The translations under genes and the position numbers were made by a program. Positions 1 through 64,000 of a stretch of DNA of 64,000 bases are shown here, piece after piece (positions within the stretch are counted from its first letter, which is position 1; the number at the start of each line of letters is the position of its first letter). Below the pieces are notes generated by a model, which had not been told where the DNA came from, searched no databases, and saw only the letters and a list, made by a program, of their open reading frames with translations. Origin of the DNA: Convolutriloba macropyga. Lineage: Eukaryota. The stretch is taken from positions 13,640,001 through 13,704,000 of the forward strand of contig NC_134468.1 of assembly GCF_964194025.1 (NCBI RefSeq), written 5' to 3'.

Positions 1-2106
1 CTACAAACTTCGTTTGAGAGCAATTAAAATTGAAGAACTCAGGTCACTCAAAAATTCAAAGAACATTCTAGAACAAAAGCGCAAAATCGAGTTAGACATA
101 CTCAGGTGACATAATGAGATGTACACAAGCGAGTATCAATACCAATAAGCATTAGAGATGGTAACTAATGAGACTAAAGAGAGCAAATTTCAAGTCGCAG
201 CCACTTAAAATTGAGCATTATGGATCCATACTGCTTCTATTTTCAAATCCATTTTTCGATACTGAGTCGATTAATTTCCGATTCAGTATGTGTCGGAGTT
301 TCCGATTCTGTGCCGATTCAGTATGTTTCCGATTCTGTGTCGGAGGGGGGTGGGCGGTGACTGAGGGGGGGGGGGGGGGGTTCAAAGGTGGGTCAAGGAA
401 GGAACCGCCCCCCTCACGCCCTGAAATTATCTCCTTAAAACAAGTTCGGCGAATCGCATACTTAGAGATTTGTAAGGCGCAGGGCTCTAAGAGAGCTGCT
501 CAGTCACTAAATGCCGAGCGCTATCTGTTTATCCGGTTTTTGAGGACGAAAAGTCAAAAGCGTCAGACGAAAAATCGGTCAAGCAAAAAATTGCATAAAA
601 GACCGACAGGACTAATATAATTGCTACAAACTTCGTGTTAGAGCAACTAAAAATATAGCCGGCAGATATCCCGAAAATAGCCGCCGTTGACGCGCTTGAT
701 GCCCATTGGTATTGAAACAAAAAGATAAATTGACCGAATTTTTTTCCATTTTTTTTAGTGTCAAAAAGTAATCTAATTCGTCGTGCAGTTTGTGGGATTC
801 TTAAATTATGCTTGATTCAGCTTCTAAACTGAAAGCTTATAAACTTAATACCAATGCCAGCTTGCAAATACTCTAATGAACTTTGATAACCTAATTCTCA
901 ATGACCTACTGACCGGGCTTTATCGGTTTATCCCGTCTCTTCTGATTTTACTATCAACCTTGAATGTAATCACGGTCGTGCGTAATTTTACTGCGCCGAA
1001 TCACTCACTTTTTCGTTCCAATTCTTTCTTGTTTCAGCGTGACCAAAATCACTACTCCAATTTGACTTCAAAAATCATGAAAATGTGTGAACAGATCTTA
1101 AAAAAATAGCCGGAAGAATTCCCGAAACGACTCGAAGTGGAAATCCACTTAAAAGTTATCCAACTACTCATCAGACAAAACCTTCCTCCACTAATTTATG
1201 ATTATCTTGAAACAAAACCATTAAACAAGAACCTAAAAGAAAAACAAATTTAAAATAGAATTAAAAAGCTGATCGAATTTTTTCATAAATTGAGATCCCG
1301 AATGACTGTCTCTGCCAAAATTACTTCAACAAAACAACTAGTACCTACAAAAACCATTTATGAGAGTTTTTCAAAAAACACTTTAAGCCAAATCATGAAA
1401 CAATTAGCTCTTATAAACAACTTGGACTAAAAAACTGGGAAAACTTAATAAATTTTTAATATTACAAAAGCACATAAATCCAAAGAAAAATTCCTTTCAG
1501 CCAATAGGGTAGCCAGATGCTCGCAAAACAATAGGCAAGCCATAATATGCTGAGAAACTTCCGAAAAACAAAAACGAACTGCAAAAAAATAGGAAAAAAG
1601 TTTCAATTTTCGTCATTTTTTATATTTCTAAACAAAATGCTTCGCATCCACAACACGGTAATCACTCGTTATCTAAAAATTGCTCCAGTAATAGGGGTCT
1701 TTTTGATACCCATTTAAAGCAGTAAAACACAACAATCGTCAAAAAATGGCAAAATAAGCCCAAAAATCAGCAAAAAACATGAAAAATCTCCAAATTAGCA
1801 TGAAATTCATATGAAATTCCAAAAACCTTCAAAACACAACCAAAACAAGCCTAAAAATAACACGAAATCATAACCACACCTCTTAACCAAAAACATTGAA
1901 AACATAGCCGGCAGATTGCCGGAAAATAGCCCCGATAGACGCTTGGGGCATTACATGAATTGAAAAAACTATAGAGATTAGACAGACATATCAACAACCA
2001 GTCCTTTAATAGACCACTAGACTTTTTGGATTAGCTTTGGACTGTCACTTTTATGAGACACATAAGCTCTATAAGGAGAAAGCCCTTATATGGCTCTTCA
2101 AAATTA

Positions 2107-2266
2107 GGATCTCTTCCGTTTGTGCCCCTCAGCTTAGTGGGCGCATATTATTTGCACCCCTCAAAAGCACGTGCAAAATTTTTACATAATGACTTACCAG
2201 GTAATGGCACGTGCTCTGTAACTGGGGGCGCATAACGTACTGGGGGAGCACAAACGGAAAACATCC
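2107..2266. mobile_element. MITE, 160 bp, 8-bp TSD (Merlin/hAT/P-like)
   Basis: Imperfect TIRs GGATCTCTTCCGTTTGTGC.. and ..GCACAAACGGAAAACATCC; direct repeat CAAAATTA at 2099-2106 and 2267-2274. Confidence 0.7.
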
Positions 2267-2783
2267 CAAAATTAAAATTCGAAATCAAAAACTCAAGACT
2301 CAATAATCAAAAATTCAATCAAAAATCAAAAACTCAATAATCAAGAATTAGGGCATGTGTTTAGCACTACTCAGATGCACACTATTGACCTTCATTAACT
2401 GTTCATAAAATTTAAAGTTCAATAAGTGAGTTCAGAAGTCATTTTTTGAGTGAGGTCAGTCATTGAAAAAGTCAATTCTAAGAAGTCAGGGTGAGACAAA
2501 ACAGAAATCTTTTAGACGAAGTAAAAAAACATAGCAGGACAAGTCCTGAAATACAATTCAAAGAATTGAATGAAAAACTTAGAAATACTCTAACTGACCA
2601 GCAGATCAATTCAATGCTGCCAAACAAAACACACAAAATCATCTCAAAAAATTGAGAAACAAACAATCAAACAAACTTAACAAATATATAATCATTGATA
2701 AAACTGAAGATTTTACCCCTAACGCAAAATTTGATCCCTTTAAATATACCTATTTCCAAAATTATGTTCAAAACCAAATTTTG

Positions 2784-4047
2784 TTTCAGAAATTGGTGCA
2801 GTATTATATCTGAAACACCTGAAAATATTCATTGGCCCTTGAAGATCGATTAACTAGAGGCTATCCAGTGAAACAATTCCAAGCCTTAAAAAATTAATTG
2901 GTTCAAAGATCAATAGGCAATAATTTTTAAAAATTTCAAATTTCATAAAACAGAACTTCGTTGTATTAAAATGTTGAAAACCATCTAATTACCCCCTAGC
3001 AACTATTTAATAACATACTATCAAACCCTGTATGAGGTTATCTGGCTAGAAAAACTGAATAAGAGACATATGTTTTGAAAAAACTTAAAAACTTGCGAGT
3101 TTTATCAGAAAACTTTCAAAATTCAAAAGGTTAAATTGTTGAAAACAAAACTATTGAAAATAACAATTATGCAGTAACTTTTTTCAGACCGTGGAATTGG
3201 TTTCTTTCAGAAATTGGTGCAGTATTATATCTGAAAGACCTGAAAATATTCATTGGCCCTTGAAGATCGATTAACTAGAGGCTATCCAGTGAAACAATTC
3301 CAAGCCTTAAAAAATTAATTGGTTCAAAGATCAATAGGCAATAATTTTTAAAAATTTCAAATTTCATAAAACAGAACTTCGTTGTATTAAAATGTTGAAA
3401 ACCATCTAATTACCCCCTAGCAACTATTTAATAACATACTATCAAACCCTGTATGAGGTTATCTGGCTAGAAAAACTGAATAAGAGACATATGTTTTGAA
3501 AAAACTTAAAAACTTGCGAGTTTTATCAGAAAACTTTCAAAATTCAAAAGGTTAAATTGTTGAAAACAAAACCATTGAAAATAACAATTATGCAGTAACT
3601 TTTTTCAGACCGTGGAATTGGTTTCTTTGAGAAATTGGTGCAGTATTATATCTGAAAGACCTGAAAATATTCATTGGCCCTTGAAGATCGATTAACTAGA
3701 GGCTATCCAGTGAAACAATTCCAAGCCTTAAAAAATTAATTGGTTCAAAGATCAATAGGCAATAATTTTTAAAAATTTCAAATTTCATAAAACAGAACTT
3801 CGTTGTAATAAAATGTTGAAAACCATCTAATTACCCCCTAGCAACTATTTAATAACATACTATCAAACCCTGTATGAGGTTATCTCGCTAGAAAAATGAA
3901 TCAGAGACATATGTTTTGAAAAAACTTTAAAACTTGCGAGTTTTATCAGAAAACTTTCAAAATTCAAAAGGTTAAATTGTTGAAAACAAAACCATTGAAA
4001 ATAACAATTATGCAGTAACTTCTTTCATACCGTGGAATTGGTTTCTT
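2784..4047. repeat. Tandem repeat, 3 x ~421 bp, near-identical
   Basis: AATTGGTGCAGTATTATATCTGAAA recurs at 2791, 3212 and 3633, with the intervening sequence almost identical. Confidence 0.95.
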
Positions 4048-7000
4048 GGCACTTCAGAATGAACAACTATCAAAAATTGACAAGAACTTTAGGAAACCTT
4101 AAAAAAATTGCAGATTTTCAAAAAAAATGCTAAAATTTGAGACAGTAAAATATCAAAAACCAACCCATTATTACTAGAACCTATGAAGTGCCCTATTAGC
4201 AAACCTTAAAGGAGACTCCCTGGCACCTGAAGATGGAAAAACTCAAAAAATGACAAAAATTTTCAAAAAAAATTAAAAGTTGCAAAAACTAGTATCATTT
4301 TGTTTTTTTTTGTAGTACCAAAACACATAGCTCATAAAATGGTTATAACAAGTACTTTTGTCTCGAAAAAGGCCTTCATCAACTTTTAAAAATCTTCAAA
4401 CTAAGACTACTCAAGCAAAAAACTTGAAAAAATGCAAAATCCCAGCAGCTGCAACACTCTAAGCACTTGAGGGACTACTAACGTCCACTTTGGGCCTCTA
4501 ATGAAACTTAATGCCCGCTGGGCGTTACCTGTTTATCCGTTTTGAAAGATCAAAGAAGATAAAAGTCATTCAAAAAATGTGTGAACACATCTTTAATAAA
4601 AAAACATAGCCGGAAGAATTGCGGAAACGACGCGAAGGACAAATTGCCCATACTTATGACTAAACAACTAGAACAACTTTTGTGAACCCTGAACCTCCAG
4701 AAATGCAATAAATAATTTAAGGAAGAATAGAAACGGCATGCAAAAACAAATTGAACAAAAAACAACTTGAAAAACTTAATGAGTTGTTTTTAATAGAACT
4801 AGGAAACATAAAGCCGCATAAAGTTCCTTTGGAATTAGAGCAACGAAAAGCTCACAAAACAATGGGCAAGTCACAATAGGTTAGGAAACTTGTCCAAGAT
4901 TTAAAAAAAGAAAAACTGCAAAAAAATAAGAGAAATTTTGTAAAATTTCTCAATTTTTCTTACAATTTTCATTTAAATGATTATCAAAAAAAATTTAGTC
5001 AATTGGTATCTGAGTATTCGTTACTCAACGAGCTTCTATTCAAATCCCACTTAAAGCATTAAAACAAAAAAAACAGGCAAAATATCATTAAGGTTCGTCT
5101 AAAAATTAGCAAAACTGATCAAAAACCTCCAAATTAGCATTAAACTCAAATTAACAACTTGAAACCTTGAATTCCCATCAAAACTCTAAAAAACAGCTGT
5201 ATGAACAAAAACCACTCTCTTTTCGCTCCGCTCTTCACTTTTGTTCAGCAAAATTTTTCACGCGTTTCAATTCCCGCTTCAAAATTCACTCCAATAAAAT
5301 TGATTTAAAAAAAGGACTTCGCCAATACTCCTCTTCGAGTCGTAAAAACAGCGCCCCAATACAATTCAAATTCTTTGAATTGTAAAAAAATTTAGGAGCG
5401 CAATAAGAGCCGCCTGGAATTGAGGACGCGAAAAAACTTCTTTAAAATGCCGCATGTGAACAAAAAATTTCGCTTCATAACAGAATTTTTTTGCATACCT
5501 CAATTTCTCGCTCTCTAGAAAACAGTGATATGAAAAAAGAAAACCAATTTTTTTTCGCTCACAACAAAATCACTCCAAATTTTTTCACGTGTTTCATTTC
5601 CTGCTTCAAAATTCACCCCAATAAAATTGATTTAAAAAAGGACTTCTCCAATACTCCTCTTCGAGTCGTAAAAAAAGACAGCGCCCCAATACAATTCAAA
5701 TTCATTGAATTGTAAAAAAAGGAGATCGCCTAAAAAATATCCGTTTGAGAGGCTGACGTCGTCAATTAAAAACTACAATATAACATACCCGGCAGATTGC
5801 CGGAAAATAGCCGCCGTTGATTCCAATAAGCATTATTGGGATTGAAATAACAGAAGATATTGAAAAAAAAAGATTTTTGTACAAAAACGTTTTTTTAAGT
5901 CCGATTTATTTTGATGGCATTTCGTAGTTGAACATACTTCTCTTTCTTAGAGAGAGGCTACAGGGGCTACTATCAATACCAATAAGCATTAGAGATGGTA
6001 ACTAATACTTAGAGGAACGACATTCAAATAGCGGGCATCTAAAATTAGGCTTTATGGGTTTATCCCGTTTCTACTTCTGACTTCAATTTTTTATACTGAC
6101 TCTGTTCAGTTTGAATTGCTTTGCTGAGCAACTGATGTTCAAAATCACTTTTAGCAGAATGAGAGAAGAGAGAAACTAGCCTAGAGAAGTCAAAAAGATT
6201 TCACGCAAAATGTTGAAAAGGCGGCAAAATGAGGTAAAGCGAAAAATTTTTTTATTCGACGAAGTAAAAAAACATAGCAGGACAAGTCCTGACGTACAAT
6301 TCAAAGAATTTTCATTGACTAAACAGAAAAACTAGACCTAGAATGGACTATGAGTGAATTGAGAAAACCATTTTAAAAAAATCAGATCAAAAAATTAAAA
6401 AAAAACGACAAAAAATCAATGTCAAAATGCCGCATGTGAACAAAAAAACCACTAGCGAGAAATGAAAATTTAATTCAAACAAAAATTAGGCCTAGAATGA
6501 GCTGTGAATTGATTGGGAAACCATTTAGAAAAAAATTCGATCCAAAAAATCGAAAAAACAGTAAAAATCAGAGTGAAATTGCCGCATGTGAACAAAAAAC
6601 CACTACCGAAAAACCGAATTTTTGTTCAAACACCATTTTCGCAATCTACTTTAAAATTAGAGCGAAAAAAATTCACGCCGCAAAACCACTCGCTTTTTCG
6701 CTCCATTTCCTGTTTCGGCGTGACCAAAATCACTACTCCAATTTGACTTCAAAAATCATGAAAATGTGTGAACAGATCTTAAAAAAAAACATAGCCGGAA
6801 AAATTCCGGAAACGACTCGAAGTAAAAATCTGACTATTCTCACTAATCAGATGCATCACCAGCATATTACCAATCGACAGACAGTGTAACCAATTCACAA
6901 AGAAAAGACTGGAGAACTGGAAACATGACAAAGGACGAAATCAAAAAATAATATTCTCTAAAAATCCAAACAAAATTCTCTACAAAAAGAAAACATGCAG

Positions 7001-9452
7001 CTTCCCATCCATAACTCATAGAAATCAATTAGTTATATATTTGGCTAGATCAATCGACCACCTAGTACTTGCAGAGAAACCTTAAACATCAAACTAAAAA
7101 AAGACTAAGAAAAAATCCTTAACGAATTAGAGTTTTGTATAATTTGTTTAAATGAAAACTGTCCTGCTAAGCATTCAAGTGCAAATTCAAAGTATCGACA
7201 CCTACAAAAATGCTCCTTATTGAGAAAAAGTTACCAACAAAAATCATTAAATTGGAAGAAATAGGCAAAAAACTTAGAAAAAAGACAAAAAGTGGCCAAA
7301 ATTTGCTCTGATTTACTCGATTTTCTTTAACAAAAACAACTCGAAACAAATATCAATCAAAATGAAAGACATCCAAAAGAACTACAACAACTGACTTCCT
7401 CTATAAAACCCCCCAAATGCTATCAAAGGCTGAGGAAGAATAGAAACGACATTTAAAAACAAATTGAACAGAAAAACGAGAAAAAGTAAGGTGTTTTTTT
7501 TAATTTTACAAGAAAAAAGAAAGCCAAATAAAGTTACTTTGAGCAAATAGAGCAATGAAATGCTCGCAAAACAATGGGCAAGTTATAGCAAGCTAAAAAA
7601 ATTGCCGACGATTGAAAAAAAAACGAAAAAAAGCAAAAAATTAAAAAAGTGGTTAAAAAATTATCAGTTTTTCTGTCATTTTTCTTCAGAAAAAAAGTTT
7701 TATACCAACAAAATTGTAATCAGTTTGTATCCCTGATATTCATTGAGCAACGAGCTTCTATGCAAATTGCACTTAAAGCAGTAAAAGAAAACAAAAGGCC
7801 AAAATACATTAAATTTCGTCGAAAAATCAGCAAAACTGATCAAAAACCTCCAAATTTGCATAAACTCAAATTAACTACTTGAAACCTTCAATTCCTATCA
7901 GAACGAGCCCAAATCCAATACAATATCATAATCAAACCCAATAAACAAGAAAAATTGCAAATAAACTGCTTTTAAAAGCCGCACGTGAACAAAAAAATTT
8001 CGCTAGCTCAGAGAAAATTTTTTCACACATCAATTTCTCGCTCTCTCAAAAACAGCGGTATGAACAAAAAACCACTCTCGTTTCGCTCTACTCTTCACTT
8101 TTGTTCAGCACCAAAAGCGCTCTAAATTTTTTCGCGCGTTTCATTTCCCGCTTCAAAATTCACTCCAATAAAATTGATTAAAAAAAAAAAAGGACTTCTC
8201 CAATACTCCTCTTCGAGTCGTAAAAAGACAGCGCCCCAATACAATTCAAATTCTTTGAATTGTAAAAAAAAAATAGGAGCGCTATAATAGCCGGCTGAGA
8301 AGATGAGGGCGGCTATTAAAAATATTTTTTTCATAATATCATTTTCGTGATTTAGTAATATGATTATAGTGCTTTAGTAACATATTTTAGTGATTCAGTA
8401 ATTTGCTTTTGGAGAAACCATGATATTTAAATTGTTTTAAAAAGACAACTATATACGTTTCATTTACTCAGGTGAACTTGTTAACTCTTTCTGATTGACT
8501 AGTTGTCATCTTGTGTTTACACATTTACACAATTCATCATCACACTCGGTGAGAGCGAAGCTCAAAAAACTACAACGCATGATTTTTCAATCTTATGTTA
8601 AAGAATATTATAAATATTACATTTGTCTACTCTAATGAATAGCAATACAATTCAGCTTCAGCTTCTTTTGTATTCCAAATCTTCACTAACGAATTGAGCT
8701 TTTATATTTATTTGACTTAAATTTTGAGAGCAGCAGAAGGAGCCAGAAATATTTGCCAAAACCTATATCGGCTCAATGTTTCAACTAGCCGACTGTCAAT
8801 ATCAAGCTCAATTTGGTTTTTTTAAAATAGTACCAGTAAAAGTCAATTCCGACTCCAAAAAAGCGTTTATAAAAACTATACTGCTTAATGCTTAATGTGT
8901 TAATGCTTATGAGCACAAATTAGCGTTGCTTGAGAGGAAGAAAATATAAAATAAGAATAGATAGCTAGATTCTAAATAGATAAATCATTAAGATGATTTT
9001 TATTGGGCCAGGTGGTTTAAGTCAGTGTCATCCACCATAACAGCTCGATAGGTAGGCAGCAGAAAATAAGACTTAAAATCCTATACAACTCTTTATATAC
9101 AAGTTTCTTCTAAACTGCACGCAAACTCAATTTTTGGTCATACTATAAGAGCTGACTTCCCAGCAACACCATTCATCAAATTTAACTAAATACGCGTTGA
9201 GTAAAACTTTTTGTGTCCCTCATATAGGGTTCTAGTTGTATTTTGTTATATTACCAACACAATAATTGTTCGTTTTTGCTTGATTCAATAGTCATTAACT
9301 ATTTTTATTCAATATATTCCTATATATTATTCGTAAAGGAAGAGCAAGAAGTACTGTTGTCTTTTGCATTTTATTTGAAATGAAATTACTGTTTAAATTT
9401 CGGCTACATTAACATCACATTGTAATAGTACAGGTGCTTGATGAGAACTAAC

Positions 9453-9584
9453 CGCTCTCCTGGCATGTTCACGCAAAATGTGGCGCAGTGCTTTGTTTGA
9501 GGACTCGAATGCCTGCAGCTTGTCCAACAGAAGAGACCTCTGTTTGTTCAGCAGAGAAATATCCGATGAAGACATTCTTTTATC
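9453..9584 (-). CDS. ODF2/cenexin-like exon, duplicate copy (phase 0-0, 44 aa)
   Basis: ttaAG|GAT..GCG|GTTAGT; DKRMSSSDISLLNKQRSLLLDKLQAFESSNKALRHILREHARRA, identical to 11901-12032. Confidence 0.7.
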
Positions 9585-11900
9585 CTTAAATCAAAACAAA
9601 CAATCTCATACCACCGTCTTATTTGCCAAATCCACCTCATTGTCCACAGCACACGGCTTTTATACAAAAAGAAAGGCTTACAGTCATTATTGCTCTAATA
9701 AAAAGTTAACCAGTCAACAAAGCGTATATGATGGTTTCATTGATAAGCTTGTCTTTATTCTTGGCAAGTGTGTGTTTCAAAATCCATTTTTCGCAAACTA
9801 CAAAGCCATAGTTCACAACAGGTACTGTGGTACAGCTTGATAATCTTTGCACAATCTGTTTCAAGTATCAAAAATGTGCCAGAATTAACCACTTACAAAG
9901 CAAAAATAGCATTTGTACGGAATGAATAATTGCGCTTCAAATAATCTTAATGTCACTTTTTGAATACTTCAGCTCCTTATTTCGTGACGATTTTTAGCTT
10001 CTACAACAGCCATACAAATTTGACTTTTGTAATATGTTGCGTTGACGATTCTAGAGCATTTAATTCAGGCGCGTGCAAATATGGGAACAGTAATCCAATA
10101 ACAAAAACGCTAATAAATAAAGAGAAGCAAATCCATTGTCCGATGTCAACACCACAACGGAAATTGAAAACCGACTTGACAAGATCACAAAAATTTCATA
10201 TAATTTTTAAAAAAATTAGTATCAATCTCCTTAAGCCACAAAATATACAGCTGAAAAACAAATAAAGCTGTGCGAGTGAAAACTTCGTGAAACAAGGACA
10301 AACAGATAGGAAACAGACACACACAAAAACCAGGAACTAATAGTGGAGCCGCGTAGAATTCATTATCCTCAATAGCTCAAATAACACATCATTATCAACT
10401 GAATCTCAAATAGAATAGATCGTTCGTATCATTTAGTAGCCAATGGAACTAATTAAACTCATTTGCTTTGAAAGTAGAAGTTTATAATCAAAAACAATTA
10501 TTCTACAAATTGGCATCCGAAGGGATTAGGAGATAACCTTTAAAATAATTCTTTCGCACTCTCATAAATTCTATCATGAAACCTTTCATGAATTCTTTTT
10601 ACTAGCATACAGTCGTAGTTTGACGCCATGAAAAATATCTCCGTAACGTGCTCGTCAAATCAAAAACCGCCTGAGTTACCGTTTCTTTACAGACAAAGTA
10701 GAAACACGGTATCATTTGCATAGAAATGAGTTAGTTGACTTCCAGCCGTTCGAATATGAGATGAACTGTAATGGCAACAAATAGCAGTTTCAAAGCAACG
10801 GGAGTAACGCTGAACCTTGTGGTACCTCGGTTTTGATTTCCTGCTCCGAAGACAAATCTTTAAACAAGACTCTCTCAGATCTACCACAGACAGCTTTCTA
10901 AGAAGCAGACAACACAGCCATCGAATTTTTTGCTGACATCTAGAATCCATAGAAGTATATTTTGATTAAGTGCATGGAAGGCTGCTGATAGGTCAAGCCG
11001 AATGTAAAAATTGCCTTTTTGTCCTAAATAAAGTAACGTCATTGATAACTTTTAGAAGGGCTGTTTCGGTTGAAAGACACTTTCTACACAAGAATTTATT
11101 GCCTTCAAGGTGCTCAGTGAGCGGTAAAAAAGCTGCTCTTTCTATTTAATGTGATATAAATTGATATTCGATACTGGTCTATAGTTTTCAAAATCCTCAC
11201 AAACAGATTCACCTTTTTAATACCATAAACCGACACACGTTTACAATAATTACTTCAAACTCTATTCGAGCGCAATTAATGAAGTCCCAGAGATATTTGC
11301 CAAAATCTATATCGGCTCAATGTTTCAACTAGCCAACTGTCAATATCAAGCTAAATTTGGTTTTGAAAAATAGTATCAGTAAAGTCCATTCCCACTCCAA
11401 AAAAGCGTTGATAAAAACTGTATAATGCTTAATGTATTAAAGCTTATGATCACAAATTTGCGTTGCCTGAGAGTAAGAAAATATAAAATAAGAATAGATA
11501 GCTAGATTCTAAATAGAGAAATCATTGAGATGATTTTTATTGGGCCAGGTGATTTAAGTCAGTGTCCTCCACCATAACAGCTTGATAGGTATGCAGCAGA
11601 AAATAAGACTTAAAATTCTGTACAACTCTTTATATACAAGTTTCTTCTTAACTTCACGCTCTACTCAATTTTTAGGTCATTCTATAAGAGCTGACTTCCC
11701 AGCAACACCATAATTGTTCGTTTTTGCTTGATTCAATAGTCATTAACTATTTTTATTCAATATATTCCTATATATTATTCGTAAAGGAAGAGCAAGAAGT
11801 ACTGTTGTCTTTTGCATTTTATTTGAAATGAAATTACTGTTTAAATTTCGGCTACATTAACATCACATTGTAATAGTACAGGTGCTTGATGAGAACTAAC

Positions 11901-12032
11901 CGCTCTCCTGGCATGTTCACGCAAAATGTGGCGCAGTGCTTTGTTTGAGGACTCGAATGCCTGCAGCTTGTCCAACAGAAGAGACCTCTGTTTGTTCAGC
12001 AGAGAAATATCCGATGAAGACATTCTTTTATC
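11901..12032 (-). CDS. ODF2/cenexin-like coiled-coil protein exon (phase 0-0)
   Basis: AG/GT bounded. Peptide resembles vertebrate ODF2 'EKQMTCTDINTLTRQKELLLQKLSTFEETNRTLRDLLREQH' (recalled, not searched). Confidence 0.8.
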
Positions 12033-14605
12033 CTTAAATCAAAACAAACAATCTCATACCACCGTCTTATTTGCCAAATCCACCTCATTGTCCACAGCAC
12101 ACGGCTTTTATACAAAAAGAAAGGCTTACAGTCATTATTGCTCTAATAAAAAGTTAACCAGTCAAAAAAGCGTATATGATGGTTTCATTGATAAGCTTGT
12201 CTTTATTCTTGGCAAGTGTGTGTTTCAAAATCCATTTTTCGCAAACTACAAAGCCATAGTTCACAACAGGTACTGTGGTACAGCTTGATAATCTTTGCAC
12301 AATCTGTTTCAAGTATCAAAAATGTGCCAGAATTAACCACTTACAAAGCAAAAATAGCATTTGTACGGAATGAATAATTGCGCTTCAAATAATCTTAATG
12401 TCACTTTTTGAATACTTCAGCTCCTTATTTCGTGACGATTTTTAGCTTCTACAACAGCCATACAAATTTGACTTTTGTAATATGTTGCGTTGACGATTCT
12501 AGAGCATTTAATTCAGGCGCGTGCAAATATGGGAACAGTAATCCAATAACAAAAACGCTAATAAATAAAGAGAAGCAAATCCATTGTCCGATGTCAACAC
12601 CACAACGGAAATTGAAAACCGAAAAACTTGACAAGATCACAAAAATTTCATATAATTTTTAAAAAAAATTAGTATCAATCTCCTTAAGCCACAAAATATA
12701 CAGCTGAAAAACAAATAAAGCTGTGCGAGTGAAAATTTCGTGAAACAAGGACAAAAAGATAGGAAACAGACACACACAAAAACCAGGAACTAATAGTGGA
12801 GCCGCGTAGAATTCATTATCCTCAATAGCTCAAATAACACATCATTATCAACTGAATCTCAAATAGAATAGATCGTTCGTATCATTTAGTAGCCAATGGA
12901 ACTAATTAAACTCATTTGCTTTGAAAGTAGAAGTTTATAATCAAAAACAATTATTCTACAAATTGGCATCCGAAGGGATTAGGAGATAACCTTTAAAATA
13001 ATTCTTTCGCACTCTCATAAATTCTATCATGAAAACTTTCATGAATTCTTTTTACTAGCATACAGTCGTAGTTTGACGCCATGAAAAATATCTCCGTAAC
13101 GTGCTCGTCAAATCAAAAACCGCCTGAGTTACCGTTTCTTTACAGACAAAGTAGAAACACGGTATCATTTGCATAGAAATGAGTTAGTTGACTTCCAGCC
13201 GTTCGAATATGAGATGAACTGTAATGGCAACAAATAGCAGTTTCAAAGCAACGGTAGTAACGCTGAACCTTGTGGTACCTCGGTTTTGATTTCCTGCTCC
13301 GAAGACAAATCTTTAAACAAGACTCTCTCAGATCTACCACAGACAGCTTTCTAAGAAGCAGACAACACAGCCATCGAATTTTTTGCTGACATCTAGAATC
13401 CATAGAAGTATATTTTGATTAAGTGCATGGAAGGCTGCTGATAGGTCAAGCCGAATGTAAAAATTGCCTTTTTGTCCTAAATAAAGTAACGTCATTGATA
13501 ACTTTTAGAAGGGCTGTTTCGGTTGAAAGACACTTTCTACACAAGAATTTATTGCCATCAAGGTGCTCAGTGAGCGGTAAAAAAGCTGCTCTTTCTATTT
13601 AATGTGATATAAATTGATATTCGATACTGGTCTATAGTTTTCAAAATCCTCACAAACAGATTCACCTTTTTAATACCATAAACCGACACACGTTTACAAT
13701 AATTACTTCAAACTCTATTCGAGCGCAATTAATGAAGTCCCAGAGGGAAAATTCCCTGATCTAAAGAAGATCATATCAGTAAGTAGCTTCATATGATGTC
13801 ACTAGAGCTCATTAAAGAGATCTACATGATTTGAATCTACAAAATCAAACCAATTTTGGCCATCTTGAGTTCAGATGTAAAATTGTGAATTAGAGCAATT
13901 TAGATCCCGCTCAATTCGGACAGACAATGACGTAAAAGTCTAATGGTCCGACGAAAAACCAATCGAGCAAAAAATTGCATTAAAAAGACCAAGCGGAGCC
14001 AAATAATGAAACATGACCGACTAACGTCGGGCGAATTGCTCTCAAACGACCGGCGAGCGGTTGGCTTGGTCAGTAGCTAGCCACGGGGGGGGGGGGGGTG
14101 CACCGGGCACCGGGGGCTGATGGGGGCAGTACTGGGTGGGGGAGGGCAAAAGCGCGGTGGGGGGGGGGTGGAGCCAATAGTGGGGGTGGGGGTCAACAAA
14201 GGGGGGGGGGGGGTGTCAACCTCTAAGAACCGCCCCTCACACCATAAGTATAAGTATAAGTCTCCAAGACAGTTTGAGCTGAAACAAACCTGAAAGGCTC
14301 TAAGAGCACATAATGCCCGCTGGGCGCTACCTGTTTATCCCGTTTTTGAGGACGAAAAGTCAAAAGCGTCAGACGAAAAATTGGTCAAGCGAAAAATCGC
14401 ATAAAAAGACCTACAGGACTAATATAATTGCTACAAACTTCGTTTGAGAGCAATTAAAAATGATCAAAATAATATTTTGCATACGAAAAGACAAACACCA
14501 ACTCAATAATCTTGAAACGTTGTTCGAGAGACATCGATAATCCTTCACTATACGCAGGCGTAAGTTTCTAGCGCTCCTATCGGTGTCTATGTAATATATA
14601 CTAAC

Positions 14606-14735
14606 TTCTTTGAGGCGGTGGAGTGTGTCACGAAGTGCATCGACCTGCTTTGAGGCCTCCGCTCCTTCCACCTCCACATCTATCAACTTCCTGGACAGAA
14701 TCTGCCTCTCAGTCTCAAGCAGTTCCTTCTCGGTC
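14606..14735 (-). CDS. ODF2/cenexin-like exon (phase 2-0)
   Basis: taacAG|G ACC GAG..AAA GAA|GTTAGT; TEKELLETERQILSRKLIDVEVEGAEASKQVDALRDTLHRLKE resembles ODF2 'EKECLMSKLVEAEMDGAAAAKQVMALKDTIGKLK'. Phase fits both neighbouring exons. Confidence 0.8.
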
Positions 14736-16248
14736 CTGTTAATACGCAATAAACTTATCACTTAGAAACATTCAGAAATTAAAGAGCAGGTTCAGCCTTA
14801 TTTCTTTCTAACAATCCTAATCGAATATCAATTTCAAAGTAGTGGTTCCCCTCTTCGTTTCGCCTTTAATCGGACGCGGCATCGTCATTCATAATAAAAT
14901 AATCCCATTCCATTACCACCAAATATCTCCATCGAATAAATAACTTCAATATCCCTCAATTAAATAACTTCATCAACATTTCATAGAATAACCAAATTTT
15001 GCATGAAACTTCTTAATTGAACAATCTACACTCAGTTGTGCATTTTTTACTGACATCAATAGCATTTACACTGAATATTCCAGTAATAGAGCCCTATCAT
15101 ACTGTAGTATGGCTGACTGACCTCTATTACCCTTCAATCAGAGAATAATACGCTCAAATTAGATTCATTAAGTGAGTGTGGATATATGCTCAACCAACTT
15201 ACCAAAAACTATATCCTTTAAAACTCAAACCAAGCGTAAAAATTGAGCGTAAAATAATTTTCCGAAAATTTAAAAAGTAAATTTTATCAAAAAAATTGCT
15301 AAAATTGGAGTCATTAAAATATTGATAACCATTTTATTAACTCCACAAACTATACTATGCGACAGCTTATCATCATACCTTGGAGGAGGTCCCTAGGACC
15401 CTGGTGCCGGAAAAATGATAACAAATTCAAAAAATTTCAAAAAGCTTGAAAAATTGCAATCTGCATAAAAAAAACTGCAAAAATTTGTGATAATAAAGGT
15501 TGAAAACTAAGCCATGGCAAAAAAAAAATTTTCCGGAAACCTATTATCAAAACCTAACGGAGTTTTTCTGTCAGGCTGAAAAACCTGAATGACAATAAAT
15601 GTTAAAAAATTGAAACAACGATTTTCAAAATACTTAAAATGCAAAATTTACTTAAAAAATGCTAAAATTTGTCATATTAAAATTGAAAGCTATTCCATGG
15701 CAAACAAATTTTTTCAGTAACTTATTATCAAACACTTAAGGACGCTTTCTGGTCCCTACGTCTGGAAAAACTTGAATAATGAAAAATAAATGTCAAAAAA
15801 AATTGAAAAAATTTGCACGTTTTGTCAAAAAATGCTAAAATTCGTGATGTTAAAATTTTGAAACCATTCCACTACCACTAGAAACTACGCATTAACTTAT
15901 TATAAAACCCTAGAGGAGGTTCCTTGACACCTAGGGCTGAATAAACTCACAAAACAAATATTTTCAAAAAGCTTGAAAAAAATTGCAATTATTATAAAAT
16001 TGCGTGTTTTGCGATCGGTTGTTCGTCAGTAGCCACGGGGGGGGGGGGGGGGGGGGTGCTGATGGGGAGGAGGGTAGGCAACAGTGCAGTGGGGTGGGGC
16101 AACAGCGCGGTGGGGGGGTTGGCGGCAATAGTGGGGGGTAAATAGTTGGGGTGTCTTCAACCTCTAAGAACCGCCCTTCACACCATAAGTATGTCTCCAA
16201 AACAGTTTCAGCTGAAACAGAGCTGAAAGGCTTAGAAAGTAAACTCAC

Positions 16249-16436
16249 TTAGAAATCCTTGTTTCGTCTTTAAGAAATTCGACTGATCGACGAAGAGAAT
16301 CGTTCACTTGTTCTGTGATGTCCAGGTCTGTTTTAGTCCGCATCAATTCATCCTCTTGGAAATCCAGTCGCTCTCGAGATCTAGCCAATTCCACACTCTT
16401 GGCCCTCAGTTCAGCTCGAGCGTTTTCTAGGTCCGC
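16249..16436 (-). CDS. ODF2/cenexin-like coiled-coil exon (phase 0-2)
   Basis: tttAG|GCGGAC..TCTAA|GTGAGT; ADLENARAELRAKSVELARSRERLDFQEDELMRTKTDLDITEQVNDSLRRSVEFLKDETRIS; 188 nt, joins the 14735 exon in frame. Confidence 0.75.
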
Positions 16437-16823
16437 CTAAATAGACCACGAAATAAGACTGACGACAAAAAACATAGTACCATCAAATATTTTGTCCAAT
16501 AAAATCAATCACCCCTTTCAATAATTGAACACCTGAAAGACCTCTGCCGAGAAGTTTCTATGGCACAAACTTACCGGTTGCCGTACAAAGTTCATTTTCG
16601 AGCAGCCATCTAAAGAACCATCCAGAATAAAGACATCATAAATTAAGAAAAAAACTTAATACTCCGTTAACAGATACTTGACCATCTTCTGCAGTTTAAT
16701 AAAATTACGCAATATAATCTTTCAAATTGAAGACATTTGTTTGGAGATTGTGAAAAATAAATATAGATTTTTCTCCGAACAGATAAAATTAAGTTTACGA
16801 GAGCATGAACAGATTATTCTTAC

Positions 16824-16913
16824 ACATGCTCGCTCTTTAGATGAAGTGCCATAGAAATCTTCAACGTTGACGGGATTAGCAACACTCCGATGAGAGGGTA
16901 AGTTGGCATGCAT
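16824..16913 (-). CDS. Probable upstream exon of the same gene (phase 0-0)
   Basis: ttatcAG|ATG..TGT|GTAAGA, 90 nt, open reading frame. Confidence 0.5.
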
Positions 16914-16982
16914 CTGATAAAAACTGATGTCATTACGACCACAAAGCAGTTTTCACGCAAATGATTACGAAGAACACAATAC

Positions 16983-17033
16983 CTGTTTAGACAGATGGTT
17001 GACTACAGCGACCGTTTCCACTTTTACTGGTGC
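16983..17033 (-). CDS. Possible upstream exon (APVKVETVAVVNHLSKQ, phase 0-0)
   Basis: ttggTAG|GCA..CAG|GTATTG, 51 nt, with a 69-nt intron to the next exon. Confidence 0.45.
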
Positions 17034-20000
17034 CTACCAAAATCAAATTAAAAAAATTACATTACATCAGTTAAATTTCAATTTTGACGAGATCTGTATA
17101 CATTAGGTAATTCATAAAAAGGCAAATGCAAAAACTACAAAAATAATTCCTGTATTATACAATATCAAATTGACTGATGTCGAAGTGGACGGAGTACTTA
17201 GCGCCTAGTAGTTAGTGCTTTTCTAACACCCTCGAAGCTTTCTCGTACATAACTGCCAACAACCCCTCAATTACCTTTCGTTATTTACAAAGCAGATTTC
17301 CGATTGAAGTCTTGTTTCTACTTTACTTAAGTTTTTTTTATATATTATAGTTTTCGTTCACTTGCATTTTGCTGACACGAACACTGCCATTTTGCTGACT
17401 GAGCAGGCCAAAACTAAAGATTATAGAGGATCACGGACCTAAGACAACGTAACTGCGAGGAAGAGCAGTTTTCCCCAACCGAAAACATAGCCGGCAGATT
17501 GCCGGAAAATAGCCGCGATAGACGCTCGTGGCCTTCCATGGAATTCAAACAACTAAAGAAACAAGACAGACAGATTGACCACCAGTCCTTTAATAGACCA
17601 CCAGATTCTTTGGGTTAGATTCGGACTGTCATTTTTATGAGACAAATACCCTCTATAAGGAAAAAGCCCTAGAAGAGCTTTTCCAAAATCAAGTGAGGTA
17701 AGTCACGCAATTGACCTAAAAGCAGAATATATGACGTCACGCACACAAAATTCTAACTCCAAGGCAGTAGAAGTAACTGAAATTGAAAAAGTCAATGGTC
17801 GCAAGAATCATTGCTGGAAGTCCTGAAATACAATCCAAAAAATTGAATGAAAAACTTAGAAATACTGTACTTGACCAGAACATCAGTTGAACAACGCCAG
17901 CCAAAAAGAGAAACAATCTCAAAAGTTTGAACTAAAATCAAACAAACTGAACAAAAATATATTCATTGTAAAACTGATGAACTCTTGGACTCCTGAAGGA
18001 CAAATTTGATCCAATTAACCCTTAAACCATTAACCCGAACACAAACCTCGAAAGGCCAATAAAGACAGCAAAAAATTTAGAACGACCAAGACCTAATGAC
18101 CCGAAAAAAAGTTTCATTGGTCCGTAACGATTCATAAATGACTAAAAAAATAACAAAAAATTTCAAAACAATTGCAATTTGTAATGAAAAGCTGCAAAAA
18201 TTTTAGATATTAGTTTCTTCAGAACCATTTCAATCTATCAAGGCTATTCAGTAGCTCAATTTCTAGCTTTCAAAAGTTGCACTCATAAAGATCGATAATT
18301 TAGAAACATGACAAAAATTTTGAACTGTTCAAAATTTATAAAAGAGATGCAAAAACTTGTGTGTGATATTCAAAAGTTGAAAACAATTCCATTGCCCCTA
18401 GCAACTACTAAAACAAACGAGAAAACCGCAGATGAGGTTAGCTGACCTCTCAGACAAGAAAAAGTGAATAAACGATAAACATTTTCAAAAAATTGGAAAC
18501 AAAAATTACAAGTTATCACAAACTAATAAAATTGGTGAATTCAAAATGTTGAAAACGATTTTATTACAAATAAAAACTATGAAGACACTTATTATCATAC
18601 CTTATAGGAAGTTTTCTGCCACACTGAGGCTGGAAACACTCCAAAATGACAACAATTTTACTTGCAAGCTTTCTCAAAAGGTTGCAAAAATTCGGGACAT
18701 TAAAATGTTGAAAATCAAAAAATGGAATGTTAAAATCAATTGGAAAGCTCAAAAAATGACAAAAAAGTTCAGAAAACTTTGGTATACTTCAACTTGATAA
18801 AAATTGCAAAAATTATCATCATTTTTCGTGATTGTTTACATTACCAAAAACATATTTGAAGAAATTGCCATAAAAAGTAATTATATCTTTTAGAAGACAT
18901 TTATCAACTTTGACAAACGACAATTCAAGAATAATCAAACAAAAACCTCGAAAATTAACAAAAAAACCTGAAAAAAATAGCGCCATTTTGGTCTCGAAAA
19001 CTCATATATGACATTTTAAGCTTGAATTACGGCCTTCCCAGTAGCTTCAACACTCTAAGCACTTGATGGACTATTAAACGCGGCTGAAACCTAATGCGAC
19101 TGGGTCTTACCTGTTTATCCAATTTTGAAAGATCAAAGTCATGACAAATGTGTGAAAGTGTTTAAAACATCTTATGAAAAAAAGAGAGCACCAATACAAT
19201 CTAATTCTTGGATTGTAAACAATGACGATGTCCCCAATATTCGTCGCTATCGCTTCGCGGCTATTAAAAAAAGAGTGAGGGTAAAAACAAAATACACATA
19301 ATTCGATTGTTTCTATAACGCCGCATGATCTAGTGAAGATCCTAATGCTATTAATAGATTCAAAACATCCAATTTCGCAATTGTACCCCAATTGTAATCA
19401 CATCCAGTATATTGATTAGTACAAAAAAATTGTTAAACATTTGAACGCACTTTTGCCTCTATTAGGTCAAACAGTACTTCTATTCATTAATCTTCAGAAA
19501 AACGGTCGCTAATTATTTGGCTATGAAAGACGACCAGGGGGAGGCAACAGTGGGAGGGGGGTTTGGAAACGAATCTAGAGTGACTAATTCCTTTTCGGAG
19601 TAACTCCGTGTGGTATTTCAACGGCATCGCAAATTACTTGATCATTGTCCTCAACTTGATATCAAGAATTTGGAAACGACTCCAAATTTGTCAACAGTAC
19701 AGAAAACAGAACCTGGAGAATGGGATATATTCGTTTGGTAATAATTGGAATACTAAACAAACGCGTACACTTGAAAACCCTCAAATCACCAGTTCCATGT
19801 TTCCAAGAAGTACAGCCGTTCGTACATACTATAGCTGGCGACTAAATCAACACTAAATTACAAGTCTGCTTGGCTCCATAATGATTGTAGTGTCTTGTTT
19901 TCCAAAAAACACAAGAGCTGTCTTTGCTATTTGCTATCTGAAATCGGCCTTTGTTACCAGTCAATTCCCCAAAAAAATTTACTCCTAAATTTTAAAAATT

Positions 20001-23000
20001 GAAAACGCAACAACTTGTCTGCGTATCAAAAAGGAAATGAACTAGGTTTTGTAGAATCAGAAGCTCTTATTCCCCAATAAAAGCAGTTGACAATCAACGA
20101 TCTGCAAATTTTCACAAAATAGGGAATAGAATAGGAAATGTGAGCTTTTAATTAAAACTGCCAGCTGTTTCCCCCAATAGAATTTCCCAGCTGCTCTGAA
20201 TAGGAGTATGTAGACCATATGGAGACCATAGTTTTCTACGGTGTTATCACTTAATGTTATATCTCAGTTTAATTTGCTTTGCTCTACAGTTTTTTTCTAT
20301 GCTATTGACTCTATGTTCAAAAATTACAAAATCTAACGATCTTCAGCCTTCAACAAAACTTCTTTGTCAACTTCTTCGGAAAACGTGAACTTCTTTGGTG
20401 AGATTTTTACCTGTTTCTCTCAATTAAAAATGCGACTGCTCATCCACCAAAAGGTTGCAAAAATTCGGGACATTAAAATGTTGAAAATCATTCCATTGCC
20501 ATTAAAAAGTATAGAGAAAACTATTATCAAACCCTCCAAGACGTTTTATGGCCCTTGAGGCTGGAAAGCTCAAAAAATGACAAAAAAGTTCCGAAAACTT
20601 TGGTATACTTCAAAACTTGATAAAAATTGCAAAAATTATCATCATTTTCGTGATTGTTTACATTACAAAAAAAACAGATTTGATGAAATTGCCGTAATTA
20701 TATCTTTCAGAAGACATTTATCAACTTTTACAAACAACAATTCAAGAATAATCAAACAAAAACCTCGAAAATTGACAAAAAAACGTGAAAAATTGCGCTA
20801 TTTTGGTCTCGAAAACTCATGAATGACCTTTTAAGCTTGAATTACGGCCTTCTCAGTAGCTTCAACACTCTAAGCACTTGATGGACTATTAAACGCGGCT
20901 GAAACCTAATGCGACTGGGTCTTACCTGTTTATCCAATTTTAAAGATCAAAGTCATGACAAATGCATGAAAATTTTTAAAACATCTTATGAAAAAAAGAG
21001 AGCACCAAAACAATCCAATTCCTGGATTGTAAAAAATGAGGATGTCCCCAAAATTCGTCGCTATCGCTTCGCGGCTATTAACAAAAGAGTGAGGGTGAAA
21101 ACAAAATATACATATTTCGGTTGTTTCTATAACGCCGCATGATCTACTCAAGATCCTAATGCTCTTAATAATTTCAAAACATCCAATTTCGCAATTGTAC
21201 TCCAATTGTGATCGCATCCAGTATATTGATTCGTAAAAATAAGTAATTGTTAAACATTTGAACGCACTTTTGCCTCTATTAGGTCAAACAGTACTTCTAT
21301 TCATTAATCTTCAGAAAAACGGTCGCTAATTATTTGGCTATGAAAGACGACCAGGGGGAGGCAACAGTGGGAGGGGGGTTTGGAAACGAATCTAGAGTGA
21401 CTATTTCCTTTTCGGAGTAACTCCGTGTGGTATTTCAACGGCATCGCAAATTACTTGATCATTGTCCTCAACTTGATATCAAGAATTTGGAAACGACTCC
21501 AAATTTGTCAACAGTACAGAAAACAGAACCTGGAGAATGGGATATATTCGTTTGGTAATAATTGGAATACTAAACAAACGCGTACACTTGAAAACCCTCA
21601 AATCACCAGTTCCATGTTTCCAAGAAGTACAGCCGTTCGTACATACTATAGCTGGCGACTAAATCAACACTAAATTACAAGTCTGCTTGGCTCCATAATG
21701 ATTGTAGTGTCTTGTTTTCCAAAAAACACAAGAGCTGTCTTTGCTATTTGCTATCTGAAATCGGCCTTTGTTACCAGTCAATTCCCCAAAAAATTAACTC
21801 CTAATTTTTAAAAATTGAAAACGCAACAACTTGTCTGCGTATCAAAAAGGAAATGAACTAGGTTTTGTAGAATCAGAAGCTCTTATTCCCCAATGAAAGC
21901 AGTTGACAATCAACGATCTGTAAATTTTCACAAAATAGGGAATAGAATAGGAAATGTGAGCTTTTAATTAAAACTGCCAGCTGTTTCCCCCAATAGAATT
22001 TCCCAGCTGCTCTGAATAGGAGTATGTAGACCATATGGAGACCATAGTTTTCTACGGTGTTATCACTTAATGTTATATCTCAGTTTAATTTGCTTTGCTC
22101 TACAGTTTTTTTCTATGCTATTGACTCTATGTTCAAAAATTACAAAATCTACTGATCTTCAGCCTTCAACAAAACTTCTTTGTCAACTTCTTCGGAAAAC
22201 GTGAACTTCTTTGGTGAGATTTTTACCTGTTTCTCTCAATTAAAAATGCCACTGCTCATCCACCAAAAGGTTGCAAAAATTCGGGACATTAAAATGTTGA
22301 AAATCATTCCATTGCCATTAAAAAGTATAGAGAAAACTATTATCAAACCCTCCAAGACGTTTTATGGCCCTTGAGGCTGGAAAGCTCAAAAAATGACAAA
22401 AAAGTTCCGAAAACTTTGGTATACTTCAAAACTTGATAAAAATTGCAAAAATTATCATCATTTTCGTGATTGTTTACATTACAAAAAAACAGATTTGATG
22501 AAATTGCCGTAATTATATCTTTCAGAAGACATTTATCAACTTTTACAAACAACAATTCAAGAATAATCAAACAAAAACCTCGAAAATTGACAAAAAAACG
22601 TGAAAAAAATAGCGCCATTTTGGTCTCGAAAACTCATATATGACATTTTAAGCTTGAATTACGGCCTTCCCAGTAGCTTCAACACTCTAAGCACTTGATG
22701 GACTATTAAACGCGGCTGAAACCTAATGCGACTGGGTCTAACCTGTTTATCCAATTTTAAAGATCAAAGTCATGACAAATGCATGAAAATTTTTAAAACA
22801 TCTTATGAAAAAAAGAGAGCACCAAAACAATCCAATTCCTGGATTGTAAAAAATGACGATGTCCCCATAATTCGTCGCTATCGCTTCGCGGCTATTAACA
22901 AAAGAGTGAGGGTGAAAACAAAATATACATATTTCGGTTGTTTCTATAACGCCGCATGATCTACTCAAGATCCTAATGCTCTTAATAATTTCAAAACATC

Positions 23001-23380
23001 CAATTTCGCAATTGTACTCCAATTGTGATCGCATCCAGTATTATTGATTCGTAAAAATAAGTAATTGTTAAACATTTGAACGCACTTTTGCCTCTATTAG
23101 GTCAAACAGTACTTCTATTCATTAATCTTCAGAAAAACGGTCGCTAATTATTTGGCTATGAAAGACGACCAGGGGGAGGCAACAGTGGGAGGGGGGTTTG
23201 GAAACGAATCTAGAGTGACTATTTCCTTTTCGGAGTAACTCCGTGTGGTATTTCAACGGCATCGCAAATTACTTGATCATTGTCCTCAACTTGATATCAA
23301 GAATTTGGAAACGACTCCAAATTTGTCAACAGAACAGAAAACAGAACCTGGAGAATGGGATATATTCGTTTGGTAATAAT

Positions 23381-23826
23381 TGTCAGCGGAGGCCTACCTA
23401 TACCCATGTGACGTTCACCTTTATGCCAGCTATCTATTAGAGCAATTTTGGGGGCGCTAACTATTTTGGTTTTCTCAGGCTTTTGTTTTAAAGATTTTAA
23501 GTCAGCATGCTCGAAAGAGTTCTTTTGGCAATTTTGAGTCTATCTCCAGAAATAAAAGTTTTGTGCAGCAAAAGTTTTATTCACAAGTCAACTGAGCTGT
23601 AGCTATCGTTCTCTCTGTTCTGAGAGTGGCAATTAGATTAGAGCATAACATTTGATGTTAAATATTTGCACGAGATAAAGTAAGAGCATTGTACAATTTA
23701 ATCTTTATAATCCCGGATGCTTATGCGCGTGTGAATGAGTTAAATTTACTAACAATGGGGTAAATGCACGCGCATGGATTGTACAAATATGTTTAAGCAT
23801 GGCACGAATGTATGAGGGGCATGACA
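23381..23826 (-). repeat. 3' LTR (446 bp)
   Basis: Matches 35902-36339 and lies next to the PPT. Confidence 0.95.
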
Positions 23827-23839
23827 CTCCCACTTCTTC
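23827..23839 (-). promoter_or_regulatory. Polypurine tract
   Basis: - strand GAAGAAGTGGGAG immediately before the 3' LTR TGTCA. Confidence 0.85.
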
Positions 23840-23882
23840 AGAAAAAAAAAATTAATGTCAAGTTTTCAATTTTCAGTTTTCA

Positions 23883-24975
23883 ATGTCTTCTGATCTTAAT
23901 TTATTCGCAATGAACTGTGATTCTGACGAGGCGCAGGCTGTCAGTTCTGTGTGCGAATCAGCATCCAGCGAGAAACACCAGAGAAATGTTGTCTGGGCGA
24001 GAGAGCTATGGAATTTTGTGTCAGCTGGAAGTGTGTCGTCTGTTCCAGAGGTGACCCGTGAGGAAATTGAGGGTCAGAGTATGAGTGTTGGCATTCTTCG
24101 CGGGGAGCCTCTGATGGAGTTCAGCAGCCCCGAGATGCAAGTAAGAATCTTGAAGTATGTGTAGAGGTAGTAATCGTGTCTTAGTTGTTGTTCACTGCAT
24201 GAATTGTGAATGCATGTTGTGCTGTTTGGTTTTTACAGCAGTTGGCAACGGGATTGAGGACGCCATTGGATTTCGAAGGACACTTCGCCAGCAACGAGAA
24301 GATCAGGCCAGATTGGGCTTTTCAGTCATGGGTGTGCGAGGGTGTGTATCCTCGTGACATCCTAAGTTACCACCCGAGGCCACATCGCACTGAAAACTTG
24401 TCCGGCTTCTTCAACTTCCGTGTGTTTGGGGGCGAACGTCTGTATGATCCTAGCCTGCTCATTGCAAACTCGTTCACGTACACAGGCCCTCATGTAGATT
24501 CTAAGCCCACGCTGACCACACTTGCTGTTCTCCTCTTTGGCGTGAAGCTCTGGATTATATGTCCAGACATCAAGACAGACACGGCAGCGTTCATTAGAGG
24601 GCTGGATTTGAAAGAAATGTGCAGCTTCCTCAAAGTAATTGCGCAATTAGTTCGGTTTTGACTGTTTTTTGTTCCTCTGCTGACACTATGGGAGCATAAT
24701 GCGGTTGATGTTCTTGATTGTCAAATGTCATGCTTGTTCAGGGGCCAGCAGGGAAAGGATTCAGATTCGTGATTCAACGGCCTGGTGACACGCTGTATCT
24801 GCAAGAGATGGTTGGGCACGCTGTCTTCACTGTCAATGGTCTCCCTGGCATCGACTGTGGGATCATTGAAGAGGGCTCGTGTCTGCTATCGTCACCAGTG
24901 GTCACGGATTTGTCTCCAGAGAGGTTGCACGGGTTAAGTTGGATCGTTGAACAACCCGGCACCCGCTGCTCGTAA
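23883..24975 (+). CDS. JmjC-domain 2OG/Fe(II) oxygenase, 3 exons (23883-24140, 24239-24634, 24742-24975), ~295 aa, antisense within the retroelement
   Basis: Phase-0 introns GTAAGA..TTTTACAG (98 nt) and GTAATT..GTTCAG (107 nt) join three ORFs in frame. Motifs TGPHVD, LLFGVKLWIICP and QRPGDTLYLQEMVGHAVFT. AATAAA at 25084. Confidence 0.85.
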
Positions 24976-25132
24976 GAGGAAGCAGAAGAAGAAGGCCCGG
25001 TTTGGAAGAAATCAGCGCCCAAAGAGTTAGCTCAATGACAAGTGGTATCAAATTTTACTGCACTTTTTTCCCAAATAGTAATGAATAAATAGCGAAAAAT
25101 TGAAAACTGAATAATACGAGAAATGCGGTAAT

Positions 25133-25925
25133 ACCCATATAGCAAAAAGCACAATGTTTACGGTTTGTATATTAAATTTGAGTTGCGTAGCTCAAATAAC
25201 AAGATGAGGCTTTTGTTTTTCGTATTTTAAGAAATTTTATAAATAGCACACAGTTCAGATAAAAGGTGAAATTAAACATAATATAGTGCACAGAAGCACG
25301 CGAAAGAGGGTATAAAGCACGAAGGTTGTTATGATCAATAACTGTGTTAAAAATTACAGCGCTGACTTTTATAGTTAAGCCAGGCTTTTGTTTTAAAATA
25401 CACTGTTTTTTTTTTGAATTAAGTTAAAAAAAAATAACACGAAATTAAACTTTTTGGTTCCTTCATGAAGTCCAATCAGCGCACAAAATTACGCATTTAA
25501 CACAAAGCAATAGCTGAGGAGTGTGTATAGAGAAAACGAGAGCTTTTGAACAAACGGCACTACCAGGCTTTTGTTTTAACTGCAGCAAACTTTATATAAA
25601 TATCACATTCAGAGGGTAATTGTATTCGATTAGAACATAAGTACTAAGCTTAGCCACTCATATGACGTGAGAAGGCACATGTAGGAGCTATGCTGAGATT
25701 TATAGAGAGATTGAGCCAATAGAGTTGTCAGGCTTTTGTATTAAAGAAGCATTAAAAATAAAGCAATGAATAAAACTTGTTCGTCAAATAAAACATAAAT
25801 TAATTAAAAAGTATTTGCGTTTAAGATTTTGTTTTACCCATGTGACATTAAGCACATAAACTCGGAGCTCCTGACAAAGAACGGTGGTTTTCTGTTGAGT
25901 AGTTTGGTCAGGCTTTGTTTTTTAA
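25133..25925 (+). repeat. Degenerate array, 5 units with ~175-bp period, two-part motif
   Basis: AGGCTTTTGTTTT-like box at 25207, 25382, 25565, 25730, 25910; ACNCATNTRAC-like box exactly 74 bp upstream at 25133, 25491, 25656, 25836. Confidence 0.7.
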
Positions 25926-26488
25926 CAATAACAAAATAGTGAAATTAAAAGCAAATCTTTTTTCAAATCATTGAAATATTTTTTATTTTAGAGCCAACAA
26001 CAAGCAGCACACAGCTTCTAGACGAGGGAAGCCGCAGCGAATAGCTGCAAGCAGAAGGGTGGGGAGAGGAGGGGGACAGGGGGGAGAAACGAAGCATCGT
26101 CATTAAGTTTTAGTAGGTATATCCACTTTATTTATACTTGAAAAATTTTCTGGTTATTAAATTGAGAAGTAGCACACATATTGAATCCGCGATAATCTAA
26201 CATATTTGTAGCAATTATTCGTGTCGGTAGTTTTGGTGGACGAATTGTAAAATAATTTTCATACAGCTCCAGAAATAAATGTATTTTTTTCCTGTTTTTT
26301 TTTTCAATTTATATGAGTATTTTTTTTTTCCTTTTCACAATTATATAATTAAATCTTTCAAGCCAAAATCTTTTATAATTGAGTATAGGACTGAGAGTAG
26401 CACAGGTATAATAAATTGTTTGTGAGTGAAAAACACCCAGAATCAAATCAGTAACTAATGGTTTATGAAGATTTTCAGATCTATAAAA

Positions 26489-26761
26489 ATGATGTCAAAG
26501 ATATTGTTTGTTGCATTATTTGCTATGATTGTTACGAGTGTTGATATTAACAAGTGCATTTTATTGAGCGAAGAGAACAATTTTGGGACAAATTTGAAGT
26601 GGTTGTGTTGTGATGGAGTACAATTTTTGAGCGAGGCTGGAAAAATTACAGCAAAAGCAGGGGCATGCGAAAATTCCCAAAATAAAGTGAAGCCTTCAGC
26701 TGGCAGCATGTTAATGATAGCCAGTTTTGCAATTGTGCTACAATTACAGTTGAGTCATTAA
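26489..26761 (+). CDS. Small predicted secreted, GPI-anchored protein (90 aa; ORF open from 26465)
   Basis: N-terminal hydrophobic signal MMSKILFVALFAMIVTS, 4 Cys, candidate omega site in CENS, polar spacer, hydrophobic C-terminus MLMIASFAIVLQLQL. Confidence 0.6.
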   Translation: MMSKILFVALFAMIVTSVDINKCILLSEENNFGTNLKWLCCDGVQFLSEAGKITAKAGACENSQNKVKPSAGSMLMIASFAIVLQLQLSH

Positions 26762-26940
26762 TATGAGAGTAGTAGGAAAGTGGTGAAGGAAAACAGTTTA
26801 ATGAGAGCAAGTAGATGGAGTTGAGTAAAGTGAACAAAACTAGAAAATTTCAAAAACAAAGAAACTTTTAGTTTTATTTACCATACGTTGAATCTGTAAA
26901 TGAATTAAAGTTAGGAGAAGATTGATCTATATATTTTTCA

Positions 26941-29242
26941 TTAAGCACGCGACTCATAAATCACTTGAGGATAAATGGGGGGCGGAACAATCGATTGCTC
27001 TGACTCTGGACAAGATGCAGATTGAGAATCCGCTGTATCAACAGTAGTTGTTGAAGGGCTAAAAAATGGATTTGGTAAATTTAAATCACGTCGTCGGAAA
27101 ATTAATCCCTTTTCGCGAACACGATGATTAGGGTGTTGTCGCAAGTAGTCATAATCTTCATCAGAAACTACCAAAATGGGCTGTGATTTAATAGTGTGGG
27201 CAGAAATAGTTAGGCGAAATGGGAAACGTCTATGAACTTGAATGTACCGGTGAAAAAGATAACTCATCAAAAAGTGTAGACCGAAAGACAAAATAAATGT
27301 AGTGATCGCAAACACTATATAAGGTGTCCAGTGCACCGTCTCATCGAATTTTGCTGTTATCTGAGGATGAAATTGTTTCATGCGATTAACAATAGGTTCA
27401 GTAACTTTTTCGAGTTCTTTATAATTACGTCTCTTATGCTCAGGAATGTGAATTAGTTGGAGATGAACCTCCTCTACTAATTGTACTCGAGCAATGTCAA
27501 CATCAGACATTTGTGGCATAGAATCAAGAGATGGAAGTTGATTGAATAAAAAGCTAAGCGGCGTTGGTAAATTAATGTCGAGTCTTAACTGGTGTTGTAT
27601 ACTGACAGGTAGACCAATCTGATCTTAAATGTATATTAGGTCCTTCTAATTCCTGTCCACACGCTAAAATAATAATGCAAACTTGGCACCCTTGTCTATG
27701 TTCTTTACTTAGGGGATGACTAGAATTCGGAGATCTAGACGAGAGCAGAAAGTTTGGCGTTGCACTAGTAATCAGCCATCTACCATGGCCTAACGATTGA
27801 GCCTTTTCTTTGATAGGTAATTGAATTGATCTGATGCTACAAACTTCGAGTGCGGATAGAGTGTCTTTAAAAAGCAAAGTAGCCAGACATGAGTCCTTCG
27901 ATTTTTCCATCGCAAAAGAAGAGAAACAAATTGAGTAAAGCTTAGAGCCTATACATTCTTGTAAGTCAAATTCAGTCAAAAGTGCAGCTTCACTTTGCGT
28001 GTCTGTTACTGCAATGTAAGGCGTTTCTAAAACCCAAATGGTTGCTCTTGTTGACTCTTTAGTTGGCATTGGAACTGGAAGAGCGTGAATTACATCTAAA
28101 GCTGTAGAACCTGATGAAAAAGGTATAGATAATGTTAACATAAGACCAAAGTCGACACTAACAACACTTGTAACAAGTCGTGTCTCATAGTAAGACATCA
28201 CATGTTCTATTGGAATGGAAAGTGTTAGTCGATCTCTGTTGTATTGAGTTTCTAGCAAAACTTGTTGTAAAATTCGAATAAAAATTTTGCGAGGTATAAG
28301 AGAAAGTGGCAGCATACCATCTGCAATGGCAGTAGTCGAGCTCAAAATATTCATTCTAAAAGCAAAAAGAGCAGATCTATATGTGCGCAGATTGGTGTAT
28401 ACAGACGTTAAAATAGAGTTCAACAGGCCAATGTGGTGATTGAATTCTTCACGGATATAAAGAAATTGGTCACAATTTCGCATGTAGTTAATGCTGCTAG
28501 CCAATGTGTCAAACTGTGTCTGTAAAATTTTAACATTAGATCTCTGGATTTCAGCTAGATGTTCTGTGGCTTTACGCAGGTCTCGGAGTTCCTTTCCTAC
28601 TATAAAAAATTTCTCGTTCGTGGCGTTTTGGACACTAGACCATTCTTGCTGTAATTGGTTCATGTGGTTGATTGAGTCTACAATAGCTTTTCTATTCTGC
28701 TTACCAATCTGATTGCATCCGCCAAACATTCGTCCTAATGTACAGGATAGTTTGTCTTTGAATCCCATGCCCAGACCAAAGATTCCAGCTGCAGCGCCTG
28801 CTAACAGGGCAACGGGAATGCCTCTTCGTTCTCGATATTGATGCTCTGTAACTTTTGAGGGGAACAGCTCTGTGAGTTCTTGCTGAAGTTTCACCAAGTC
28901 GTTTTCGGCTCTTTCTTTCTCTGCAATGACTTCGGTAAGAACCCATTGTGAATTGAAGTTGGTGGCAGTGATGTTACTGTAGTCAAGTTGGCATCCCTTG
29001 TTGGGGTGATTCCAGATTGTGTCCATTCTTTGTGCGATTTCAGAGATAAATTTATCAATTGTTAGGTCAAAATTTGGAAAAGGCAAAACAAATTGAATCT
29101 GTTCAAATTTTTCAGCCAATAGTATTTTTCGATGGTAATTAAAAACAATGCCATTATGTTCTGAGTTTCCTGCTATCAGAAAAGGAAAGATTATTAATTG
29201 AACAAGCGAAATTGAATACAAGTTGTAACCAAAGTTGGCCAT
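26941..29242 (-). pseudogene. env: env, class I fusion glycoprotein (baculovirus-F/errantivirus-like), one frameshift near 27584
   Basis: Signal peptide, furin site RERR|GIPVALLAGAAAGIFGLG fusion peptide, heptad region, Cys-rich region, TM WTPYIVFAITTFILSFGLHFLMSYLF. The shifted frame LDINLPTPL.. aligns with the second env. Confidence 0.9.
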
Positions 29243-29509
29243 TCTTTAGTTAAAATTTGTTTTCTTAAGTTCGCCAATTGTTAGTACTGCTCAATTCGAC
29301 TGATTTTTGGATAAATGATCTAAATATGTGAATATTTTGGTTTGTATTCTGAGTGTGTTGAACTTTATAAGAAAAGGTTATGTTTGAACTGACGGGAGTG
29401 ATATCCAAAGTTTAGTCAAATTAACTTTTATCAAATGTTACTAGATTTGTTTGCTGTTTCAGTGGAGCACAGGAAGGACATAGTTTGCCTACTTAGATAA
29501 TCTAAACAA

Positions 29510-32500
29510 TTAGTTTGCGAATCGGTCAGAGTTCGATGAGCTGGCTTGATAGCGTTTTGGTACGTTCACCTCTCGGCGAAGTTCATATGCCCTGTTAGTT
29601 CCAACGCGTGGATCTTGATCTGGTGGAACTAATGAGCGGCGCCTTCTTTTTGATTTATTTGGCGGATCCAAAGGAACCGCTTGTGAAAACACGCTGGTCG
29701 GTTGAGTAGTGGCCCGTGTAACGTAATTTGGATAGTGTCGGGTATCAATGAATTCGGCACTCTGAGTAGTTGGTTGGAAGTGTTGGTTTCCTTCTACCAC
29801 AAATTGCTCCGCAGTATTTTTATACTCTTCGTGACAAAAACCTGGCCTGTTTTCCTGGTTTTGGGTCTGTAGGGGTCGCAAAATGGGCTGCTCATCATCT
29901 GATTGTTGTAATATGGGGTCTGAATTTCGTCCATCAGCAACTAAATTTGTGTTATTATCATTTTCACGTCGGTTTATATTTAATTGCAGTTCCGGATTAT
30001 TTGCAAAGTGTGTTGGAGCATTAAAACGTGATCTCACACCAAATTGCATAATTGAGGAACCATTAGATGGTCCCACTATGATTGGCGAGTGGTGGGAGGC
30101 TAGATCTTTTAGGGTTTGGTCAAAAATTTGAGGTTCAGAGATTATTTTTGTGATTGGGTCGGCTTTAAAAATTTTGGAGTCAATCTCTTTCAAATCTTCA
30201 AACTCGTATTTTGGTTGAATTGGACGCAAACCAATACGATGTACGAGTTGTGTATCGTTGGTATTAACTTTGCGAACTATATAATTTGAATTTGTTAAAA
30301 CTTGCTCAACGCGATAGAGCGGTAACCATTTGGTTACTGATTTAGCAGCAAAGTCTTTTGTACTACTTATTTTTGGGTTCATTAATAGGCAGTACGAATA
30401 CAATGCTAGAGGTTTTGAAAGAGCTTTTTTGTCATAGAAACGACGATATTTGTTGTATGCAACTATGGAATTATCCCTAGCACCAGCAAAGAGCGTGTTC
30501 ATACGGTCTTGACTTTGTTGTAAAAAGTCTTGAGTTGGTTGCGCTTTTTTGACAGTTAAATTATTGAATCGCAAGTCAAGGGGCTTTGTCGGCTGACGGC
30601 CATGAAAGAGCAGGGTCGGGGGGCATCCTATTGAAGAATTATAAGTGGTGTTATAGACAGAAGCTGCGATATCAACATAATGGTGCCAGTCTTTTACAAT
30701 TATATCTTCGTAAATATGCAAAAATCGTTTTACTATAGCATGGCTACGTTCAACTGCACCAATTGTTTGAGGATGTTTTACAGATGCCAATTTTAGTTCA
30801 ACTTCTAGCAATTCACATAAAGTTTTCATCATCTTTGACGTGAAAACTGAGCCCAAATCACAAAATGGTTGATGGAAGGTATGCGTGCTGCATAAAAATT
30901 TGAAGCAAAAATCTGGCAACGTTTTCCGCCGAGGCATTTTTCATTGGGATTAGAAAAAGATAACGGCTGAAGATATCCATCGCAGAGAGTATGTGTATAA
31001 CCTCCGGAGGGATTAAGTTTGCCTACAATATCTACTTCCATCAAATCTCCCGGAAAACATTGTTCTGATGCAATTGGTAAAAGAGGTGTTTTTAGGCTGT
31101 TTTGCTGAACTGATTTGATTTGCAAACAAGATGAACAATTGGACACATACTCTAAAAGAGTTTCTGTAAATTCAAGAAAGTAAAACCTCTGGCGAAACTG
31201 GTTTGCAGTTTCGGCTGTTCCAATGTGTCCCATAAATTTGCTATTGTGAATTCTAAACAGAATCTCATGACGAAGGTGCTTAGGAAGAACCAACTGACGT
31301 ATAAAATTCTGTCCGGTGTTATCGAAAAATTTGCGATATAACACATTATCATACAATTCCAATCGGTTCAATTGTTTATTATATTTTTGCAATTCGGTAT
31401 TAGAGTAAGTTGTAACTGGTTTCACTTTTCTCTTGATCCAATTGATCACAGTTCTAATATTGCCATCTTTTTGTTGCTCCTCAAAAAGATTCAGGGACTG
31501 GTTGTTATTGCTGAGATCAAACTCATCTAAGGGGTTAGCTTCTGCGAGTGAATTTAAGGGGAAGTCAAAAGAAGGCTCAAACACTTCAATCATATCAGAA
31601 TCTGGTTCCTCTAAATAGCACTGTAAAGCTGTAAGACTATTGTCTGGAATTTTTGGTCGGAATTCGACAGCAACGTCTATAAGTTGAATTCTGGTTTCCA
31701 ATTTTAGTTGGAGCTTTGTAGCAGGATTAATATAGATCCTAGACAAATAATCTGCGGCTACGTTAGCTTTACCTGGGACATGCCCCAAAACAAAATTGAA
31801 ATTAAGGACATGATCAACTGCATTCCATAAGGCAGTTGGAATTGTCTTTGCCTGGAAAAAACTAGTCAAACTTTTGTTGTCAGTCAACACTAAGATAGGT
31901 TTTTTAGTCCCCCATAAGATGTGCGCAAAATTATCAAAAGCAAAAGGAACTCCCAGAAACTCTTTTGCATAAACTGATAATTTAAGTTGCGTTGTATTAA
32001 AGATTTTAGAACCAAAAGCCACGGGAGCGTATTGCTTCTGTTCTAGTCCTTCCTGGTTCAGTACATAGTCCTCTACCATAAGGACGTATCCTGCGGAATA
32101 ATAGCTTGCGTCGGACAAAATTACATATTGTAGATCTGTTTTTGGTTGGCGAAGGGTTATTTTACAAGCATTGTTTAGCATTTCTATTAGTTCACTCATC
32201 GATTTTCGGTGCTCATCCGTAATTTCAAAATTGTTGTTACATTTTAGTAGTTTGTAAAATGGGAGCAGTCTCTCACTGAGGTTCGGTAAATAGGTCCTAA
32301 AGTATTGAAATAAACCAACAAGTCTTTTGACTTGCTTGAAGTTTTTTGGCATTTTGAGATTTGATAAAAATTTATCTATTTTGGCCTTTATGGGAGATGT
32401 CCCTTCCGATGAAATTGTTCTACCTAAAAGTGTGATCTCGGGGACACCAATTTCACATTTTCCCATTGATAACTTAAGTCCTGAATTTCTAATACACGTA

Positions 32501-33890
32501 AAGATAGCTTTCAAATTTCCGTAAAGACACTGAAAATCAATTGCGCCTGTTCCCAAATCATCCACGTACTGGAAACATTGGTCATTAGCTATACATGAAT
32601 CAAGGTACTTTCTCATGAAAGAGCTGAAGGCACTGACTGATCTACTTAGTCCCTGTGCTAACCTAGTGTACGCAAAGGTTCGGGAGGCAAAATTGAAGGC
32701 TAATAACTGGACAGATAATGGGTCAGACATCTTAACCGCATAATACGCCGGACTACAATCTAGTTTTGCGAAAATTCGTTTGCCCGCTAAATGTGCTCCG
32801 ACATCTTCTATAGTTGAAATCGGGAAATTGTTAGAGTTGTAGTCATGGCGTATTAAGTGATTAATACGCCTAAGGTCAACTAATAGTCGGAGTTTTCCGG
32901 ACGGTTTGCGTTGCGCAAAAAGAGGGCTCGAGTATTTGGAATAGGGCAGTGTAGTGATGATTCCAAAATACTGCATTATAGCTAAATCAATTAGGATTTC
33001 CTCGCGCAAGTGAATTGCAGTGGGTGGGCTCTGAGTATACACTGGTCGCTGTGTTTCAGGTGTGAGCTTAATCTTAAACTGGTCATTTCCACCGACATCA
33101 TAATTGTGCCGCGCAAAGACATCATGAAAAGAAACTAAAAGTTCTTCAAAGTAGGCGTTAAAATTGTAAGTCGAGCAACTACTGCTCCCTTTGGTACTGA
33201 AACTACATTTGGGGTTACATTTAAGAAAGCTATTGGCGTTTTTGAAGATTGGATTTTTGAAAAGGAGCTGGTTAAACAAAGACCTGTTGATCTTTCAAAA
33301 CGTGGGTTAGGATCTACAATTCCAATTGTGTTGTCGGCTAAAATATTGTCGAGAAAACAATCTATTGTTTCCTGACTATTGGGGAAAATGTTCAATTTTT
33401 TGATTGTTTTGAGAACGTATTTATGTTTTTTTAAATTTCTTTTTCGTTTTGCCATTACGCATTGTCATTTCTGAAATTTGCAGCGATATTTCAGGCAGGT
33501 GTAGTTTTTGATGCTACGTCAATTAGAATTCTATTGTTTTTATAGAATGGAAGACCTAAAATTGGGTTATTCATTTTCGGCAACAACAAAAACTTTTCTG
33601 TGAATACTTGATTAGCGAGAGTGAAGGTGATTTCAACTTGACCTAGGGTTTTTGCATGGGTTGCGTTTGCCACTTTTACAACGGGAAAGGGGTTTGTATC
33701 AAGATATTTAATACTCTGCGGTGCAGAAGATTTAATTTTCAAGCATGGACGGTGTAAGAGCACTAGAGAAAGCACCAGAGTCCACTAAAAACTTTAAGGA
33801 AAGTGATTTAAACGTTAGGGGAACAAAAAACAGATTTGAGGAAAAAGGAGGCATAACAGCAGTTAGAAAAGGGGGTTGCAAATGTGGCTG
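29510..33890 (-). pseudogene. pol: pol (protease, RT, RNase H, integrase) with frameshifts and an internal deletion
   Basis: FLVDSGA protease motif (~33785); RT LRLLVDLRRINH, AQGL, YVDD; RH SDAS..ELL-like..TDNKSL; IN HHCC (H..H..CSSC), DIVG, DLGSVFTS, ERSH. Confidence 0.95.
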
Positions 33891-33892
33891 AC

Positions 33893-35781
33893 CTAGTTTT
33901 TTTGCTGATCAAATGGCAGTTGCTGATTTCTTTCAGGTTGAGGTTTGGACCAGCAGTACTGCACTGTGTGTCCATACTTTCCACAATTGCGGCAGTATCT
34001 CTGGTTTCTGGTGGGCATTGTATTTGACCAGTGTCCTGCGTATGCTGTTGGATAGCCTGATGCTGGGTAACCTTGTGCTTGCACACCCGCTTCATCAGTT
34101 GTCGCTGACTGTTGGCCGTGGGACTGATAGCCATAAGCCTGGTAGACTGGCTGCTGTTGTCCTGTTGTTATATAGCCCATTTCCACCGACATCATAATTG
34201 TGCCGCGCAAAGACATCATGAAAAGAAACTAAAAGTTCTTCAATTTGTTCCTTTTCTTGTTCAGTTAAAATTGAATTGTCCCACCGAAATTTTGAAAGAA
34301 ATTTTTTCCTAGACTCAGAATCTTTTGTTGGATCAAGCTTTTCTTGTTCTTTCAAAAATTTGAGTGTCTCAAATATTCTTTTGTGAATACCGGTTAATGC
34401 ATCTGGGTCCTCACAATTTTCAGGTGTAGGAAACCAAAAGCAGTCTGTTGGAAATGGTAAACTTTGCTGGGAATTGTCAACAAGCTCGTTTATGTCGCTG
34501 CCATCTATATTTAAGAGCGCTGGGTCAATTGGTTGTAAATACTTTGCTTGCTTAGGCGTTAAAATTGTAAGTCGAGCAACTGGACGGTGTAAGAGCACTA
34601 GAGAAAGCACCAGAGTCCACTAAAAACTTTAAGGAAAGTGATTTAAACGTTAGGGGAACAAAAAACAGATTTGAGGAAAAAGGAGGCATAACAGCAGTTA
34701 GAAAAGGGGGTTGCAAATGTGGCTGACCTAGTTTTTTTGCTGATCAAATGGCAGTTGCTGATTTCTTTCAGGTTGAGGTTTGGACCAGCAGTACTGCACT
34801 GTGTGTCCATACTTTCCACATTTGCGGCAGTATCTCTTTCAAATTTTGACTTTTATATAGCCCGGTCTTTGAGAGCTGATTGCATTGTGACTCTGATTAT
34901 TTTGACGCCAGTCTCTTTGTTGGAAAGGTTGTTGCATCTGCCAGTTTTTGTTAAACTGGTAGGGCGGATTAAACCGCTGTCTTGGGTAAAACCCACCTCT
35001 GCCTCGATAGAAATGGTGCGGCTGTCTAAAATTACTATAAGGAGCATTAGAGTTTGCATTTTGACTTTTATGCTCTTCCAGTGACTTCGCTAATTTGTTT
35101 GTTGTTTCTTTCAGCTCTGTTTGATTTTTATTTAAGGCACTCATACTCTGAATAAGTGAGGTCATTTGTGAGGCTGAGATTTCGCTAAATGCTGTTCCGA
35201 CATCATCTTCAGGGTATTGCTCTTCAAGCATCGCCCTTCTAGAAGCCCGTTCACAAGTCTTCTACAGTGGTGTGGTCAGGAAGAGTTAGTAGGTACTTTT
35301 TAAGCTTATTTGGCAAACCATTAATAAAGTTCTCCTTAACTCTTCTGACTCGCTCATTAGAACGATCTTCAGCAGCAACTGCTGGCACGCCAGCAGCGGC
35401 AGCTCGCGCAGCAATATTTGGAAAAGCAAGACTAGCTAAGCGTTGCAACTCTGTCAAAAAATCATGAATGCTTTCCTCTGATTGCTTCAGTTTTCTATTT
35501 TGGAATTGGAGTTTATAAAGTTCAATTCTATCAGGGTTTACATACCGGTTTCTCAATGCGTCTAGTGCTTGATCCAAGTCTTCACGTATGGCTTCTGTAA
35601 GCTGGTCATAAAAAACTAAGGCATTACCTTTAAGATGAAGATGCAAGTAGCGATGTTGTTGATCCTCGTCGATTGCTGCCAATCCAATGCAACTTCGAAG
35701 TTGTCGTTCAAATTGAGTAAAATTATCTTTCTCTGATCCCGAAAAGGGCGTCAAATTGAGAAAAGGTTGCAACTGAGCCAT
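33893..35781 (-). pseudogene. gag: gag (Ty3-type capsid + CCHC knuckle), frameshifted and internally rearranged
   Basis: LTPFSGSEKDNFTQFERQL..LKGNALVFYDQL capsid; knuckle CR[K/N]CGKYGHTVQYC present twice (~34790-34832 and ~33955-33997), each followed by an AAAAAAC slippery heptamer and TAG. Confidence 0.9.
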
Positions 35782-35887
35782 AGTTTACAACAAGAGATTG
35801 CAGAGTTTTACGATTTAGTTGTCATTTCCAATGGGAGTCATATTTAGTTTTAAGAGAAAAAATCTCTTGACTCAAACTTGCCAAAAA

Positions 35888-35901
35888 CACTCCTGTCACC
35901 A
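35888..35901 (-). promoter_or_regulatory. Primer-binding site, tRNA-Leu-like
   Basis: TGGTGACAGGAGTG directly after the 5' LTR; one mismatch to the complement of the recalled tRNA-Leu(CAG) 3' end (TGGTGTCAGGAGTG). Confidence 0.85.
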
Positions 35902-36339
35902 TGTCAGCGGAGGTGACAGCGGAGGTTCTCCTTTATGCCAGCTATCTATTAGAGCAATTTTGGGGGCGCTAACTATTTTGGTTTTCTCAGGCTTTTGTTT
36001 TAAAGATTTTAAGTCAGGATGCTCGAAAGAGTTCTTTTGGCAATTTTGAGTCTATCTCCAGAAATAAAAGTTTTGTGCAGCAAATGTTTTATTCACAAGT
36101 CAACTGAGCTGTAGCTATCGTTCTCTCTGTTCTGAGAGTGGCAATTAGATTAGAGAACAACATTTGATGTTAAATATTTGCACGAGATAAAGTCAGAGCA
36201 TTGTACAATTTAATCTTTATAATCCCGGATGTTTATGGGCGTGTGAATGAGTTACACTTTACTAACAATGGGGTAAATGCACGCGCATGGATTGTACAAA
36301 TATGTTTAAGCATGGCACGAATGTATGAGGGGCATGACA
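35902..36339 (-). repeat. 5' LTR (438 bp)
   Basis: Matches 23381-23826 and is followed on the - strand by the PBS. Confidence 0.95.
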
Positions 36340-38251
36340 ATAATTGGAATACTAAACAAACGTGTACACTTGAAAACCCTCAAATCACCAGTTCCATGTT
36401 TCCAAGAAGTACAGCCGCTCGTACATACTATAGCTGGCGACTAAATCAACACTAAATTAAAAGTCTGCATGGCTCCATAACGATTGTAGTGTCTTGTTTT
36501 CCAAGAAACACAAGAGCTGTCTTTGCTATTTGCTATCTCAAATCGGCCTTTGTTACCAGTCAATTCCCCAAAAAATTAACTCCTAATTTTTAAAAATTGA
36601 AAACGCAATAACTTGTCTGCGAATCAAAAAGGAAATGAACTTGGTTTTGTAGAATCAGAAGCTCTTATTCCCAATAAAAGCAGTTGACAATCAACGATCT
36701 GTAAATTTTCACAAAATAGGGAATAGAATAGGAAAGGTGAGCTTTTAATTAAAACTGCCAGCTGTTTCCCCCAATAGAATTTCCCAGCTGCTCTGAATAG
36801 GAGTATGTAGACCATATGGAGAGCATAGTTTTCTACGGTGTTATCACTTAATGTTACATCTCAGTTTAGTTTGCTTTGCTCTACAGTTTTTTTCTATGCT
36901 ATTGACTCTATGTTCAAAAATTACAAAATCTAATGATCTTCAACCTTCAACAAAACTTCTTTGTCAACTTCCTTGGAAAATGTTAACTTCTTTGGTGAGA
37001 TTTTTACCTGTTTCTCTCAATTAAATATGCAACTGCTCATCCATCATCTGTTCTGTTAGAGAATGCACCAATCCCTTACCTTTTTAGAAACAAATTTTAC
37101 CAAGTTCTATTTTAAATTATAAATTGTTGAAAAACACTCCAAAAATTCTCTCTGGAATTGAGATTGTCTTGGTGTCATGGAAACCAGAATCAAATGCGTG
37201 TTCATTGGAAAAAAACAATTACAGAAACAGACAACACAATCGTACACAATAACATATATTTCGCACTCCTACGCAGCGCAATTATCGGTCTCAGAGGCTG
37301 CCGTGTTACTAAACGTGTAGCTGAGGTTTATATTACATAGTTTTGTTGTGTGGGAGGGGAGGCTAGACAGCTAATTAGTAAAGTAACATTTCAACCTTTT
37401 GATGCGGCTCCTGTAGTCAATCACACTAACATTTCGCTTAAGTTTAAAATACAATGTGCTTTTGCGGTAAATTCAAATACGCCGCTGTGATGTTTCTTAT
37501 TGGTGGCTAACTCTTTTGTCTATTGTAGTGGATCTGACACTTTTGCAGTAACCTCTTGTCAGTAGACCGATGGAAATTTGCAATCATCTTCATGATATCA
37601 CTTACATAACATAAAATCTATAGGATAAGGTTGGAACTGTATAAATCAGTTTACATTTTCAGCAAGAACTGAAAAAACTTTTCAACAATTGATTCAGTTT
37701 ATATAGTTTTTCATAAAATCCATATATATAAAATTTTGTATATATAATTTTAAACTTGTAATATTTAACCCCTGGGTTATATTTTCAATTTACTTGTTTA
37801 AACAAAAAAATAATAACCACTTTTGTATCTCGCTGCAAAAAACATCGGACAAACATTTAGGAAGGGTTGGAAGAAGCTACACATGCTGGTCTAGGATTAT
37901 TACCATCCGCGGGTCTCTAGAACCCTAAAACTCCATGAATTGCCTTTCACACCGCGAACGTAGATCTCCGCAGCAGTTTTAGTGAATCGCATACTTATAT
38001 TAGTAAGGCTCTAGAGAACTGCCCGGCGACCTAATGCCCTCGGGTGTTATCAGTTTATCCTGTCTCTCAAGTTCTGTTCAGTTGAAGGTTTCTGATCTTT
38101 AGGCATCCGCCTCTGTCGATCAGCTCTTTCGTCGGAGGGTCATTTCCCTGTCAAATTGACGTTTTAAACTTAATACAACTTTGCTTCAGAGCACAACAAG
38201 AACCGAGGAAGGCAAAAGCTACATTCTTAAGTACATTTTATATAGAATTAC

Positions 38252-38359
38252 CTGAAAAAGCATATTACTGGCTTTGAGAGACTTTGCTGGTGGTTTAATC
38301 ATTCCTTTAGATCCATTTGATTTCTTCAAGGATTTCTCCGGTTTCACGGGCATCCTTAT
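38252..38359 (-). CDS. Possible host exon containing an ATG (MPVKPEKSLKKSNGSKGMIKPPAKSLKASNMLFQ)
   Basis: tttttcAG|..CAG|GTAATT, 108 nt. Could be a 5' exon of the ODF2-like gene; unproven. Confidence 0.3.
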
Positions 38360-38893
38360 CTGAAAAACATAGATCACATACAAAAACATACATAACTTGA
38401 ACACAAAAATTCTTTTCTTTAACTTTATTATAGTATCTCCTTCCCCCGCTGGTCACGCAGATAAACTTTCTCTTCGTTGTCGTAACTATAAGAAATTGGG
38501 TAGATACCCGAGTTACCAATTTTTTCCCACGTCACCAATGAAATTCAAACCAAAAATGAATGCGACGCCCGCACAGTCAACAAGACTGATAGTGTAGACG
38601 CCGTGTATGTCATATACAAATTCCTAATCCAGATTTGATATGAATTACACTTTTGTATTGGTTGAAATTCTGATATGGTAAAATGAATTTGTAGCTATTT
38701 AGAAATGGATTGTGATTGGTTTATTAGATTAACTTACAAAAACAATTGAAGAAGTTGCATGAAGGAGTTGGAAGAGATAGAGTGTTAGAATAAAGTTGCA
38801 AAAAGATGTTTTGAAATTGAGAGAATTAGAGGGAATCTGCTCAGAACCTGCATCTGAAAAATTATAAACCATAGAATTAATAGTGATAGAAGA

Positions 38894-38913
38894 TGGTGAC
38901 AGGAGTGGGATTC
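38894..38913 (+). promoter_or_regulatory. Primer-binding site, tRNA-Leu-like
   Basis: TGGTGACAGGAGTGGGATTC, extending into the complement of the tRNA T-arm. Confidence 0.9.
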
Positions 38914-39403
38914 TTGAGATCTTGTGAGTGGGACTCACAAGATCTCAAGCCACCCTGTTTTAGCTTGAGGATCTGTATACAAGTTCAAGAGACCAAATAT
39001 ACAGATCTTCAAGCTAAAACAGGGTGGCTTGAGATCTTGTGAGTTCTACATGTAGAGATGTCTCAGCCTAAGTTTGTTGATCATGCAGTCGATTAAATAC
39101 CGACAAAAACATTCCTTAGGAAAATACACTTGGCTTGATAATACGGACTGCCAGAAAAACATCGTCTGAGTTTTTGTCTTTCAAAAACGCCTCTTTTGCT
39201 TCGGGAGTATTATTGCACCCAGCAGCAGTCATAAAAAGTTTCCTAACACTGCCTCAAAATGTTCACAAGCCATGAAAAACAAAAAAATAACGCCTACTTA
39301 TAATTTAATGTCTATTTCTACAGGCATAAAATATTTTTAGATTGGCCACGTGAAATTAATTGTAAGCCCTGTAGCATTCAATCTTTCGAGAAAACCCTCC
39401 AAA

Positions 39404-41650
39404 ATGATTTCTTGGAAATACCTTATATTTCTCATAATTACAGTGCACATTTGTTATAATGACAACAAAATCGAATCACAGAAAGGTATTGATTTTATAT
39501 ACCAACAACAGCTACTCCTTGCTGAAAAATTCGTGAATATTCAATTTCTAGTTCCTTTTCCAAGAATGAATGTCTCGTTGCAAAATCAATTCAGAAATCT
39601 TTCGCTACTTTTGAAAAACTCTTGGAATGACTATTCATTTGGTTGTCAACTGGATCATATGAACACAAATGAGACCAGTTTAAACTTCGACTATCTTCTC
39701 CATCATACGGAAAACGAATTCAAATCAGTCCAACTAGACATATTGAATATAAAAAACGAAATACAGAGAACATTTGGAACAAAAGAGCAAACAACAACTG
39801 ATAACGAACGGACAAAAAGAGGAGCCGGCCTAATTGCTTTAGGAGCATTAACAGCTGTAACTGCAGGAGCAGGAATAGCGTGTTCTCTCGGCAGCATTTT
39901 CGGAGCTTGCGGAGGATCCAGTCGAGATCGTGAAGACATCGACTTGGCCTTGTCACAGATTGAATTGAACAACCATCGGTGGGTAGAAGTTAAAGGCAAA
40001 GTCAACTCAAAAATGTACCTCATTGCTGACCAACTCGACGATGTAAACTCAGTGCAAAAGCGAATTATCCAAACGCAGAAAAATCACACAATGGTGTTGA
40101 TGAAAGCAGTGGATATTATCCAAAATAACTCAAGAGCATTGATGGCATGCTCCCAATTGTTCTACGCAAGGAACTAAATGCTTCAAGTACAGGCGAGTCT
40201 TCTGGGATCTTTTTCAGCGTTGCTAAATGAACTTAAAATGTACCGTGTTGCCATCTACAGCTATAAGCTAACAATTTTGAACTCGGTAATGATTATGGTG
40301 AATAAATTGATTCCTATGGCACTCCTACCTAGATCGGATTTAGAGGAAATACTTCGAGATATAAACCACTGGCAATCCGACACAAATGAACGTCTTACAT
40401 TGGCTATACCAATAACACAAATTCTAACTTACTATGAAACGAAAATACTGAGAAACGTAGACATTGTTGACGATGGGATGTACTTCACATTAGCCATTCC
40501 ATTTGTTACCGCAGCGACAGTTTTAAATTTTTACAAAGCAATACCAATACCCATGCCTAATGATGGAACAGACGGTCACGCATCACAGTATGCTATTGAA
40601 TCTGATTTTATAGCAGTTTCTTCTACTCAGAAAATAGCGTTACTTTCACAGGACGAAATCAATAGATGTGTCGGGTCGAGTAGCTTCTCGGTGTGTATAA
40701 ACGGTCTTTCTCTAGAAACAGCCCAAGATACATGTCTTGGATCACTACTTATTAACAATCATTTAACTGCTCTGCAAAAGTGTGAAATTAAAACCGTGAG
40801 ATGGCCATTAAAGGAAAAAGCGAGAAATTTGGGAAATGGCAAGTGGTTAATAACATCAGCATCATCGAATTTCAAAATGTATATAAGCCCAATAATAAAC
40901 CATGATCCATTGAAAAGAACACCTTTACCAGGATGCCAAGTCTGCATCATTGAACTTCAATGCGGGACAAAACTGGAAACCACATTTTTAGAAATCAGAG
41001 CAGACATGTTTTCATGCCAAAACGTAACGCTTCAAAAACTGGATATTAGACTAACTGACCCTTTGAAACATCTCTTATCAAAAGTTCCGGCAATTGACAA
41101 CTTGCCACATTTTGCAACCATTGCTCAAGCAAGACAACAGTTCATTGAGGAAATACAAATCCAAATGTCAGAAATTCCTAACCATCAAAGACCATCGTTG
41201 AATAAATTAGATGAAATCGCCCAACCAATTTTAATGAATATGCAGAGTATTCGACCTAGTTTAAGGAATCGTTTCACGCAAAGTGACACTTGGATAATGT
41301 CTGTCATAATTAACACAATCTCTTTTATAATCTCAATGATATTACACGCTCTCATAAACTACGTTTGTCAAAAGTATAGTCGACGATATTCAAAAATGCG
41401 CAAGTTTGTTGTGGGCTCATTTGGAATTCATCCACGACAAATACTAGTGGTAACAGAAGATGAAAGGCAGACACTTATGCTACAACCTGGAAACCGACTG
41501 ACAGCAGAGAACATTGTCATCACGGACAAACAACTGTCAAAGCTTCTTGGACCTACAGCTCCAAAACGAGAGGAACTCCAAGTAATGCAACCATCTTACG
41601 ACGTCGACCTATTTTGCCAGCACTTGGCCAATAATCTTAAATCAGCTTAA
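39404..41650 (+). pseudogene. env: env glycoprotein with one in-frame TAA at 40175-40177
   Basis: Signal peptide, RTKR|GAGLIALGALTAVTAGAG, TM near 41290-41360. Collinear with the other env (LLAEKF.NIQF.VPFP, RLTLAIPI..YYET, LGNGKWLITSA, GCQVCII). Confidence 0.9.
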
Positions 41651-42309
41651 GAAAAACATAAACACTTTAATATAATTCATATAGCTTACACGAAGTAAAG
41701 GTTGCTGCAAGGCGCTTTCTAATTTTTAACCTAAAGCTCGCATGAAAATTTTCAAGAGGCGCAGTGATCTTTTTGAGAGGCACATTGTTCTTTTAAAGAG
41801 ACATATAGCTATATTGTTCTTTTAAAAGAATCACATTGTTCTTTTTATAGAGGCGCAGTGTCATATACAAACTCCTAATCCAGATTTGATATGAATTACA
41901 CTTTTGTATTGGTTGAAATTCTGATATGGTAAAATGAATTTGTAGCTATTTAGAAATGGATTGTGATTGGTTTATTAGATTAACTTACAAAAACAATTGA
42001 AGAAGTTGCATGAAGGAGTTCGAAGAGATAGAGTGTTAGAATAAAGTTGCAAAAAGATGTTTTGAAATTGACAGAATTAGAGGGAATCTGCTCAGAACCT
42101 GCATCTGAAAAGTTATATACCATAGAATTAATAGTGATAGAAGAGTGTCTAAACACAACTTCACAGTCTGCTTGTATAAAGGACACCTAGCTTACTACAA
42201 CTTCTTTCGTTGTCACCGAAAACGCCTCATTTTTTTCGTCACTAATGAAACCTTTTTGCATACCAAAACTGAATATGGATATATGCTTTTTTCTTCTCTA
42301 AGATATTTT

Positions 42310-44060
42310 AGATCTATTGTTTCGGCTCTAGAAATTGCTCTAAGAGAACTCTATTCAAGTAACCTAGCTCCAGATATCCTTAGGTCCGCCATGAAAAGTC
42401 TGTTAAAGCTTGCAGTGACAAATGTTCATTTTAAATGTAATGGGATCTGGTATGTACAATCAGATGGTCTGGCTATGGCTGCATCATTGATTGGCTGTAA
42501 TACTAGCAAACGTGTGGATGAAATCGTTTGAGGCATCACTGCAAAAACCAGAGTTCAGTGAAAATATCTCCAGATCCGATCAAAACGTGAAGTGCAAAGA
42601 CTGTAACCGAAATGACTTTACGAGGAAGAGGAGTAGAATGCGAATCATGCAAAAACTGGTTTCATGCAAAATGTCAAAAGATAACGAATGAGGAATACGC
42701 CAACAAACAGGATGTTGTTTGGATTTTTACTTATTGCAGCAATGAACAGACAGTGGGACGGTATGAGGTGAAATTGTATAAAAGGTATGTGGATGATATT
42801 ATCTGTACTGTGCGTTGTGACCGGACAAGTACTTAAAATTAGCAAATTCATTACACAACAACCTGCAATTTACCTTTGAAAAAGTTAATATGGACGGGGA
42901 TTTGGCTTTTCTTTACCACAAATGTGAGCAGCAAAAGTATTATGACCTGTCATTGGTATCAAAAAACCAACTGACACTAGAATAATTCTGAATTTTCACA
43001 GCTGTGCACCGTTTCAGCATAAGGAAAATGTGATTCAAGGGTCGGTTCACAGGATTTTTAATGCAACATCTAATTGTTTGGCTTTCGGTCAGGCTCTTGA
43101 AAGGAACAAAACTTGCTGGATCAAAAATCAGTATCCAGAGGAATGGTCGACAAAATAGTGAACCAGACTTTAGAAAAGATAATAAGTGGCGGTAGAGACC
43201 AATTGAGAAAAACACATAAAAGAGCATCGAAAGAGCAAAAATATATCTCATGATAAGCCAATAATTTTTCTGCAAAACAGAGGCAAACTTACTCAACACT
43301 TTGCAAGCAAATTGAAGAAACTATGCGAATTGAAAGTGGTTTTAACAACGCGGAAATTAAGATCATGCCTCCCCATCCTGAAGTCATCCTTCGGTAGAGA
43401 CCTGAAATCCCACGTGGTATATGAGATAAAATGTACTGGATGCCGATCCATCTATGTTAAGCAAACAAGCCGGCTTGTTACCACAAGGATAACAGAACAT
43501 CAAAAGAAGGATTCAAAGCTGGGTTGAATGTTGTGGCGCCCCGAATGACTTTGAATAGAAAATTCTGGACGCCTGCTGGACAGTAGAAAACCTAATGACT
43601 ATCGAAACTATATACATCAAAAAGCTTAAGCCAGCACTAAACACACGCGATGAATATAGGGGGCGGGAACTCACGCTAAAATATTGGTTCAAATCATAAT
43701 TTTGACTAAATAGGGATACATAGGGCAAAAAATATTTTGTGCAAGACAAAAAGAAATTTGCAAATGCTTCACAAGAGGGATACTTAAAAATTCGGAAAAT
43801 GAATGTTTTAAATGAAAATCGGGAACTTGAATGTTTTTAAAGGAATTGATAACAGTTGTAAATACGCTAAATAATGTAAAAGGGAAACAAAATTAGAATG
43901 AATTTTTTTTAAAATAGTTCCCAGAAATGTTTTAATAGTGGTCTCAGACTAATGTAAATACATATTCATTTTATCATTTAACAATTTTTGAAACAGTTTT
44001 AACCTGACGTTGAAAGTAAAATTCGAAAACGTTAGTTTTAAATATCGGAAATAATTTTAA
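42310..44060 (+). mobile_element. Penelope-like element, 5'-truncated and decayed (RT + GIY-YIG)
   Basis: YVQSDGLAMAA..ILANVWM, YKRYVDDI, VVYEIKCTGCRSIYVKQTSR..RITEH, C-terminal KPALN. Confidence 0.85.
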
Positions 44061-45029
44061 ATTAAAAAAATTGGTTTTTTTTACATCCACTAAAAGAGTA
44101 GACTGTCAACTCGGGTGCAGGAAATCAACTCATGTGTATTTATAAACCCCGGTGGTAGTCAAAAATTGAAGCACCAGATGCAAAAGATATTCATAGGCAG
44201 ATTGCCAGAAAATAGCCGCAATAGTTTTGTAGGTCTGCAGTCTCAAAAAAACAGTAAAAAAGACAGACCAAAAAAATGTCTTTTCATTGAAGGCTTATAT
44301 GTTATATGTTGATTAAAAATCTATATAAGTTATTGCTGTCTCCAATAGTTGCTCTCAAATAACCTTCATTTAGAGTGACACACACCCATTTGACCTTATC
44401 TCTTCGAATTAAAGTAAATAAAAATCAATTTCAGAGCAACAAAGTCATTTTTGAGATTTAGGTAAGTCAAGCGTGACCAAAAACTAAATAGCACGAATCA
44501 ACAAAGATTCGCTCCAGTAAGATTGAAAAATGACGTCACACAAGGACTTCAGTTGAAATTGCATGAACAAATGGGCAAAAATCAGATTCGAAGTGGTTGT
44601 GACGTCATATGGTCGGAACAAATAATCAAAACGACGAATTAAAAAAACAAGAGAAGGCCAATAGTAGCCCCAGTTATCGCTGTGCGGCTATTCAAGACAT
44701 TAAAGCATCAATTAAAGCAGAATTGTAATCAAAAGCGACATAGTAAATTGCAATTAAAATATGTGTCGTGATTTTGAATCCAGATCAGAGAAAAATATAA
44801 AGCATTTAGCACAAAGGCATCCCTTACCTTACAATGGTTCCACGGAGGCAGAGTATGGAGCAACACAAAAAAGCGAAACTAAATTTGACCTTATGCACGG
44901 GATCGCGTCCGAATATGAATCTTCTTTCTTATCGCTGATCCTGGAAGCCAATCTCTCTATTGCTTTTGATGCTGACCAAACAGCTCGTCCTGTACACGAG
45001 AAGATTAACGAACAGAAGGTGGCATTCTC

Positions 45030-46520
45030 GACATCTATTATCCTTCGCTCGTATTTCAGCTTCTTCGTGGTTTTGGGATATTTGCAGGAATCTCAGCACA
45101 CGGATTAAATACGTTCACAACAAAGAACGTTCTGCTGAAACGGGAATCGAACACAACATTAGCTTTGATATCTAGTCGAGCGTCTACATCAAAAGTGGTA
45201 GTTCTATTTGCGAAGCTTTCGTTTTGCAAATCCTGAAGTCAGGGCACTACTTCGACTTCATCAGAGACCTCATAGAGCAGGTTGCAAAAGAGTGACGGAT
45301 GCCATTGTGTCTTATTGCGTATGGCCACCTTTTGGGCAATGATGAGCATGCGCTACATAAAAGCTTTCTGCAATTGCGCATCGTGATGCCAATTTTCCGG
45401 GATCTCATCCATATATAAGAGGAATTCCATCTCTACACTCTCCATTGGTTAAATCAAATTGAAATTTTTTTAATGGAAGTACTGTTTAGCCAGCATGATG
45501 TTCCTTTTTTCATAGTCAAACCCAGAATATACCTCTTATCATTGATCAGAACTTTGATTGCCAACTTTTTCGCCGATCTTTTTCCTGTCTTTCTTTTCTG
45601 ATTTTCTTAACGAATGTTTTCTGGTGAAACTCTGCATCTATAGCAAAAGGATTCTGTAACGGCTCATAGATCTGAATAGATCATTCATATTCTTTTGCTC
45701 TGACTTCAAGAAGAAGATTGCTTAGGCCGCCTTCTTTAACCGAAAAAGAAGAAATCTTCCAGTATCTGTCATTTTAAGAGGGATTATTCAAATTTGAATG
45801 TTTAAGATTTTTATCAATTATGTTTTCGGCTTCCCTCAGCAGACTGTCCGAGTTGGGAGTATTCCTAGCAACAAAAGTCAATTTATGCTGCAATATGTTA
45901 ATAAATGATTTGTACCCATTCTGAGGTGACACCTTGCTATGACTGGCGAGCTTCTCAAGCATGTTAGAAAAGTTCCATGACATTTCTTTCAGAAAATTGT
46001 TGCAGTTTTCATCAGAACCAGTAACAGAACACAGAACTCGATGACCCTCAATAACATCAACATCTAATCGCAAATTTTTTTTGCCTTCTGTATCAATTCA
46101 GGTTTTGTAATGAGATGACATTTGATCACATTATAAACGAATACACGGCCATGTTCATATAGCTTTTATAGCACGATACGCAGTGATTTAAGGCTACCGG
46201 TCACATTACCGTCGTCCTCGTACCATTTATGAGTCAAATTTTGATCTTCGAGAGTATCGATGAGAGGAAGTGTAGCCACTCCGTAGAGTGCAATGCCTGT
46301 TGGATAACTTTGTGCTGTTCCTTTCTGGGAACTAATTACTCTTCAATCAATGAAAAGGTCTTGTGGGGTCTTATATGAGCTTCTGAAATTTGTGTAAATT
46401 GAAGGGCAAAGCTTTTTGATGTTTTTGGGAGTCAGATCTCTAATCAAGCTATCAAACGCATTCCTGGCATCAATCAATAGGATGCCTTTCAAACGATCTT
46501 CAAGAAGGCGCCACCGGAGT
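45030..46520 (-). pseudogene. Decayed CRE-like non-LTR RT/RLE fragment, copy 1
   Basis: SQKGTAQ..LYGVATLPLI..KWYEDD RT motifs, with an RH-containing C-terminal region. Confidence 0.65.
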
Positions 46521-48369
46521 GCATGGATAGCGAGAAAATTTTGCGAACTTTTTTCGTTTTTTTCTTTTTGTACCCCTCTCCTCCCCTTTAATGGGAAAAC
46601 AATATTGGCTCATACAGACGCATGTGCCACAATATTAAATAACACTTTACTATATAATGACTCTTGCTCTGTAACGGAGGGGAACACAGCATAAGGGGGG
46701 ATATACGGAAAGAATCCCTTCCTTATTTTAACTGATGCAGGTGGCCTATCTCTTTAGACGCACGCATATGGACCGGTTCCTTCTCTTTAAGAGTAGAAAA
46801 ATTCACTCGCTTTTGAAATTATTGATGGACTTGTGATAATAGTGGGAGTCTGTGCAAACGCATAGCAGAATATTGAAACGATTTCACATAAAAAACATAT
46901 TGCAGAAACATCATTCGAAGGAACCATTAGTTTTATCTAGCCGAGCGTCGTCATCAGTAAAGGTAGTTTTTTTTGCGAAGGTCTCTTGTTGTAAAATCCG
47001 AAGACATGGCTTTATTTCGACATCATTGCAAACTTCATTGACAGGTTGAAAAGAGTTAAGTGTTTAATTGTTCCTCATATGGCTTTAACATCATTACTGA
47101 GGAACGTACGCTCTTTTAAAAACCTTTCCGGAAGTGAACGTTCATGGCAATTCAACCGGAGCTCATTGATATCTATAACCCACCAACTAGTTTAACCGAA
47201 TAGATCTTTTCATTGGACTTGCATTCAGCCAGATTGATGCTTCCTTTCCAGAGCAAAACCTTAAGAATGTGCCTCGTTTCATTGAAGAAGAAGAAGAATT
47301 TTTTTGGATGTGATGTTAACCATGTTAACCTGATAACTTGCTCCGGCCAGTTCCTGCTGTTTTATTCTGATTGTATGCAGATTCGTTTCTCGATAAATTT
47401 TGCATCTACAGAAATCATATCTTAATGGCTCGCAAATCTGAACAAATCTGCCGTAAATTTTATCCTTGTATTCCGGTGGTAGTCAAAAATTGAAGCATCA
47501 GATGCAAAAGATAATCATAGGCAGATTGACAGAAAATAGCCGCAATAGCTTCGTAGATCTGCAGTCTCAAAGAAACAGTAAAAAGGACAGACCAAAAAAA
47601 TGTCTTTTCATTGAAGGCTGATATGTTATATTTTGATTAAAAACCTATATAAGCTATTGCTGTCGCCATTAGTTGCTCTCAAATAACCTTCATTTAGAGT
47701 GACACACACCTATTTGACCTTATCTATTTGAATTAAAGTGAATAAAAATCATTTTTAGAGCGAGAAAGTCATTTTTTTGAGGGTGAGGTAAGTCAAGCGT
47801 GACCAAAAACTTAATCACGCGAATGAACAAAAAATTCGCACCACTAAGATTGAAAAATGACGTCACAGAAGGATTTCAATTTAAATTGCATGCACAAATG
47901 GACAAAAATCAGATTCGAAGTGGTTGTGACGTCATATGGTCGGAACAAAAAATCGCAACGACGAAATAAAAAAAAACAAGAGAAGGCCAATAGTAGCCCC
48001 AGCTATCGCTGTGCGGCTATTCAAGACATTAAAGCATCAATTAAAGCAGAATTATAATCAAAACCGACATAGTAAAATGCAATTAAAATATGTGTCGTGA
48101 TTTTGAATCCAGATCAGAGAAAAATATAAAGCATTTAGCACAACAGCATCCCTTACCTTACAATGGTTCCACGGAGGCAGAGTATGGAGCAACACAAAAA
48201 AGCAAAACTAAATTTGACCTTATGTACGGGATCGCGTCCGAATATGAATCTTCTTTCTTATCGCTGATCCTGGAAGCCAATCTCTGTATTGCTTTTGATG
48301 CTGACCAACCAAATCGTCCTGTACACGAGAAGATTAATGAACAGAAGGTGGCATTCTCGACATCTATTA

Positions 48370-49890
48370 TCCTTCGCTCGTATTTCAGTTTTTCCGTGGT
48401 TTTGGAATATTTGCAGGAATCTGGTATGCTTCATGTGCAACTCTTAGCATACGGATTAAATACGTTCACAACAAATAACGTTCTGCTGAAACGGGAATCG
48501 AACACAACATTAGCTTTGATATCTAGTCAAGCGTCGTCATCAAAAAAGGTAGTTCTATTTGCAAAGCTTTCTTTTTGCAAATCCTGAAGTCAGGGCACCA
48601 CATCGACTTCATCAGAGACCTCATAGAGCAGGTTGCAAAAGAGCGACGGATGTTATTGTGTCTTATTGCATATAGCCACCTTATGGGCAATGAAGAGCAT
48701 GCGCTACATAAAAGTTTTCTGCAATTGCCCATATTGATGCCAATTTATCGGGATCCCATCCATATATAAGAGGAATTCTATCTCTACACTCTCCCTTGTT
48801 TAAATCAAATTGAAATTTTTTTAATGGAAGCACTATTTAGCCAGCAAGATGTTCCATTTTTCATAGTAAAACCCAGAGAATATACCACTTATCATTTATG
48901 AAAACTTTGATTGCCAACTTTTTCGGCCGAGCTTTTTCCTGTTTTACTTTTCTATTTTTCTGAACGAATTTTTCCTGATGAAACTCTTTTCACTGATGCA
49001 TTTATAGCAAAATGATTTTTTAACGGCTCATAGATCTGAATTGACCATTCATATTCGTTTGCCCTGACTTCAAGAAGAAGAATGCTTAGGCCACCTTCTT
49101 TAACCAAAAAAGAGAAAATCTTCCAGTATCTGTCATTTTAAGAGGGATTATACAAAAATGAAGGTTTAAGATTTTTATCAATTATGTTTTCGGCTTCCTT
49201 CAGCAGACTGTCCGAGTTGGGAGTATTCCTGGCAAAAAAGTCATTTTATGCTGCAATATGTTAATAAATGATTTGTACACATTCTGAGGGGACACCTTGC
49301 TATGATTGGCGAGCTTCTCAAGCAATTTAGAAAAGTTCAATGACATTTCTATCAGAAAATTGTTGCAGTTTTCATCAGAACCAGTAACAGAACACAGAAC
49401 TCGATGACCCTCAATAACATCAACATCTAATCCCGAATTCTTTTCGTGTTCTGTATCAATTCGGGTTTTGTAATGAGATGACATTTGATCACATTATAAA
49501 CGAATACACGGCCATGTTCATATAGCTTATATAGCACGATACGCAGTGATTTAAGGCTACCGGTCACATTACCGTCGTCTTCGTACCATTTATGAGTCAA
49601 ATTTTGATCTTCGAGAGTATCGATGAGAGGAAGTGTAGCCACTCCGTAGAGTGAAATGCCGTCTGGATCACTTTGTGTTGTTCCTTTCTGAGACCTAATT
49701 ACTCTTTCATCAATGAAAAGGACTTGTGGGGTCTTATATGAGCTTCTGAATGCTGTGTAAATTGAAAGACAAAAATTTTTGATGTTTTTTGGAGCCAGAT
49801 CTCTATTCAAATGCGTTCCTGGCATCAAGCAGTAGGATCCGTTTAGTACGATTTTCAACAAGGCGCCACCGGAGTGCATGGATAGCAAGA
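48370..49890 (-). pseudogene. Decayed CRE-like non-LTR RT/RLE fragment, copy 2
   Basis: IRSQKGTTQSDP..LYGVATLPLI..WYEDDGNVTGSLKSLR; IRHNNIR RLE-associated motif. Confidence 0.7.
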
Positions 49891-50809
49891 AGGTTTTGTG
49901 AAATTTTTTTTGATTTTTTCTTTTTGTACCCCTCTCCTACCCTTTAATGGGAAAATAATTTTGGCTCATACAGACGCATGTGCCACAATATTAAATAACA
50001 ATTTACTATATAATAGCCCTTGCTCTGTAACGGAGGGGAACACAACGTAATGGGCGATAAACGGAAAAAATCCCTTCCTTATTTTCCCTGATGCAGATGG
50101 CCGATCTCTTTAGACGCACATGGACCGGTTCCTTCTGTTTAAGAGTAGAAAAAAAATCACTCGCATTTCAATTTATTGATGGACTTGTGATATAAGTGGG
50201 AGTCTGTGCAAACTTATAGCAGATTATTGAAACGATTTCGCTTAAAAAACATACTGCAGAAACATCATTCGAAAGAACCATTAGTTTTATCCAGCCGATC
50301 GTCGTCATCATTAAAGGTAGTTTTTTTCGCAAAGGTCTTTTGTTGAAAAGTCCGAAGACATGGCTTTACTTCTACATCATTGCAAACTTCATTGACAGGT
50401 TGAAATAAGTTAAGTGTTTAATTGATCCTCATATGGCTTTAACCTCATCATTGACGAACGTTCGCTCTTTTAAAAACCTTTCCTGAAGTGAACGTTCATG
50501 GCAACTTAAAGGGAGCTCATTCATATCTATAACCAATCAACTAGTTTAACCGAATAAATCTTTTCATTAGAGTTGCAATCAGCCAGATTGATTCTTTTTT
50601 TTCCAAAGAATGTGCCTCATTTCATTGAAGAAGAAGAAGTTTTTTTGGATGTTAACCATGTTAACCGAATTGTTTGCTCCGGCCAGTTTCGGCTGTTTTA
50701 TTCTGATTGTATGCACATTCGTTTCTCGATAAATTTTCCATCTACAAAACTCATATATTAGGGGTTCGCAAAACTGAACAAATCTGCCGTAAATTTCTTC
50801 CTTGTGTTC

Positions 50810-53800
50810 ACGTTGAAAAACGCTCAAGGAACAAGTAAAACATTTTCATACTCAAGCAATGCTTAACGAGGTCCATTCCACGTTTAAATATTCCTTCCTT
50901 AAAGAAGTTGTTCTTCAGTTTTTCGTTGCGCTTTCGAGTTAACAACTTTTTCGAATGTCCTCTAGTTCGGGTTCTCGAGTTCCCCTGAAAAAGTGATCCT
51001 GAGATTTTGCGGTCATATCTTCCTGATGTCAACTTCAAGGTCTCAATCGCGTCGCCTCTCATTCGTCGGTAGAAAAAGAATGGCACTTAGAGTATTCTGA
51101 ATCTCTCTTAACAACTCAGTTCCTTCAGTTCAAAGATTTTTTTTCGTAGCTCTCATTTGAACATTTTTGATAGTTTTGATCATTTTTCTGGTTCCAGGAT
51201 TCCACACCGGCGTTGCGTATTCGAAATAAGGTCTTAACAAAAATAAAAAATCTGAAGAGATGTTTGAATTTGTTCACGTCTAAGTTGTTGAAAGTTCTCC
51301 TGATGAAGCCGATGATTTTGCTTGCTTTGTTCACTTTGTTGACGATGTGCATTTCAAATTTCAACTCATTGTCAAACCTACCTTCAAGATCCACATTTAT
51401 AGGGTCTTCTTCGATCGTCTCTGGACGTTTGATCTCTGCACATTATTTCCTACAAACAAGTCTGCTTTGCGCCAGATGTAGGAATTTCGATTTCTTCGGG
51501 TCGAATGGAAAAAGCCATTTCTTGATCCAATCTTCCAGGGCAAACAAGTCTTGCAAAAACTGAATAAATCATTGCCCAAAAGCAGATCACTTCATTGAAA
51601 AGTTTTGTCCCTGAAAACATGTAGACTGGGCTCCGAACACAAGGAAATGACAAAGAAGATTAGTCCTAGGACGCTACCTTGCGGCACGCCAATTTTGACA
51701 TCGCCTTTTGACGATTTCTCTTAGTTCACGCTGACATGATGTTTCCGGTCACCTAGGAACGCTTCCATACACTTCTGGACTTTTTCTCCAATTCCGTATG
51801 ACAGCACTTTTAAGGAGTCTTTTGTGAGGTTTTTTTTTCAATTTTTTGGAATCCCATTAGATACAATCAATGCCTCCTCCTCTGTTAAGTATCTTAATCC
51901 CTTCATTATTGACTGTTAACTATCAGGCCATTTTAAGCAAGCTGGTTCATTATTTTGCCATGAATAACGCTTTCTACGGTTTTAAAAACAATACTAGTCA
52001 CAGTAACAGGACTTTTCAACAAGCTTCCGGTCTCCTGTTTTCAAAAAACTGTAATCGTTGCTTCCCCCCGTCCATGAAGAACTCTCTTTTCAATCAAGCA
52101 ATTTCAAAAAAACAACTGCGGTCGCTTGGCTAGAACTCAAGTCAACTCATTCATTTTTTCATTGATGATCACATCTGCAAGCATGCTGAAAAAAGCACTT
52201 TTACCATACAGCTCCGGAGTCTCATATAGTTCTGTAACAAACACACTGCAGATGTACAAGATCAAGGCCTCAGCTTTTTCTTTGCCGGCTAAATCTGTCT
52301 CTCTATTCTCGGCTCAAAATACGCGTATTCCTGTTTTGATATTGAACTTTGCCTTTACAGATATTTTTTTGGTTGGATCTGACATCTCTAGCAATCTGGT
52401 TTTCGATTCTGACAGTTTCCGTTCGAGTAAAGTTTCTTAGTTCCTTTTTTTATTTTTTTGTACTTTTCCAGTGTTTGATCAGATTTGCTGCGCAAAATCT
52501 TTATGCTCAAGCTACTTTTTTGCTTGCTTGACATGCTTGCGAGTTTCAATAGTACGCGGCACTGGAAGCTTTACTTTTGCCTGACTCTTCATTTCAGGCA
52601 CCCATTGAGCTGTTAACCATTCAATTTCATTTTTGAGTTGTCTTTTGAATAGAATGTCAACAAATTTCCGCTCCATTCGATCTGTTATATAATTTCCCGA
52701 CAATTTTCGTAGTCGCCTTTTGGGAATATTTTTCTCTCCAATTTTGGTTTTGTTTGAGGTCGTATAAGAAGATGACTGAGTGGTCACTTTTGTTTTCAGT
52801 GCTCCAAAGTCTCCAAGATTTATCATTTTAGAAGTCAAAGTGTTGAATACGCTAAGGTTTTGTTCGGCTCTCTCTTTCGCAGTTTCTTTTTCAATCTCGA
52901 GAGCCGAGGGGTCATAACATTAGTTTCTCTTTTTCCTTTTTCGTAATTTTCTTTGTCTCTATCCCTTGTCTCTTTCATGAGTTTTTGAAAATCTGTTACA
53001 GTTGAGAAGTTCATTTGCATCACTTGTGACCCATCACTTGCTTTCATCTTTTTTGAGAGAAATTTAACGAATTTTTACTCTATTGTGTTTGAATTTTTCT
53101 TTGATTCCATATGACAACACAATTTTTAGGAGCTTTTCGAAGTACTTTTTCAAGAGGTTTTTGGAATTGCAATAGACAAATAGATACAACCAACGCTTCT
53201 TCCTCTGTTAAGTATCTTCGGCCAGTCATTTAGGACTGATGTTAGTTGGCGGCTGGGGGATCTTCTTTTGACAAAAGCAAATTGACTGTTTGAGTTAAAG
53301 CTATTTCGCGGAGGGTGGTCCGCTATTTTGCCACGAATAATGCTTTCCGTGAACTTAATGAAAACATTAGTCAGACTAACAGGACTATAATTTTCAACAA
53401 ACGTCCGGTCTCCTGTTTTGAAAAGAACTGTAATCGTTGCTTCCTTCCTGTCCTTGAGGAGTTCTCCTTCAATCAGGCAGTATCTAAATAGCAACTCCAA
53501 TTGGCTGGCTAGAAATCAAGCCACCTCTTTTATTTTCTTAGTGATAATCGCATCTTTAAGCGGGCTGGAATATGCTCACTTGCCATGCAGTTCCGAAGGG
53601 TCATCTTGTTCTGTAGCAAACATACTGCAGAAGTACATGATCAAGGTCTCAGCTTTTTCTTTGTCGGCTGAAATTGTCTCCCTATTCTCGGCTCTCAAAT
53701 CGTTTATTGCCGTTTTGATATTGAGCTTTGCTTTTACATTACGCCAGAACCTTTTTGGATTAGACACCGACATCTTTGGAAATCTGCTATTTGGTTTTCG

Positions 53801-56800
53801 CAGTTTCCCTTCGAGTAAATTTTCTTAGTTTTTTTGAACTTTTCCAGTGTCTGATCAGTTTTGCTGCGCAAAATCTTTCTCCTAAAGCTACTTTTTTGCT
53901 TGCTTGATGTGCTTGCGAGTTTAAATAGTACGTGGTACTGGAAACTTTACTTTTGCCTGATTCTTCGTTTTAGGCACCCATTGAGTTGTTCAATTTCATT
54001 TTTGAGTTTGATTGTTGTCTTTCAAATAAAATGTCATCCAATTTCCACTCCACTTGATCTGTGAAAAAAATTCCCAAAGTTTTCGTAGTCGCCTTTTCTC
54101 TCCAATCTTCTCTCTGTGGTTTGGTTTCGTATAAGAAGATTACTGATTGGTCACTTCTTGTTTTCAGTGCTCCAAGGTCTCGGAGATTTAGCATTTTAGA
54201 AGTCAAAGTGTTGAATATGCTAAAGTTTTGTTCTTCGGCTCTCTCTTTCGCAGTTTGTTTTTCAATCTCGAGAGCCGAGGGGTCATAACATTAGTTTCTC
54301 TTTTTCCTTTTTCGTAATTTTCTTTGTCTCTATCACTTGTCTCTTTCATGAGGTTTTGAAAATCTGTTACAGTTGAGAAGTTCATTTGCATCACTTGTGA
54401 CCCATCACTTGCTTTCATCTTTTTTGAGAGAAATTTAACGAATTTTTACTCTATTGTGTTTGAATTTTTCTCTGATTCCATATGACAACACAATTTTTAG
54501 GAGCTTTTTGAGGTACTTTTTCAAGAGGTTTTTGGAATTGCAATAGATACATAGATACAATCAACACTTCTTTCTCTGCTAAGTATCTTCGTCCAGTCAT
54601 TAAGCACTGATGTTAGTTGGAGGCTGGGGGATCTTCTTTTGACAAAAGCAAATTGACTGTTTGAGTTAAGGCTATTTCGCGCAAGGTGGTTCGCTATTTT
54701 GGTGGTTCGTGAACTTAATGAAATAACTAGTCAGACTAACAGGACATAATTTTCAACAAGTTTCCGGTCTCCTGTTTTGAAAAGAACTGTAATCGTTGCT
54801 TCCTTCCAGTCCTTGGGGAGTTCTCCTTCAATCAGGCAATTTCGAAATAGCTACTCCAGTTGGTTCGCTAGAAATGAAGCCATGTCTTTCATTTTCTCAG
54901 TGATAATCACATCTGTAAGCGGGCTGGAAAAGGCACACTTGACATGCAATCCGGAGAGTCATCTTGTTTTGTAACAAACATACTGCAGAAGTACAAGATC
55001 AAGGTCTCAGCTTTTTCTTTGTCGGCTGAAATTGTCTCCCTATTCTCGGCTCTCAAATGCGCTTATTGCCGTTTTGATATTGAGCTTTGCGTTTACATTA
55101 CGCCAGAAGCTTTTTGGATTGGATCTGACATCTTTGGCAATTTGCTCTTTGATTTTCGCTGTTTCCCTTCGAGTAAATTTTCTTAGCTTGTTTCTCATCT
55201 TTTTCCATTTTTGCAGTGTTTGATCAGTCTTACTGAGGAAAAACTTACTCCACAAGCCATATTTTTGCCTGATATGCTGGTGATTTTCAATTCTGCGCGG
55301 CCCCGGAAACCTTGATTTTGCCTTACTTTTTGTTTAAGGAACCCATTGAGCTGCTAACCATTCAATTTTGTTTTTCAGTTCGGACCATTATCCTTCAATG
55401 GACATGCCGTCGAACTCTTTGCTCCGCTCAATCTGTGATACAATTTCCCTGTGGTCACTTTTGCCAAAATGAGCTTTGCAGTCGATGCATTGAACATGCA
55501 ATTCAGAGCTAGCAAAAATGAGATCAATGGGACTTGGTGTTGTCCGCCGCACGGCCTCTTGTGAGATAATACAGCAGTTGGGTCCAAAAAAGTCTTTAAA
55601 TAATTCCACGAAACTGAACTCTTTGGTATCTTGAGAAAATCAGGTCCAGTTGACCGACCAATCAATTTTTGGGAAATTAAAATCTCCGATTACGAATTTG
55701 TGATCGCTGGCCAAATAAATTTTAGTAGCATTTTTTCAGAAACCTTGAGCTCTTCATCTGATGCACTCAATTGTCTGTAAACTGATCACAAGACAACTTT
55801 CTTGTTTTCTTTTGTTTCTATTCCGAGGCAAATGGCATCTCTGAGATAGGACCTGGTAGAAGCCTGATCTTGAGCCCGGCTTTTTTTCATGAAGTAAACG
55901 ATGACTCTTACTCGTCGCAAAAATTGTCTGATGCCTCCAATGTGAAATCAATTTTCTTCGGCTTAGCTTCTTCAATACTAAAGATTGCTGGCTTTGAGGA
56001 ATCTAGTCTTGCTTTGATTTCCGCCTTCTTCTTGTTTGTCACCATGTCCGTATTGCTGAACAACATTTTTATCATTGCAGTTTTTCCAATTCTTGTTCGT
56101 CGATTGCTTCTTTGTTTTTACTTTTCTTAATTTACAATAAATGAAGCTTTTCAAATTTTCTTCATCTCTGTTTTTGGCGTCTTTGATTGCTTTGTCGCAT
56201 TGTTTTGGCCTCGTTCTGCAAGAGATTATATGCTAGACAAATCGACTTGAATGCATCAGTTGCGTTGTTCAGTTTTCCTTTCAACTTATGAAAGAGCATG
56301 TCTCTTTTCTATTTAGTAGGAAGAACGATTTTCAGAGGTCCGCTCTATTTGGAGCTTCTTCCGTTGTCACTGATTTTCCCTTCTCCAATATCATTATCAC
56401 TACCTCCTCCTTTGTCATTGTTAATGTTTCCCTTGTCTCATTTTTCTCCCGTCACTGTTGTTTTTTTCCGAGTCAAATTGTTTTAACTGCTCCAAGGCCT
56501 CCAAAATTTTGCATTTCAGAGTTCAAAGTGTTGAAGATGCTAAGATATTCATCGGATCTCTCTTTTTCAGTTTCGTTTATACTCTCGGGCAGTTAATGAG
56601 TGATAAGCGTAGTTTCTTTTTTGGTTTTGTCATCATGTTTTTGTCTCTTTCCCTTGTCTTTTTTAAGATTTTTTAAATGTATTTCACTGTTGGGATGTTC
56701 TTTTGCACCACTTGTGACCAATCAGGTGCTTTGAATTTTTCTTTTGAGAGACGTTCATCGAATTTTTACTCTATTGTCTTCCCGAATGGCAGTATTCTGT

Positions 56801-56990
56801 TCTCAATTAGTGTTCAATTCTGGTCCTTGAAATCCTGTATTTTTTTGCTCAATTACCTTGGACATTGTAATAAAAGCAGCATCCCGTGTGGTACCAAGCA
56901 CCGCAGAGAAAGCACTGCAGCCTCCCATCCCTGCATTCTGATTAGCATGATCCGCGAGGATACTGTACAGATTTCAATCTAGTGCTATGC
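50810..56990 (-). mobile_element. Decayed CR1/L2-like LINE with internal ~1.37-kb duplication
   Basis: 3' RRMRGDAIETLK..RTRGHSKKL; GVPQGSVLG (~51665-51692); KEATITVLFKTGDR..NYSPVSLT; APE motif GDFNFPKIDW (~55660-55692); ORF1 remnants. 52780-53560 is repeated at 54150-54940. Confidence 0.85.
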
Positions 56991-59900
56991 TTGTGTTGGG
57001 ACATTGGTGAGGAGACAAAGAGGTCAAAGGGAGAAGACAGACAGCTCAAGTAGATTAAGCTATATTGAAGCAATCAAAACTGTCGCGCGAACAAATTTGG
57101 GCTCGGAGGAACCAAGAAAAGCTTGCGCCAACCATAAACTAGACTTGGGACATTGAGGGCTAATGCGCCAATAGAGAAGTTAAGAGGACTTCCTGCTTCT
57201 TCTTGTCTTTTGTGGAATCGCATTCGCCGTCTCGATTTTGGCTTGTTTTTCGTTTTGATTTTTAAAATAATATCACGGGCCATCTTGATTCAAGTACGCT
57301 ATAGTTTTTAAGTAGGCTTCAAATATTTCGTTTCCCCGAGCCTTAGTTGGGTGGACTAGTTGATGCTCCGCGTTGATTGGTAGTTGTTTTTTGCTGTTGA
57401 TGACATCGAGTTCAAAAAATTTGGGCTCGGAGGAACTAAAAAAAGCTTGCGCCAACAGTAAACTAGACTTGAGGCATTGAGTTCTAATGCGCCAAAAGAT
57501 AAAAACCCTCGACGCACTGTGCAGGTTTCCGCTTACAGAGAATTCAAGAGGACTACCTGCTTCTTCTTGTCTTTTATGGAGTCGCATTCGATGTCTCGAA
57601 TTTAGCTTGTTTTCCGTTTTGATTTTTACAATAAAATGACGGGCCATAATGATTGAGGTAAGTTAGAATTTTTTAGGTAGGCTTCAAGTATTTCTTCTCC
57701 CCGAGCTGCAGTTGGGTGGACTAGTTGATGTTCTGCGTTGATTAGTAGTTGTATCTCGCTATTGATGATATCGAGTTCGAAATGTTTTAGCTCTGCTAGG
57801 GGATTATCGGCTTCTTTTCGTGGAACATAGACTACCGCAATGATTGGGGCTTGGAAAGTAGATAAAGTTCCGATCAACTCGTTTGTTGGAAAGACAGTGA
57901 AATTGTTGCTGCAGTGTTCGGAGATGGAATTGTTATTAGGTCGTGCAATAGTACAATACCGTTCGACTCTGATATACCAAAGTTTTGAACAATCTCTACT
58001 GGCTTCTTAGCAGTGGAATCCAACGGGTAGTGGTGACTTTCTTGAAAAAGTTCTTTGCTTCATTGGTTCTTCAATATTGACAAGCGAACTGGCTCCAAAT
58101 AGATGGAATTCGTCAGTCTTCACTCGCCTACGGCCTTGAAAGCGATCCTCAGATGAAATGAATAGGATCAAAATCACCCGAACACGCATGTGATATGAAA
58201 AAATCTTGAGGTGCAAGTGAAAGAAATTCTATTTGATAAGTCTGTCGCTACAAAATAATAAGTTTATCACAACAATTAGTGAATCCACAATTTGTCTTTT
58301 TTTGGCAATTTGTATTTTGAAGTATATTGTTTGATAAAACACAAGAACAAAAGAGCCTACGTTTTTTGTGCAAAGCGAAATTAGCGGCACCGAATCTTAA
58401 CATCGAAGATTCGTCGACATCCCGTGGACTTGACTTCGTAAAGCGATAAAAAATATTCAATAAAAAGAAAGCTCCTCCCCTAAAAGAGTAATCGGTGAAC
58501 CCGGGGGCAGCAATTCAACCCCTAGATGTTTTTATAAATCTTGACAGTAGTAAAAAATTAAAGCAATAGAAGCGAAGAATAAAGTGACAAGCAACAGAAT
58601 TAAAATCAATATATATATATATATATGATAAATTGCAATCAAAATATAGTTTGTAGTAAACTTGAATCAGAATCGCAAAACGAGTAAAAATTTTACGTCC
58701 ATGTGGATCAACCATAACCGTTTTCTCTCAAGTCAATTGTTTCAGTCATATCTGTTGAATTTTCATCAGTATAAACTGCTTAGCTCAAAAATTACGTTTT
58801 TTGAGTGATGGAGTGTGTCACTCGGTTTCACAACGATAACACAATTATTCCAGGAGTTTGTAGTGCCGTATTTTATGATAAGACATAATAGGTGAGAAAT
58901 TTTTTTGACTTGAGGGAAGAGAAATAAAAGGAGGGGGTTGGGCACAAAGCAAAACTCAACCGGCTAATTTCGTGCGAATTGCTCTCGCACGACCGGTTGG
59001 TTTCGTCAGTAGCTAGCCAAGGTTTTGTGAGGGTAGCTTTAGCCTAATTGAACGGGCGTGAAGCGAGCACAGCAGGGGAGGGGCAACAGTAGGAAATGGT
59101 GTTAGTTTTTTTTGTCTGCATCGCCAGGCCCCTACGACCTGAACAATGTGCAGTTGTGGCGATTGGGGGAATGAAGTGGAAGGTGGATTGATGTGTGGGG
59201 TTCAACCTCTAAGAACCACCCTTCACACCATAAGTATAAGTCTCCGAAACAGTTTCTGTGAATCACATACTTGGAGATTAGTGAAATTGAAGGCTCTAAG
59301 TGAACTCAATGCCCACTGGGCGCAACCTGTTTATCCCATGTTTGAGGACGAAATGTCAAATGATTCAGACAAAAAAATTGTCTTGTGAAAAATCGCATAT
59401 CAAAAACACCGACTGGACGAAAATAATTGCTACAAACTTTGTTTTTTGAAAGCAAGCAAATGTATAATATTTTTCATCAATTGATTATTATTTAATCAAT
59501 TTTTCATCAATCTTCATCAAGTTTCATATATTAAAGGCTCATGAAACTGGAAAAATCTGCCATAAAGTTTTTAATTATATTCAGTTAGAAGAACGCTCCA
59601 GGATCAAGTATGATTACATTGAAGAATATATTGAGAATGTACTGATAGATAGATAAGAACTTATAAACGCAAAGATTTTAAATTTCCTTTTTTGTGATTG
59701 TAAATTAAAACGAAACAAAATGTTTCTTAGATAGGATGACCGCGTATCAGATTTTCGCTAGTGATCTGATTTGCATCCTCACGAGTTTAGTCTGCAAAAC
59801 AACACAGGCATACATTTAACATCCCCTCGTACCCAATCAATGGTATTGATGTAGTTCATCATCAGTTTATCAGTTCTTTTCTGTGAGCAGGTAGTGCTCT

Positions 59901-62900
59901 TTTCAGAGCTCTTGTTTCCTAGCAACCTATTTGGTACATTTATCTACTAAACTTTAGATAATTACTTTGAAAGAATTTACCTTTTCACATTCAATCAGTT
60001 CTTCCAGAAACTCATCCCTCGTTATGACTACTCTTTACGTAAATAATATTTCCGTTGCTCTTTTTTGTTAGCAATTTTTTTGAATCTCCTCCAGTTTGGT
60101 TTCTCGTGTCCCTCTGAAGATGGTCTGCTGAGATTTTGTGGTCGTATTCTCCTGATGTCAACCTAAAGGTCTCAATCATGTTGCCTCTCAATAATTGCTA
60201 CAAAAAAATGGTATGTCGAGTGCTCTGTCAAGCTTCCGGTCTCCTTTTTTGTAAAAGAGCTGTAATTGTTGCTTCTTTCCAGTCCTGAGGTAGTTCTCCT
60301 TCGTTCTCCTTCCCAATTTCGAATTAACAACTCTAGTGGTTTGGCTAGAATTTGAGCCAACTATTTCAAGAGGTATTGATGAATTCCATCGAAACCTGGC
60401 GACCTGTTTCTTTCGGGCACCGCAAGCTTAATTAACACACTTTTCTCAGTAATGGTTACATCTGTGGTCATCCAGTTCCGCAGAGTTATCTTTTTCTGCA
60501 ACAATCACACTGGCGACCTGCTTGTCAATTTTCGCAATCTGTTTGTCGATTGTCGAATTTTCTCTTCGAGTAAGATTTTTTTTGCACGTATCTTTACCGG
60601 TGTGTAATTAGATCTAATGTGCAAAAACTTCTTTGCAAAAAAAAATTTTTTAATTCGATATGCTTGCGAGTTTCAATGGTACGATGGAAATCTTGCTTTT
60701 GCCTGACTCTTCGTTTAAGGCACCCATTGAACTGTTAACCATTCAATTTCATTTTTAAGTTTAGACCGTTGTCTTTCGATTGGCATGTCAATCTCTCTGT
60801 TGCGTTGTCTGAGGTCGTATAAGAAGATGACTGAGTGGTCACTTTTGCAGAAAGGAGCTTGTTAGTCGATGCTATGAACTCGCAATTCAGGGCTAGCAAA
60901 AATGAGATTGATTGTACTCTGATTTTCCAACCCTATGCTTTTTCGAAGGAAAAACGACCGGTTAGGTCCAAAAGACGTCTTTAAATAGGTCCAAGAAACT
61001 AAACTTTTTCGTATCGTGAGAAAGTTGGGTCCAGTTGACCGGCCTATCAATCTTCGGGAAGTTAAAATCTCTGATTGCTTCTTTGTTGTTGCTAGCCCAG
61101 TGGACCTCTTGTGGGACATTTCCAGGAACCGCGTGCTCTTATTCTGATGCACTTCAATGTCTGTAAATTGATCTCAGGACAAACTTCTCGTTTTCTCCTG
61201 TGTCTATTTCGAAGAAAACGGCATCTGTGTTATATGATCTGGCATTGAGAAGACTAATTTTGAGCGCGGCTCCTTTCCTTACTGTTCCTGTTTTCTTTCC
61301 TTACTTGTACTCATCAAAAAAATTGTTGGATGCTTTAATTTTGAAACCAGTTTTCTCGGGTGTACCTTCTTGCATACTAAAATGCGTGGGTTTTGATGCA
61401 TCTAATCTTGCTTTGGTTTCCGCCTTCTTCTCTGTCATTGCTTATGTATGGCTTTGACATTGTATTTAAATTTGCAGATTTTCCCATTTTTGCTCGCTGG
61501 GTGCTTTTTTGCTACTTTGTCATAATTCTCAGTACCTCCATTTGTCCTGCGGGTCATCTCTGTTTTTGGTGTTTTCTGTTGCTTGCCGTTTTGGTTTTAA
61601 GCTCCTCATCCCGCAAGAAGTCATATGCTAGACAAAATGGATTAAACTTATCATTTGCCTTCTTCCTTTTTTTGAAATTTTGAAACATCAGGTGTCTTTT
61701 CTCTTTAGTAGGGAGAACAATTTTCAGAGTCCTGCTCTTTTTGGAGCTTCCTCCGTTGTCACTTTTTGTACCTTCTCCATTATTTTTATCACTCCCTCCT
61801 CCCATGTCATTGTTATTTTGTCCCCTGTTGTCATTTTTAACCCCGTCACGGTTGTTTGTGTTTCCGAGGATACCTGCTTTCAATGCTAAAAGATCTCCTA
61901 GTTTTAGCTCTTTAGTAGTCAATTTGTTGATAAGGCTCAGATCTTCTTCAGCCTTCTCATTTGCAGTGTCTTTTTTACTCCCTGTGAGCCCGTGAGTGAT
62001 AACATTATTTTCTCTTTTCCCTTTGTTGTCTTTTTTTGGTCTCTTTGCTTTGTCTCTTTCATTATTTCTTGAAAGCTTTTTTACAGTTGGGACGTTCCTT
62101 TGCACCACCTTTGACCAATCAGGTGCTTTGAAATTTTCTTTTGAGAGAAGTTTAGGCAAATTTCCCTCTATTTTCTTCTCAAGCGACAGTATCCTGGTCT
62201 CAATTAGTTTTCAGTTCTGGTCCCTGAGATCGTCCGTTTGTTGCTCGATTAACATGGACATTTCATCTTCCAGTAATTATGGCTGCTGTTTGCTTAGGCC
62301 TTCCTTTCCAAGTTGTTCGCATCCTTTGCACAGCCGGAATAGGCCACACGATTTGAAGAAAATCGTGATTGCACTACCAAGGATGCCAGAGCAGCATCCA
62401 GTGTGGTACCAAGAACCGCAAAGAAAGCACTGCATCGTTCCATCCCTGCATTATAGTTAGCATGATTCGCCATCTAGTGTTATTTTTGTGTTGGGACATT
62501 GGTGAGCGGACAAAGGGGTCGAAGGGAGAAGACAGATAGCTCAATTAGATTATGTAATGTTGAGGCAATGAAAACTATCGTGCCAACAAATTGGGGATCG
62601 GCGGAACTAAGAAAAGCGTGCGCCAACAGTAAACTAGACTTGAGGCATTGAGCTCTAATGCGCCAAAAGATACAAACCCTCGACGCACTAAGCAGGTTTC
62701 CGCTTACAGAGAATTCAAGAGGACTACCTGCTTCTTCTTGCCTTTTATTGAGTCGCATTCGATGTCTCGAATTTAGCTTGTTTTCCGTTTTGATTTTTAC
62801 AATAAAATGACGGGCCATAATGATTGAGGTAAGTTAGAATTTTTTAGGTAGGCTTCAAGTATTTCTTCTCCCCGAGCTGCAGTTGGGTGGACTAGTTGAT

Positions 62901-63980
62901 GTTCTGCGTTGATTAGTAGTTGTAACTCGCTATTGATGATATCGAGTTCGAAATTCTTTAGCTCTGCTAGGAGATTGTCGGCTTCTTTTCGTGGCAAATA
63001 GACTACCGCAAAGATTGGAGGTTGGAAAGTGGATAGAATTTGATTCAGCTCGTTGGTTTGAAAGACAGTGAAACTGTTGCTGAAGTGTCTGGAGATTGAA
63101 TTGTTATTAGGTCATGCCATAGTACAATACCTTTCGACACTGACGTTCCCAAAATTTTGAAAAAACTTTTCCAGCTTCTTAGAACTGGGTTCCACGGATA
63201 GTGGTGACTTTCTTGAAAAAATTATTTTGTTTCATTGTGTTTTTTATATTGTCAAGCGAACTGGCTCCAATAAGATGAAAGATCGTCAATCTTCACTCGC
63301 CTACGTCTGGGAAGGCAAGAATCAGATGAATTGAACAGAACCGAGTTCAACCCATCGTGCATATGATATGAAAATAAACAAAGAGGTGAAAGAGGAAAGA
63401 AATCTATTTATTATGTTTATCACAACAAATTAATAAGATTGTCACATTTAGTGTATCCACAATCTGTCTTTTTTGTGGATTTTCAAACCAGATCATTTAA
63501 TTACACACAAAGACAGAAGAACCTACGTTTTTTGTTCATAGGAGATTATCGGCAACTAGTCTTAACTTAAATTTGAACCTTTTGATTCTGTCATGCTAGC
63601 TCAATGATTCGTCGACGTCCCGTTGACTTGACTTCTTAAAGCAATAAAAGAAAAGTTCAATCAAAAGAAAGCCCTTCCCCTAATAGTATAGTTGGTCAAA
63701 CCGACGGCAGTAATTCAGCCCCTAGGTATATTTATAAATCTCAACAGTATTAAAAAATAAAAGCGTTAGAAGCGAAAGATAAAGTGACGAGCAACAGAAT
63801 TAAAATCAAGTGTGGTAATTTTGAATCAGTATCGCAAAACGGGTGAAATTTGTTCCGTCCATGGTACCACTTCATAACTGTTTTCTCTCGTGCAATTTGT
63901 TTCAATAATCCTTCTTGCCTCTTCATCAGTCTAAACTGCGTAACTGAAAAATTTTGTTTTTGAGTGAATGAAGATGCCCC
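56640..63980. repeat. Old ~5.2-5.4-kb duplication (56640-58830 similar to 62070-63980) containing LINE ORF1 and APE-like remnants
   Basis: Paired ORFs 57273/62480 and 57626/62797, with collinear downstream sequence. Confidence 0.75.
60100..62460 (-). mobile_element. Second CR1/L2-like LINE remnant; ORF1 with PHD-like finger
   Basis: ORF 61554-62159 (APDWSKVV..RENNVITHGL) preceded by CRDGTMQCFLCGSWYHTGC..CKGC at ~62320-62450. Confidence 0.7.
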
Positions 63981-64000
63981 TGTATTTGAAAACGATGACA

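Follow-up and report, generated by a model that had tools for sequence, protein, structure and literature searches.

Seeing three features read from one strand within what looked like a retroelement encoded on the other, we asked whether the locus represents a single mobile element that carries its own antisense accessory genes, and what those genes might do. The window analyzed is a 64,000-nucleotide stretch of the Convolutriloba macropyga genome (GCF_964194025.1, NC_134468.1:13640001-13704000). The original prediction described positions 23381-36339 as a complex Gypsy endogenous retrovirus with an antisense cassette (JmjC enzyme, motif array and GPI protein) that moved with the element, and inferred a possible invertebrate retroviral self-de-silencing and host-modulation module. 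We found that the observation itself was confirmed, whereas its interpretation was only partly supported: the env-carrying Gypsy identity, the integral cassette and the LTR-matched array held, the JmjC identity held only through a bridging relative, and antisense expression, GPI anchoring and de-silencing or host-modulating activity remain inferences.

One Gypsy element with an antisense module

To establish the element's boundaries, we compared its termini and flanks, revealing one minus-strand LTR element of 12,959 bp. Its 3′ LTR (23381-23826, minus strand, 446 nt) and 5′ LTR (35902-36339, minus strand, 438 nt) are 97.4% identical over 418 nt with TG..CA ends, while about 30 nt at the U5-side end differ by an indel. 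A 5-bp target-site duplication (ATAAT) lies at 23376-23380 and 36340-36344. The host flank is a 1.8-kb tandem repeat, and the neighboring unit (around 21557-21563) shows the uninterrupted target with a single ATAAT. A polypurine tract (GAAGAAGTGGGAG on the minus strand, 23827-23839) abuts the 3′ LTR, and a primer-binding-site-like sequence starting with TGG (35884-35901, minus strand) abuts the 5′ LTR, though no tRNA was matched and no tRNA gene was found in the window.

We next evaluated the element's own coding content. The gag-protease-pol region (29510-35781, minus strand) is broken and carries an internal segmental duplication in its gag-protease part, but a gag domain remains at 35251-35781 and one 816-aa ORF (30829-33279) still holds, in the order expected of Ty3/gypsy elements, RVT_1 (residues 124-288), RNase H (354-480) and the integrase zinc domain Integrase_H2C2 (666-723), with relatives adding rve. 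The env gene (26941-29242, minus strand) lies in two frames (one frame change), whereas relatives are 725-788 aa in one frame, and includes an RxRR site followed by a hydrophobic stretch. While the window env gets no direct Pfam hit, it is 32% identical over 95% of its length (E 1e-83) to a relative (P0013) that passes Pfam Baculo_F (28.1 bits against a cut-off of 24.1), which makes it an F-type env.

The 3,114 bp between env and the 3′ LTR (23827-26940) hold three plus-strand features. The first is a three-exon gene (23883-24975; exons 23883-24140, 24239-24634 and 24742-24975) with GT..AG introns, both phase 0, whose C-terminus is uncertain because sister copies differ there by one indel. The second is an array of five U5-like units of about 175 bp (25080-25965; spacing 165-183 bp), each with the core (C)AGGCTTTTGT(T/A)TT, at 25207, 25382, 25565, 25730 and 25910, and a weaker box about 75 nt upstream. 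The third is a small ORF (26489-26761) of 90 aa from the second ATG (98 aa when read from the opening of the ORF at 26465), with a hydrophobic, signal-peptide-like N-terminus, four conserved Cys (C..CC..C) and a hydrophobic C-terminal end.

To determine whether this cassette could be a nested insertion peculiar to one copy, an outcome that had been set beforehand as grounds for rejecting the idea, we searched for other copies and related elements. A full sister copy (L005) is about 97% identical over the whole length, and a second (L001) has the same LTR plus the gene. Taking the window's family as family A, at least three further families (B, copies L002 and L006; C, copy L003; D, copy L007) share the order and orientation at about 65% nucleotide identity, although family C shows neither a small ORF nor a clear array. 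Three insertions on different contigs have separate target-site duplications (ATAAT, GAATG, GATAT), and no terminal inverted repeats or duplications were found at the cassette borders. Family A includes at least 9 contigs with env, 7 with the small ORF and 5 with the exon-2 ORF.

Assigning the antisense genes and the array

To identify the three-exon gene, we first searched its peptides directly, but the exons returned no Pfam hit even at E 10, and searches against PDB were also negative. The JmjC assignment instead rests on a bridge. A more distant lineage (L008) carries an intronless antisense ORF whose family (A10) matches JmjC in 6 of 6 members, JmjC_2 in 6 of 6 and Cupin_8 in 5 of 6, although the member P0043 stays below Pfam's curated scores and the best E-values among members are only 5e-6 to 2e-3. 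The A10 profile matches PHF8 (E 2.2e-7), PHF2 (2.4e-7) and KDM7A (1.2e-5), with KDM2A and JMJD7 also listed. Aligning the window's exons to A10 with hhalign gave 91.6% (E 8e-7) for exon 2 and 73.8% (E 2.9e-5) for exon 3, while joined exons 2+3 gave one colinear alignment across the exon junction (96.2%, E 2.2e-9), such that similarity of the window's gene to solved JmjC structures is transitive only. The expected metal ligands are present: H85 and D87 of exon 2 and H26 of exon 3 are invariant across the families, and the 2-oxoglutarate-site K103 is present in all rows but one, with these residues aligning to the HxD, K and H of A10 and PHF8. In the exon model the H-to-H distance is 73 residues and H-to-K is 18. 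AlphaFold models of exon 2 (pLDDT 38.7) and of P0043 (39.9) were too poor for a fold search, so the assignment draws on sequence rather than on a predicted fold.

We then assessed whether the genes have been maintained. Intron 2 sits at the homologous place in families A-D, and exon 1 is conserved between A and B. GC3 is 0.51-0.60 for the antisense gene (0.58-0.60 in exons 2-3) against 0.33-0.36 for env and pol. Between families pS is saturated (0.70-0.91) and pN is 0.36-0.48, whereas within family B dN/dS is 0.26-0.48 for the JmjC exons and 0.21 for the small ORF, against 0.39 for pol and 0.75 for env. In contrast, the window copy compared with L001 gives dN/dS 1.04, which represents neutral decay of dead copies, and L006, despite 99.3% identical LTRs, has its exon-2 homology spread over three frames. 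The gene is therefore not needed in cis by every copy.

Evaluating the array, we found that the exact 13-mer occurs five times in the window, all inside the element: three in the array and one in each LTR (23477-23489, 97 nt from the U5-side edge, and 35989-36001). Across families, arrays of two to six units preserve only a 13-16-nt core, which is family-specific, identical to a core in the family's own LTR and always about 97 nt from the LTR edge. Identity of the 16-nt core is 0.89-0.96, while flank identity is 0.28-0.41 against 0.27 for random sequence. For the small ORF, hydrophobic N- and C-termini and small residues before the tail are conserved in families A, B and D, but the tail is short and a plain membrane anchor fits as well as a GPI anchor.

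Interpreting the antisense module

We interpret the locus as a defective copy of a Ty3/gypsy element with an F-type env, whose lineage carries a fixed antisense module between env and the 3′ LTR. We consider the architecture of this module to be demonstrated: an intron-containing gene assigned through its bridging homologs to the JmjC-family Fe(II)/2-oxoglutarate oxygenases, the LTR-matched units, and a small Cys-containing protein with a signal-peptide-like start and a hydrophobic C-terminus. The introns survive retrotransposition because they lie antisense to the genomic RNA and are never spliced out of it. What the module does is, by contrast, inferred from sequence alone, including its plus-strand expression, promoters, leader exons and splicing, any binding to the core, and enzymatic activity. 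In this view, the LTR's U5-side module would serve the JmjC gene (HBZ-like) and its duplicated copies, the array, would serve the small gene. An acceptor-like YAG lies 6-13 nt before each ATG found (both genes in A and B, the small ORF in D), which suggests spliced leader exons. The core would be a linear binding site for one factor, co-evolving between LTR and array, the enzyme would remove repressive histone-lysine methylation on proviral chromatin and so counter host silencing, and the small protein would act at the cell surface or in the secretory pathway. We hold this explanation as a whole to be only somewhat more likely than not.

A bolder extension, which we regard as unlikely although not excluded, is that an animal retrovirus-like element encodes its own histone-lysine demethylase, expressed antisense from the 3′ LTR and acting on proviral chromatin marked by the family-specific site repeated in the LTR and in an internal array. 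This would represent an enzymatic, self-targeted counter-defense against H3K9-type (piRNA-guided) silencing, conserved across at least two clades of F-env Gypsy elements.

Among the alternatives, the best surviving, though still unlikely, is that the cassette is conserved but the JmjC-family protein is a protein or nucleic-acid hydroxylase acting on an element or host protein (Gag, Env, a restriction factor, a translation component), with the array as unrelated regulatory DNA. The product is short (about 295 aa) with no reader domain detectable by Pfam, JMJD7, a hydroxylase-type protein, is among the PDB matches of A10, and many small JmjC-only proteins are hydroxylases rather than demethylases. 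However, the best solved matches are all histone-lysine demethylases of the PHF8/PHF2/KDM7 group, K/R-rich, NLS-like stretches lie at or just past the C-terminus in families A and B and in A10, and the motif shared by LTR and array fits a chromatin-level system.

Less likely still, the core may work at the RNA level as a packaging, export or stability element, analogous to the direct repeats of avian sarcoma viruses or the constitutive transport element of simple retroviruses. The array does lie in the 3′ untranslated part of the sense RNA, the same core lies in U5 of the 5′ leader about 90 nt before the PBS, and L008 also has a 172-bp repeat next to its JmjC ORF. Yet folding 100-nt windows around all six cores on either strand gave no consistent structure (z-scores from -2.3 to +1.8, with the core in different contexts), and the arrangement of LTR module then gene, array then gene, with acceptor-like sites before both ATGs, fits plus-strand transcription units, though a linear RNA-binding site is not excluded.

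We consider it improbable that the cassette is evolutionary baggage, with transduced host genes of no role for the element and an array produced by template switching between U5 and internal sequence during reverse transcription. The neutral decay of copies, the frame-shifted enzyme gene of a young copy, and the commonness of tandem repeats of unknown function in this region of LTR elements (PMC11963269) favor it. Against it, the genes, their order, the intron position and the catalytic residues persist across families whose non-coding DNA no longer aligns, dN/dS is below 1 within family B, a still more distant lineage carries a JmjC ORF at another position, neutral homogenization would not conserve only the core of each unit, and no cellular homolog of exon 2 was found among 1.84 billion representatives. 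Finally, a nested insertion, host genes trapped between two solo LTRs or a mis-assembly has nothing in its favor beyond the a priori possibility, although the window copy does carry the internal segmental duplication in its gag-protease region, and is refuted by the same cassette lying inside intact LTR pairs with their own target-site duplications at three loci.

Relationship to known elements

To place the element, we compared it with described systems, and no paper found in our searches describes this gene content. The closest by layout are metazoan env-carrying Ty3/gypsy elements ("ancient errantiviruses" with F-type env; Chary & Hayashi, eLife 2026, PMC13524379), which share LTR-gag-pol-env with RT before IN and multiple near-identical copies, but the text of that paper does not mention antisense genes, JmjC or accessory ORFs. 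The analogies drawn in the original prediction are apt as architecture, not as membership. The antisense genes of deltaretroviruses (HTLV-1 HBZ, HTLV-2 APH-2; PMC11963269) likewise occupy the env-to-3′-LTR interval next to the 3′ LTR, and the acceptor-like site suggests, by inference, a leader exon inside the LTR as in spliced HBZ. Here, however, there are two putative antisense genes plus an array in an invertebrate-type Gypsy element, the first product is assigned to the JmjC family rather than being a bZIP factor, and no bZIP or other HBZ-like domain was found by Pfam search.

Plant Retand/Tat Gypsy elements (also Grande, RIRE2; PMC11963269, PMC7264820) already show lineage-conserved antisense ORFs plus family-specific tandem repeats between pol and the 3′ LTR, an architecture that our element matches. 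Those ORFs encode TRP28 (a putative DNA binder), not an oxygenase, the elements have no env, identity between an array core and an LTR core is not reported there, and our Pfam searches detected no TRP28 domain or other homology. VANDAL DNA transposons (PMC5735166, PMC10398659) pair the VANC anti-silencing protein with family-specific motifs repeated in their non-coding regions, much as an element-encoded factor here sits beside short motifs that are repeated in the element's own non-coding DNA and differ between families, but belong to a different element class, and VANC is unrelated to the protein here and acts on DNA methylation without being an enzyme of this kind. PHF8, PHF2 and KDM7A (JHDM1-type JmjC histone demethylases; PDB 3k3n, 3ptr, 3kv9) share the HxD, K and distal H, whereas our product is much shorter, very divergent and without a PHD finger or other reader domain detectable by Pfam. 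Bdelloid rotifer LTR elements, some with a paramyxovirus-F-like env, have captured enzymatic ORF3s downstream of pol (GDSL lipase, DEDDy exonuclease; PMC5408684), but these are different enzymes and were treated as ORF3 transcription units expressed from spliced messages, whereas the genes here are antisense and contain introns.

Hosts silence LTR elements mainly by depositing repressive histone methylation, and very few element-encoded countermeasures are known (plant VANC is one), while we found no report of one in an animal retroelement that is an enzyme. A gene assigned to the JmjC family through its bridging relative has been kept for a long time by a whole lineage of env-carrying Gypsy elements, occurring at two different positions in two clades and, in one clade, beside a site shared by LTR and array, which hints that such elements may fight host chromatin silencing and makes directly testable the question of whether retroelements erase their own silencing marks. 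It also extends the "complex retrovirus" layout, with antisense accessory genes and retained introns, from deltaretroviruses and plant Tat/Retand elements to metazoan Gypsy elements.

Element boundaries, env and placement of the cassette

To evaluate whether the predicted element and its antisense cassette form a single unit, we first examined its boundaries, which revealed that the coordinates of the original prediction, 23381-36339, are exact and that the underlying observation holds. The direct repeats at 23381-23826 and 35902-36339 are 97.4% identical over 418 nt and end in TG..CA, with about 30 nt at the U5-side end differing by an indel, and ATAAT flanks both ends. The element sits in a host tandem repeat with a 1,818-bp period (window 21000-23380 and 36340-36969; 21000-21523 = 22817-23341 and 21557-22188 = 36339-36969, 97-100% identical), so that the neighboring unit serves as an empty-site control, and this unit carries a single ATAAT. 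The coding strand is minus, and Pfam searches found a gag domain as well as, in one 816-aa ORF, RT, RNase H and the integrase zinc domain. A purine tract abuts the 3' LTR and a TGG-initiated, PBS-like sequence abuts the 5' LTR, whereas Rfam and tRNA scans of the window returned no hits.

Evaluating the env region, we found that the 556-aa ORF has no Pfam hit of its own but is 32% identical over 95% of its length to a related protein, P0013, which passes the Pfam model Baculo_F. Relatives are 725-788 aa long, and in the related loci L005 and L007 the 556-aa and 192-aa parts are read in one frame. The element is therefore an env-carrying Gypsy of the F type, a kind recently shown to be widespread in metazoans (PMC13524379). 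A second env-like gene lies elsewhere in the window at 39350-41650 (+), where two adjoining ORFs (275 + 490 aa) are 31% identical over about 660 aa to the env of L008, a more distant F-env lineage. No gag or pol hit lies beside it, and this gene could be a lone or domesticated F-type env, or a remnant of another element.

We next assessed whether the cassette (the enzyme gene, the motif array and the small ORF) belongs to the element, and found that it does. A phmmer scan of exon 2 of the enzyme gene against 1.84 billion representatives returned only four fragmentary relatives and one spurious bacterial hit. Three of the relatives lie next to Gypsy env/pol on the opposite strand, while the fourth (L004) sits on a 1-kb contig with no context. 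L005 is a complete sister copy, about 97% identical from LTR to LTR including the whole cassette, and L001, a further copy of the window's family (family A), keeps the LTR, the gene and 2.5 array units. The family-A copy in L001 (11358-20456) loses similarity inside the array, and a Copia-type element (LTR pair at 15348 / 20286) lies downstream, so this is probably a truncation or a nested insertion. Families B (L002 and L006, 91% identical to each other), C (L003) and D (L007) are only about 65% identical in nucleotides to the window family, and only within gag, pol and env, yet their order is the same: 3' LTR, enzyme gene, repeats, small ORF (in B and D), then env tail, env and pol on the other strand. 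Within L002, positions 5254-13100 hold a threefold tandem repeat of about 2,644 bp, each unit containing the family-B LTR and the 5' part of the enzyme gene (three exon-2 copies), which looks like an LTR-mediated tandem array. A nested insertion, which would have argued against the original prediction, was rejected because the window, L005 and L006 have different 5-bp duplications (ATAAT, GAATG and GATAT) and the cassette borders have no inverted repeats. Family A occupies at least nine contigs of one ENA assembly, which also holds the window's own contig.

The antisense enzyme gene

To characterize the enzyme gene, we examined the plus-strand ORFs at 23883-24975, which fall in three frames separated by two GT..AG intervals of 98 and 107 nt, both in phase 0, with predicted junctions at 24140/24239 and 24634/24742. 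Intron 2 lies at the homologous codon in all four families, with GT..AG in copies of each, although one relative shows a changed splice donor, and exon 1 is recognizably conserved between families A and B. Introns can persist in a retroelement only on the antisense strand.

Direct identification of the window's own exons gave nothing, whether by Pfam searches of the ORFs and exons, by Pfam searches of every family member at E up to 10, or by phmmer and profile searches of PDB. AlphaFold predictions for exon 2 and for the bridging protein P0043 both returned pLDDT below 40. An alignment for structure prediction was built from window rows and P-numbered protein rows only, leaving out rows derived from the other loci. 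The link to JmjC came instead from L008, which has 100% identical LTRs and carries an intronless 204-aa antisense ORF (8513-9124) between pol and env. The family of that ORF (A10, which includes P0043) hits JmjC, Cupin_8 and JmjC_2 in all or nearly all members, although the member shown in full stays under the curated scores. As a profile, A10 matches PHF8 (2.2e-7), PHF2, KDM7A, JMJD7 and KDM2A, with the HxD, the Lys and the distal His aligned. The window's exon-2 and exon-3 alignments each match A10 colinearly, and the predicted exons 2+3 of four families, joined as they stand and used only for this hhalign comparison, give a single alignment across the junction (96.2%, E 2.2e-9), which also supports the splice model. 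Across the families, H, D and the distal H are invariant, and the K is present in all rows but one. A JGI metagenome scan with the JmjC family found nothing.

The distant F-env lineages hold further antisense ORFs in their pol-env interval (L008 8043-9864; L009 7120-9769). In L008, the JmjC ORF is accompanied by two upstream ORFs and by a two-copy 172-bp repeat (8170 / 8342) just 3' of it, and one ORF is conserved between L008 (9580-9864) and L009 (9215-9769) at 41% identity, whereas L009 shows no JmjC match. K/R-rich, NLS-like stretches lie at or just past the C-terminus of the enzyme gene in families A (window 24976-25030) and B (L002, about 13600-13660) and in A10 (the P0043 C-terminus). 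The enzyme exons in A, B and D (window 23883-24975 and its homologs in L002, L006 and L007) are markedly GC-richer than env, pol and the small ORF, with GC3 of 0.51-0.68 (0.58-0.68 in exons 2-3) against 0.32-0.47 for env and pol, which points to a foreign origin or to a different codon regime that has been maintained for a long time.

Assessing selection, we found that sister copies decay neutrally, as dN/dS between the window and L001 is 1.04, a comparison that is uninformative. Between families, synonymous sites are saturated while pN is 0.36-0.48, and within family B dN/dS is 0.26-0.48, comparable to pol, with the three exons together having 14.5 synonymous against 16.5 non-synonymous changes where neutrality predicts roughly a 1:3 ratio. 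Against this, L006 (3025-14866) is a young family-B copy (LTRs 99.3% identical, duplication GATAT) whose exon-2 homology is nevertheless spread over three reading frames, so that either the gene is dispensable in cis or the assembly has indel errors.

The motif array, the small ORF and the state of the window copy

Evaluating the array, we found five sites spaced 165-183 bp apart, and each family has its own core: CAGGCTTTTGTTTTAA in A, GGGGTTTTGTAATTT in B and GCGCTTATGTACGTAA in D. In every one of these families the same core sits 97-98 nt from the U5-side LTR edge, whereas family C shows only a two-copy hint. Pairwise identity is 0.89-0.96 in the 16-nt core and 0.28-0.41 in the flanks, where random sequence gives 0.27, and a weaker box about 75 nt upstream is also shared with the LTR. 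This is the footprint of a constrained site, not of neutral repeat homogenization. A structured RNA element was rejected as unsupported because no consistent RNA fold is seen on either strand, so a linear site is more likely. The possibility that the core is a polyadenylation downstream element was dropped, because no AATAAA lies at a suitable distance in the units.

The small ORF is 90 aa from the second ATG and has a hydrophobic N-terminus, a conserved C..CC..C pattern and a hydrophobic C-terminal end. It is conserved in families A, B and D at 24-35% identity, with seven distinct intact versions in family A and a dN/dS of 0.21 within family B, and homolog searches found none outside the element families. 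The GPI anchor of the original prediction remains possible, resting on these sequence features alone.

The window copy itself is broken in its sense genes, and comparison with L001 and L005 shows junctions of internal rearrangements or indels. By count, gag has about 2 frame changes and 2 in-frame stops; the protease region has about 3 frame changes, part of them due to one internal segmental duplication; pol has 2-3 frame changes, such that RT and RNase H remain in one ORF while the integrase core is split; and env has 1 frame change. The three exons of the enzyme gene are open, but its 3' end differs from sister copies by one indel, so its C-terminus is uncertain, whereas the small ORF is open.

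Relation to known elements and inferred mechanism

To place these features in context, we compared them with described systems. A JmjC-family gene, an LTR-matched core array and a small secretory protein in metazoan env-carrying Gypsy elements were not found in the literature searched. Parts of the architecture are already known elsewhere, however, as antisense accessory genes next to the 3' LTR are known in deltaretroviruses, antisense ORFs plus family-specific repeats are known in plant Retand elements (PMC11963269), and motif-guided anti-silencing is known for VANDAL (PMC5735166).

The interpretation offered in the original prediction is supported in part. We regard the anatomy, the conservation and, through the bridging family A10, the enzyme family as demonstrated by our analyses, while the mechanism is inferred from sequence alone. 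In this view, the two genes would be transcribed from the plus strand, given that the LTR module lies about 400 nt before the enzyme gene, that the array lies 370-555 nt before the small gene, and that an acceptor-like YAG lies 6-13 nt before each ATG found (both genes in A and B, and the small ORF in D). The role inferred for the enzyme carried by this lineage is a chromatin-directed one.

What the first reader, a model, noticed from the sequence alone, without database searches (positions are those of the whole stretch)
23883..24975. Spliced JmjC oxygenase gene, antisense inside an LTR retroelement, catalytic residues intact
Seen: three ORFs join through two canonical phase-0 GT-AG introns into ~295 aa with T168, H171, D173, K189 and H244. 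Known: KDM2A uses T209/H212/D214/K229/H284, almost the same spacing, and the G.K.W...P and Q.PGD......HAV motifs are typical of the KDM2/KDM7/JMJD6-like group. The exons look GC-richer than the surrounding element. Antisense introns are not spliced from the genomic RNA, which explains how they would survive retrotransposition. Inference: an element-encoded histone demethylase or protein hydroxylase that may counter silencing. The substrate cannot be read from sequence.
Basis: partly seen in the sequence, partly recalled or inferred. Interest (0 to 1): 0.93.

Follow-up and report, generated by a model that had tools for sequence, protein, structure and literature searches.

The report
Spliced antisense gene in LTR retroelement
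A real, intron-containing gene sits backwards inside a family of retrovirus-like mobile elements of an unidentified animal and has been kept by selection, but no search or fold prediction could confirm that it encodes a JmjC histone demethylase.

Summary
Three exons (23883-24140, 24239-24634, 24742 onward) are joined by two phase-0 GT..AG introns, on the strand opposite gag-pol, inside an LTR element of Ty3/gypsy type (23381-36339) with a 5-bp target duplication. Four paralogous copies and four more divergent lineages, from two assemblies of unidentified animals, show the same layout. Changes inherited within the transposing lineage are 11 synonymous to 3 non-synonymous; singletons are 6 to 27 (p = 1.6e-4). 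Between lineages dN/dS is 0.22-0.36. Relatives share intron 2. The window's copy is decayed: one frame-changing deletion in exon 3 removes a basic, NLS-like tail. The native protein is about 336 aa, not 295.

The JmjC reading is not confirmed. H-x-D, a nearly invariant Lys, Q-R-P-G-[DE] and one His are conserved, which fits an Fe(II)/2-oxoglutarate oxygenase. But Pfam, NCBIfam, the PDB (single sequence and profile) and plasmid searches found no cupin or JmjC, and AlphaFold models of exon 2 and exon 3 were unusable (pLDDT 37 and 43). The proposed Thr is not conserved. The joined protein was not searched, by rule.

Verdict: a new animal variant of the antisense accessory genes known from plant LTR elements and deltaretroviruses. 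Its biochemistry is unresolved.

The parts
23376..23380 (.). Target-site duplication, left copy (ATAAT)
   Evidence: the left flank ends in ATAAT, the right flank begins with ATAAT, and the uninterrupted neighbouring repeat unit shows the empty site with a single ATAAT.
23381..23826 (-). 3' LTR of the element (TGTCA...TGACA). It must also hold or abut the promoter of the antisense gene; a TATAA-like site lies at 23706-23710 on the + strand (candidate only).
   Evidence: 97.4% identical to 35902-36339 over 418 nt; homology with the four paralogous copies starts at 23381. TATAA by reading only, not tested.
23827..23839 (-). Polypurine tract abutting the 3' LTR
   Evidence: the minus strand reads a 13-nt purine-rich run directly before the LTR's TG. 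It lies in the 56-nt spacer between the LTR and the ATG of the antisense gene.
23883..25030 (+). Antisense accessory gene, three exons, given as one part because this copy is broken once (one frame-changing deletion in exon 3). Introns at 24141-24238 and 24635-24741.
   Evidence: exons, splice sites; start codon and splice sites identical in all copies; 11:3 against 6:27 synonymous:non-synonymous, p = 1.6e-4; long form of 86+132+118 codons, open in L002-L004; conserved residues; intron 2 shared; dN/dS 0.22-0.36.
25084..25089 (+). First + strand AATAAA after the long-form stop: candidate polyadenylation signal
   Evidence: there is no + strand AATAAA between 23551 and 25084. The hexamer is no rarer than chance in this window, so this is consistent only.
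25031..26940 (.). AT-rich spacer between the antisense gene and ORF3
   Evidence: 32% GC; no long ORF.
26941..29242 (-). ORF3 of the element (766 aa where whole, as in L003); in the window it is broken once (one frame-changing indel)
   Evidence: It is 55-61% identical across lineages, with no Pfam or PDB match.
29510..35781 (-). gag-pol region (Retrotrans_gag; protease, RT, RNase H, integrase zinc finger and core, in Ty3/gypsy order). Broken in the window: pol differs from the longest paralogue ORF by 7 frame-changing indels, and the region holds one internal duplication.
   Evidence: domains; counts; duplication.
35888..35901 (-). Primer-binding site, starting TGG directly after the 5' LTR
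   Evidence: by reading. The tRNA was not identified, and the window contains no tRNA gene.
35902..36339 (-). 5' LTR
36340..36344 (.). Target-site duplication, right copy (ATAAT)

Best explanation
This is a genuine protein-coding accessory gene of a clade of Ty3/gypsy-type LTR retroelements in an unidentified animal genome. It lies between ORF3 and the 3' LTR on the opposite strand. Shown: the gene has three exons; relatives share intron 2; the gene is copied with the element to new sites; it has been under purifying selection while the lineage transposed and decays neutrally after insertion. The intact product is about 336 aa, with a variable acidic, Ser-rich N-terminus, a conserved core and a basic C-terminal tail. 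Inferred: transcription starts in or at the edge of the 3' LTR and reads inward, because the ATG is only 57 nt from the LTR. The introns persist because on the element's genomic RNA they are reverse-complemented and so are not seen by the spliceosome. The basic tail takes the protein to the nucleus, where it acts in trans for the element. The core keeps H-x-D, a nearly invariant Lys 16 residues later, Q-R-P-G-[DE] and a single invariant His. The best reading of that pattern is a very divergent Fe(II)/2-oxoglutarate oxygenase of cupin/JmjC type with an unknown substrate. I put that enzymatic reading at about 0.45; the confidence given below is for the gene itself (real, spliced, element-borne, selected). 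The window's own copy is a decayed one.
For: Element anatomy: LTRs, 5-bp target duplication with a visible empty site, PBS, PPT, and gag with protease, RT, RNase H and integrase. Same layout at four other sites at 96-98% identity and in more divergent lineages L006, L007, L008 and L010 from two assemblies. Start codon and all four splice sites identical in all copies, with no indel in exons 1-2 while the introns have indels. Shared changes 11 synonymous to 3 non-synonymous against singletons 6 to 27, Fisher p = 1.6e-4; about 22% synonymous is expected by chance. Between lineages dS is saturated, dN is 0.2-0.9, and dN/dS is 0.22-0.36 where computable. Phase-0 acceptor at the same codon in L006, L007 and L010, and a GTAAGT donor in L010. 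Three of five independent copies keep all 336 codons open. Basic tail conserved between two lineages. Invariant P-H-x-D, G and W, and Lys in 9 of 10 sequences; invariant His in 10 of 10 and Q-R-P-G-[DE] wherever that stretch is covered.
Against: No transcript data: promoter, splicing and polyadenylation are inferred from sequence and conservation only. For the oxygenase reading, every library search was blank; both fragment models were unusable; the proposed 2OG-contacting Thr is not conserved; and the Lys is Gln in one cluster. Among the young copies the exons are no more conserved than the introns at the nucleotide level, which is expected for neutral decay after insertion but gives no extra support. 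The selection counts are small (47 changes).
Confidence: 0.82

Rival explanations
1. One reading: a JmjC oxygenase of the KDM2/KDM7/JMJD6-like group, a histone demethylase or protein hydroxylase encoded by the element to counter silencing.
For: The conserved H-x-D...H with Lys and Q-R-P-G-[DE], the NLS-like tail and purifying selection are all compatible with a nuclear enzyme.
Against: No JmjC, Cupin_8 or related Pfam family at E <= 10 in any exon of any member. No JmjC chain in the PDB, by sequence or by profile. A member of those well-sampled subgroups should be seen from exon 2 alone. The Thr is not conserved. Nothing here bears on histones or silencing.
Confidence: 0.12
2. A non-catalytic nuclear regulator, like the antisense proteins of deltaretroviruses or maize Grande gene23. 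On this reading the conserved His and Asp residues are structural or bind a structural metal, and the protein acts by binding nucleic acid or host factors.
For: The basic tail; a rapidly evolving protein (32-45% identity against 49-58% for pol); no enzyme family detected by any search; known antisense ORFs of plant elements likewise match no known enzyme, and one is nuclear (PMC7264820, PMC11963269).
Against: The only invariant histidines form an H-x-D...H pattern, with a conserved Lys and a P-G-[DE] turn in between. That pattern is specific and would be an odd coincidence in a purely structural protein.
Confidence: 0.33
3. The coding capacity is incidental, and the antisense transcript acts as RNA, for instance by forming double-stranded RNA with the genomic transcript to regulate the element.
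For: Antisense non-coding transcripts are known for other retroelements (PMC7264820).
Against: A synonymous excess in inherited changes and dN/dS of 0.22-0.36 across lineages; open frames kept in three exons and three frames; motifs conserved at the amino-acid level while synonymous sites are saturated.
Confidence: 0.03
4. Chance ORFs, or a host gene fragment carried as a passenger in this one copy.
For: None beyond the absence of database relatives.
Against: The gene is present in every copy and lineage examined, at different genomic sites and in two assemblies. No host homologue was found among 1.84 billion representatives.
Confidence: 0.01

Closest known systems
Antisense additional ORFs between pol and the 3' LTR of plant Ty3/gypsy elements (maize Grande gene23, rice RIRE2, Silene Retand, and the TRP28 ORFs of the Retand lineage; PMC7264820, PMC11963269)
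   Same: Same position and orientation, conserved across the copies and lineages of a clade, function unknown, and a nuclear or DNA-related role suspected (Grande gene23 is nuclear).
   Different: The host here is an animal, not a plant. There is no sequence relationship: no TRP28 (PF04195) or other Pfam hit. The gene has introns, which the two papers I read do not report for the plant ORFs. The protein carries an oxygenase-like His/Asp/His pattern.
Antisense genes of deltaretroviruses, transcribed from a promoter in the 3' LTR (as cited in PMC7264820 and PMC11963269)
   Same: An antisense accessory gene next to the 3' LTR. Here the ATG is 57 nt from the LTR, so the promoter must lie in or at the LTR. 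Splicing of the antisense message is my own recollection for that group, not something tested here.
   Different: No sequence comparison was made, and none may be fetched. The element here is a Ty3/gypsy-type retroelement, not a retrovirus. The promoter is inferred only.
AlkB-type 2-oxoglutarate oxygenase ORF of Phalaenopsis Ty3/gypsy elements (PMC9289625)
   Same: An LTR retroelement lineage that fixed an additional ORF for a (there proven) Fe(II)/2OG oxygenase, thought to counter host surveillance.
   Different: The orchid domain is clearly recognisable as AlkB and has demethylase activity in vitro. Here no oxygenase family is detectable, and the pattern (Lys between the H-x-D and the distal His) points to the JmjC/cupin type rather than AlkB. 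The paper's text says nothing about antisense orientation or introns for that ORF.
JmjC / Cupin_8 oxygenases
   Same: The order and approximate spacing of H-x-D, Lys, P-G-[DE] and the distal His, as far as can be judged by eye and from memory. That makes it a lead, not a test.
   Different: None of them came back as a hit from the PDB or Pfam with single sequences or profiles. The fold is untested. The Thr is not conserved.
Captured ORF3 genes of bdelloid rotifer LTR retroelements (GDSL esterase, DEDDy exonuclease; PMC5408684)
   Same: Animal LTR retroelements that acquired enzymatic extra genes specific to particular lineages.
   Different: Those are described as ORF3 downstream of pol and typically expressed from spliced messages of the element, with recognisable families. 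Here the extra gene is antisense, has its own introns and matches no known family.

Membership tests
JmjC / Cupin_8 Fe(II)/2-oxoglutarate oxygenases | Significant match to a JmjC or cupin family profile | tested here: not met
   Pfam at E <= 10 on each exon of the window and on every member of the exon 2 and exon 3 alignments gave no JmjC or cupin family. NCBIfam was blank. Tested exon by exon only; the joined protein was not searched.
JmjC / Cupin_8 Fe(II)/2-oxoglutarate oxygenases | Sequence similarity to a solved JmjC structure | tested here: not met
   PDB phmmer with exons 2 and 3, and hmmsearch with the family profiles A2 and A5, at E <= 10, gave only chance hits: hydroxyglutarate synthase at E = 1.4 and ribose-5-phosphate isomerase at E = 0.17.
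JmjC / Cupin_8 Fe(II)/2-oxoglutarate oxygenases | Double-stranded beta-helix fold | tested here: inconclusive
   AlphaFold2 on exon 2 (9-sequence alignment) gave mean pLDDT 37, and on the exon 3 long form (10 sequences) pLDDT 43. No fold search was run on such models. The full-length protein was not folded.
JmjC / Cupin_8 Fe(II)/2-oxoglutarate oxygenases | Conserved H-x-D/E ... H metal triad | tested here: met
   H85 and D87 of exon 2 are invariant in 10 sequences. The exon 3 His is invariant in 10 of 10 in A6, and is lost only in one decayed copy. This is agreement of pattern only.
JmjC / Cupin_8 Fe(II)/2-oxoglutarate oxygenases | Residues that bind 2-oxoglutarate (Lys after the H-x-D; Thr/Tyr before it) | tested here: inconclusive
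   K103 is present in 9 of 10 sequences and is Gln in the P0006 cluster. T82 is Arg in the L006, L007 and L008 lineages.
JmjC / Cupin_8 Fe(II)/2-oxoglutarate oxygenases | Oxygenase activity dependent on Fe(II) and 2-oxoglutarate | not testable with these tools
   No biochemical data.
Ty3/gypsy-type LTR retroelement (Metaviridae-like) | Paired LTRs ending TG...CA, target-site duplication, PBS and PPT | tested here: met
   LTRs at 23381-23826 and 35902-36339, 97.4% identical; ATAAT duplication with an empty site in the neighbouring repeat unit; a TGG... PBS; a purine tract.
Ty3/gypsy-type LTR retroelement (Metaviridae-like) | gag, then protease, RT, RNase H and integrase in that order | tested here: met
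   Retrotrans_gag. RVT_1, RT_RNaseH, Integrase_H2C2 and rve in order, with a weak Asp_protease hit at the N-terminus of the 1410-aa pol of L002.
Antisense additional ORF between pol and the 3' LTR (aORF-3R class of PMC7264820) | Coding region between pol and the 3' LTR, antisense to gag-pol, present in all or most copies | tested here: met
Antisense additional ORF between pol and the 3' LTR (aORF-3R class of PMC7264820) | Homology to the plant antisense ORFs (for example TRP28, PF04195) | tested here: not met
   No Pfam hit of any kind. The likeness is one of architecture, not descent.
Retroviral-type antisense gene driven by the 3' LTR | Antisense promoter in the 3' LTR and a spliced antisense mRNA | not testable with these tools
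   Positional inference only (the ATG is 57 nt from the LTR; a TATAA-like site at 23706). No transcript data are available.

The most novel reading that the evidence does not exclude
A clade of animal LTR retroelements encodes its own highly divergent JmjC-type Fe(II)/2-oxoglutarate oxygenase. It would be expressed from a spliced antisense message driven by the 3' LTR, imported into the nucleus by a basic tail, and would act on chromatin or on a host factor to the element's advantage. In the literature I could search, that would be the first JmjC-type enzyme found encoded by a transposable element.
Probability: 0.2. Interest if true: 0.9.

Novelty: new variant of a known kind. Interest (0 to 1): 0.6.

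Why it matters
Conserved antisense accessory genes are documented in plant LTR retrotransposons and in deltaretroviruses, but their functions are almost entirely unknown. None of the sources I could search describes one in an animal LTR retrotransposon, and none describes one with introns. This clade offers a clean case. The gene has a clear signature of selection for the element's benefit, a shared intron that shows how an antisense gene can keep introns through reverse transcription, and a short list of invariant residues that gives a testable biochemical hypothesis (metal and 2-oxoglutarate binding). If the oxygenase reading holds, it would join the orchid AlkB case as evidence that retroelements recruit oxygenases, perhaps against host surveillance. 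If it fails, the protein is still a new family of nuclear retroelement accessory proteins.

Tried and rejected
1. Pfam, NCBIfam, PDB (single sequence and profile) and translated plasmid searches with each exon and each family member found no named relative.

2. The exon 2 search of 1.84 billion representatives gave only exon-sized ORFs from the same kind of element, plus one spurious bacterial PKD protein, P0009.

3. AlphaFold2 on exon 2 and on exon 3 gave pLDDT 37 and 43. I ran no fold search, because matches to such models are meaningless.

4. The joined three-exon protein was not built, searched or folded.

I left that sequence out of both fold jobs. Alignment A3, which contains it, was used afterwards only for a Pfam scan, and the sequence was used in a local dN/dS script. 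Both are different questions from the fold.

6. One reference contained a stop. I dropped it rather than read through it.

7. I looked for a paper giving an accession from which to fetch E. coli YcfD/RoxA as a comparator with a JmjC fold. None paired the gene with a fetchable record, and a single distant Cupin_4 sequence would have been inconclusive, so I abandoned this.

8. The sigma-70 promoter and terminator scan is irrelevant to a eukaryote, and it was at chance level.

9. Rfam and tRNA scans of the window were blank. TRF cannot see the 1.8-kb repeat.

11. Host origin by codon composition is unresolved: the gene is GC-richer than the few host exons sampled.

Full report
OBSERVATION. Exon 1 is 23883-24140 (86 codons, starting ATG). 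Intron 1 is 24141-24238 (GTAAGA...TTACAG). Exon 2 is 24239-24634 (132 codons). Intron 2 is 24635-24741 (GTAATT...GTTCAG). Exon 3 runs from 24742 to a stop at 24973-24975 (77 codons). All junctions are phase 0, and the three exons lie in three different frames. The named residues are there: T82, H85, D87 and K103 of exon 2 and H26 of exon 3, which are residues 168, 171, 173, 189 and 244 of the 295-aa model. The exons are GC-richer (50-54%, GC3 0.51-0.60) than the introns (37-40%) and the element's own genes (38-41%, GC3 0.32-0.36). The window contains no N, and nothing in it or in the fetched contigs looks human.

THE ELEMENT. Direct repeats of about 440 bp at 23381-23826 and 35902-36339 begin TGTCA and end TGACA. 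They are 97.4% identical over 418 nt. A 5-bp ATAAT duplication flanks them. The insertion lies inside a tandem array of 1,817-bp units (18846-23380, resuming at 36340-37043), and the neighbouring unit shows the empty site. The sense strand is the minus strand. After the 5' LTR comes a PBS starting TGG, then gag (Retrotrans_gag). Then comes protease, RT, RNase H and integrase in Ty3/gypsy order, then a third ORF (766 aa where whole) with no family match. A 1.9-kb AT-rich spacer follows, then the candidate gene on the plus strand, a purine tract, and the 3' LTR. The gene's ATG is 57 nt from the LTR.

OTHER COPIES. The raw ORF around exon 2 has a 93%-identical cluster of five proteins on long contigs of ENA assembly ERZ25071359. 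L005 is the window's own locus in that assembly, at 99.95% identity with the same flanks. L001-L004 are insertions elsewhere, at 96-98% identity. L002-L004 have the full layout; L001 keeps only the LTR, the gene and about 0.5 kb of the element. Neighbouring host genes (myosin head, ODF2; in the second assembly Drosha-like, Copine, zf-MYND) indicate an animal, which I could not name.

Searches with exon 2 and exon 3 profiles found further unnamed, exon-sized ORFs only. Their loci (L006 and L009 in the same assembly; L007, L008 and L010 in assembly ERZ25074608; one short contig from an SRA run) again show integrase, RNase H and RT downstream on the opposite strand wherever the contig reaches that far. 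Compared with the window, these lineages are 49-58% identical in pol, 55-61% in ORF3 and 32-45% in the antisense gene. Exon 1 has no detectable counterpart by tblastn. So the gene is older than the split of these lineages and evolves faster than pol.

IS IT A REAL, SPLICED GENE? The start codon and all four splice sites are identical in all near-identical copies. Exons 1 and 2 have no indels, while intron 1 does. In L006, L007 and L010 the exon 3 equivalent follows the exon 2 equivalent after roughly 60-110 nt, in another frame. It is preceded by a pyrimidine-rich stretch and an AG at phase 0, at the same codon as in the window, and L010 has a GTAAGT donor. Relatives at about 35% identity therefore share intron 2. 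Intron 1 may also be shared: the L006 ORFs read an acceptor-like stretch just before the aligned start. This is not shown.

SELECTION. I counted codon changes exon by exon, without joining, over the five independent near-identical copies. Changes carried by two or more copies were inherited in the transposing lineage; they are 11 synonymous to 3 non-synonymous. Singletons arose after insertion; they are 6 to 27, including one stop. Random change would be about 22% synonymous. Fisher's exact test gives p = 1.6e-4. Between lineages dS is saturated and dN is 0.2-0.9; dN/dS is 0.22-0.36 wherever it can be computed.

STATE OF THE COPIES. The long form (86+132+118 codons) is fully open in L002, L003 and L004. 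The window's copy (and L005, the same locus) has one frame-changing deletion in exon 3. L001 has one premature stop and one frame-changing indel. One of the three exon 2-like pieces in L006 has one substitution in a splice signal. In the window's element, pol differs from the longest paralogue ORF by 7 frame-changing indels, ORF3 by 1, and the gag-pol region holds one internal duplication. The high ratio of indels to stops in pol across copies (18 to 1) suggests that some may be length errors of long-read assembly. The exon 3 deletion is seen in two independent assemblies. The long form ends in a basic, NLS-like run followed by F-G-R, conserved between the window's lineage and L006/L009. The window's 295-aa product lacks it.

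IS IT JmjC? Conserved across 10 exon 2 sequences: Y37, N53, L68, D70, L74, P84, H85, D87, A96, L98, G101, W105 and T115, with K103 in 9 of 10. Across 10 exon 3 sequences: one invariant His, plus T, G, L and L, and Q-R-P-G-[DE] wherever that stretch is covered. T82 is not conserved; it is Arg in three lineages.

Against this, no tool sees a cupin. Pfam at E <= 10 on every exon of every member found nothing, and neither did NCBIfam. PDB searches with single sequences and profiles gave only chance hits. Translated plasmid searches gave nothing relevant. AlphaFold2 on the two exons separately gave pLDDT 37 and 43, so the fold is untested. That step is the obvious missing test. A member of the KDM2/KDM7/JMJD6 group should have been detectable from exon 2 alone, so I reject that subgroup assignment. 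I keep 'very divergent cupin/JmjC-like oxygenase' as the leading but unproven reading, at about 0.45.

MECHANISM. Shown: an element-borne, spliced (by conservation), selected antisense gene. Inferred: the promoter lies in or at the edge of the 3' LTR (a TATAA-like site at 23706-23710; the ATG is 57 nt from the LTR). Polyadenylation follows the AATAAA at 25084-25089, the first on that strand after the long-form stop, although the hexamer is at chance frequency in the window. The tail directs nuclear import. The introns survive because they are reverse-complemented on the genomic RNA; this is established logic, the same as in antisense-intron indicator cassettes. The same LTR at the 5' end would also fire outward into flanking DNA. 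The gene's source is unknown: no host homologue was found, and it is GC-richer than the few host exons sampled.

COMPARISON WITH WHAT IS KNOWN. Antisense ORFs between pol and the 3' LTR are a recognised class in plant Ty3/gypsy elements (Grande gene23, which is nuclear; RIRE2; Retand with TRP28). The papers liken them to the antisense genes of deltaretroviruses, which use a promoter in the 3' LTR (PMC7264820, PMC11963269). Orchid Ty3/gypsy elements fixed a recognisable, active AlkB 2OG oxygenase (PMC9289625). Rotifer LTR elements captured enzymatic ORF3s (PMC5408684). My literature searches found no JmjC encoded by a transposable element and no intron-bearing antisense gene in an animal LTR retrotransposon. 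That is absence from a limited library, not proof.

VERDICT. This is a new animal variant of a known kind, the antisense accessory gene of an LTR retroelement, and its biochemistry is unresolved. Interest 0.6.

Noticed in passing
window 18846-23380 and 36340-37043: About 2.9 units of a 1,817-bp tandem repeat (96.6-100% identical between units). The element is inserted inside one unit. The units contain small ORFs of 77-95 aa of unknown meaning.
   Followed up: partly
window 26941-29242 (-); L003:12785-15085 (-): The element's third ORF (766 aa where whole) is 55-61% identical across five lineages, better conserved than pol, yet it matches no Pfam family or solved structure. It may or may not be env-like.
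   Followed up: partly
L006:7438-7785, 10082-10429, 12903-13253: Three exon 2-like pieces lie 2.6-2.8 kb apart on one strand. Only the last is followed by an exon 3-like piece. This looks like a local tandem duplication of the LTR-proximal end of that element.
   Followed up: no
window 38608-38749 and 41859-42000; ORFs 39350-40177 and 40178-41650 (+): 142-nt direct repeats (99% identical), 3,251 nt apart, bracket two adjoining ORFs of 275 and 490 aa with no convincing family match. This may be another mobile element.
   Followed up: no
L007:1-4343 (-) and 5075-8302 (+): A Drosha-like reading frame of at least 1,983 aa, uninterrupted by introns, lies next to LINE-like ORFs (endonuclease and RT), beside the retroelement copy in the second assembly.
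   Followed up: no
L001:16168-20280 (+): A copia-type element (gag, integrase, RVT_2) lies about 5 kb beyond a copy of the retroelement that keeps only the LTR, the antisense gene and about 0.5 kb.
   Followed up: no
window gag-pol region and the same region of L002-L004: Comparisons of pol between copies show 18 frame-changing indels but only one new stop. That ratio is odd for neutral decay, and some of the indels may be homopolymer-length errors of long-read assembly.
   Followed up: no
window 23381-23410 and 35902-35921: The two LTRs of this copy are 97.4% alike over 418 nt but differ completely over about 20-29 nt at the end that adjoins the PBS in the 5' LTR. The 5' LTR shows a short local duplication there.
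   Followed up: no
antisense gene in the window, L004, L006, L008, L010: The gene is GC-richer (50-57%) than the element's sense genes in most lineages, and richer than the few host exons sampled (38-44%). In L007 it is not (44%). The cause is unknown.
   Followed up: partly

What the first reader, a model, noticed from the sequence alone, without database searches (positions are those of the whole stretch)
25133..25925. Two-part motif array with invariant 74-bp spacing and ~175-bp period, echoed once in the 3' LTR
Seen: box B (AGGCTTTTGTTTT-like) at 25207, 25382, 25565, 25730 and 25910 (gaps 175, 183, 165, 180). Box A (ACCCATATAGC, ACGCATTTAAC, ACTCATATGAC, ACCCATGTGAC) starts exactly 74 bp upstream in 4 of 5 units, although the sequence between the boxes is not alignable by eye. 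The 3' LTR has the same pair 75 bp apart (23402 and 23477). Each unit can form a variable stem-loop closing just before the T-run (CTCA/TGAG, CTGACTT/AAGCCAG, CCTGAC/GTCAGG). Constant spacing with diverged filler suggests selection. Hypotheses: a cluster of small RNA genes ending in Pol III-type T-runs (compare the BLV miRNA cluster downstream of env); nucleosome-phased binding sites (74 bp is about half a core particle, 175 bp about one repeat length) that recruit the JmjC protein; or E-box enhancers (CATGTG/CATATG in two units).
Basis: partly seen in the sequence, partly recalled or inferred. Interest (0 to 1): 0.85.

Follow-up and report, generated by a model that had tools for sequence, protein, structure and literature searches.

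The report
Repeated promoter-like cassette in enveloped retrotransposon
A retrovirus-like mobile element in an animal genome carries six copies of a fixed-length 90-base cassette that most likely starts transcription backwards through the element, making short RNAs or driving two extra genes it has picked up; this is inferred from sequence only.

Summary
The array is real. It lies between env and the 3' LTR of a minus-strand Gypsy-type element with an env-like gene. Five array units and one LTR (U5) copy form a gap-free ~90-bp module. Box A sits 74 bp (LTR 75) before box B (0 of 5000 shuffles). The filler is also homologous in register (0 of 5000), while the linkers between modules vary (91-109 bp) and do not align. 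The BLV-type reading fails: no fold signal, no A/B boxes above chance, T4 runs inside 4 of 6 modules. E-boxes occur in only 3 of 6, and there is no 10-bp periodicity. Best explanation (0.45): antisense Pol II promoter cassettes with a PSE-sized upstream box, an in-register A/T block at -34..-29, and a start at or just before box B, followed by A/T-rich DNA that may end transcription early. One copy precedes an intron-containing JmjC-like gene; five precede a small secreted-type ORF. No Rfam family matches. Other element copies and the host's snRNA promoter could not be examined, and nothing shows transcription.

The parts
23381..23826 (-). 3' LTR (TG...CA), preceded on the left by target-site duplication ATAAT (23376-23380); element is inserted in a 1817-bp tandem repeat
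   Evidence: 10 mismatches and 3 gap columns in 419 shared columns with the 5' LTR
23400..23491 (+). LTR (inferred U5) copy of the module: box A 23402, box B 23477, spacing 75
23827..23839 (-). polypurine tract next to the 3' LTR
   Evidence: sequence
23883..25031 (+). antisense three-exon JmjC/cupin-like cargo gene (splice acceptor 6 nt before the ATG; introns about 24141-24241 and 24635-24741; basic tail in a different frame from exon 3); AATAAA at 25084
   Evidence: relatives P0121-P0124, P0126 with invariant P-H-x-D; Atlas lead to JmjC/JMJD6 clusters, weak recognition; no Pfam hit
25131..25221 (+). module 1 (box A 25133, box B 25207)
25306..25396 (+). module 2 (degenerate box A in register at 25308, box B 25382)
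25489..25579 (+). module 3 (box A 25491, box B 25565)
25654..25744 (+). module 4 (box A 25656, box B 25730); three AATAAA follow at 25757, 25769, 25787
25834..25924 (+). module 5 (box A 25836, box B 25910)
26489..26761 (+). antisense 90-codon ORF with hydrophobic N- and C-ends (secreted/GPI-anchored type, by inspection); splice acceptor 10 nt before the ATG
   Evidence: P0127 99% identical, cluster of 7 member sequences; no family
26941..29245 (-). env-like gene in two overlapping frames (basic cleavage-type motif, hydrophobic peptide, C-terminal membrane segment; by inspection)
   Evidence: no Pfam or PDB hit; 38% identical over 274 aa to the env-like ORF at 40178-41647
29510..33294 (-). pol: RT, RNase H, integrase, in two frames
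   Evidence: Pfam RVT_1, RT_RNaseH, Integrase_H2C2; 1183 relatives at E<=1e-20
35251..35784 (-). gag-like ORF
   Evidence: Retrotrans_gag E 1e-4, below the curated cut-off
35888..35901 (-). primer-binding site (begins TGG); tRNA-Leu assignment is recalled, not tested
   Evidence: sequence
35902..36339 (-). 5' LTR; keeps filler and box B (35989) but its first ~30 nt on the + strand are rearranged and box A is absent; ATAAT follows

Best explanation
Each unit is a ~90-bp promoter cassette of fixed geometry, read on the + strand, antisense to the retroelement, most likely by RNA polymerase II. Box A (about 21 bp) is the upstream factor site, possibly a host snRNA-type element bound by SNAPc. An A/T block at -34..-29 sits at the TATA position. 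Transcription starts at, or up to about 17 nt before, the first A of box B. The T-run and the very A/T-rich DNA behind it would favour early pausing or 3'-end formation. The five internal copies would then give short capped RNAs sharing AGGCUUUUGU and/or 5' ends for the small cargo gene; the LTR copy would be the antisense promoter of the JmjC-like gene. Shown: the module, its fixed length, its conserved blocks, its position ahead of two antisense genes, and its homology to the LTR. Inferred: transcription, polymerase, start site, SNAPc, products.
For: Fixed 74/75-bp length with in-register conservation over the whole module and none beyond +15 suggests the footprint of a large DNA-bound complex; RNA structure is absent. 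In-register A/T block at -34..-29: 24 of 5000 rotations for five units (window 6; 82 and 119 for windows 7 and 8), 11 of 5000 with the LTR. Pyrimidine at -2 in 6 of 6, C at -1 in 5 of 6, A at 0 in 6 of 6 fit the animal initiator (recalled knowledge). A second block at -13..-1, 0 of 5000. Box A has the size and the conserved-5'/variable-3' pattern of insect PSEA and shares its C-x-C-A core (PMC1761439): 2, 3, 3, 2 mismatches to ATTC-CAA in units 1, 3, 5 and the LTR; 2.4% of window 8-mers have <=2 and 10.6% <=3 (register chosen by eye). GC 0.15-0.30 behind box B vs 0.30-0.44 in the filler resembles the A/T termination signal of SNAPc-driven nematode piRNA loci (PMC7917550, PMC6436959). A polyA hexamer lies within +9..+84 in 5 of 6 modules (217 of 5000 shuffles; marginal). 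The antisense spliced gene begins 57 bp after the LTR ends, so its promoter most likely lies in the LTR; BLV has such a 3' LTR antisense promoter (PMC10236774).
Against: No expression data. The two geometries disagree: an animal PSE centre lies 50-55 bp before the start, giving -16..-11, while the TATA/initiator pattern gives 0. Units 2 and 4 match the fly PSEA core poorly (6 and 4 mismatches) and were missed in leave-one-out. The host's own snRNA promoter is unknown: no snRNA gene lies in the window. Only units 1, 3 and 4 contain TATA itself near the A/T block, and not in one register. Donor-like sites behind box B are at unrelated distances. An AATAAA 74 nt behind the LTR box B (23551) could cut a JmjC transcript short. 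The second LTR element in the window has no such module. A module-like pair before env on the sense strand is at chance level (41 of 60 shuffled windows).
Confidence: 0.45

Rival explanations
1. A DNA-level array of paired protein-binding sites (enhancer, insulator or transcription barrier) with helical phasing and no discrete transcript; it shields env/pol from antisense read-through of the JmjC-like gene, like the su(Hw) array of Drosophila gypsy (recalled).
For: Position directly behind the JmjC polyA signal (25084) and at the outer edge of the LTR; 74 bp is about seven helical turns; A/T-rich linkers; no RNA structure.
Against: Does not by itself explain the in-register A/T block at -34..-29 or the -13..-1 block; no 10-11-bp periodicity; E-box in only 3 of 6 modules.
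Confidence: 0.22
2. Pol III genes ending at the box-B T-run: either ~80-nt RNAs from box A (BLV-like, type 2) or ~19-27-nt RNAs from a U6-type promoter starting near -12 to -16.
For: T4 or T6 run in every box B; purine at -11 in 5 of 5 array units; box A from its eighth base has 1-4 mismatches to the A-box consensus; five units between env and the 3' LTR as in BLV.
Against: No B-box inside or behind the units; T4 runs between the boxes in 4 of 6; no hairpins; no TATA at the fly U6 position in 5 of 5 array units; orientation is antisense to the element; a start at -16 would be cut at once in unit 2 and the LTR.
Confidence: 0.13
3. Sense-strand elements on the genomic RNA or SL-like mini-genes: reversed box B as promoter or protein site, reversed box A ending in a splice donor (ATGN|GT).
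For: Reversed box A reads ATGN then GTA in units 1, 3, 5 and the LTR, GTG in unit 4; box B is the better conserved box, as a promoter element might be; SL trans-splicing exists in several invertebrate phyla (PMC2481426, PMC9911081).
Against: No conserved Sm site or hairpin behind the donor (by eye); SL exons are constant whereas the filler is only ~36% alike; unit 2 has no donor; five donors in a 3' UTR would endanger the genomic RNA.
Confidence: 0.12
4. Neutral, decayed tandem duplications of an LTR U5 segment.
For: The LTR copy is homologous through the filler.
Against: Identity is strongly uneven (0.82, 0.58, 0.36, background); A-B length is fixed in 5 of 5 while linkers vary with sd 7.9 and mostly do not align (z -1.46 to 2.28).
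Confidence: 0.04

Closest known systems
BLV miRNA cluster (five Pol III type-2 pre-miRNA genes) and BLV 3' LTR antisense promoter
   Same: Five units between env and the 3' end; T-runs; an antisense promoter in the 3' LTR (PMC10236774, passages).
   Different: No hairpins, no A/B boxes above chance, internal T4 runs, antisense orientation, and a homologous copy in the LTR.
Animal snRNA promoters (insect PSEA + PSEB/TATA; SNAPc)
   Same: ~21-bp upstream box with conserved 5' half and variable 3' half, C-x-C-A core, strict spacing to downstream blocks (PMC1761439).
   Different: No snRNA body, Sm site plus hairpin or Rfam match behind it; the A/T block lies about one turn further from the box than the fly U6 TATA; host PSE unknown.
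Nematode Ruby-motif piRNA loci
   Same: Upstream motif, fixed distance, A/T-rich low-melting DNA behind the start, short units in series (PMC6436959, PMC7917550).
   Different: No GTTTC core; an invariant motif would lie inside the RNA; no constant 5' U; carried by a retroelement, not by host clusters.
Oikopleura Tor internal promoter Penv; bdelloid LTR elements with extra ORFs
   Same: Env-bearing Gypsy-type elements with an internal promoter (PMC4402516) or captured extra genes (PMC5408684).
   Different: Here the cargo genes are antisense, one has introns and is JmjC-like, and the cassette is repeated five times and shared with the LTR.

Membership tests
BLV-type Pol III pre-miRNA cluster | Stable ~55-80-nt hairpin per unit | tested here: not met
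   z -1.35..+1.26 for six A-to-T-run stretches; 1 of 48 tests below -2
BLV-type Pol III pre-miRNA cluster | Intragenic A-box | tested here: inconclusive
   1-4 mismatches in register at +8; no enrichment (630 of 1000 shuffles on +) (consensus from PMC12498455)
BLV-type Pol III pre-miRNA cluster | B-box inside or behind the terminator | tested here: not met
   8 of 8 region/strand/pattern tests at chance, lowest 219 of 1000
BLV-type Pol III pre-miRNA cluster | No T4 run before the terminator | tested here: not met
   T4 between the boxes in units 2, 3, 5 and the LTR
SNAPc-dependent snRNA-type gene | PSE matching that of host snRNA genes | not testable with these tools
SNAPc-dependent snRNA-type gene | Resemblance to a published PSE core | tested here: inconclusive
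   mismatches to fly ATTC-CAA: 2, 6, 3, 4, 3, 2 for units 1-5 and LTR
SNAPc-dependent snRNA-type gene | Fixed spacing to downstream elements | tested here: met
SNAPc-dependent snRNA-type gene | Known snRNA/SL/U7 body (Sm site plus hairpin) | tested here: not met
   no Rfam match at gathering score; no fold signal behind box B
U6-type (type 3) Pol III promoter | TATA box at PSEA positions 34-41 | tested here: not met
   absent at -45..-38 in 5 of 5 array units
Ruby-motif piRNA locus | A/T-rich signal behind the start | tested here: met
   GC 0.15-0.30 at +4..+43 vs 0.30-0.44 in the filler
Ruby-motif piRNA locus | GTTTC core upstream and a fully variable 5'-U RNA | tested here: not met
   columns; box B would be constant inside the RNA
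tRNA or tRNA-derived unit | Cloverleaf with A and B boxes | tested here: not met
   ARAGORN 0 genes
Ty3/Gypsy LTR retroelement with env-like gene (host element) | LTRs, TSD, PBS, PPT, gag, RT-RNaseH-IN order | tested here: met
JmjC oxygenase (cargo gene) | HxD...H metal motif in a cupin fold | tested here: inconclusive
   H-x-D invariant in 6 of 6 aligned; later His by eye in exon 3; Atlas lead; no Pfam hit; model pLDDT 37.9

The most novel reading that the evidence does not exclude
An env-bearing Gypsy element has captured the host's snRNA-type promoter and multiplied it into a cluster of mini-genes. These make 20-50-nt RNAs with a constant AGGCUUUUGU core and variable flanks, without hairpins, Dicer or TFIIIC: a retroviral small-RNA cluster built on the plan of nematode piRNA loci, used together with a JMJD6-like enzyme to steer host silencing or Pol II pausing.
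Probability: 0.2. Interest if true: 0.85.

Novelty: new variant of a known kind. Interest (0 to 1): 0.62.

Why it matters
Small-RNA clusters and antisense promoters are known in complex vertebrate retroviruses; a comparable organisation in an invertebrate Gypsy element would show convergent complexity. If the cassette is SNAPc-type, it is a second case, after nematode piRNAs, of snRNA promoters being reused for arrays of short transcripts, here by the parasite. The six diverged copies give a natural mutagenesis of one promoter, and the predicted start (-17..+2 of box B) is directly testable in cap-based and small-RNA data. An intron-containing JmjC-like cargo gene did not appear in my search listing for LTR elements.

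Tried and rejected
Rfam: five scans, nothing at gathering score; best E 0.047 to a bacterial sRNA at 26 of 126 bits. No 5S, U2, U7 or SL hit, so resemblances of box B to those (recalled) were dropped. tRNA: none. Tandem Repeats Finder and the repeat finder do not report the array. Hairpins: chance. Guide role: the best match of the variable parts elsewhere in the window is 14 nt (unit 1, at 10373), reached by 3 of 100 and 2 of 100 shuffles, among 10 tests; not significant, and only 64 kb could be searched. Seventh module before env (A 29918, B 29843, minus strand): chance level; among the 40 best-listed integrase matches from 128 stored proteins none reached that tail. Bacterial promoter/terminator scan: nothing, not applicable. 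GTDB scan with RT: 45 pattern hits, none confirmed. JmjC exon: no hit in Pfam, PDB (profile E 0.41) or the longer-protein search; P0125 (a PKD-domain protein) was dropped as chance before alignment; the fold model was too poor to search with. Cluster look-up could not be made, so relatives stayed unnamed. Yeast-centromere, Pol I terminator and hammerhead readings were considered by eye from recalled features and dropped: the filler is not A/T-rich enough, the order of parts is wrong, or the stems are missing.

Full report
Setting. The array lies inside a 13-kb LTR element on the minus strand: LTRs 23381-23826 and 35902-36339 (10 mismatches, 3 gap columns in 419), a 5-bp target duplication, PBS and PPT, gag-like, RT, RNase H and integrase domains, and an env-like gene recognised by inspection only. 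The element interrupts a 1817-bp tandem repeat. Between env and the 3' LTR, on the opposite strand, lie a three-exon JmjC-like gene (23883-25031, AATAAA 25084), the array, and a 90-codon ORF with hydrophobic ends (26489-26761). The small ORF has a 99% identical relative in a cluster of 7 sequences, and the JmjC exon a 92% relative and four at 37-45% (6 hits, one dropped as chance), so the cargo is shared by other copies and probably other families. The host was not identified with tools. From memory the RT resembles Gypsy elements of acoel worms; this is an untested lead. An acoel genome paper reports 36.7% GC, half the genome in LTR elements and SL trans-splicing (PMC9911081), which is compatible and no more.

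Observation. All coordinates hold. The box-B 10-mer occurs exactly 6 times in 64 kb, all in the element, against 0.15 expected; unit 5 is a variant. Box A is in register at -74 in four units (0 of 5000 shuffles) and at -75 in the LTR; unit 2 keeps four invariant columns. Leave-one-out recovered 4 of 6. A pair scan of both strands gives six modules above score 34; the next scores 18 (the six were the training set).

The filler is homologous without gaps: 0.365 vs 0.267 (0 of 5000 rotations), strongest at -13..-1. The LTR filler joins the set with one extra base (0 of 2000). DNA behind +15 does not align (0.300 vs 0.339; linker z -1.46 to 2.28) and B-to-next-A is 101, 109, 91, 106. So the unit is a ~90-bp fixed-length module, from -76 to +14, with pairwise identity 0.33-0.53, separated by free A/T-rich linkers. 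Inside it are box A (about 21 bp), an A/T block at -34..-29 (24 of 5000; 11 with the LTR; weaker for wider windows), a block at -13..-1, and pyrimidine-C-A leading into box B. GC falls to 0.15-0.30 behind box B.

BLV miRNA genes have A-boxes, a hairpin, a terminator and then a B-box (PMC5622367, PMC12498455, PMC10236774). Here folding is at chance, A- and B-box scans are at chance in 12 of 12 tests, and T4 runs interrupt 4 of 6 modules. E-boxes are in 3 of 6. A/T dinucleotides show no 10-11-bp peak (no null). Five Rfam scans found no family. The guide test in the window was negative.

Best explanation. Exact spacing with low-level conservation throughout and no RNA structure points to DNA geometry for a large complex. 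The order upstream box, A/T block about 30 bp before a pyrimidine-C-A, reads as a Pol II promoter starting at box B (TATA and initiator positions are recalled textbook knowledge). Box A resembles insect PSEA in size, conservation pattern and C-x-C-A core (PMC1761439), though two units fit badly and an animal PSE would put the start at -16..-11 instead. Modules stand ahead of both antisense genes, each of which has a splice acceptor within 10 nt of its ATG, as cis- or trans-splicing from an upstream start would need. The A/T-rich DNA and polyA hexamers behind box B (5 of 6, 217 of 5000) suggest short products, as at SNAPc-driven nematode piRNA loci (PMC7917550, PMC6436959). I give this 0.45; insulator/enhancer array 0.22; Pol III genes 0.13; sense-strand element with donors at reversed box A 0.12; neutral decay 0.04. 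Transcription, polymerase, factor and product are all inferred. Against: no module in the second LTR element; the env-proximal look-alike is at chance (41 of 60); an AATAAA 74 nt behind the LTR box B could truncate the JmjC transcript.

JmjC link. H-x-D is invariant in six aligned sequences and the Atlas places P0121 near JmjC/JMJD6 clusters with weak recognition; Pfam, PDB and folding gave nothing usable. No DNA-binding domain was found, and nothing ties the protein to the array. A role in Pol II pausing, recalled for JMJD6, is speculation.

Literature seen. Passages only: PMC9911081 (plus supplement text; its SL RNA figure is an image I could not see), bioRxiv 2022.08.27.505549, PMC2566580, PMC2481426, PMC5054213, PMC7917550, PMC6436959, PMC5622367, PMC12498455, PMC5408684, PMC4402516, PMC10236774. 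Passages plus one section: PMC1761439 (Introduction; promoter alignments are figures, not seen) and PMC2655684 (section 14; the PSE table is an image, which bears on the PSE claim). PMC5006418: no term found. Ten searches, judged from listings, showed no report of such an array or of snRNA-type promoter arrays in an LTR element; the library lacks most subscription journals.

Unchecked. Other DNA copies of the element, host snRNA/SL genes, viral and metagenome collections, and names of the protein relatives. A GTDB scan found no relative.

Verdict. A real, selected, fixed-geometry module repeated six times in a complex env-bearing Gypsy element. It is not a member of any family tested. It most likely works like a tandem set of antisense promoters or short transcription units. 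New variant of a known kind; interest 0.62.

Noticed in passing
window 38608-42144 (+): Second LTR element with 286-bp LTRs (98% alike), a PBS like that of the first element, a 112-nt palindrome at 38933-39044 and an env-like gene but no gag or pol: a non-autonomous env-only element. Its env is 38% identical over 274 aa to the first element's.
   Followed up: partly
window 23883-25031 (+): Intron-containing JmjC/cupin-like gene carried antisense in the element; three of the five aligned relatives end at or just after the same exon-2 boundary.
   Followed up: partly
window 26489-26761 (+): Small cysteine-containing ORF with signal-peptide-like start and hydrophobic tail; intact in a 7-member cluster; no family.
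   Followed up: partly
window 23551-23581 and the matching 5' LTR stretch: AATAAA on both strands within an imperfect inverted repeat: a possible two-way polyadenylation signal in the LTR.
   Followed up: no
window 35902-35930: 5' LTR lacks box A; a short duplication stands in its place, while filler and box B are kept.
   Followed up: partly
window 29918-29830 (-): Module-like pair (spacing 75) in the integrase tail, ~600 bp before env; score at chance level.
   Followed up: yes
window 25747-25837 (+): Weak module-like pair (spacing 76, score 18) in the linker between units 4 and 5; a decayed unit or an A/T-rich artefact.
   Followed up: no
window 26040-26090 (+): G-rich purine tract between the array and the small ORF, flanked by acceptor-like and donor-like sites; possible non-coding exon or promoter element.
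   Followed up: no
window 33746-34002 / 34581-34837 and 33084-33149 / 34178-34243: Near-identical internal duplications in the gag-pol junction; the element's ORFs are split in several places.
   Followed up: no
window 2780-4047, 9255-13745, 18741-23382, 44149-50809, 51943-55449: Several long tandem repeats (periods about 421, 2450, 1817, 3350, 1370 bp) with no Pfam or Rfam match at cut-off.
   Followed up: no
window 42150-43700 (+): Degenerate coding remnant with a PHD finger (42591-42833), by inspection a Penelope-like or non-LTR retroelement fragment.
   Followed up: no
window 10373-10386 (+): 14-nt identity to unit 1 (-19..-6) in the 2450-bp repeat; not significant after 10 tests.
   Followed up: yes

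Follow-up and report, generated by a model that had tools for sequence, protein, structure and literature searches.

A 13-kb Ty3/Gypsy element on the minus strand contains, between its env and its 3' LTR, a small antisense ORF that is likely to be a real gene (probability about 0.75). Its predicted product carries secretory and probable GPI-type signals. The host element itself is probably of the errantivirus type, with the small ORF as its genuine accessory gene. Env-carrying Ty3/Gypsy elements are widespread in animals, and their route to target cells is unknown outside Drosophila (PMC13524379).

General Features of the Small ORF and the Host Element

The ORF occupies positions 26465..26761 of the plus strand of the window (the whole 64-kb stretch of DNA analysed) and comprises 98 aa counted from the first ATG. 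The env stop codon (26941-26943, minus strand) faces the stop codon of the small ORF across a gap of 179 nt; the two ORFs are convergent, as the preliminary description had stated. The features are listed in Table 1.

Table 1. Features of the antisense genes and of the host element in the window.
Feature	Position	Strand	Remarks
3' LTR	23381..23826	-	TSD ATAAT 23376-23380; polypurine tract just inside, ~23827-23841
Gene 1, probably spliced, probably three exons	23883..24975	+	JmjC/cupin-like motifs by eye
Five copies of LTR-shared motif CAGGCTTT(T)GT	25206..25920	+	165-183-nt spacing, upstream of the small ORF
Candidate donors for the 26478 acceptor	~26406, ~26117, LTR GTAAG 23680	+	splicing inferred
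TTTTCAG, candidate splice acceptor	26472..26478	+	10 nt before Met9; splicing inferred
Likely coding sequence of the small antisense gene	26489..26761	+	90 aa from Met9; ORF opens at 26465
Predicted signal peptide, residues 9-25, predicted cleavage after Ser25	26489..26539	+	heuristic; hydrophobic core kept in diverged P0018
Predicted ectodomain, residues 26-78; Cys31, 48, 49, 68	26540..26698	+	low-confidence model, four beta strands
Putative GPI signal: omega candidate Ser78 (S-A-G), then uncharged hydrophobic tail	26696..26758	+	without cytoplasmic part
Candidate poly(A) signal ATTAAA for the antisense transcript	26904..26909	+	inferred
F-type env (signal peptide, RxRR site, fusion peptide, TM)	26941..29242	-	frameshift near 27570-27620 splits the window copy
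pol (RT, RNase H, integrase)	29510..33294	-	more than one piece in the window copy
gag region	33893..35781	-	several pieces in the window copy
5' LTR	35902..36339	-	PBS ~35888-35901; TSD 36340-36344

The element features paired TG..CA LTRs, 97.4% identical across 418 nt, with a 5-nt TSD, a PBS and a PPT. The Pfam domains follow the order RVT_1, RT_RNaseH and Integrase_H2C2, and Retrotrans_gag was found with an E-value of 1e-4, just below the cutoff. The env alignment contains a signal peptide, an RxxR site, a fusion peptide, conserved Cys residues and a TM segment. Baculo_F was matched by one of the ten aligned env relatives (E 5.8e-8), the window's own env piece giving no match; this match, taken together with the env features, points to an env of the F type. 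The gag-pol junction (33084-34837) contains near-identical internal duplications (33746-34002 = 34581-34837; 33084-33149 = 34178-34243), which may represent either a rearranged copy or an assembly artefact.

Most of the window consists of large tandem repeats (18741-23382 and 36339-37046; 2780-4047; 9255-13745; 44149-50809; 51943-55449) with units of about 1817, 421, 2450, 3330 and 1370 nt, and the insertion site of the 13-kb element is one 1817-nt unit of the repeat at 18741-23382 and 36339-37046. A 3.5-kb element at 38608-42144 has 286-nt LTRs that are 98% identical and harbors only an F-type env on the plus strand (39404-41650), interrupted by a single in-frame stop; the interval between its LTRs lacks any long gag or pol ORF. 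Behind its left LTR, 14 nt match the PBS of the 13-kb element. Judged by its sequence, it is an env-only non-autonomous element.

Predicted Protein

The signal peptide and the GPI end were called with simple hand-written rules, drawn up after the small ORF was seen. The signal peptide proposed earlier passes the rule from Met9 and Met10 and fails it from Met1, the first Met of the ORF. The Met9 codon (26489) has the context AAAAATG, the start was called at Met9 in five of the seven cluster members, and the short relatives P0018 and P0019 were called from Met9/10. Met9 is thus the likely start of the protein. Another frame, rich in Cys and 28 codons long, starts at an out-of-frame ATG and overlaps the signal-peptide codons (26458-26544, plus strand); this frame would be spliced away if the 26478 acceptor is used.

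The predicted ectodomain is 45-53 aa long. The protein contains four Cys residues with the spacing C-x16-CC-x18-C, which, judged by strand order only, could give two disulfides in the modelled ectodomain, and no N-glycosylation sequon was found in a sequence scan. The preliminary description had read C, CC and C followed by CENS; the four Cys residues are present, but the last of them is the C of 'CENS' itself. Nor do the 'CENS' residues form the best omega site. The best small-residue triplet is S78-A79-G80, 20 residues before the C-terminus and with a short spacer to the tail; the alternative N70/S71 has a good spacer but a poor omega+2 residue. Residues 82-96 form an uncharged hydrophobic stretch.

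A GPI anchor is the rather likely state of the mature protein. It is quite improbable that the gene is real and instead yields a secreted protein, or one fixed in the membrane by a short C-terminal segment. The hydrophobicity of the tail is only moderate (2.7 as the best mean over 11 residues, versus 3.3 in the signal peptide), the spacer is short and two copies stop four residues earlier, all of which would suit such a product; however, the protein has no charged stop-transfer residues and no cytoplasmic tail, the S-A-G triplet lies 20 residues before the C-terminus, and the tail DNA is conserved.

Homolog and Fold Searches

A word search among 5.8 billion clusters found no relatives of the small protein outside the family. 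Among 1.84 billion representatives there were four matches, three of them family pieces and the fourth P0020 (E 7e-4), a Thr/Gly-rich bacterial-type repeat protein that was rejected as a homolog, which leaves no true match outside the family. The Pfam match to Neurokinin_B (E 0.3-0.6) was rejected as far below the cutoff. The ESM recognition value was 2240, most known families reaching 2300, and the ESM Atlas leads (unnamed clusters, best 0.88; EB-module clusters, 0.77-0.79) were rejected as well. Neither the small protein (P0001) nor the env alignment had a locus in viral contigs or JGI metagenomes.

The full-length model is all helix (pLDDT 58), whereas the model of the ectodomain, built from an alignment of four sequences, is a four-stranded sheet (pLDDT 68); the two disagree. 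In the fold search of the ectodomain, the best Z was 3.6 among 48,161 chains and no Foldseek match reached E <= 0.001. Neither BFVD nor the PDB gave a significant fold match.

Small GPI-linked Cys-rich proteins are represented by Ly6/CD59, the GPI form of the avian retroviral receptor Tva and Bouncer. The small protein shares with them a signal peptide, a small disulfide-bonded domain and a GPI tail, all predicted here, but differs in its Cys spacing and has no Pfam, PDB or fold match. Members of the Ly6/uPAR family possess 8-10 Cys residues and end in CC-x4-5-CN; with four Cys residues and 18 residues separating CC from the last C, membership in this three-finger family was rejected.

Copies within the Main Family

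The small protein is represented by a 90% cluster of seven members and three single fragments. Eleven contigs carry pieces of the main family, tied by equal size across clusters (15 members listed out of 17 for env, 10/10 for gag and 8/8 for gene 1). The small ORF is full length on four of these contigs, four residues shorter with a hydrophobic end on two, broken on three and not found on two. Both signals are kept on six of the nine contigs with a call, or on six of 11 when the contigs without a call are counted. The ORF is not disrupted or absent in most copies, the outcome that the preliminary description had named as speaking against it, and the notion of an element-borne antisense gene is supported: it recurs in many copies and encodes secretory and probable GPI signals.

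The copies of the small ORF differ in 0-4 of about 90 amino acids, and the env pieces in about 2-8%; env is in pieces on all nine contigs listed. Per length, the small ORF in the main family is preserved no better than gag or env. This comparison fits neutral decay after a recent burst and argues neither for nor against selection. The small ORF might also be a chance or decayed frame, carried along unselected in a recently amplified element, which we consider unlikely. The LTRs differ by only 2.6%, so the intactness common to the copies may just reflect youth.

The short-read survey covered four DNA runs from two samples of one study. The deepest contigs of all four runs span the small ORF, and none of the listed gaps is inside it. 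In runs X2 and X4 the deepest contigs carry six other letters each, and the six listed differences lie outside the small ORF by an inferred pairing of letters and records. Hence, the dominant variant appears to encode an intact protein.

Diverged Subfamily and Signs of Selection

A diverged contig, recovered in 4/4 runs, aligns across 25926-26584 with 80 other letters and 20 gaps (through codon 40). Codons 41-83 are left unaligned; the match resumes at 26714-26749, in codons 84-95 of the hydrophobic tail, and is lost once more through the 3' UTR, up to env. A 36-nt island with at least 29 matches was obtained in 0/300 shuffles. The tail island gives the strongest indication that the C-terminal signal is under selection. 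The same contig also matches about 540 nt of non-coding DNA upstream of the small ORF, and its match in the 5' part of the ORF is therefore not coding-specific.

The diverged protein fragment P0018 is 64% identical to the small protein and ends after 45 aa. Its signal peptide shows four differences, none of them charged, and retains the hydrophobic core; the ectodomain shows 12 differences in 29 residues, with all three Cys residues of the span kept. In neutral simulations to the divergence of P0018, Met, the hydrophobic core and the Cys residues were jointly kept in 5.4% of 40,000 stop-free runs, a stop codon having been hit in 62% of all runs. The overall BLOSUM sum of P0018 was equalled in 42% of neutral runs, i.e., it was no better than neutral. 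The key features are thus weakly favoured, and the rest of the fragment is neutral-like or diversifying.

Expression Signals and the Upstream Region

TTTTCAG occurs three times on the plus strand of 23381-27100: before the gene-1 ATG (23883), within gene 1 and before Met9. In the window, 11 of 2008 ATGs are preceded by this motif within 12 nt, two of them being the starts of both antisense genes. In gene 1, a GTAAG donor is found at 24141, followed near 24240 by an acceptor that keeps the reading frame. The simplest reading of these motifs would be a spliced antisense programme serving two genes, which may form a cassette. An AATAAA at 26681, inside the small ORF, counts against the gene. The small protein would probably be translated from an antisense, probably spliced transcript, with the 3' LTR or the upstream array of LTR-like motifs as the promoter; antisense transcription would, with similar likelihood, uncouple its expression from gag-pol-env.

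The motif CAGGCTTT(T)GT..TT is found in the LTRs at 23476 and 35988 and, between the antisense genes, at 25206, 25381, 25564, 25729 and ~25908 (plus strand). The spacing of the CAGGCTTT array is near-nucleosomal, and its copies are candidate sites for an element-encoded or host factor. The idea that the units are structured RNAs was rejected (z from -0.8 to 1.2 in six of six folds), and none of the LTR-like motif units had an Rfam match above the gathering score. A second LTR motif, CTCCAGAAATAAA, is located in the LTRs at 23544 and 36056 and recurs at 26267 (plus strand), about 220 nt upstream of Met9. Four G-runs fitting the G-quadruplex pattern lie at 26056-26090 (plus strand), about 400 nt upstream of the small ORF, and are flanked by a candidate acceptor (~25991) and donor (~26117).

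Exon 1 of gene 1 was called on eight contigs. We take the motifs H-x-D ... K-x-W in exon 2 and Q-x-P-G-D ... H in exon 3 to resemble a JmjC/cupin 2-oxoglutarate oxygenase. Searches with single exons gave no Pfam or PDB match. If the resemblance is true, the retrotransposon would carry in gene 1 an anti-silencing gene related in kind to histone demethylases, which might be more surprising than the small protein.

Assessment of Chance Occurrence

The preliminary description held that two correctly placed targeting signals are unlikely in a chance ORF. Among the 86 window ORFs of 60-200 aa, five satisfy the signal rule, four the tail rule and one, the small ORF alone, both. An ORF with both signals arose in 1/2000 Markov shuffles of the interval from gene 1 to env (24980-26940) and in 0/5000 shuffles of the local 540 nt (26400-26940). 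These results favour the claim. It is weakened by the post hoc rules and by the chance expectation of about 0.06-0.14 two-signal ORFs per 64-kb window, as calculated from the ORF and shuffle rates. In a large scan the two signals alone are therefore no proof, and independent evidence is needed.

Besides this expectation, the similarity of P0018, neutral-like overall, the lack of homologs outside the family and an ESM recognition value below that of most known families would agree with a chance ORF. Against a chance ORF stand the island found in the tail of the diverged subfamily, the splice-acceptor and start context common to gene 1 and the small gene, the rarity of such ORFs in the shuffles of the interval, the even number of Cys residues and the retention of the three that can be tested. 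On balance, a real gene is the preferred reading.

Comparison with Known Systems

F-type env genes have been described for errantiviruses across metazoans (PMC13524379). The metazoan errantiviruses (PMC13524379) and the Tor elements of Oikopleura (PMC4402516) resemble the present element in the gag-pol-env order, the F-type env, the furin site and the fusion peptide, but the present element differs from both in a 3-kb antisense two-gene cassette after env. The terms 'antisense', 'accessory', 'GPI' and 'JmjC' have no occurrences in the main text of PMC13524379, supplements aside. Tor elements express env from an internal sense promoter (PMC4402516).

Antisense ORFs between pol and the 3' LTR (aORF-3R) are known in maize Grande (gene23), RIRE2, Retand and Botrytis Boty (PMC7264820). 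Like the small gene, they are antisense, lie in the 3' internal region, are found in most copies, have no database homolog and probably use their own promoter (PMC7264820). They belong, however, to plant and fungal elements, and their products are nuclear where located, or unlocated (PMC7264820); the small gene carries secretory and GPI-type signals and stands behind an F-type env in what is probably an animal element, presumably of an invertebrate. The aORF-3R class is further marked by antisense transcription and by conservation on a par with gag/pol (purifying selection); in the small gene the tail island and the key residues are kept, and overall change is neutral-like.

Antisense proteins of retroviruses are either HBZ-like or ASP (PMC10186651). 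HIV-1 ASP and HTLV-1 HBZ are antisense as the small gene is, and are driven by the 3' LTR, HBZ being spliced (PMC12568219, PMC10186651). ASP is found on cell and virion surfaces and enhances entry (PMC12568219). Unlike the small gene, ASP overlaps env and HBZ is nuclear (PMC12568219, PMC10186651). Sequence similarity was neither found nor expected.

Insect sORF2/FAST-like proteins (63-107 aa) are membrane-associated accessory proteins, as the small protein may be, and sORF2 serves cell-to-cell spread (PMC11952523). sORF2 is encoded in sense, is myristoylated, has a single TM segment and a polybasic endodomain and typically occurs in env-less elements (PMC11952523); in contrast, the small gene is antisense, has a predicted cleavable signal and no endodomain, and co-occurs with env. 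With no MGxxxS/T motif, no TM segment with polybasic endodomain and no sense orientation, membership in sORF2/FAST, as these features are given in PMC11952523, was rejected. Rotifer elements carry captured ORF3s, some of them with TM segments and Cys residues (PMC5408684).

The term 'GPI' is absent from the main texts of PMC13524379, PMC11952523, PMC5408684 and PMC10186651. No GPI-type accessory gene of an LTR retrotransposon was found in full-text searches of main articles, few of them from subscription journals. Antisense accessory ORFs are already known, and a secretory one of the GPI type behind env is probably new.

Proposed Role of the Small Protein

The superinfection-exclusion, fusion-cofactor and immune-modulating roles put forward in the preliminary description all stand as hypotheses. 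The product would probably enter the ER, lose both ends and be displayed on the outer leaflet, its mature form being a domain of about 50 aa that has two disulfides and a GPI anchor. Tentatively, and as a guess, it may help Env-mediated cell-to-cell spread as a docking or attachment partner, acting from the membrane of either the producer or the particle, or from the target cell. Fixed ends combined with a fast-changing ectodomain would fit a docking partner for Env. GPI proteins are known to enter budding retroviral membranes. This fact, the pattern of fixed ends and a variable ectodomain and the precedent of HIV-1 ASP (PMC12568219) form the basis of the guess that the small protein assists the F-type Env as a cofactor of docking or entry, a role we regard as possible.

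It is rather improbable that the small gene encodes a real GPI surface protein that blocks entry, be it by excluding superinfection or by masking a receptor, in cells with a silent sense strand. Known retroviral interference is usually exerted by Env-derived proteins, and the small protein is not Env-like. Moreover, the element is present in every host cell, and blanket exclusion would presumably block its own spread. The antisense orientation, for its part, would be in keeping with expression in latent cells, of which HTLV-1 HBZ is an example (PMC10186651), and the subfamily-specific ectodomain suits a specificity determinant.

Equally improbable is a captured host gene for a small GPI protein, acting in immune or cell-contact modulation unrelated to Env. 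The cluster and representative searches gave no cellular homolog, and four Cys residues alone do not make a Ly6/CD59-like protein. In its favour, a herpesvirus does carry a GPI-linked CD59 homolog, and antisense placement is established to keep introns through retrotransposition, gene 1 looking intron-containing. Captured extra ORFs are also present in rotifer LTR elements (PMC5408684).

A broader version of the docking role, highly improbable as yet, is that the element encodes both key and lock. Since the provirus is in every host cell, donor cells could make Env from the sense strand while target (germline) cells display the antisense GPI protein as a self-encoded receptor; gene 1, JmjC-like by eye, would counter chromatin silencing. 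If this were true, an invertebrate errantivirus would possess an accessory cassette like that of complex retroviruses, including a self-encoded receptor.

If it is real, the small surface protein beside env is a concrete candidate for the target-cell step of element spread, and env-carrying Ty3/Gypsy elements would run an antisense accessory programme, as complex retroviruses do.

Follow-up and report, generated by a model that had tools for sequence, protein, structure and literature searches.

How could an LTR element that carries an envelope gene and no replication genes arise and multiply? Non-autonomous LTR elements typically retain either no genes or gag, and endogenous retroviruses usually lose env. 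The window, by which we mean the whole 64,000-nucleotide stretch analyzed here, holds on its plus strand a 3.5-kb retrovirus-like element (38608-42144) consisting, in this order, of an LTR, a tRNA-Leu-type primer binding site (PBS), a 490-bp leader, env, and an LTR. The first-pass annotation had presented it as a trans-mobilized element supplying envelope to gag-pol partners, and thus as part of a split retroviral genome. Our data establish that the env-bearing LTR element is real and that this copy is now broken. With a probability of roughly 0.55, we read it as the decayed representative of an env-only LTR family that is non-autonomous, mobilized in trans, and part of the F-env Ty3/gypsy ("ancient errantivirus") group.

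Comparison of the LTRs places the two 286-bp copies at 38608-38893 and 41859-42144, both on the plus strand. With 5 mismatches over 286 nt, they are 98.25% identical, and both begin with TGTCAT and finish with GAAGA, in agreement with the ~98% identity and the shared GA ending originally described. Between env and the 3' LTR lies a plus-strand 3' untranslated region with short internal repeats (41651-41858), at the end of which a weak polypurine tract (41846-41858) has purines at 9/13 positions. The earlier annotation did not include a 5-bp target-site duplication, GTGTA on the left (38603-38607) and GTGTC on the right (42145-42149), for neither of which a strand applies; the two match at 4/5 positions, with a chance probability of about 0.02. 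Two LTRs, a tRNA PBS, a weak polypurine tract, the 4/5 duplication, and the GA end are therefore all present, and the element was integrated in the manner of LTR elements, duplicating 5 bp of target. Since both LTRs carry GA rather than CA at the U5 end, this ending predates the last copying round, and the target duplication has the normal length nonetheless. Noncanonical ends need not block amplification, as a tomato family with TA-starting LTRs is described in the available text of PMC3701649 at 354 copies.

The order of parts and the lack of any gag or pol trace were borne out by the coordinates and by the searches for both genes. The gag and pol frames of the neighboring element, of which the gag frames were the sole gag query, gave nothing below E 0.27 against the env-only element, and 37 pol proteins searched against its whole length gave a best E of 0.022. 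When 156 pol proteins were compared with the leader, the 3' untranslated region, and the LTR, the best bit scores (22.3, 20.4, and 23.5, respectively) fell in the range obtained with shuffled sequence (18.9 to 27.7). The element thus retains cis signals and lacks replication genes, which makes it non-autonomous. Errantiviruses carry gag and pol (RT, RNase H, and integrase) inside their LTRs; as the env-only element has no gag-pol, it stands outside the errantiviruses proper, its F-type env being errantivirus-like nonetheless.

The obvious place to look for a partner is the large element next to it, a Ty3/gypsy gag-pol-env element on the minus strand (23381-36339) with its own F-type env, LTR ends of the form TGTCA...TGACA, the same PBS type, and a perfect 5-bp duplication (ATTAT). 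The PBS of the env-only element (38894-38913, plus strand) was assigned by comparing its complement with tRNA-Leu: a 17-nt stretch of this complement is identical to the 3' end of that tRNA in 2/2 loci, the tRNA-Leu sequences being from viral contigs of other organisms and not from the host. Its first 14 nt are those of the neighbor's PBS, and this 14-mer occurs just twice in the window, where 0.00 occurrences are expected, so the sharing of a tRNA-Leu-type site by the two elements, as originally claimed, is well founded. It says little about partnership, since several errantivirus clades commonly prime with tRNA-Leu according to the available text of PMC13524379, and we discarded the common PBS as evidence on this point because this primer is widespread. 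The LTRs of the two elements, reported before as unrelated apart from the TGTCAT start, are indeed so: their best local alignment score of 22 falls within the scores of shuffled sequence (mean, 19.9; maximum, 31). Having its own env and unrelated LTRs, the neighbor was rejected as a split-genome partner.

The leader (38914-39403, 490 nt) contains a structure that had previously gone unremarked. Directly 3' of the PBS, a fold-back region on the plus strand (38914-39049) forms a 52-bp hairpin with arms at 38928-38979 and 38998-39049, 94% paired and with a z score of -13.6, and it includes a 16-nt direct repeat at 38914 and 39029. We consider this region a candidate packaging/dimerization signal or, alternatively, a candidate rearrangement scar. 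Reading the hairpin as an Rfam miRNA was rejected, all matches lying under the gathering score. A pattern scan on the plus strand also yielded two donor-like CTT/GTGAGT sites (38921-39044, with GT at 38924 and 39039) and an acceptor-like TTTCTACAG (39315-39323), between which lie six upstream ATGs (39050-39308); splicing at these sites is only predicted. The acceptor-like site noted earlier is present and follows the last of the upstream ATGs, a position for which the chance is more telling (about 0.07 for such a motif in the last 95 nt). As 33% of shuffled leaders contain one somewhere, the motif alone is weak, and we did not accept it by itself as evidence.

The env gene (39404-41650, plus strand), recognized by its fold and family matches, has 748 codons from the ATG at 39404 to the stop at 41650. 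It encodes a hydrophobic N terminus, an RTKR furin-like site evident in the sequence (39809-39820), a hydrophobic fusion peptide (39821-39892, residues 140 to 163), helical heptad regions, a Cys-rich beta domain, a transmembrane segment (41285-41371, residues 628 to 656), and a cytoplasmic tail, the located features all being on the plus strand. Neither Pfam on the two env frames alone nor a PDB sequence search gave anything useful, and the single-sequence fold was unusable (pLDDT 32), whereas the fold predicted on an 81-row alignment reached a pLDDT of 80.7. The best PDB matches of this model are paramyxovirus/pneumovirus F proteins (E values of 9e-7 and up), and among the predicted viral structures in BFVD they are a myriapod-virus glycoprotein (4e-22) and baculovirus F (1e-19). 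Baculo_F was matched by 5/81 of the aligned homologs, and the Atlas gives Baculo_F and Fusion_gly clusters for the homolog P0210. As judged from the predicted model, Env is a class I fusogen of the paramyxovirus/baculovirus F type.

Two statements about this gene, that it is clearly diverged from the neighboring env and that it is intact except for one stop, held up. Its product is 32% identical to the neighbor's first env frame and 26% identical to the second, and the sole in-frame stop lies at codon 258 (40175-40177, plus strand), so full-length Env cannot be made by this copy. From its sequence, this env copy looks dead. If env had decayed neutrally to half the divergence of the LTRs, it should have gained about 20 substitutions and 0.8 stops; the near-intact frame is therefore no sign of selection at this locus, and we set it aside as evidence for selection. 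Among the near-fixed env differences listed, 3/9 fall at third codon positions (the low-share position 40955 being excluded), which is no excess.

This copy has many relatives. Clustered at ≥90% identity, env has 31 entries, at least 15 of them on contigs of 14 different lengths, one being the window's own frame; among the entries listed, 1/15 is full length and most others are fragments. Further env fragments, 72 to 93% identical, occur on contigs of 19 additional lengths. In 3/3 runs of organism A, contig depth, summed and expressed against a low-depth flank (not a true copy number), was 34-43x for env, 36-79x for the LTR, 11-32x for the distal leader, and 4-14x for the hairpin bin. In organism B, an LTR-end/PBS piece and env pieces are present. 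Taken as parts, env, LTR, and leader are multicopy, while their junction, LTR-leader-env, was seen once, at this locus. The first-pass annotation had named a single-copy internal deletion of a full-length gag-pol-env family as the case that would overturn its proposal; because the parts are multicopy, the single-copy half of that case fails for env, LTR, and leader as parts, whereas a full-length parent may still exist.

A quick tree built from 39 env proteins places this env in a clade with P0210, P0199, P0225, P0203, P0238, P0200, and P0201 (8 rows; SH-aLRT, 100; stem, 0.87). Families of this clade are 51 to 68% identical to P0210, as opposed to 30 to 34% for other families, and full-length members of P0202 and P0204 retain the furin site and the fusion peptide. 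As a proxy for dN/dS, we compared substitution scores over 16 rows of this env family, after removing the second record of the window's own frame and masking regions that aligned poorly: the mean BLOSUM score was 0.88 for shared substitutions (n = 34) versus -0.12 for private ones (n = 177; P = 0.0004). This difference points to purifying selection on env in the source elements.

Whether those source elements carry pol was addressed by an indirect linkage test, in which env members and pol cluster representatives on equal-sized contigs were compared, a shared size hinting indirectly at a common contig. The sample comprised 59 clade contigs (13.4 Mb) and 66 control contigs (22.3 Mb), with up to 15 members per cluster. 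In the integrase search (37 matches), pol was linked in 5/5 control env families versus 0/3 multimember clade families (Fisher P = 0.018), and no such link (0) was found for the clade singletons. The RT tree bears out the control links, since the two RT matches to control contigs pair there as sisters with the integrase matches. Within the best 120 of 1523 matches of an RT search, two matched clade contigs by size, P0349 with P0242 at 223 kb and P0377 with the fragment P0042 at 280 kb; counting the unplaced P0349 match, the comparison becomes 5/5 controls versus 1/3 clade families (P = 0.11). Since the three clade families belong to one clade, all three would lack a link if the word search had failed to pick up one distant pol lineage. 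In P0204, 3/4 same-contig pairs consist of two overlapping env copies, in one case on a contig of just 16.4 kb, versus 0/4 pairs in other clade families and 0/7 in controls (P = 0.2). Overall, the linkage evidence leans toward short, pol-free elements.

Considering these data, we propose the following model for the env-only family. The element RNA would be transcribed from the 5' LTR and packaged via the leader, with the hairpin as the candidate signal, into Gag-Pol particles of some tRNA-Leu-primed gypsy element, which would then reverse-transcribe and integrate it. Env would probably be translated from a spliced RNA lacking the six upstream ATGs. Selection on Env may arise because particles assembled in the same cell are coated with it and thereby carry the element's RNA to new cells, for example, those of the germline. 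Env-less elements in the same cell would gain as well, and no dedicated partner would be required. In this copy, the Env function would have been lost after insertion. The weak polypurine tract, the GA end, and the single sighting of the LTR-leader-env junction count against the model. Of the original proposal of a trans-mobilized env-only element, the non-autonomous structure, the multicopy env family, the signs of purifying selection in the clade, and the lack of a firm pol link speak in its favor; the neighbor is no partner, no env-less gag-pol element sharing this LTR was encountered, and a split (bipartite) genome with an env-less gag-pol partner is unproven.

The most serious competitor to an env-only family is a one-off or rare internal deletion of a gag-pol-env family, wherein the leader is a fusion of a 5' untranslated region with a pol-env spacer, the fold-back marks perhaps the breakpoint, and env is selected in full-length parents. 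We regard this as a real, if distinctly smaller, possibility. The depth and copy data of the parts fit a full-length family equally well, the lower depth of the hairpin bin than of the rest of the leader agrees with it, and the fold-back with its 16-nt direct repeat may resemble a template-switch scar. Many multimember pol clusters, moreover, have no env family assigned to them, and P0349 and P0377 are RT matches on clade contigs. These two matches come from different RT lineages, however, and the contrast in integrase links (0/3 versus 5/5) would, under a rough model, arise with a chance of 0.02 to 0.14 if the clade were linked to pol. Furthermore, the supposed junction retains no remnant of gag or pol, and no leader-internal joint is found among the best 15 of 280 joints, a sample taken up, like the best 24 of 2585 loose ends, by the high-copy right flank. 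More ambitious than the env-only family itself, and to our minds doubtful, somewhat more so than a deletion, is the idea that the whole env clade (this family and those of the P0202, P0204, P0199, and P0200 type) is an old env-only satellite lineage, diversified without gag or pol, in which Env is selected and lends infectivity to the env-less gag-pol families that copy it.

Two further explanations appear improbable, the second marginally more so. In one of them, the element is a retrocopy of a spliced env subgenomic RNA that was packaged and integrated by a full-length parent's own Gag-Pol. It predicts exactly the arrangement LTR-PBS-leader-env-LTR, and errantivirus env is typically expressed from such an RNA according to the available text of PMC12992720. 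A retrocopy, however, needs a full-length parent, of which the contig linkage test gave no firm sign, and the leader retains the donor-like sites, the six upstream ATGs, and the acceptor-like site in the order of an intron; this order would be easier to reconcile with a genomic RNA that still contains a removable intron than with one copied after splicing. In the other, env-only copies are kept for the benefit of the host, by receptor interference or by piRNA/siRNA defense against enveloped elements. LTR-less "solo" glycoproteins of mosquitoes have been proposed to act in this way (PMC7642597, available text), and the leader hairpin could conceivably feed small-RNA pathways. Against this, the present copy is young and broken, its third-position differences (3/9) show no excess, and most listed members of the family are fragments (1/15 full length). 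The many dispersed, decaying copies point to selfish spread rather than host benefit.

Helper-dependent or fixed proviral derivatives with env as their working gene are familiar from spleen focus-forming virus, Fv-4, and FeLIX; these are recent derivatives of known full-length gammaretroviruses and are not known to form a long-lived lineage of their own. No env-only LTR family was found among the titles and abstracts of the accessible literature. The closest precedent is TelKA2n of the bdelloid rotifer Adineta vaga (Rodriguez et al. 2017, PMC5408684, as described in its available text), a non-autonomous LTR family in which most of pol is gone and an env of a paramyxovirus-F-like clade has been retained. 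TelKA2n differs in retaining an N-terminal gag and some pol and in being related to the full-length TelKA2, whereas the element described here shows no gag or pol trace, has no parent found, and belongs to an env clade of several families that are 51 to 68% alike. Its F-type env with furin site, fusion peptide, and transmembrane anchor, in a tRNA-primed LTR element, is shared with the F-env "ancient errantiviruses" in the available text of Chary and Hayashi (eLife 2026, PMC13524379), to which the neighboring gag-pol-env element corresponds. Complementary gene sets with proposed trans complementation are described for the wheat Fatima subfamilies (10.1101/363192); this plant element is split into RT-integrase versus gag-protease, with no env-only subfamily in the available text. 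Envelope genes apart from gag-pol domains are likewise known from the solo chuvirus glycoproteins and Anakin BEL-Pao elements of mosquitoes (PMC7642597, available text), although these solo glycoproteins lack LTRs, are gB-like, and derive from BEL-Pao elements.

If an env-only element is under selection across diverged families, infectivity and replication would be separable onto two RNAs, which would offer env-less retrotransposons a route into the germline or into new hosts. Should the clade prove to be env-only and to serve env-less partners, it would amount to a functionally segmented endogenous retrovirus; if this locus merely arose by deletion from a normal family, there is nothing unusual about it. 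The metazoan survey of env elements required gag, pol, and env according to its available text (PMC13524379), so env-only elements were invisible to it, as they are to pol-based surveys of this kind; the terms "non-autonomous" and "in trans" are absent from its main text.

No related loci were found in viral contigs; in JGI metagenomes, a search with P0210 returned none, and one with alignment A3 returned two distant, truncated loci. Two distant relatives have 1.1 kb (L002) and 2.5 kb (L001) of pol-free DNA 5' of env, and layouts therefore vary within the group. As to the surroundings of the env-only element itself, its right flank is high-copy, and contigs of 3.3 to 3.7 kb match 40804-41602 at about 82%.

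The large Ty3/gypsy element at 23381-36339 on the minus strand, which carries gag, pol and its own F-type env, lies within a tandem repeat with units of about 1817 bp (18741-23382 and 36339-37046). Frameshifts are present in both its env and its pol, and its gag-protease region contains an internal duplication of 257 bp (33746-34002 and 34581-34837), the two copies of which are 99.6% identical and flank a rearranged stretch.

Antisense to this element, we observed open frames on the plus strand in two places. At 23856-24975, three frames are separated by intron-like gaps and contain HVD and GHAV motifs, seen by eye, which we regard as reminiscent of a JmjC/cupin oxygenase; these frames had no matches in Pfam or PDB. 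They may represent a spliced antisense accessory gene. A small, cysteine-containing frame that is hydrophobic at both ends occupies 26459-26761, directly after the env of the large element, and a Pfam search with it returned no matches. Its predicted product may be an accessory protein that is either secreted or membrane-bound through an anchor.

Among related gypsy pol proteins, P0316 and P0296 gave two weak hits, both under the Pfam cut-off: one to a Macro domain at the C-terminus (E 0.014), the other to a dUTPase placed between protease and reverse transcriptase (E 0.0002). Upstream of env in two distant F-type env relatives on metagenome contigs, no pol match was found in 2.5 kb of L001 (1-2575) or in 1.1 kb of L002 (1-1102); long spacers, accessory genes or further env-only forms are candidate readings of this DNA. 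Two proteins from different families of the env clade, P0197 and P0246, are both encoded on contigs with a length of 62,425, and this equality suggests local clustering.

To the right of the env-only element lies a degenerate, very high-copy repeat (42275-43600) with a depth of 20,000 to 50,000 in sequencing run X1. By eye, this repeat contains an RT-like YVDD motif and a GIY-YIG-like motif, and it is probably Penelope-like. Elsewhere in the window, tandem duplications of approximately 421 bp (2780-4047), 2.45 kb (9255-13745), 3.3 kb (44149-50809) and 1.37 kb (51943-55449) are present.
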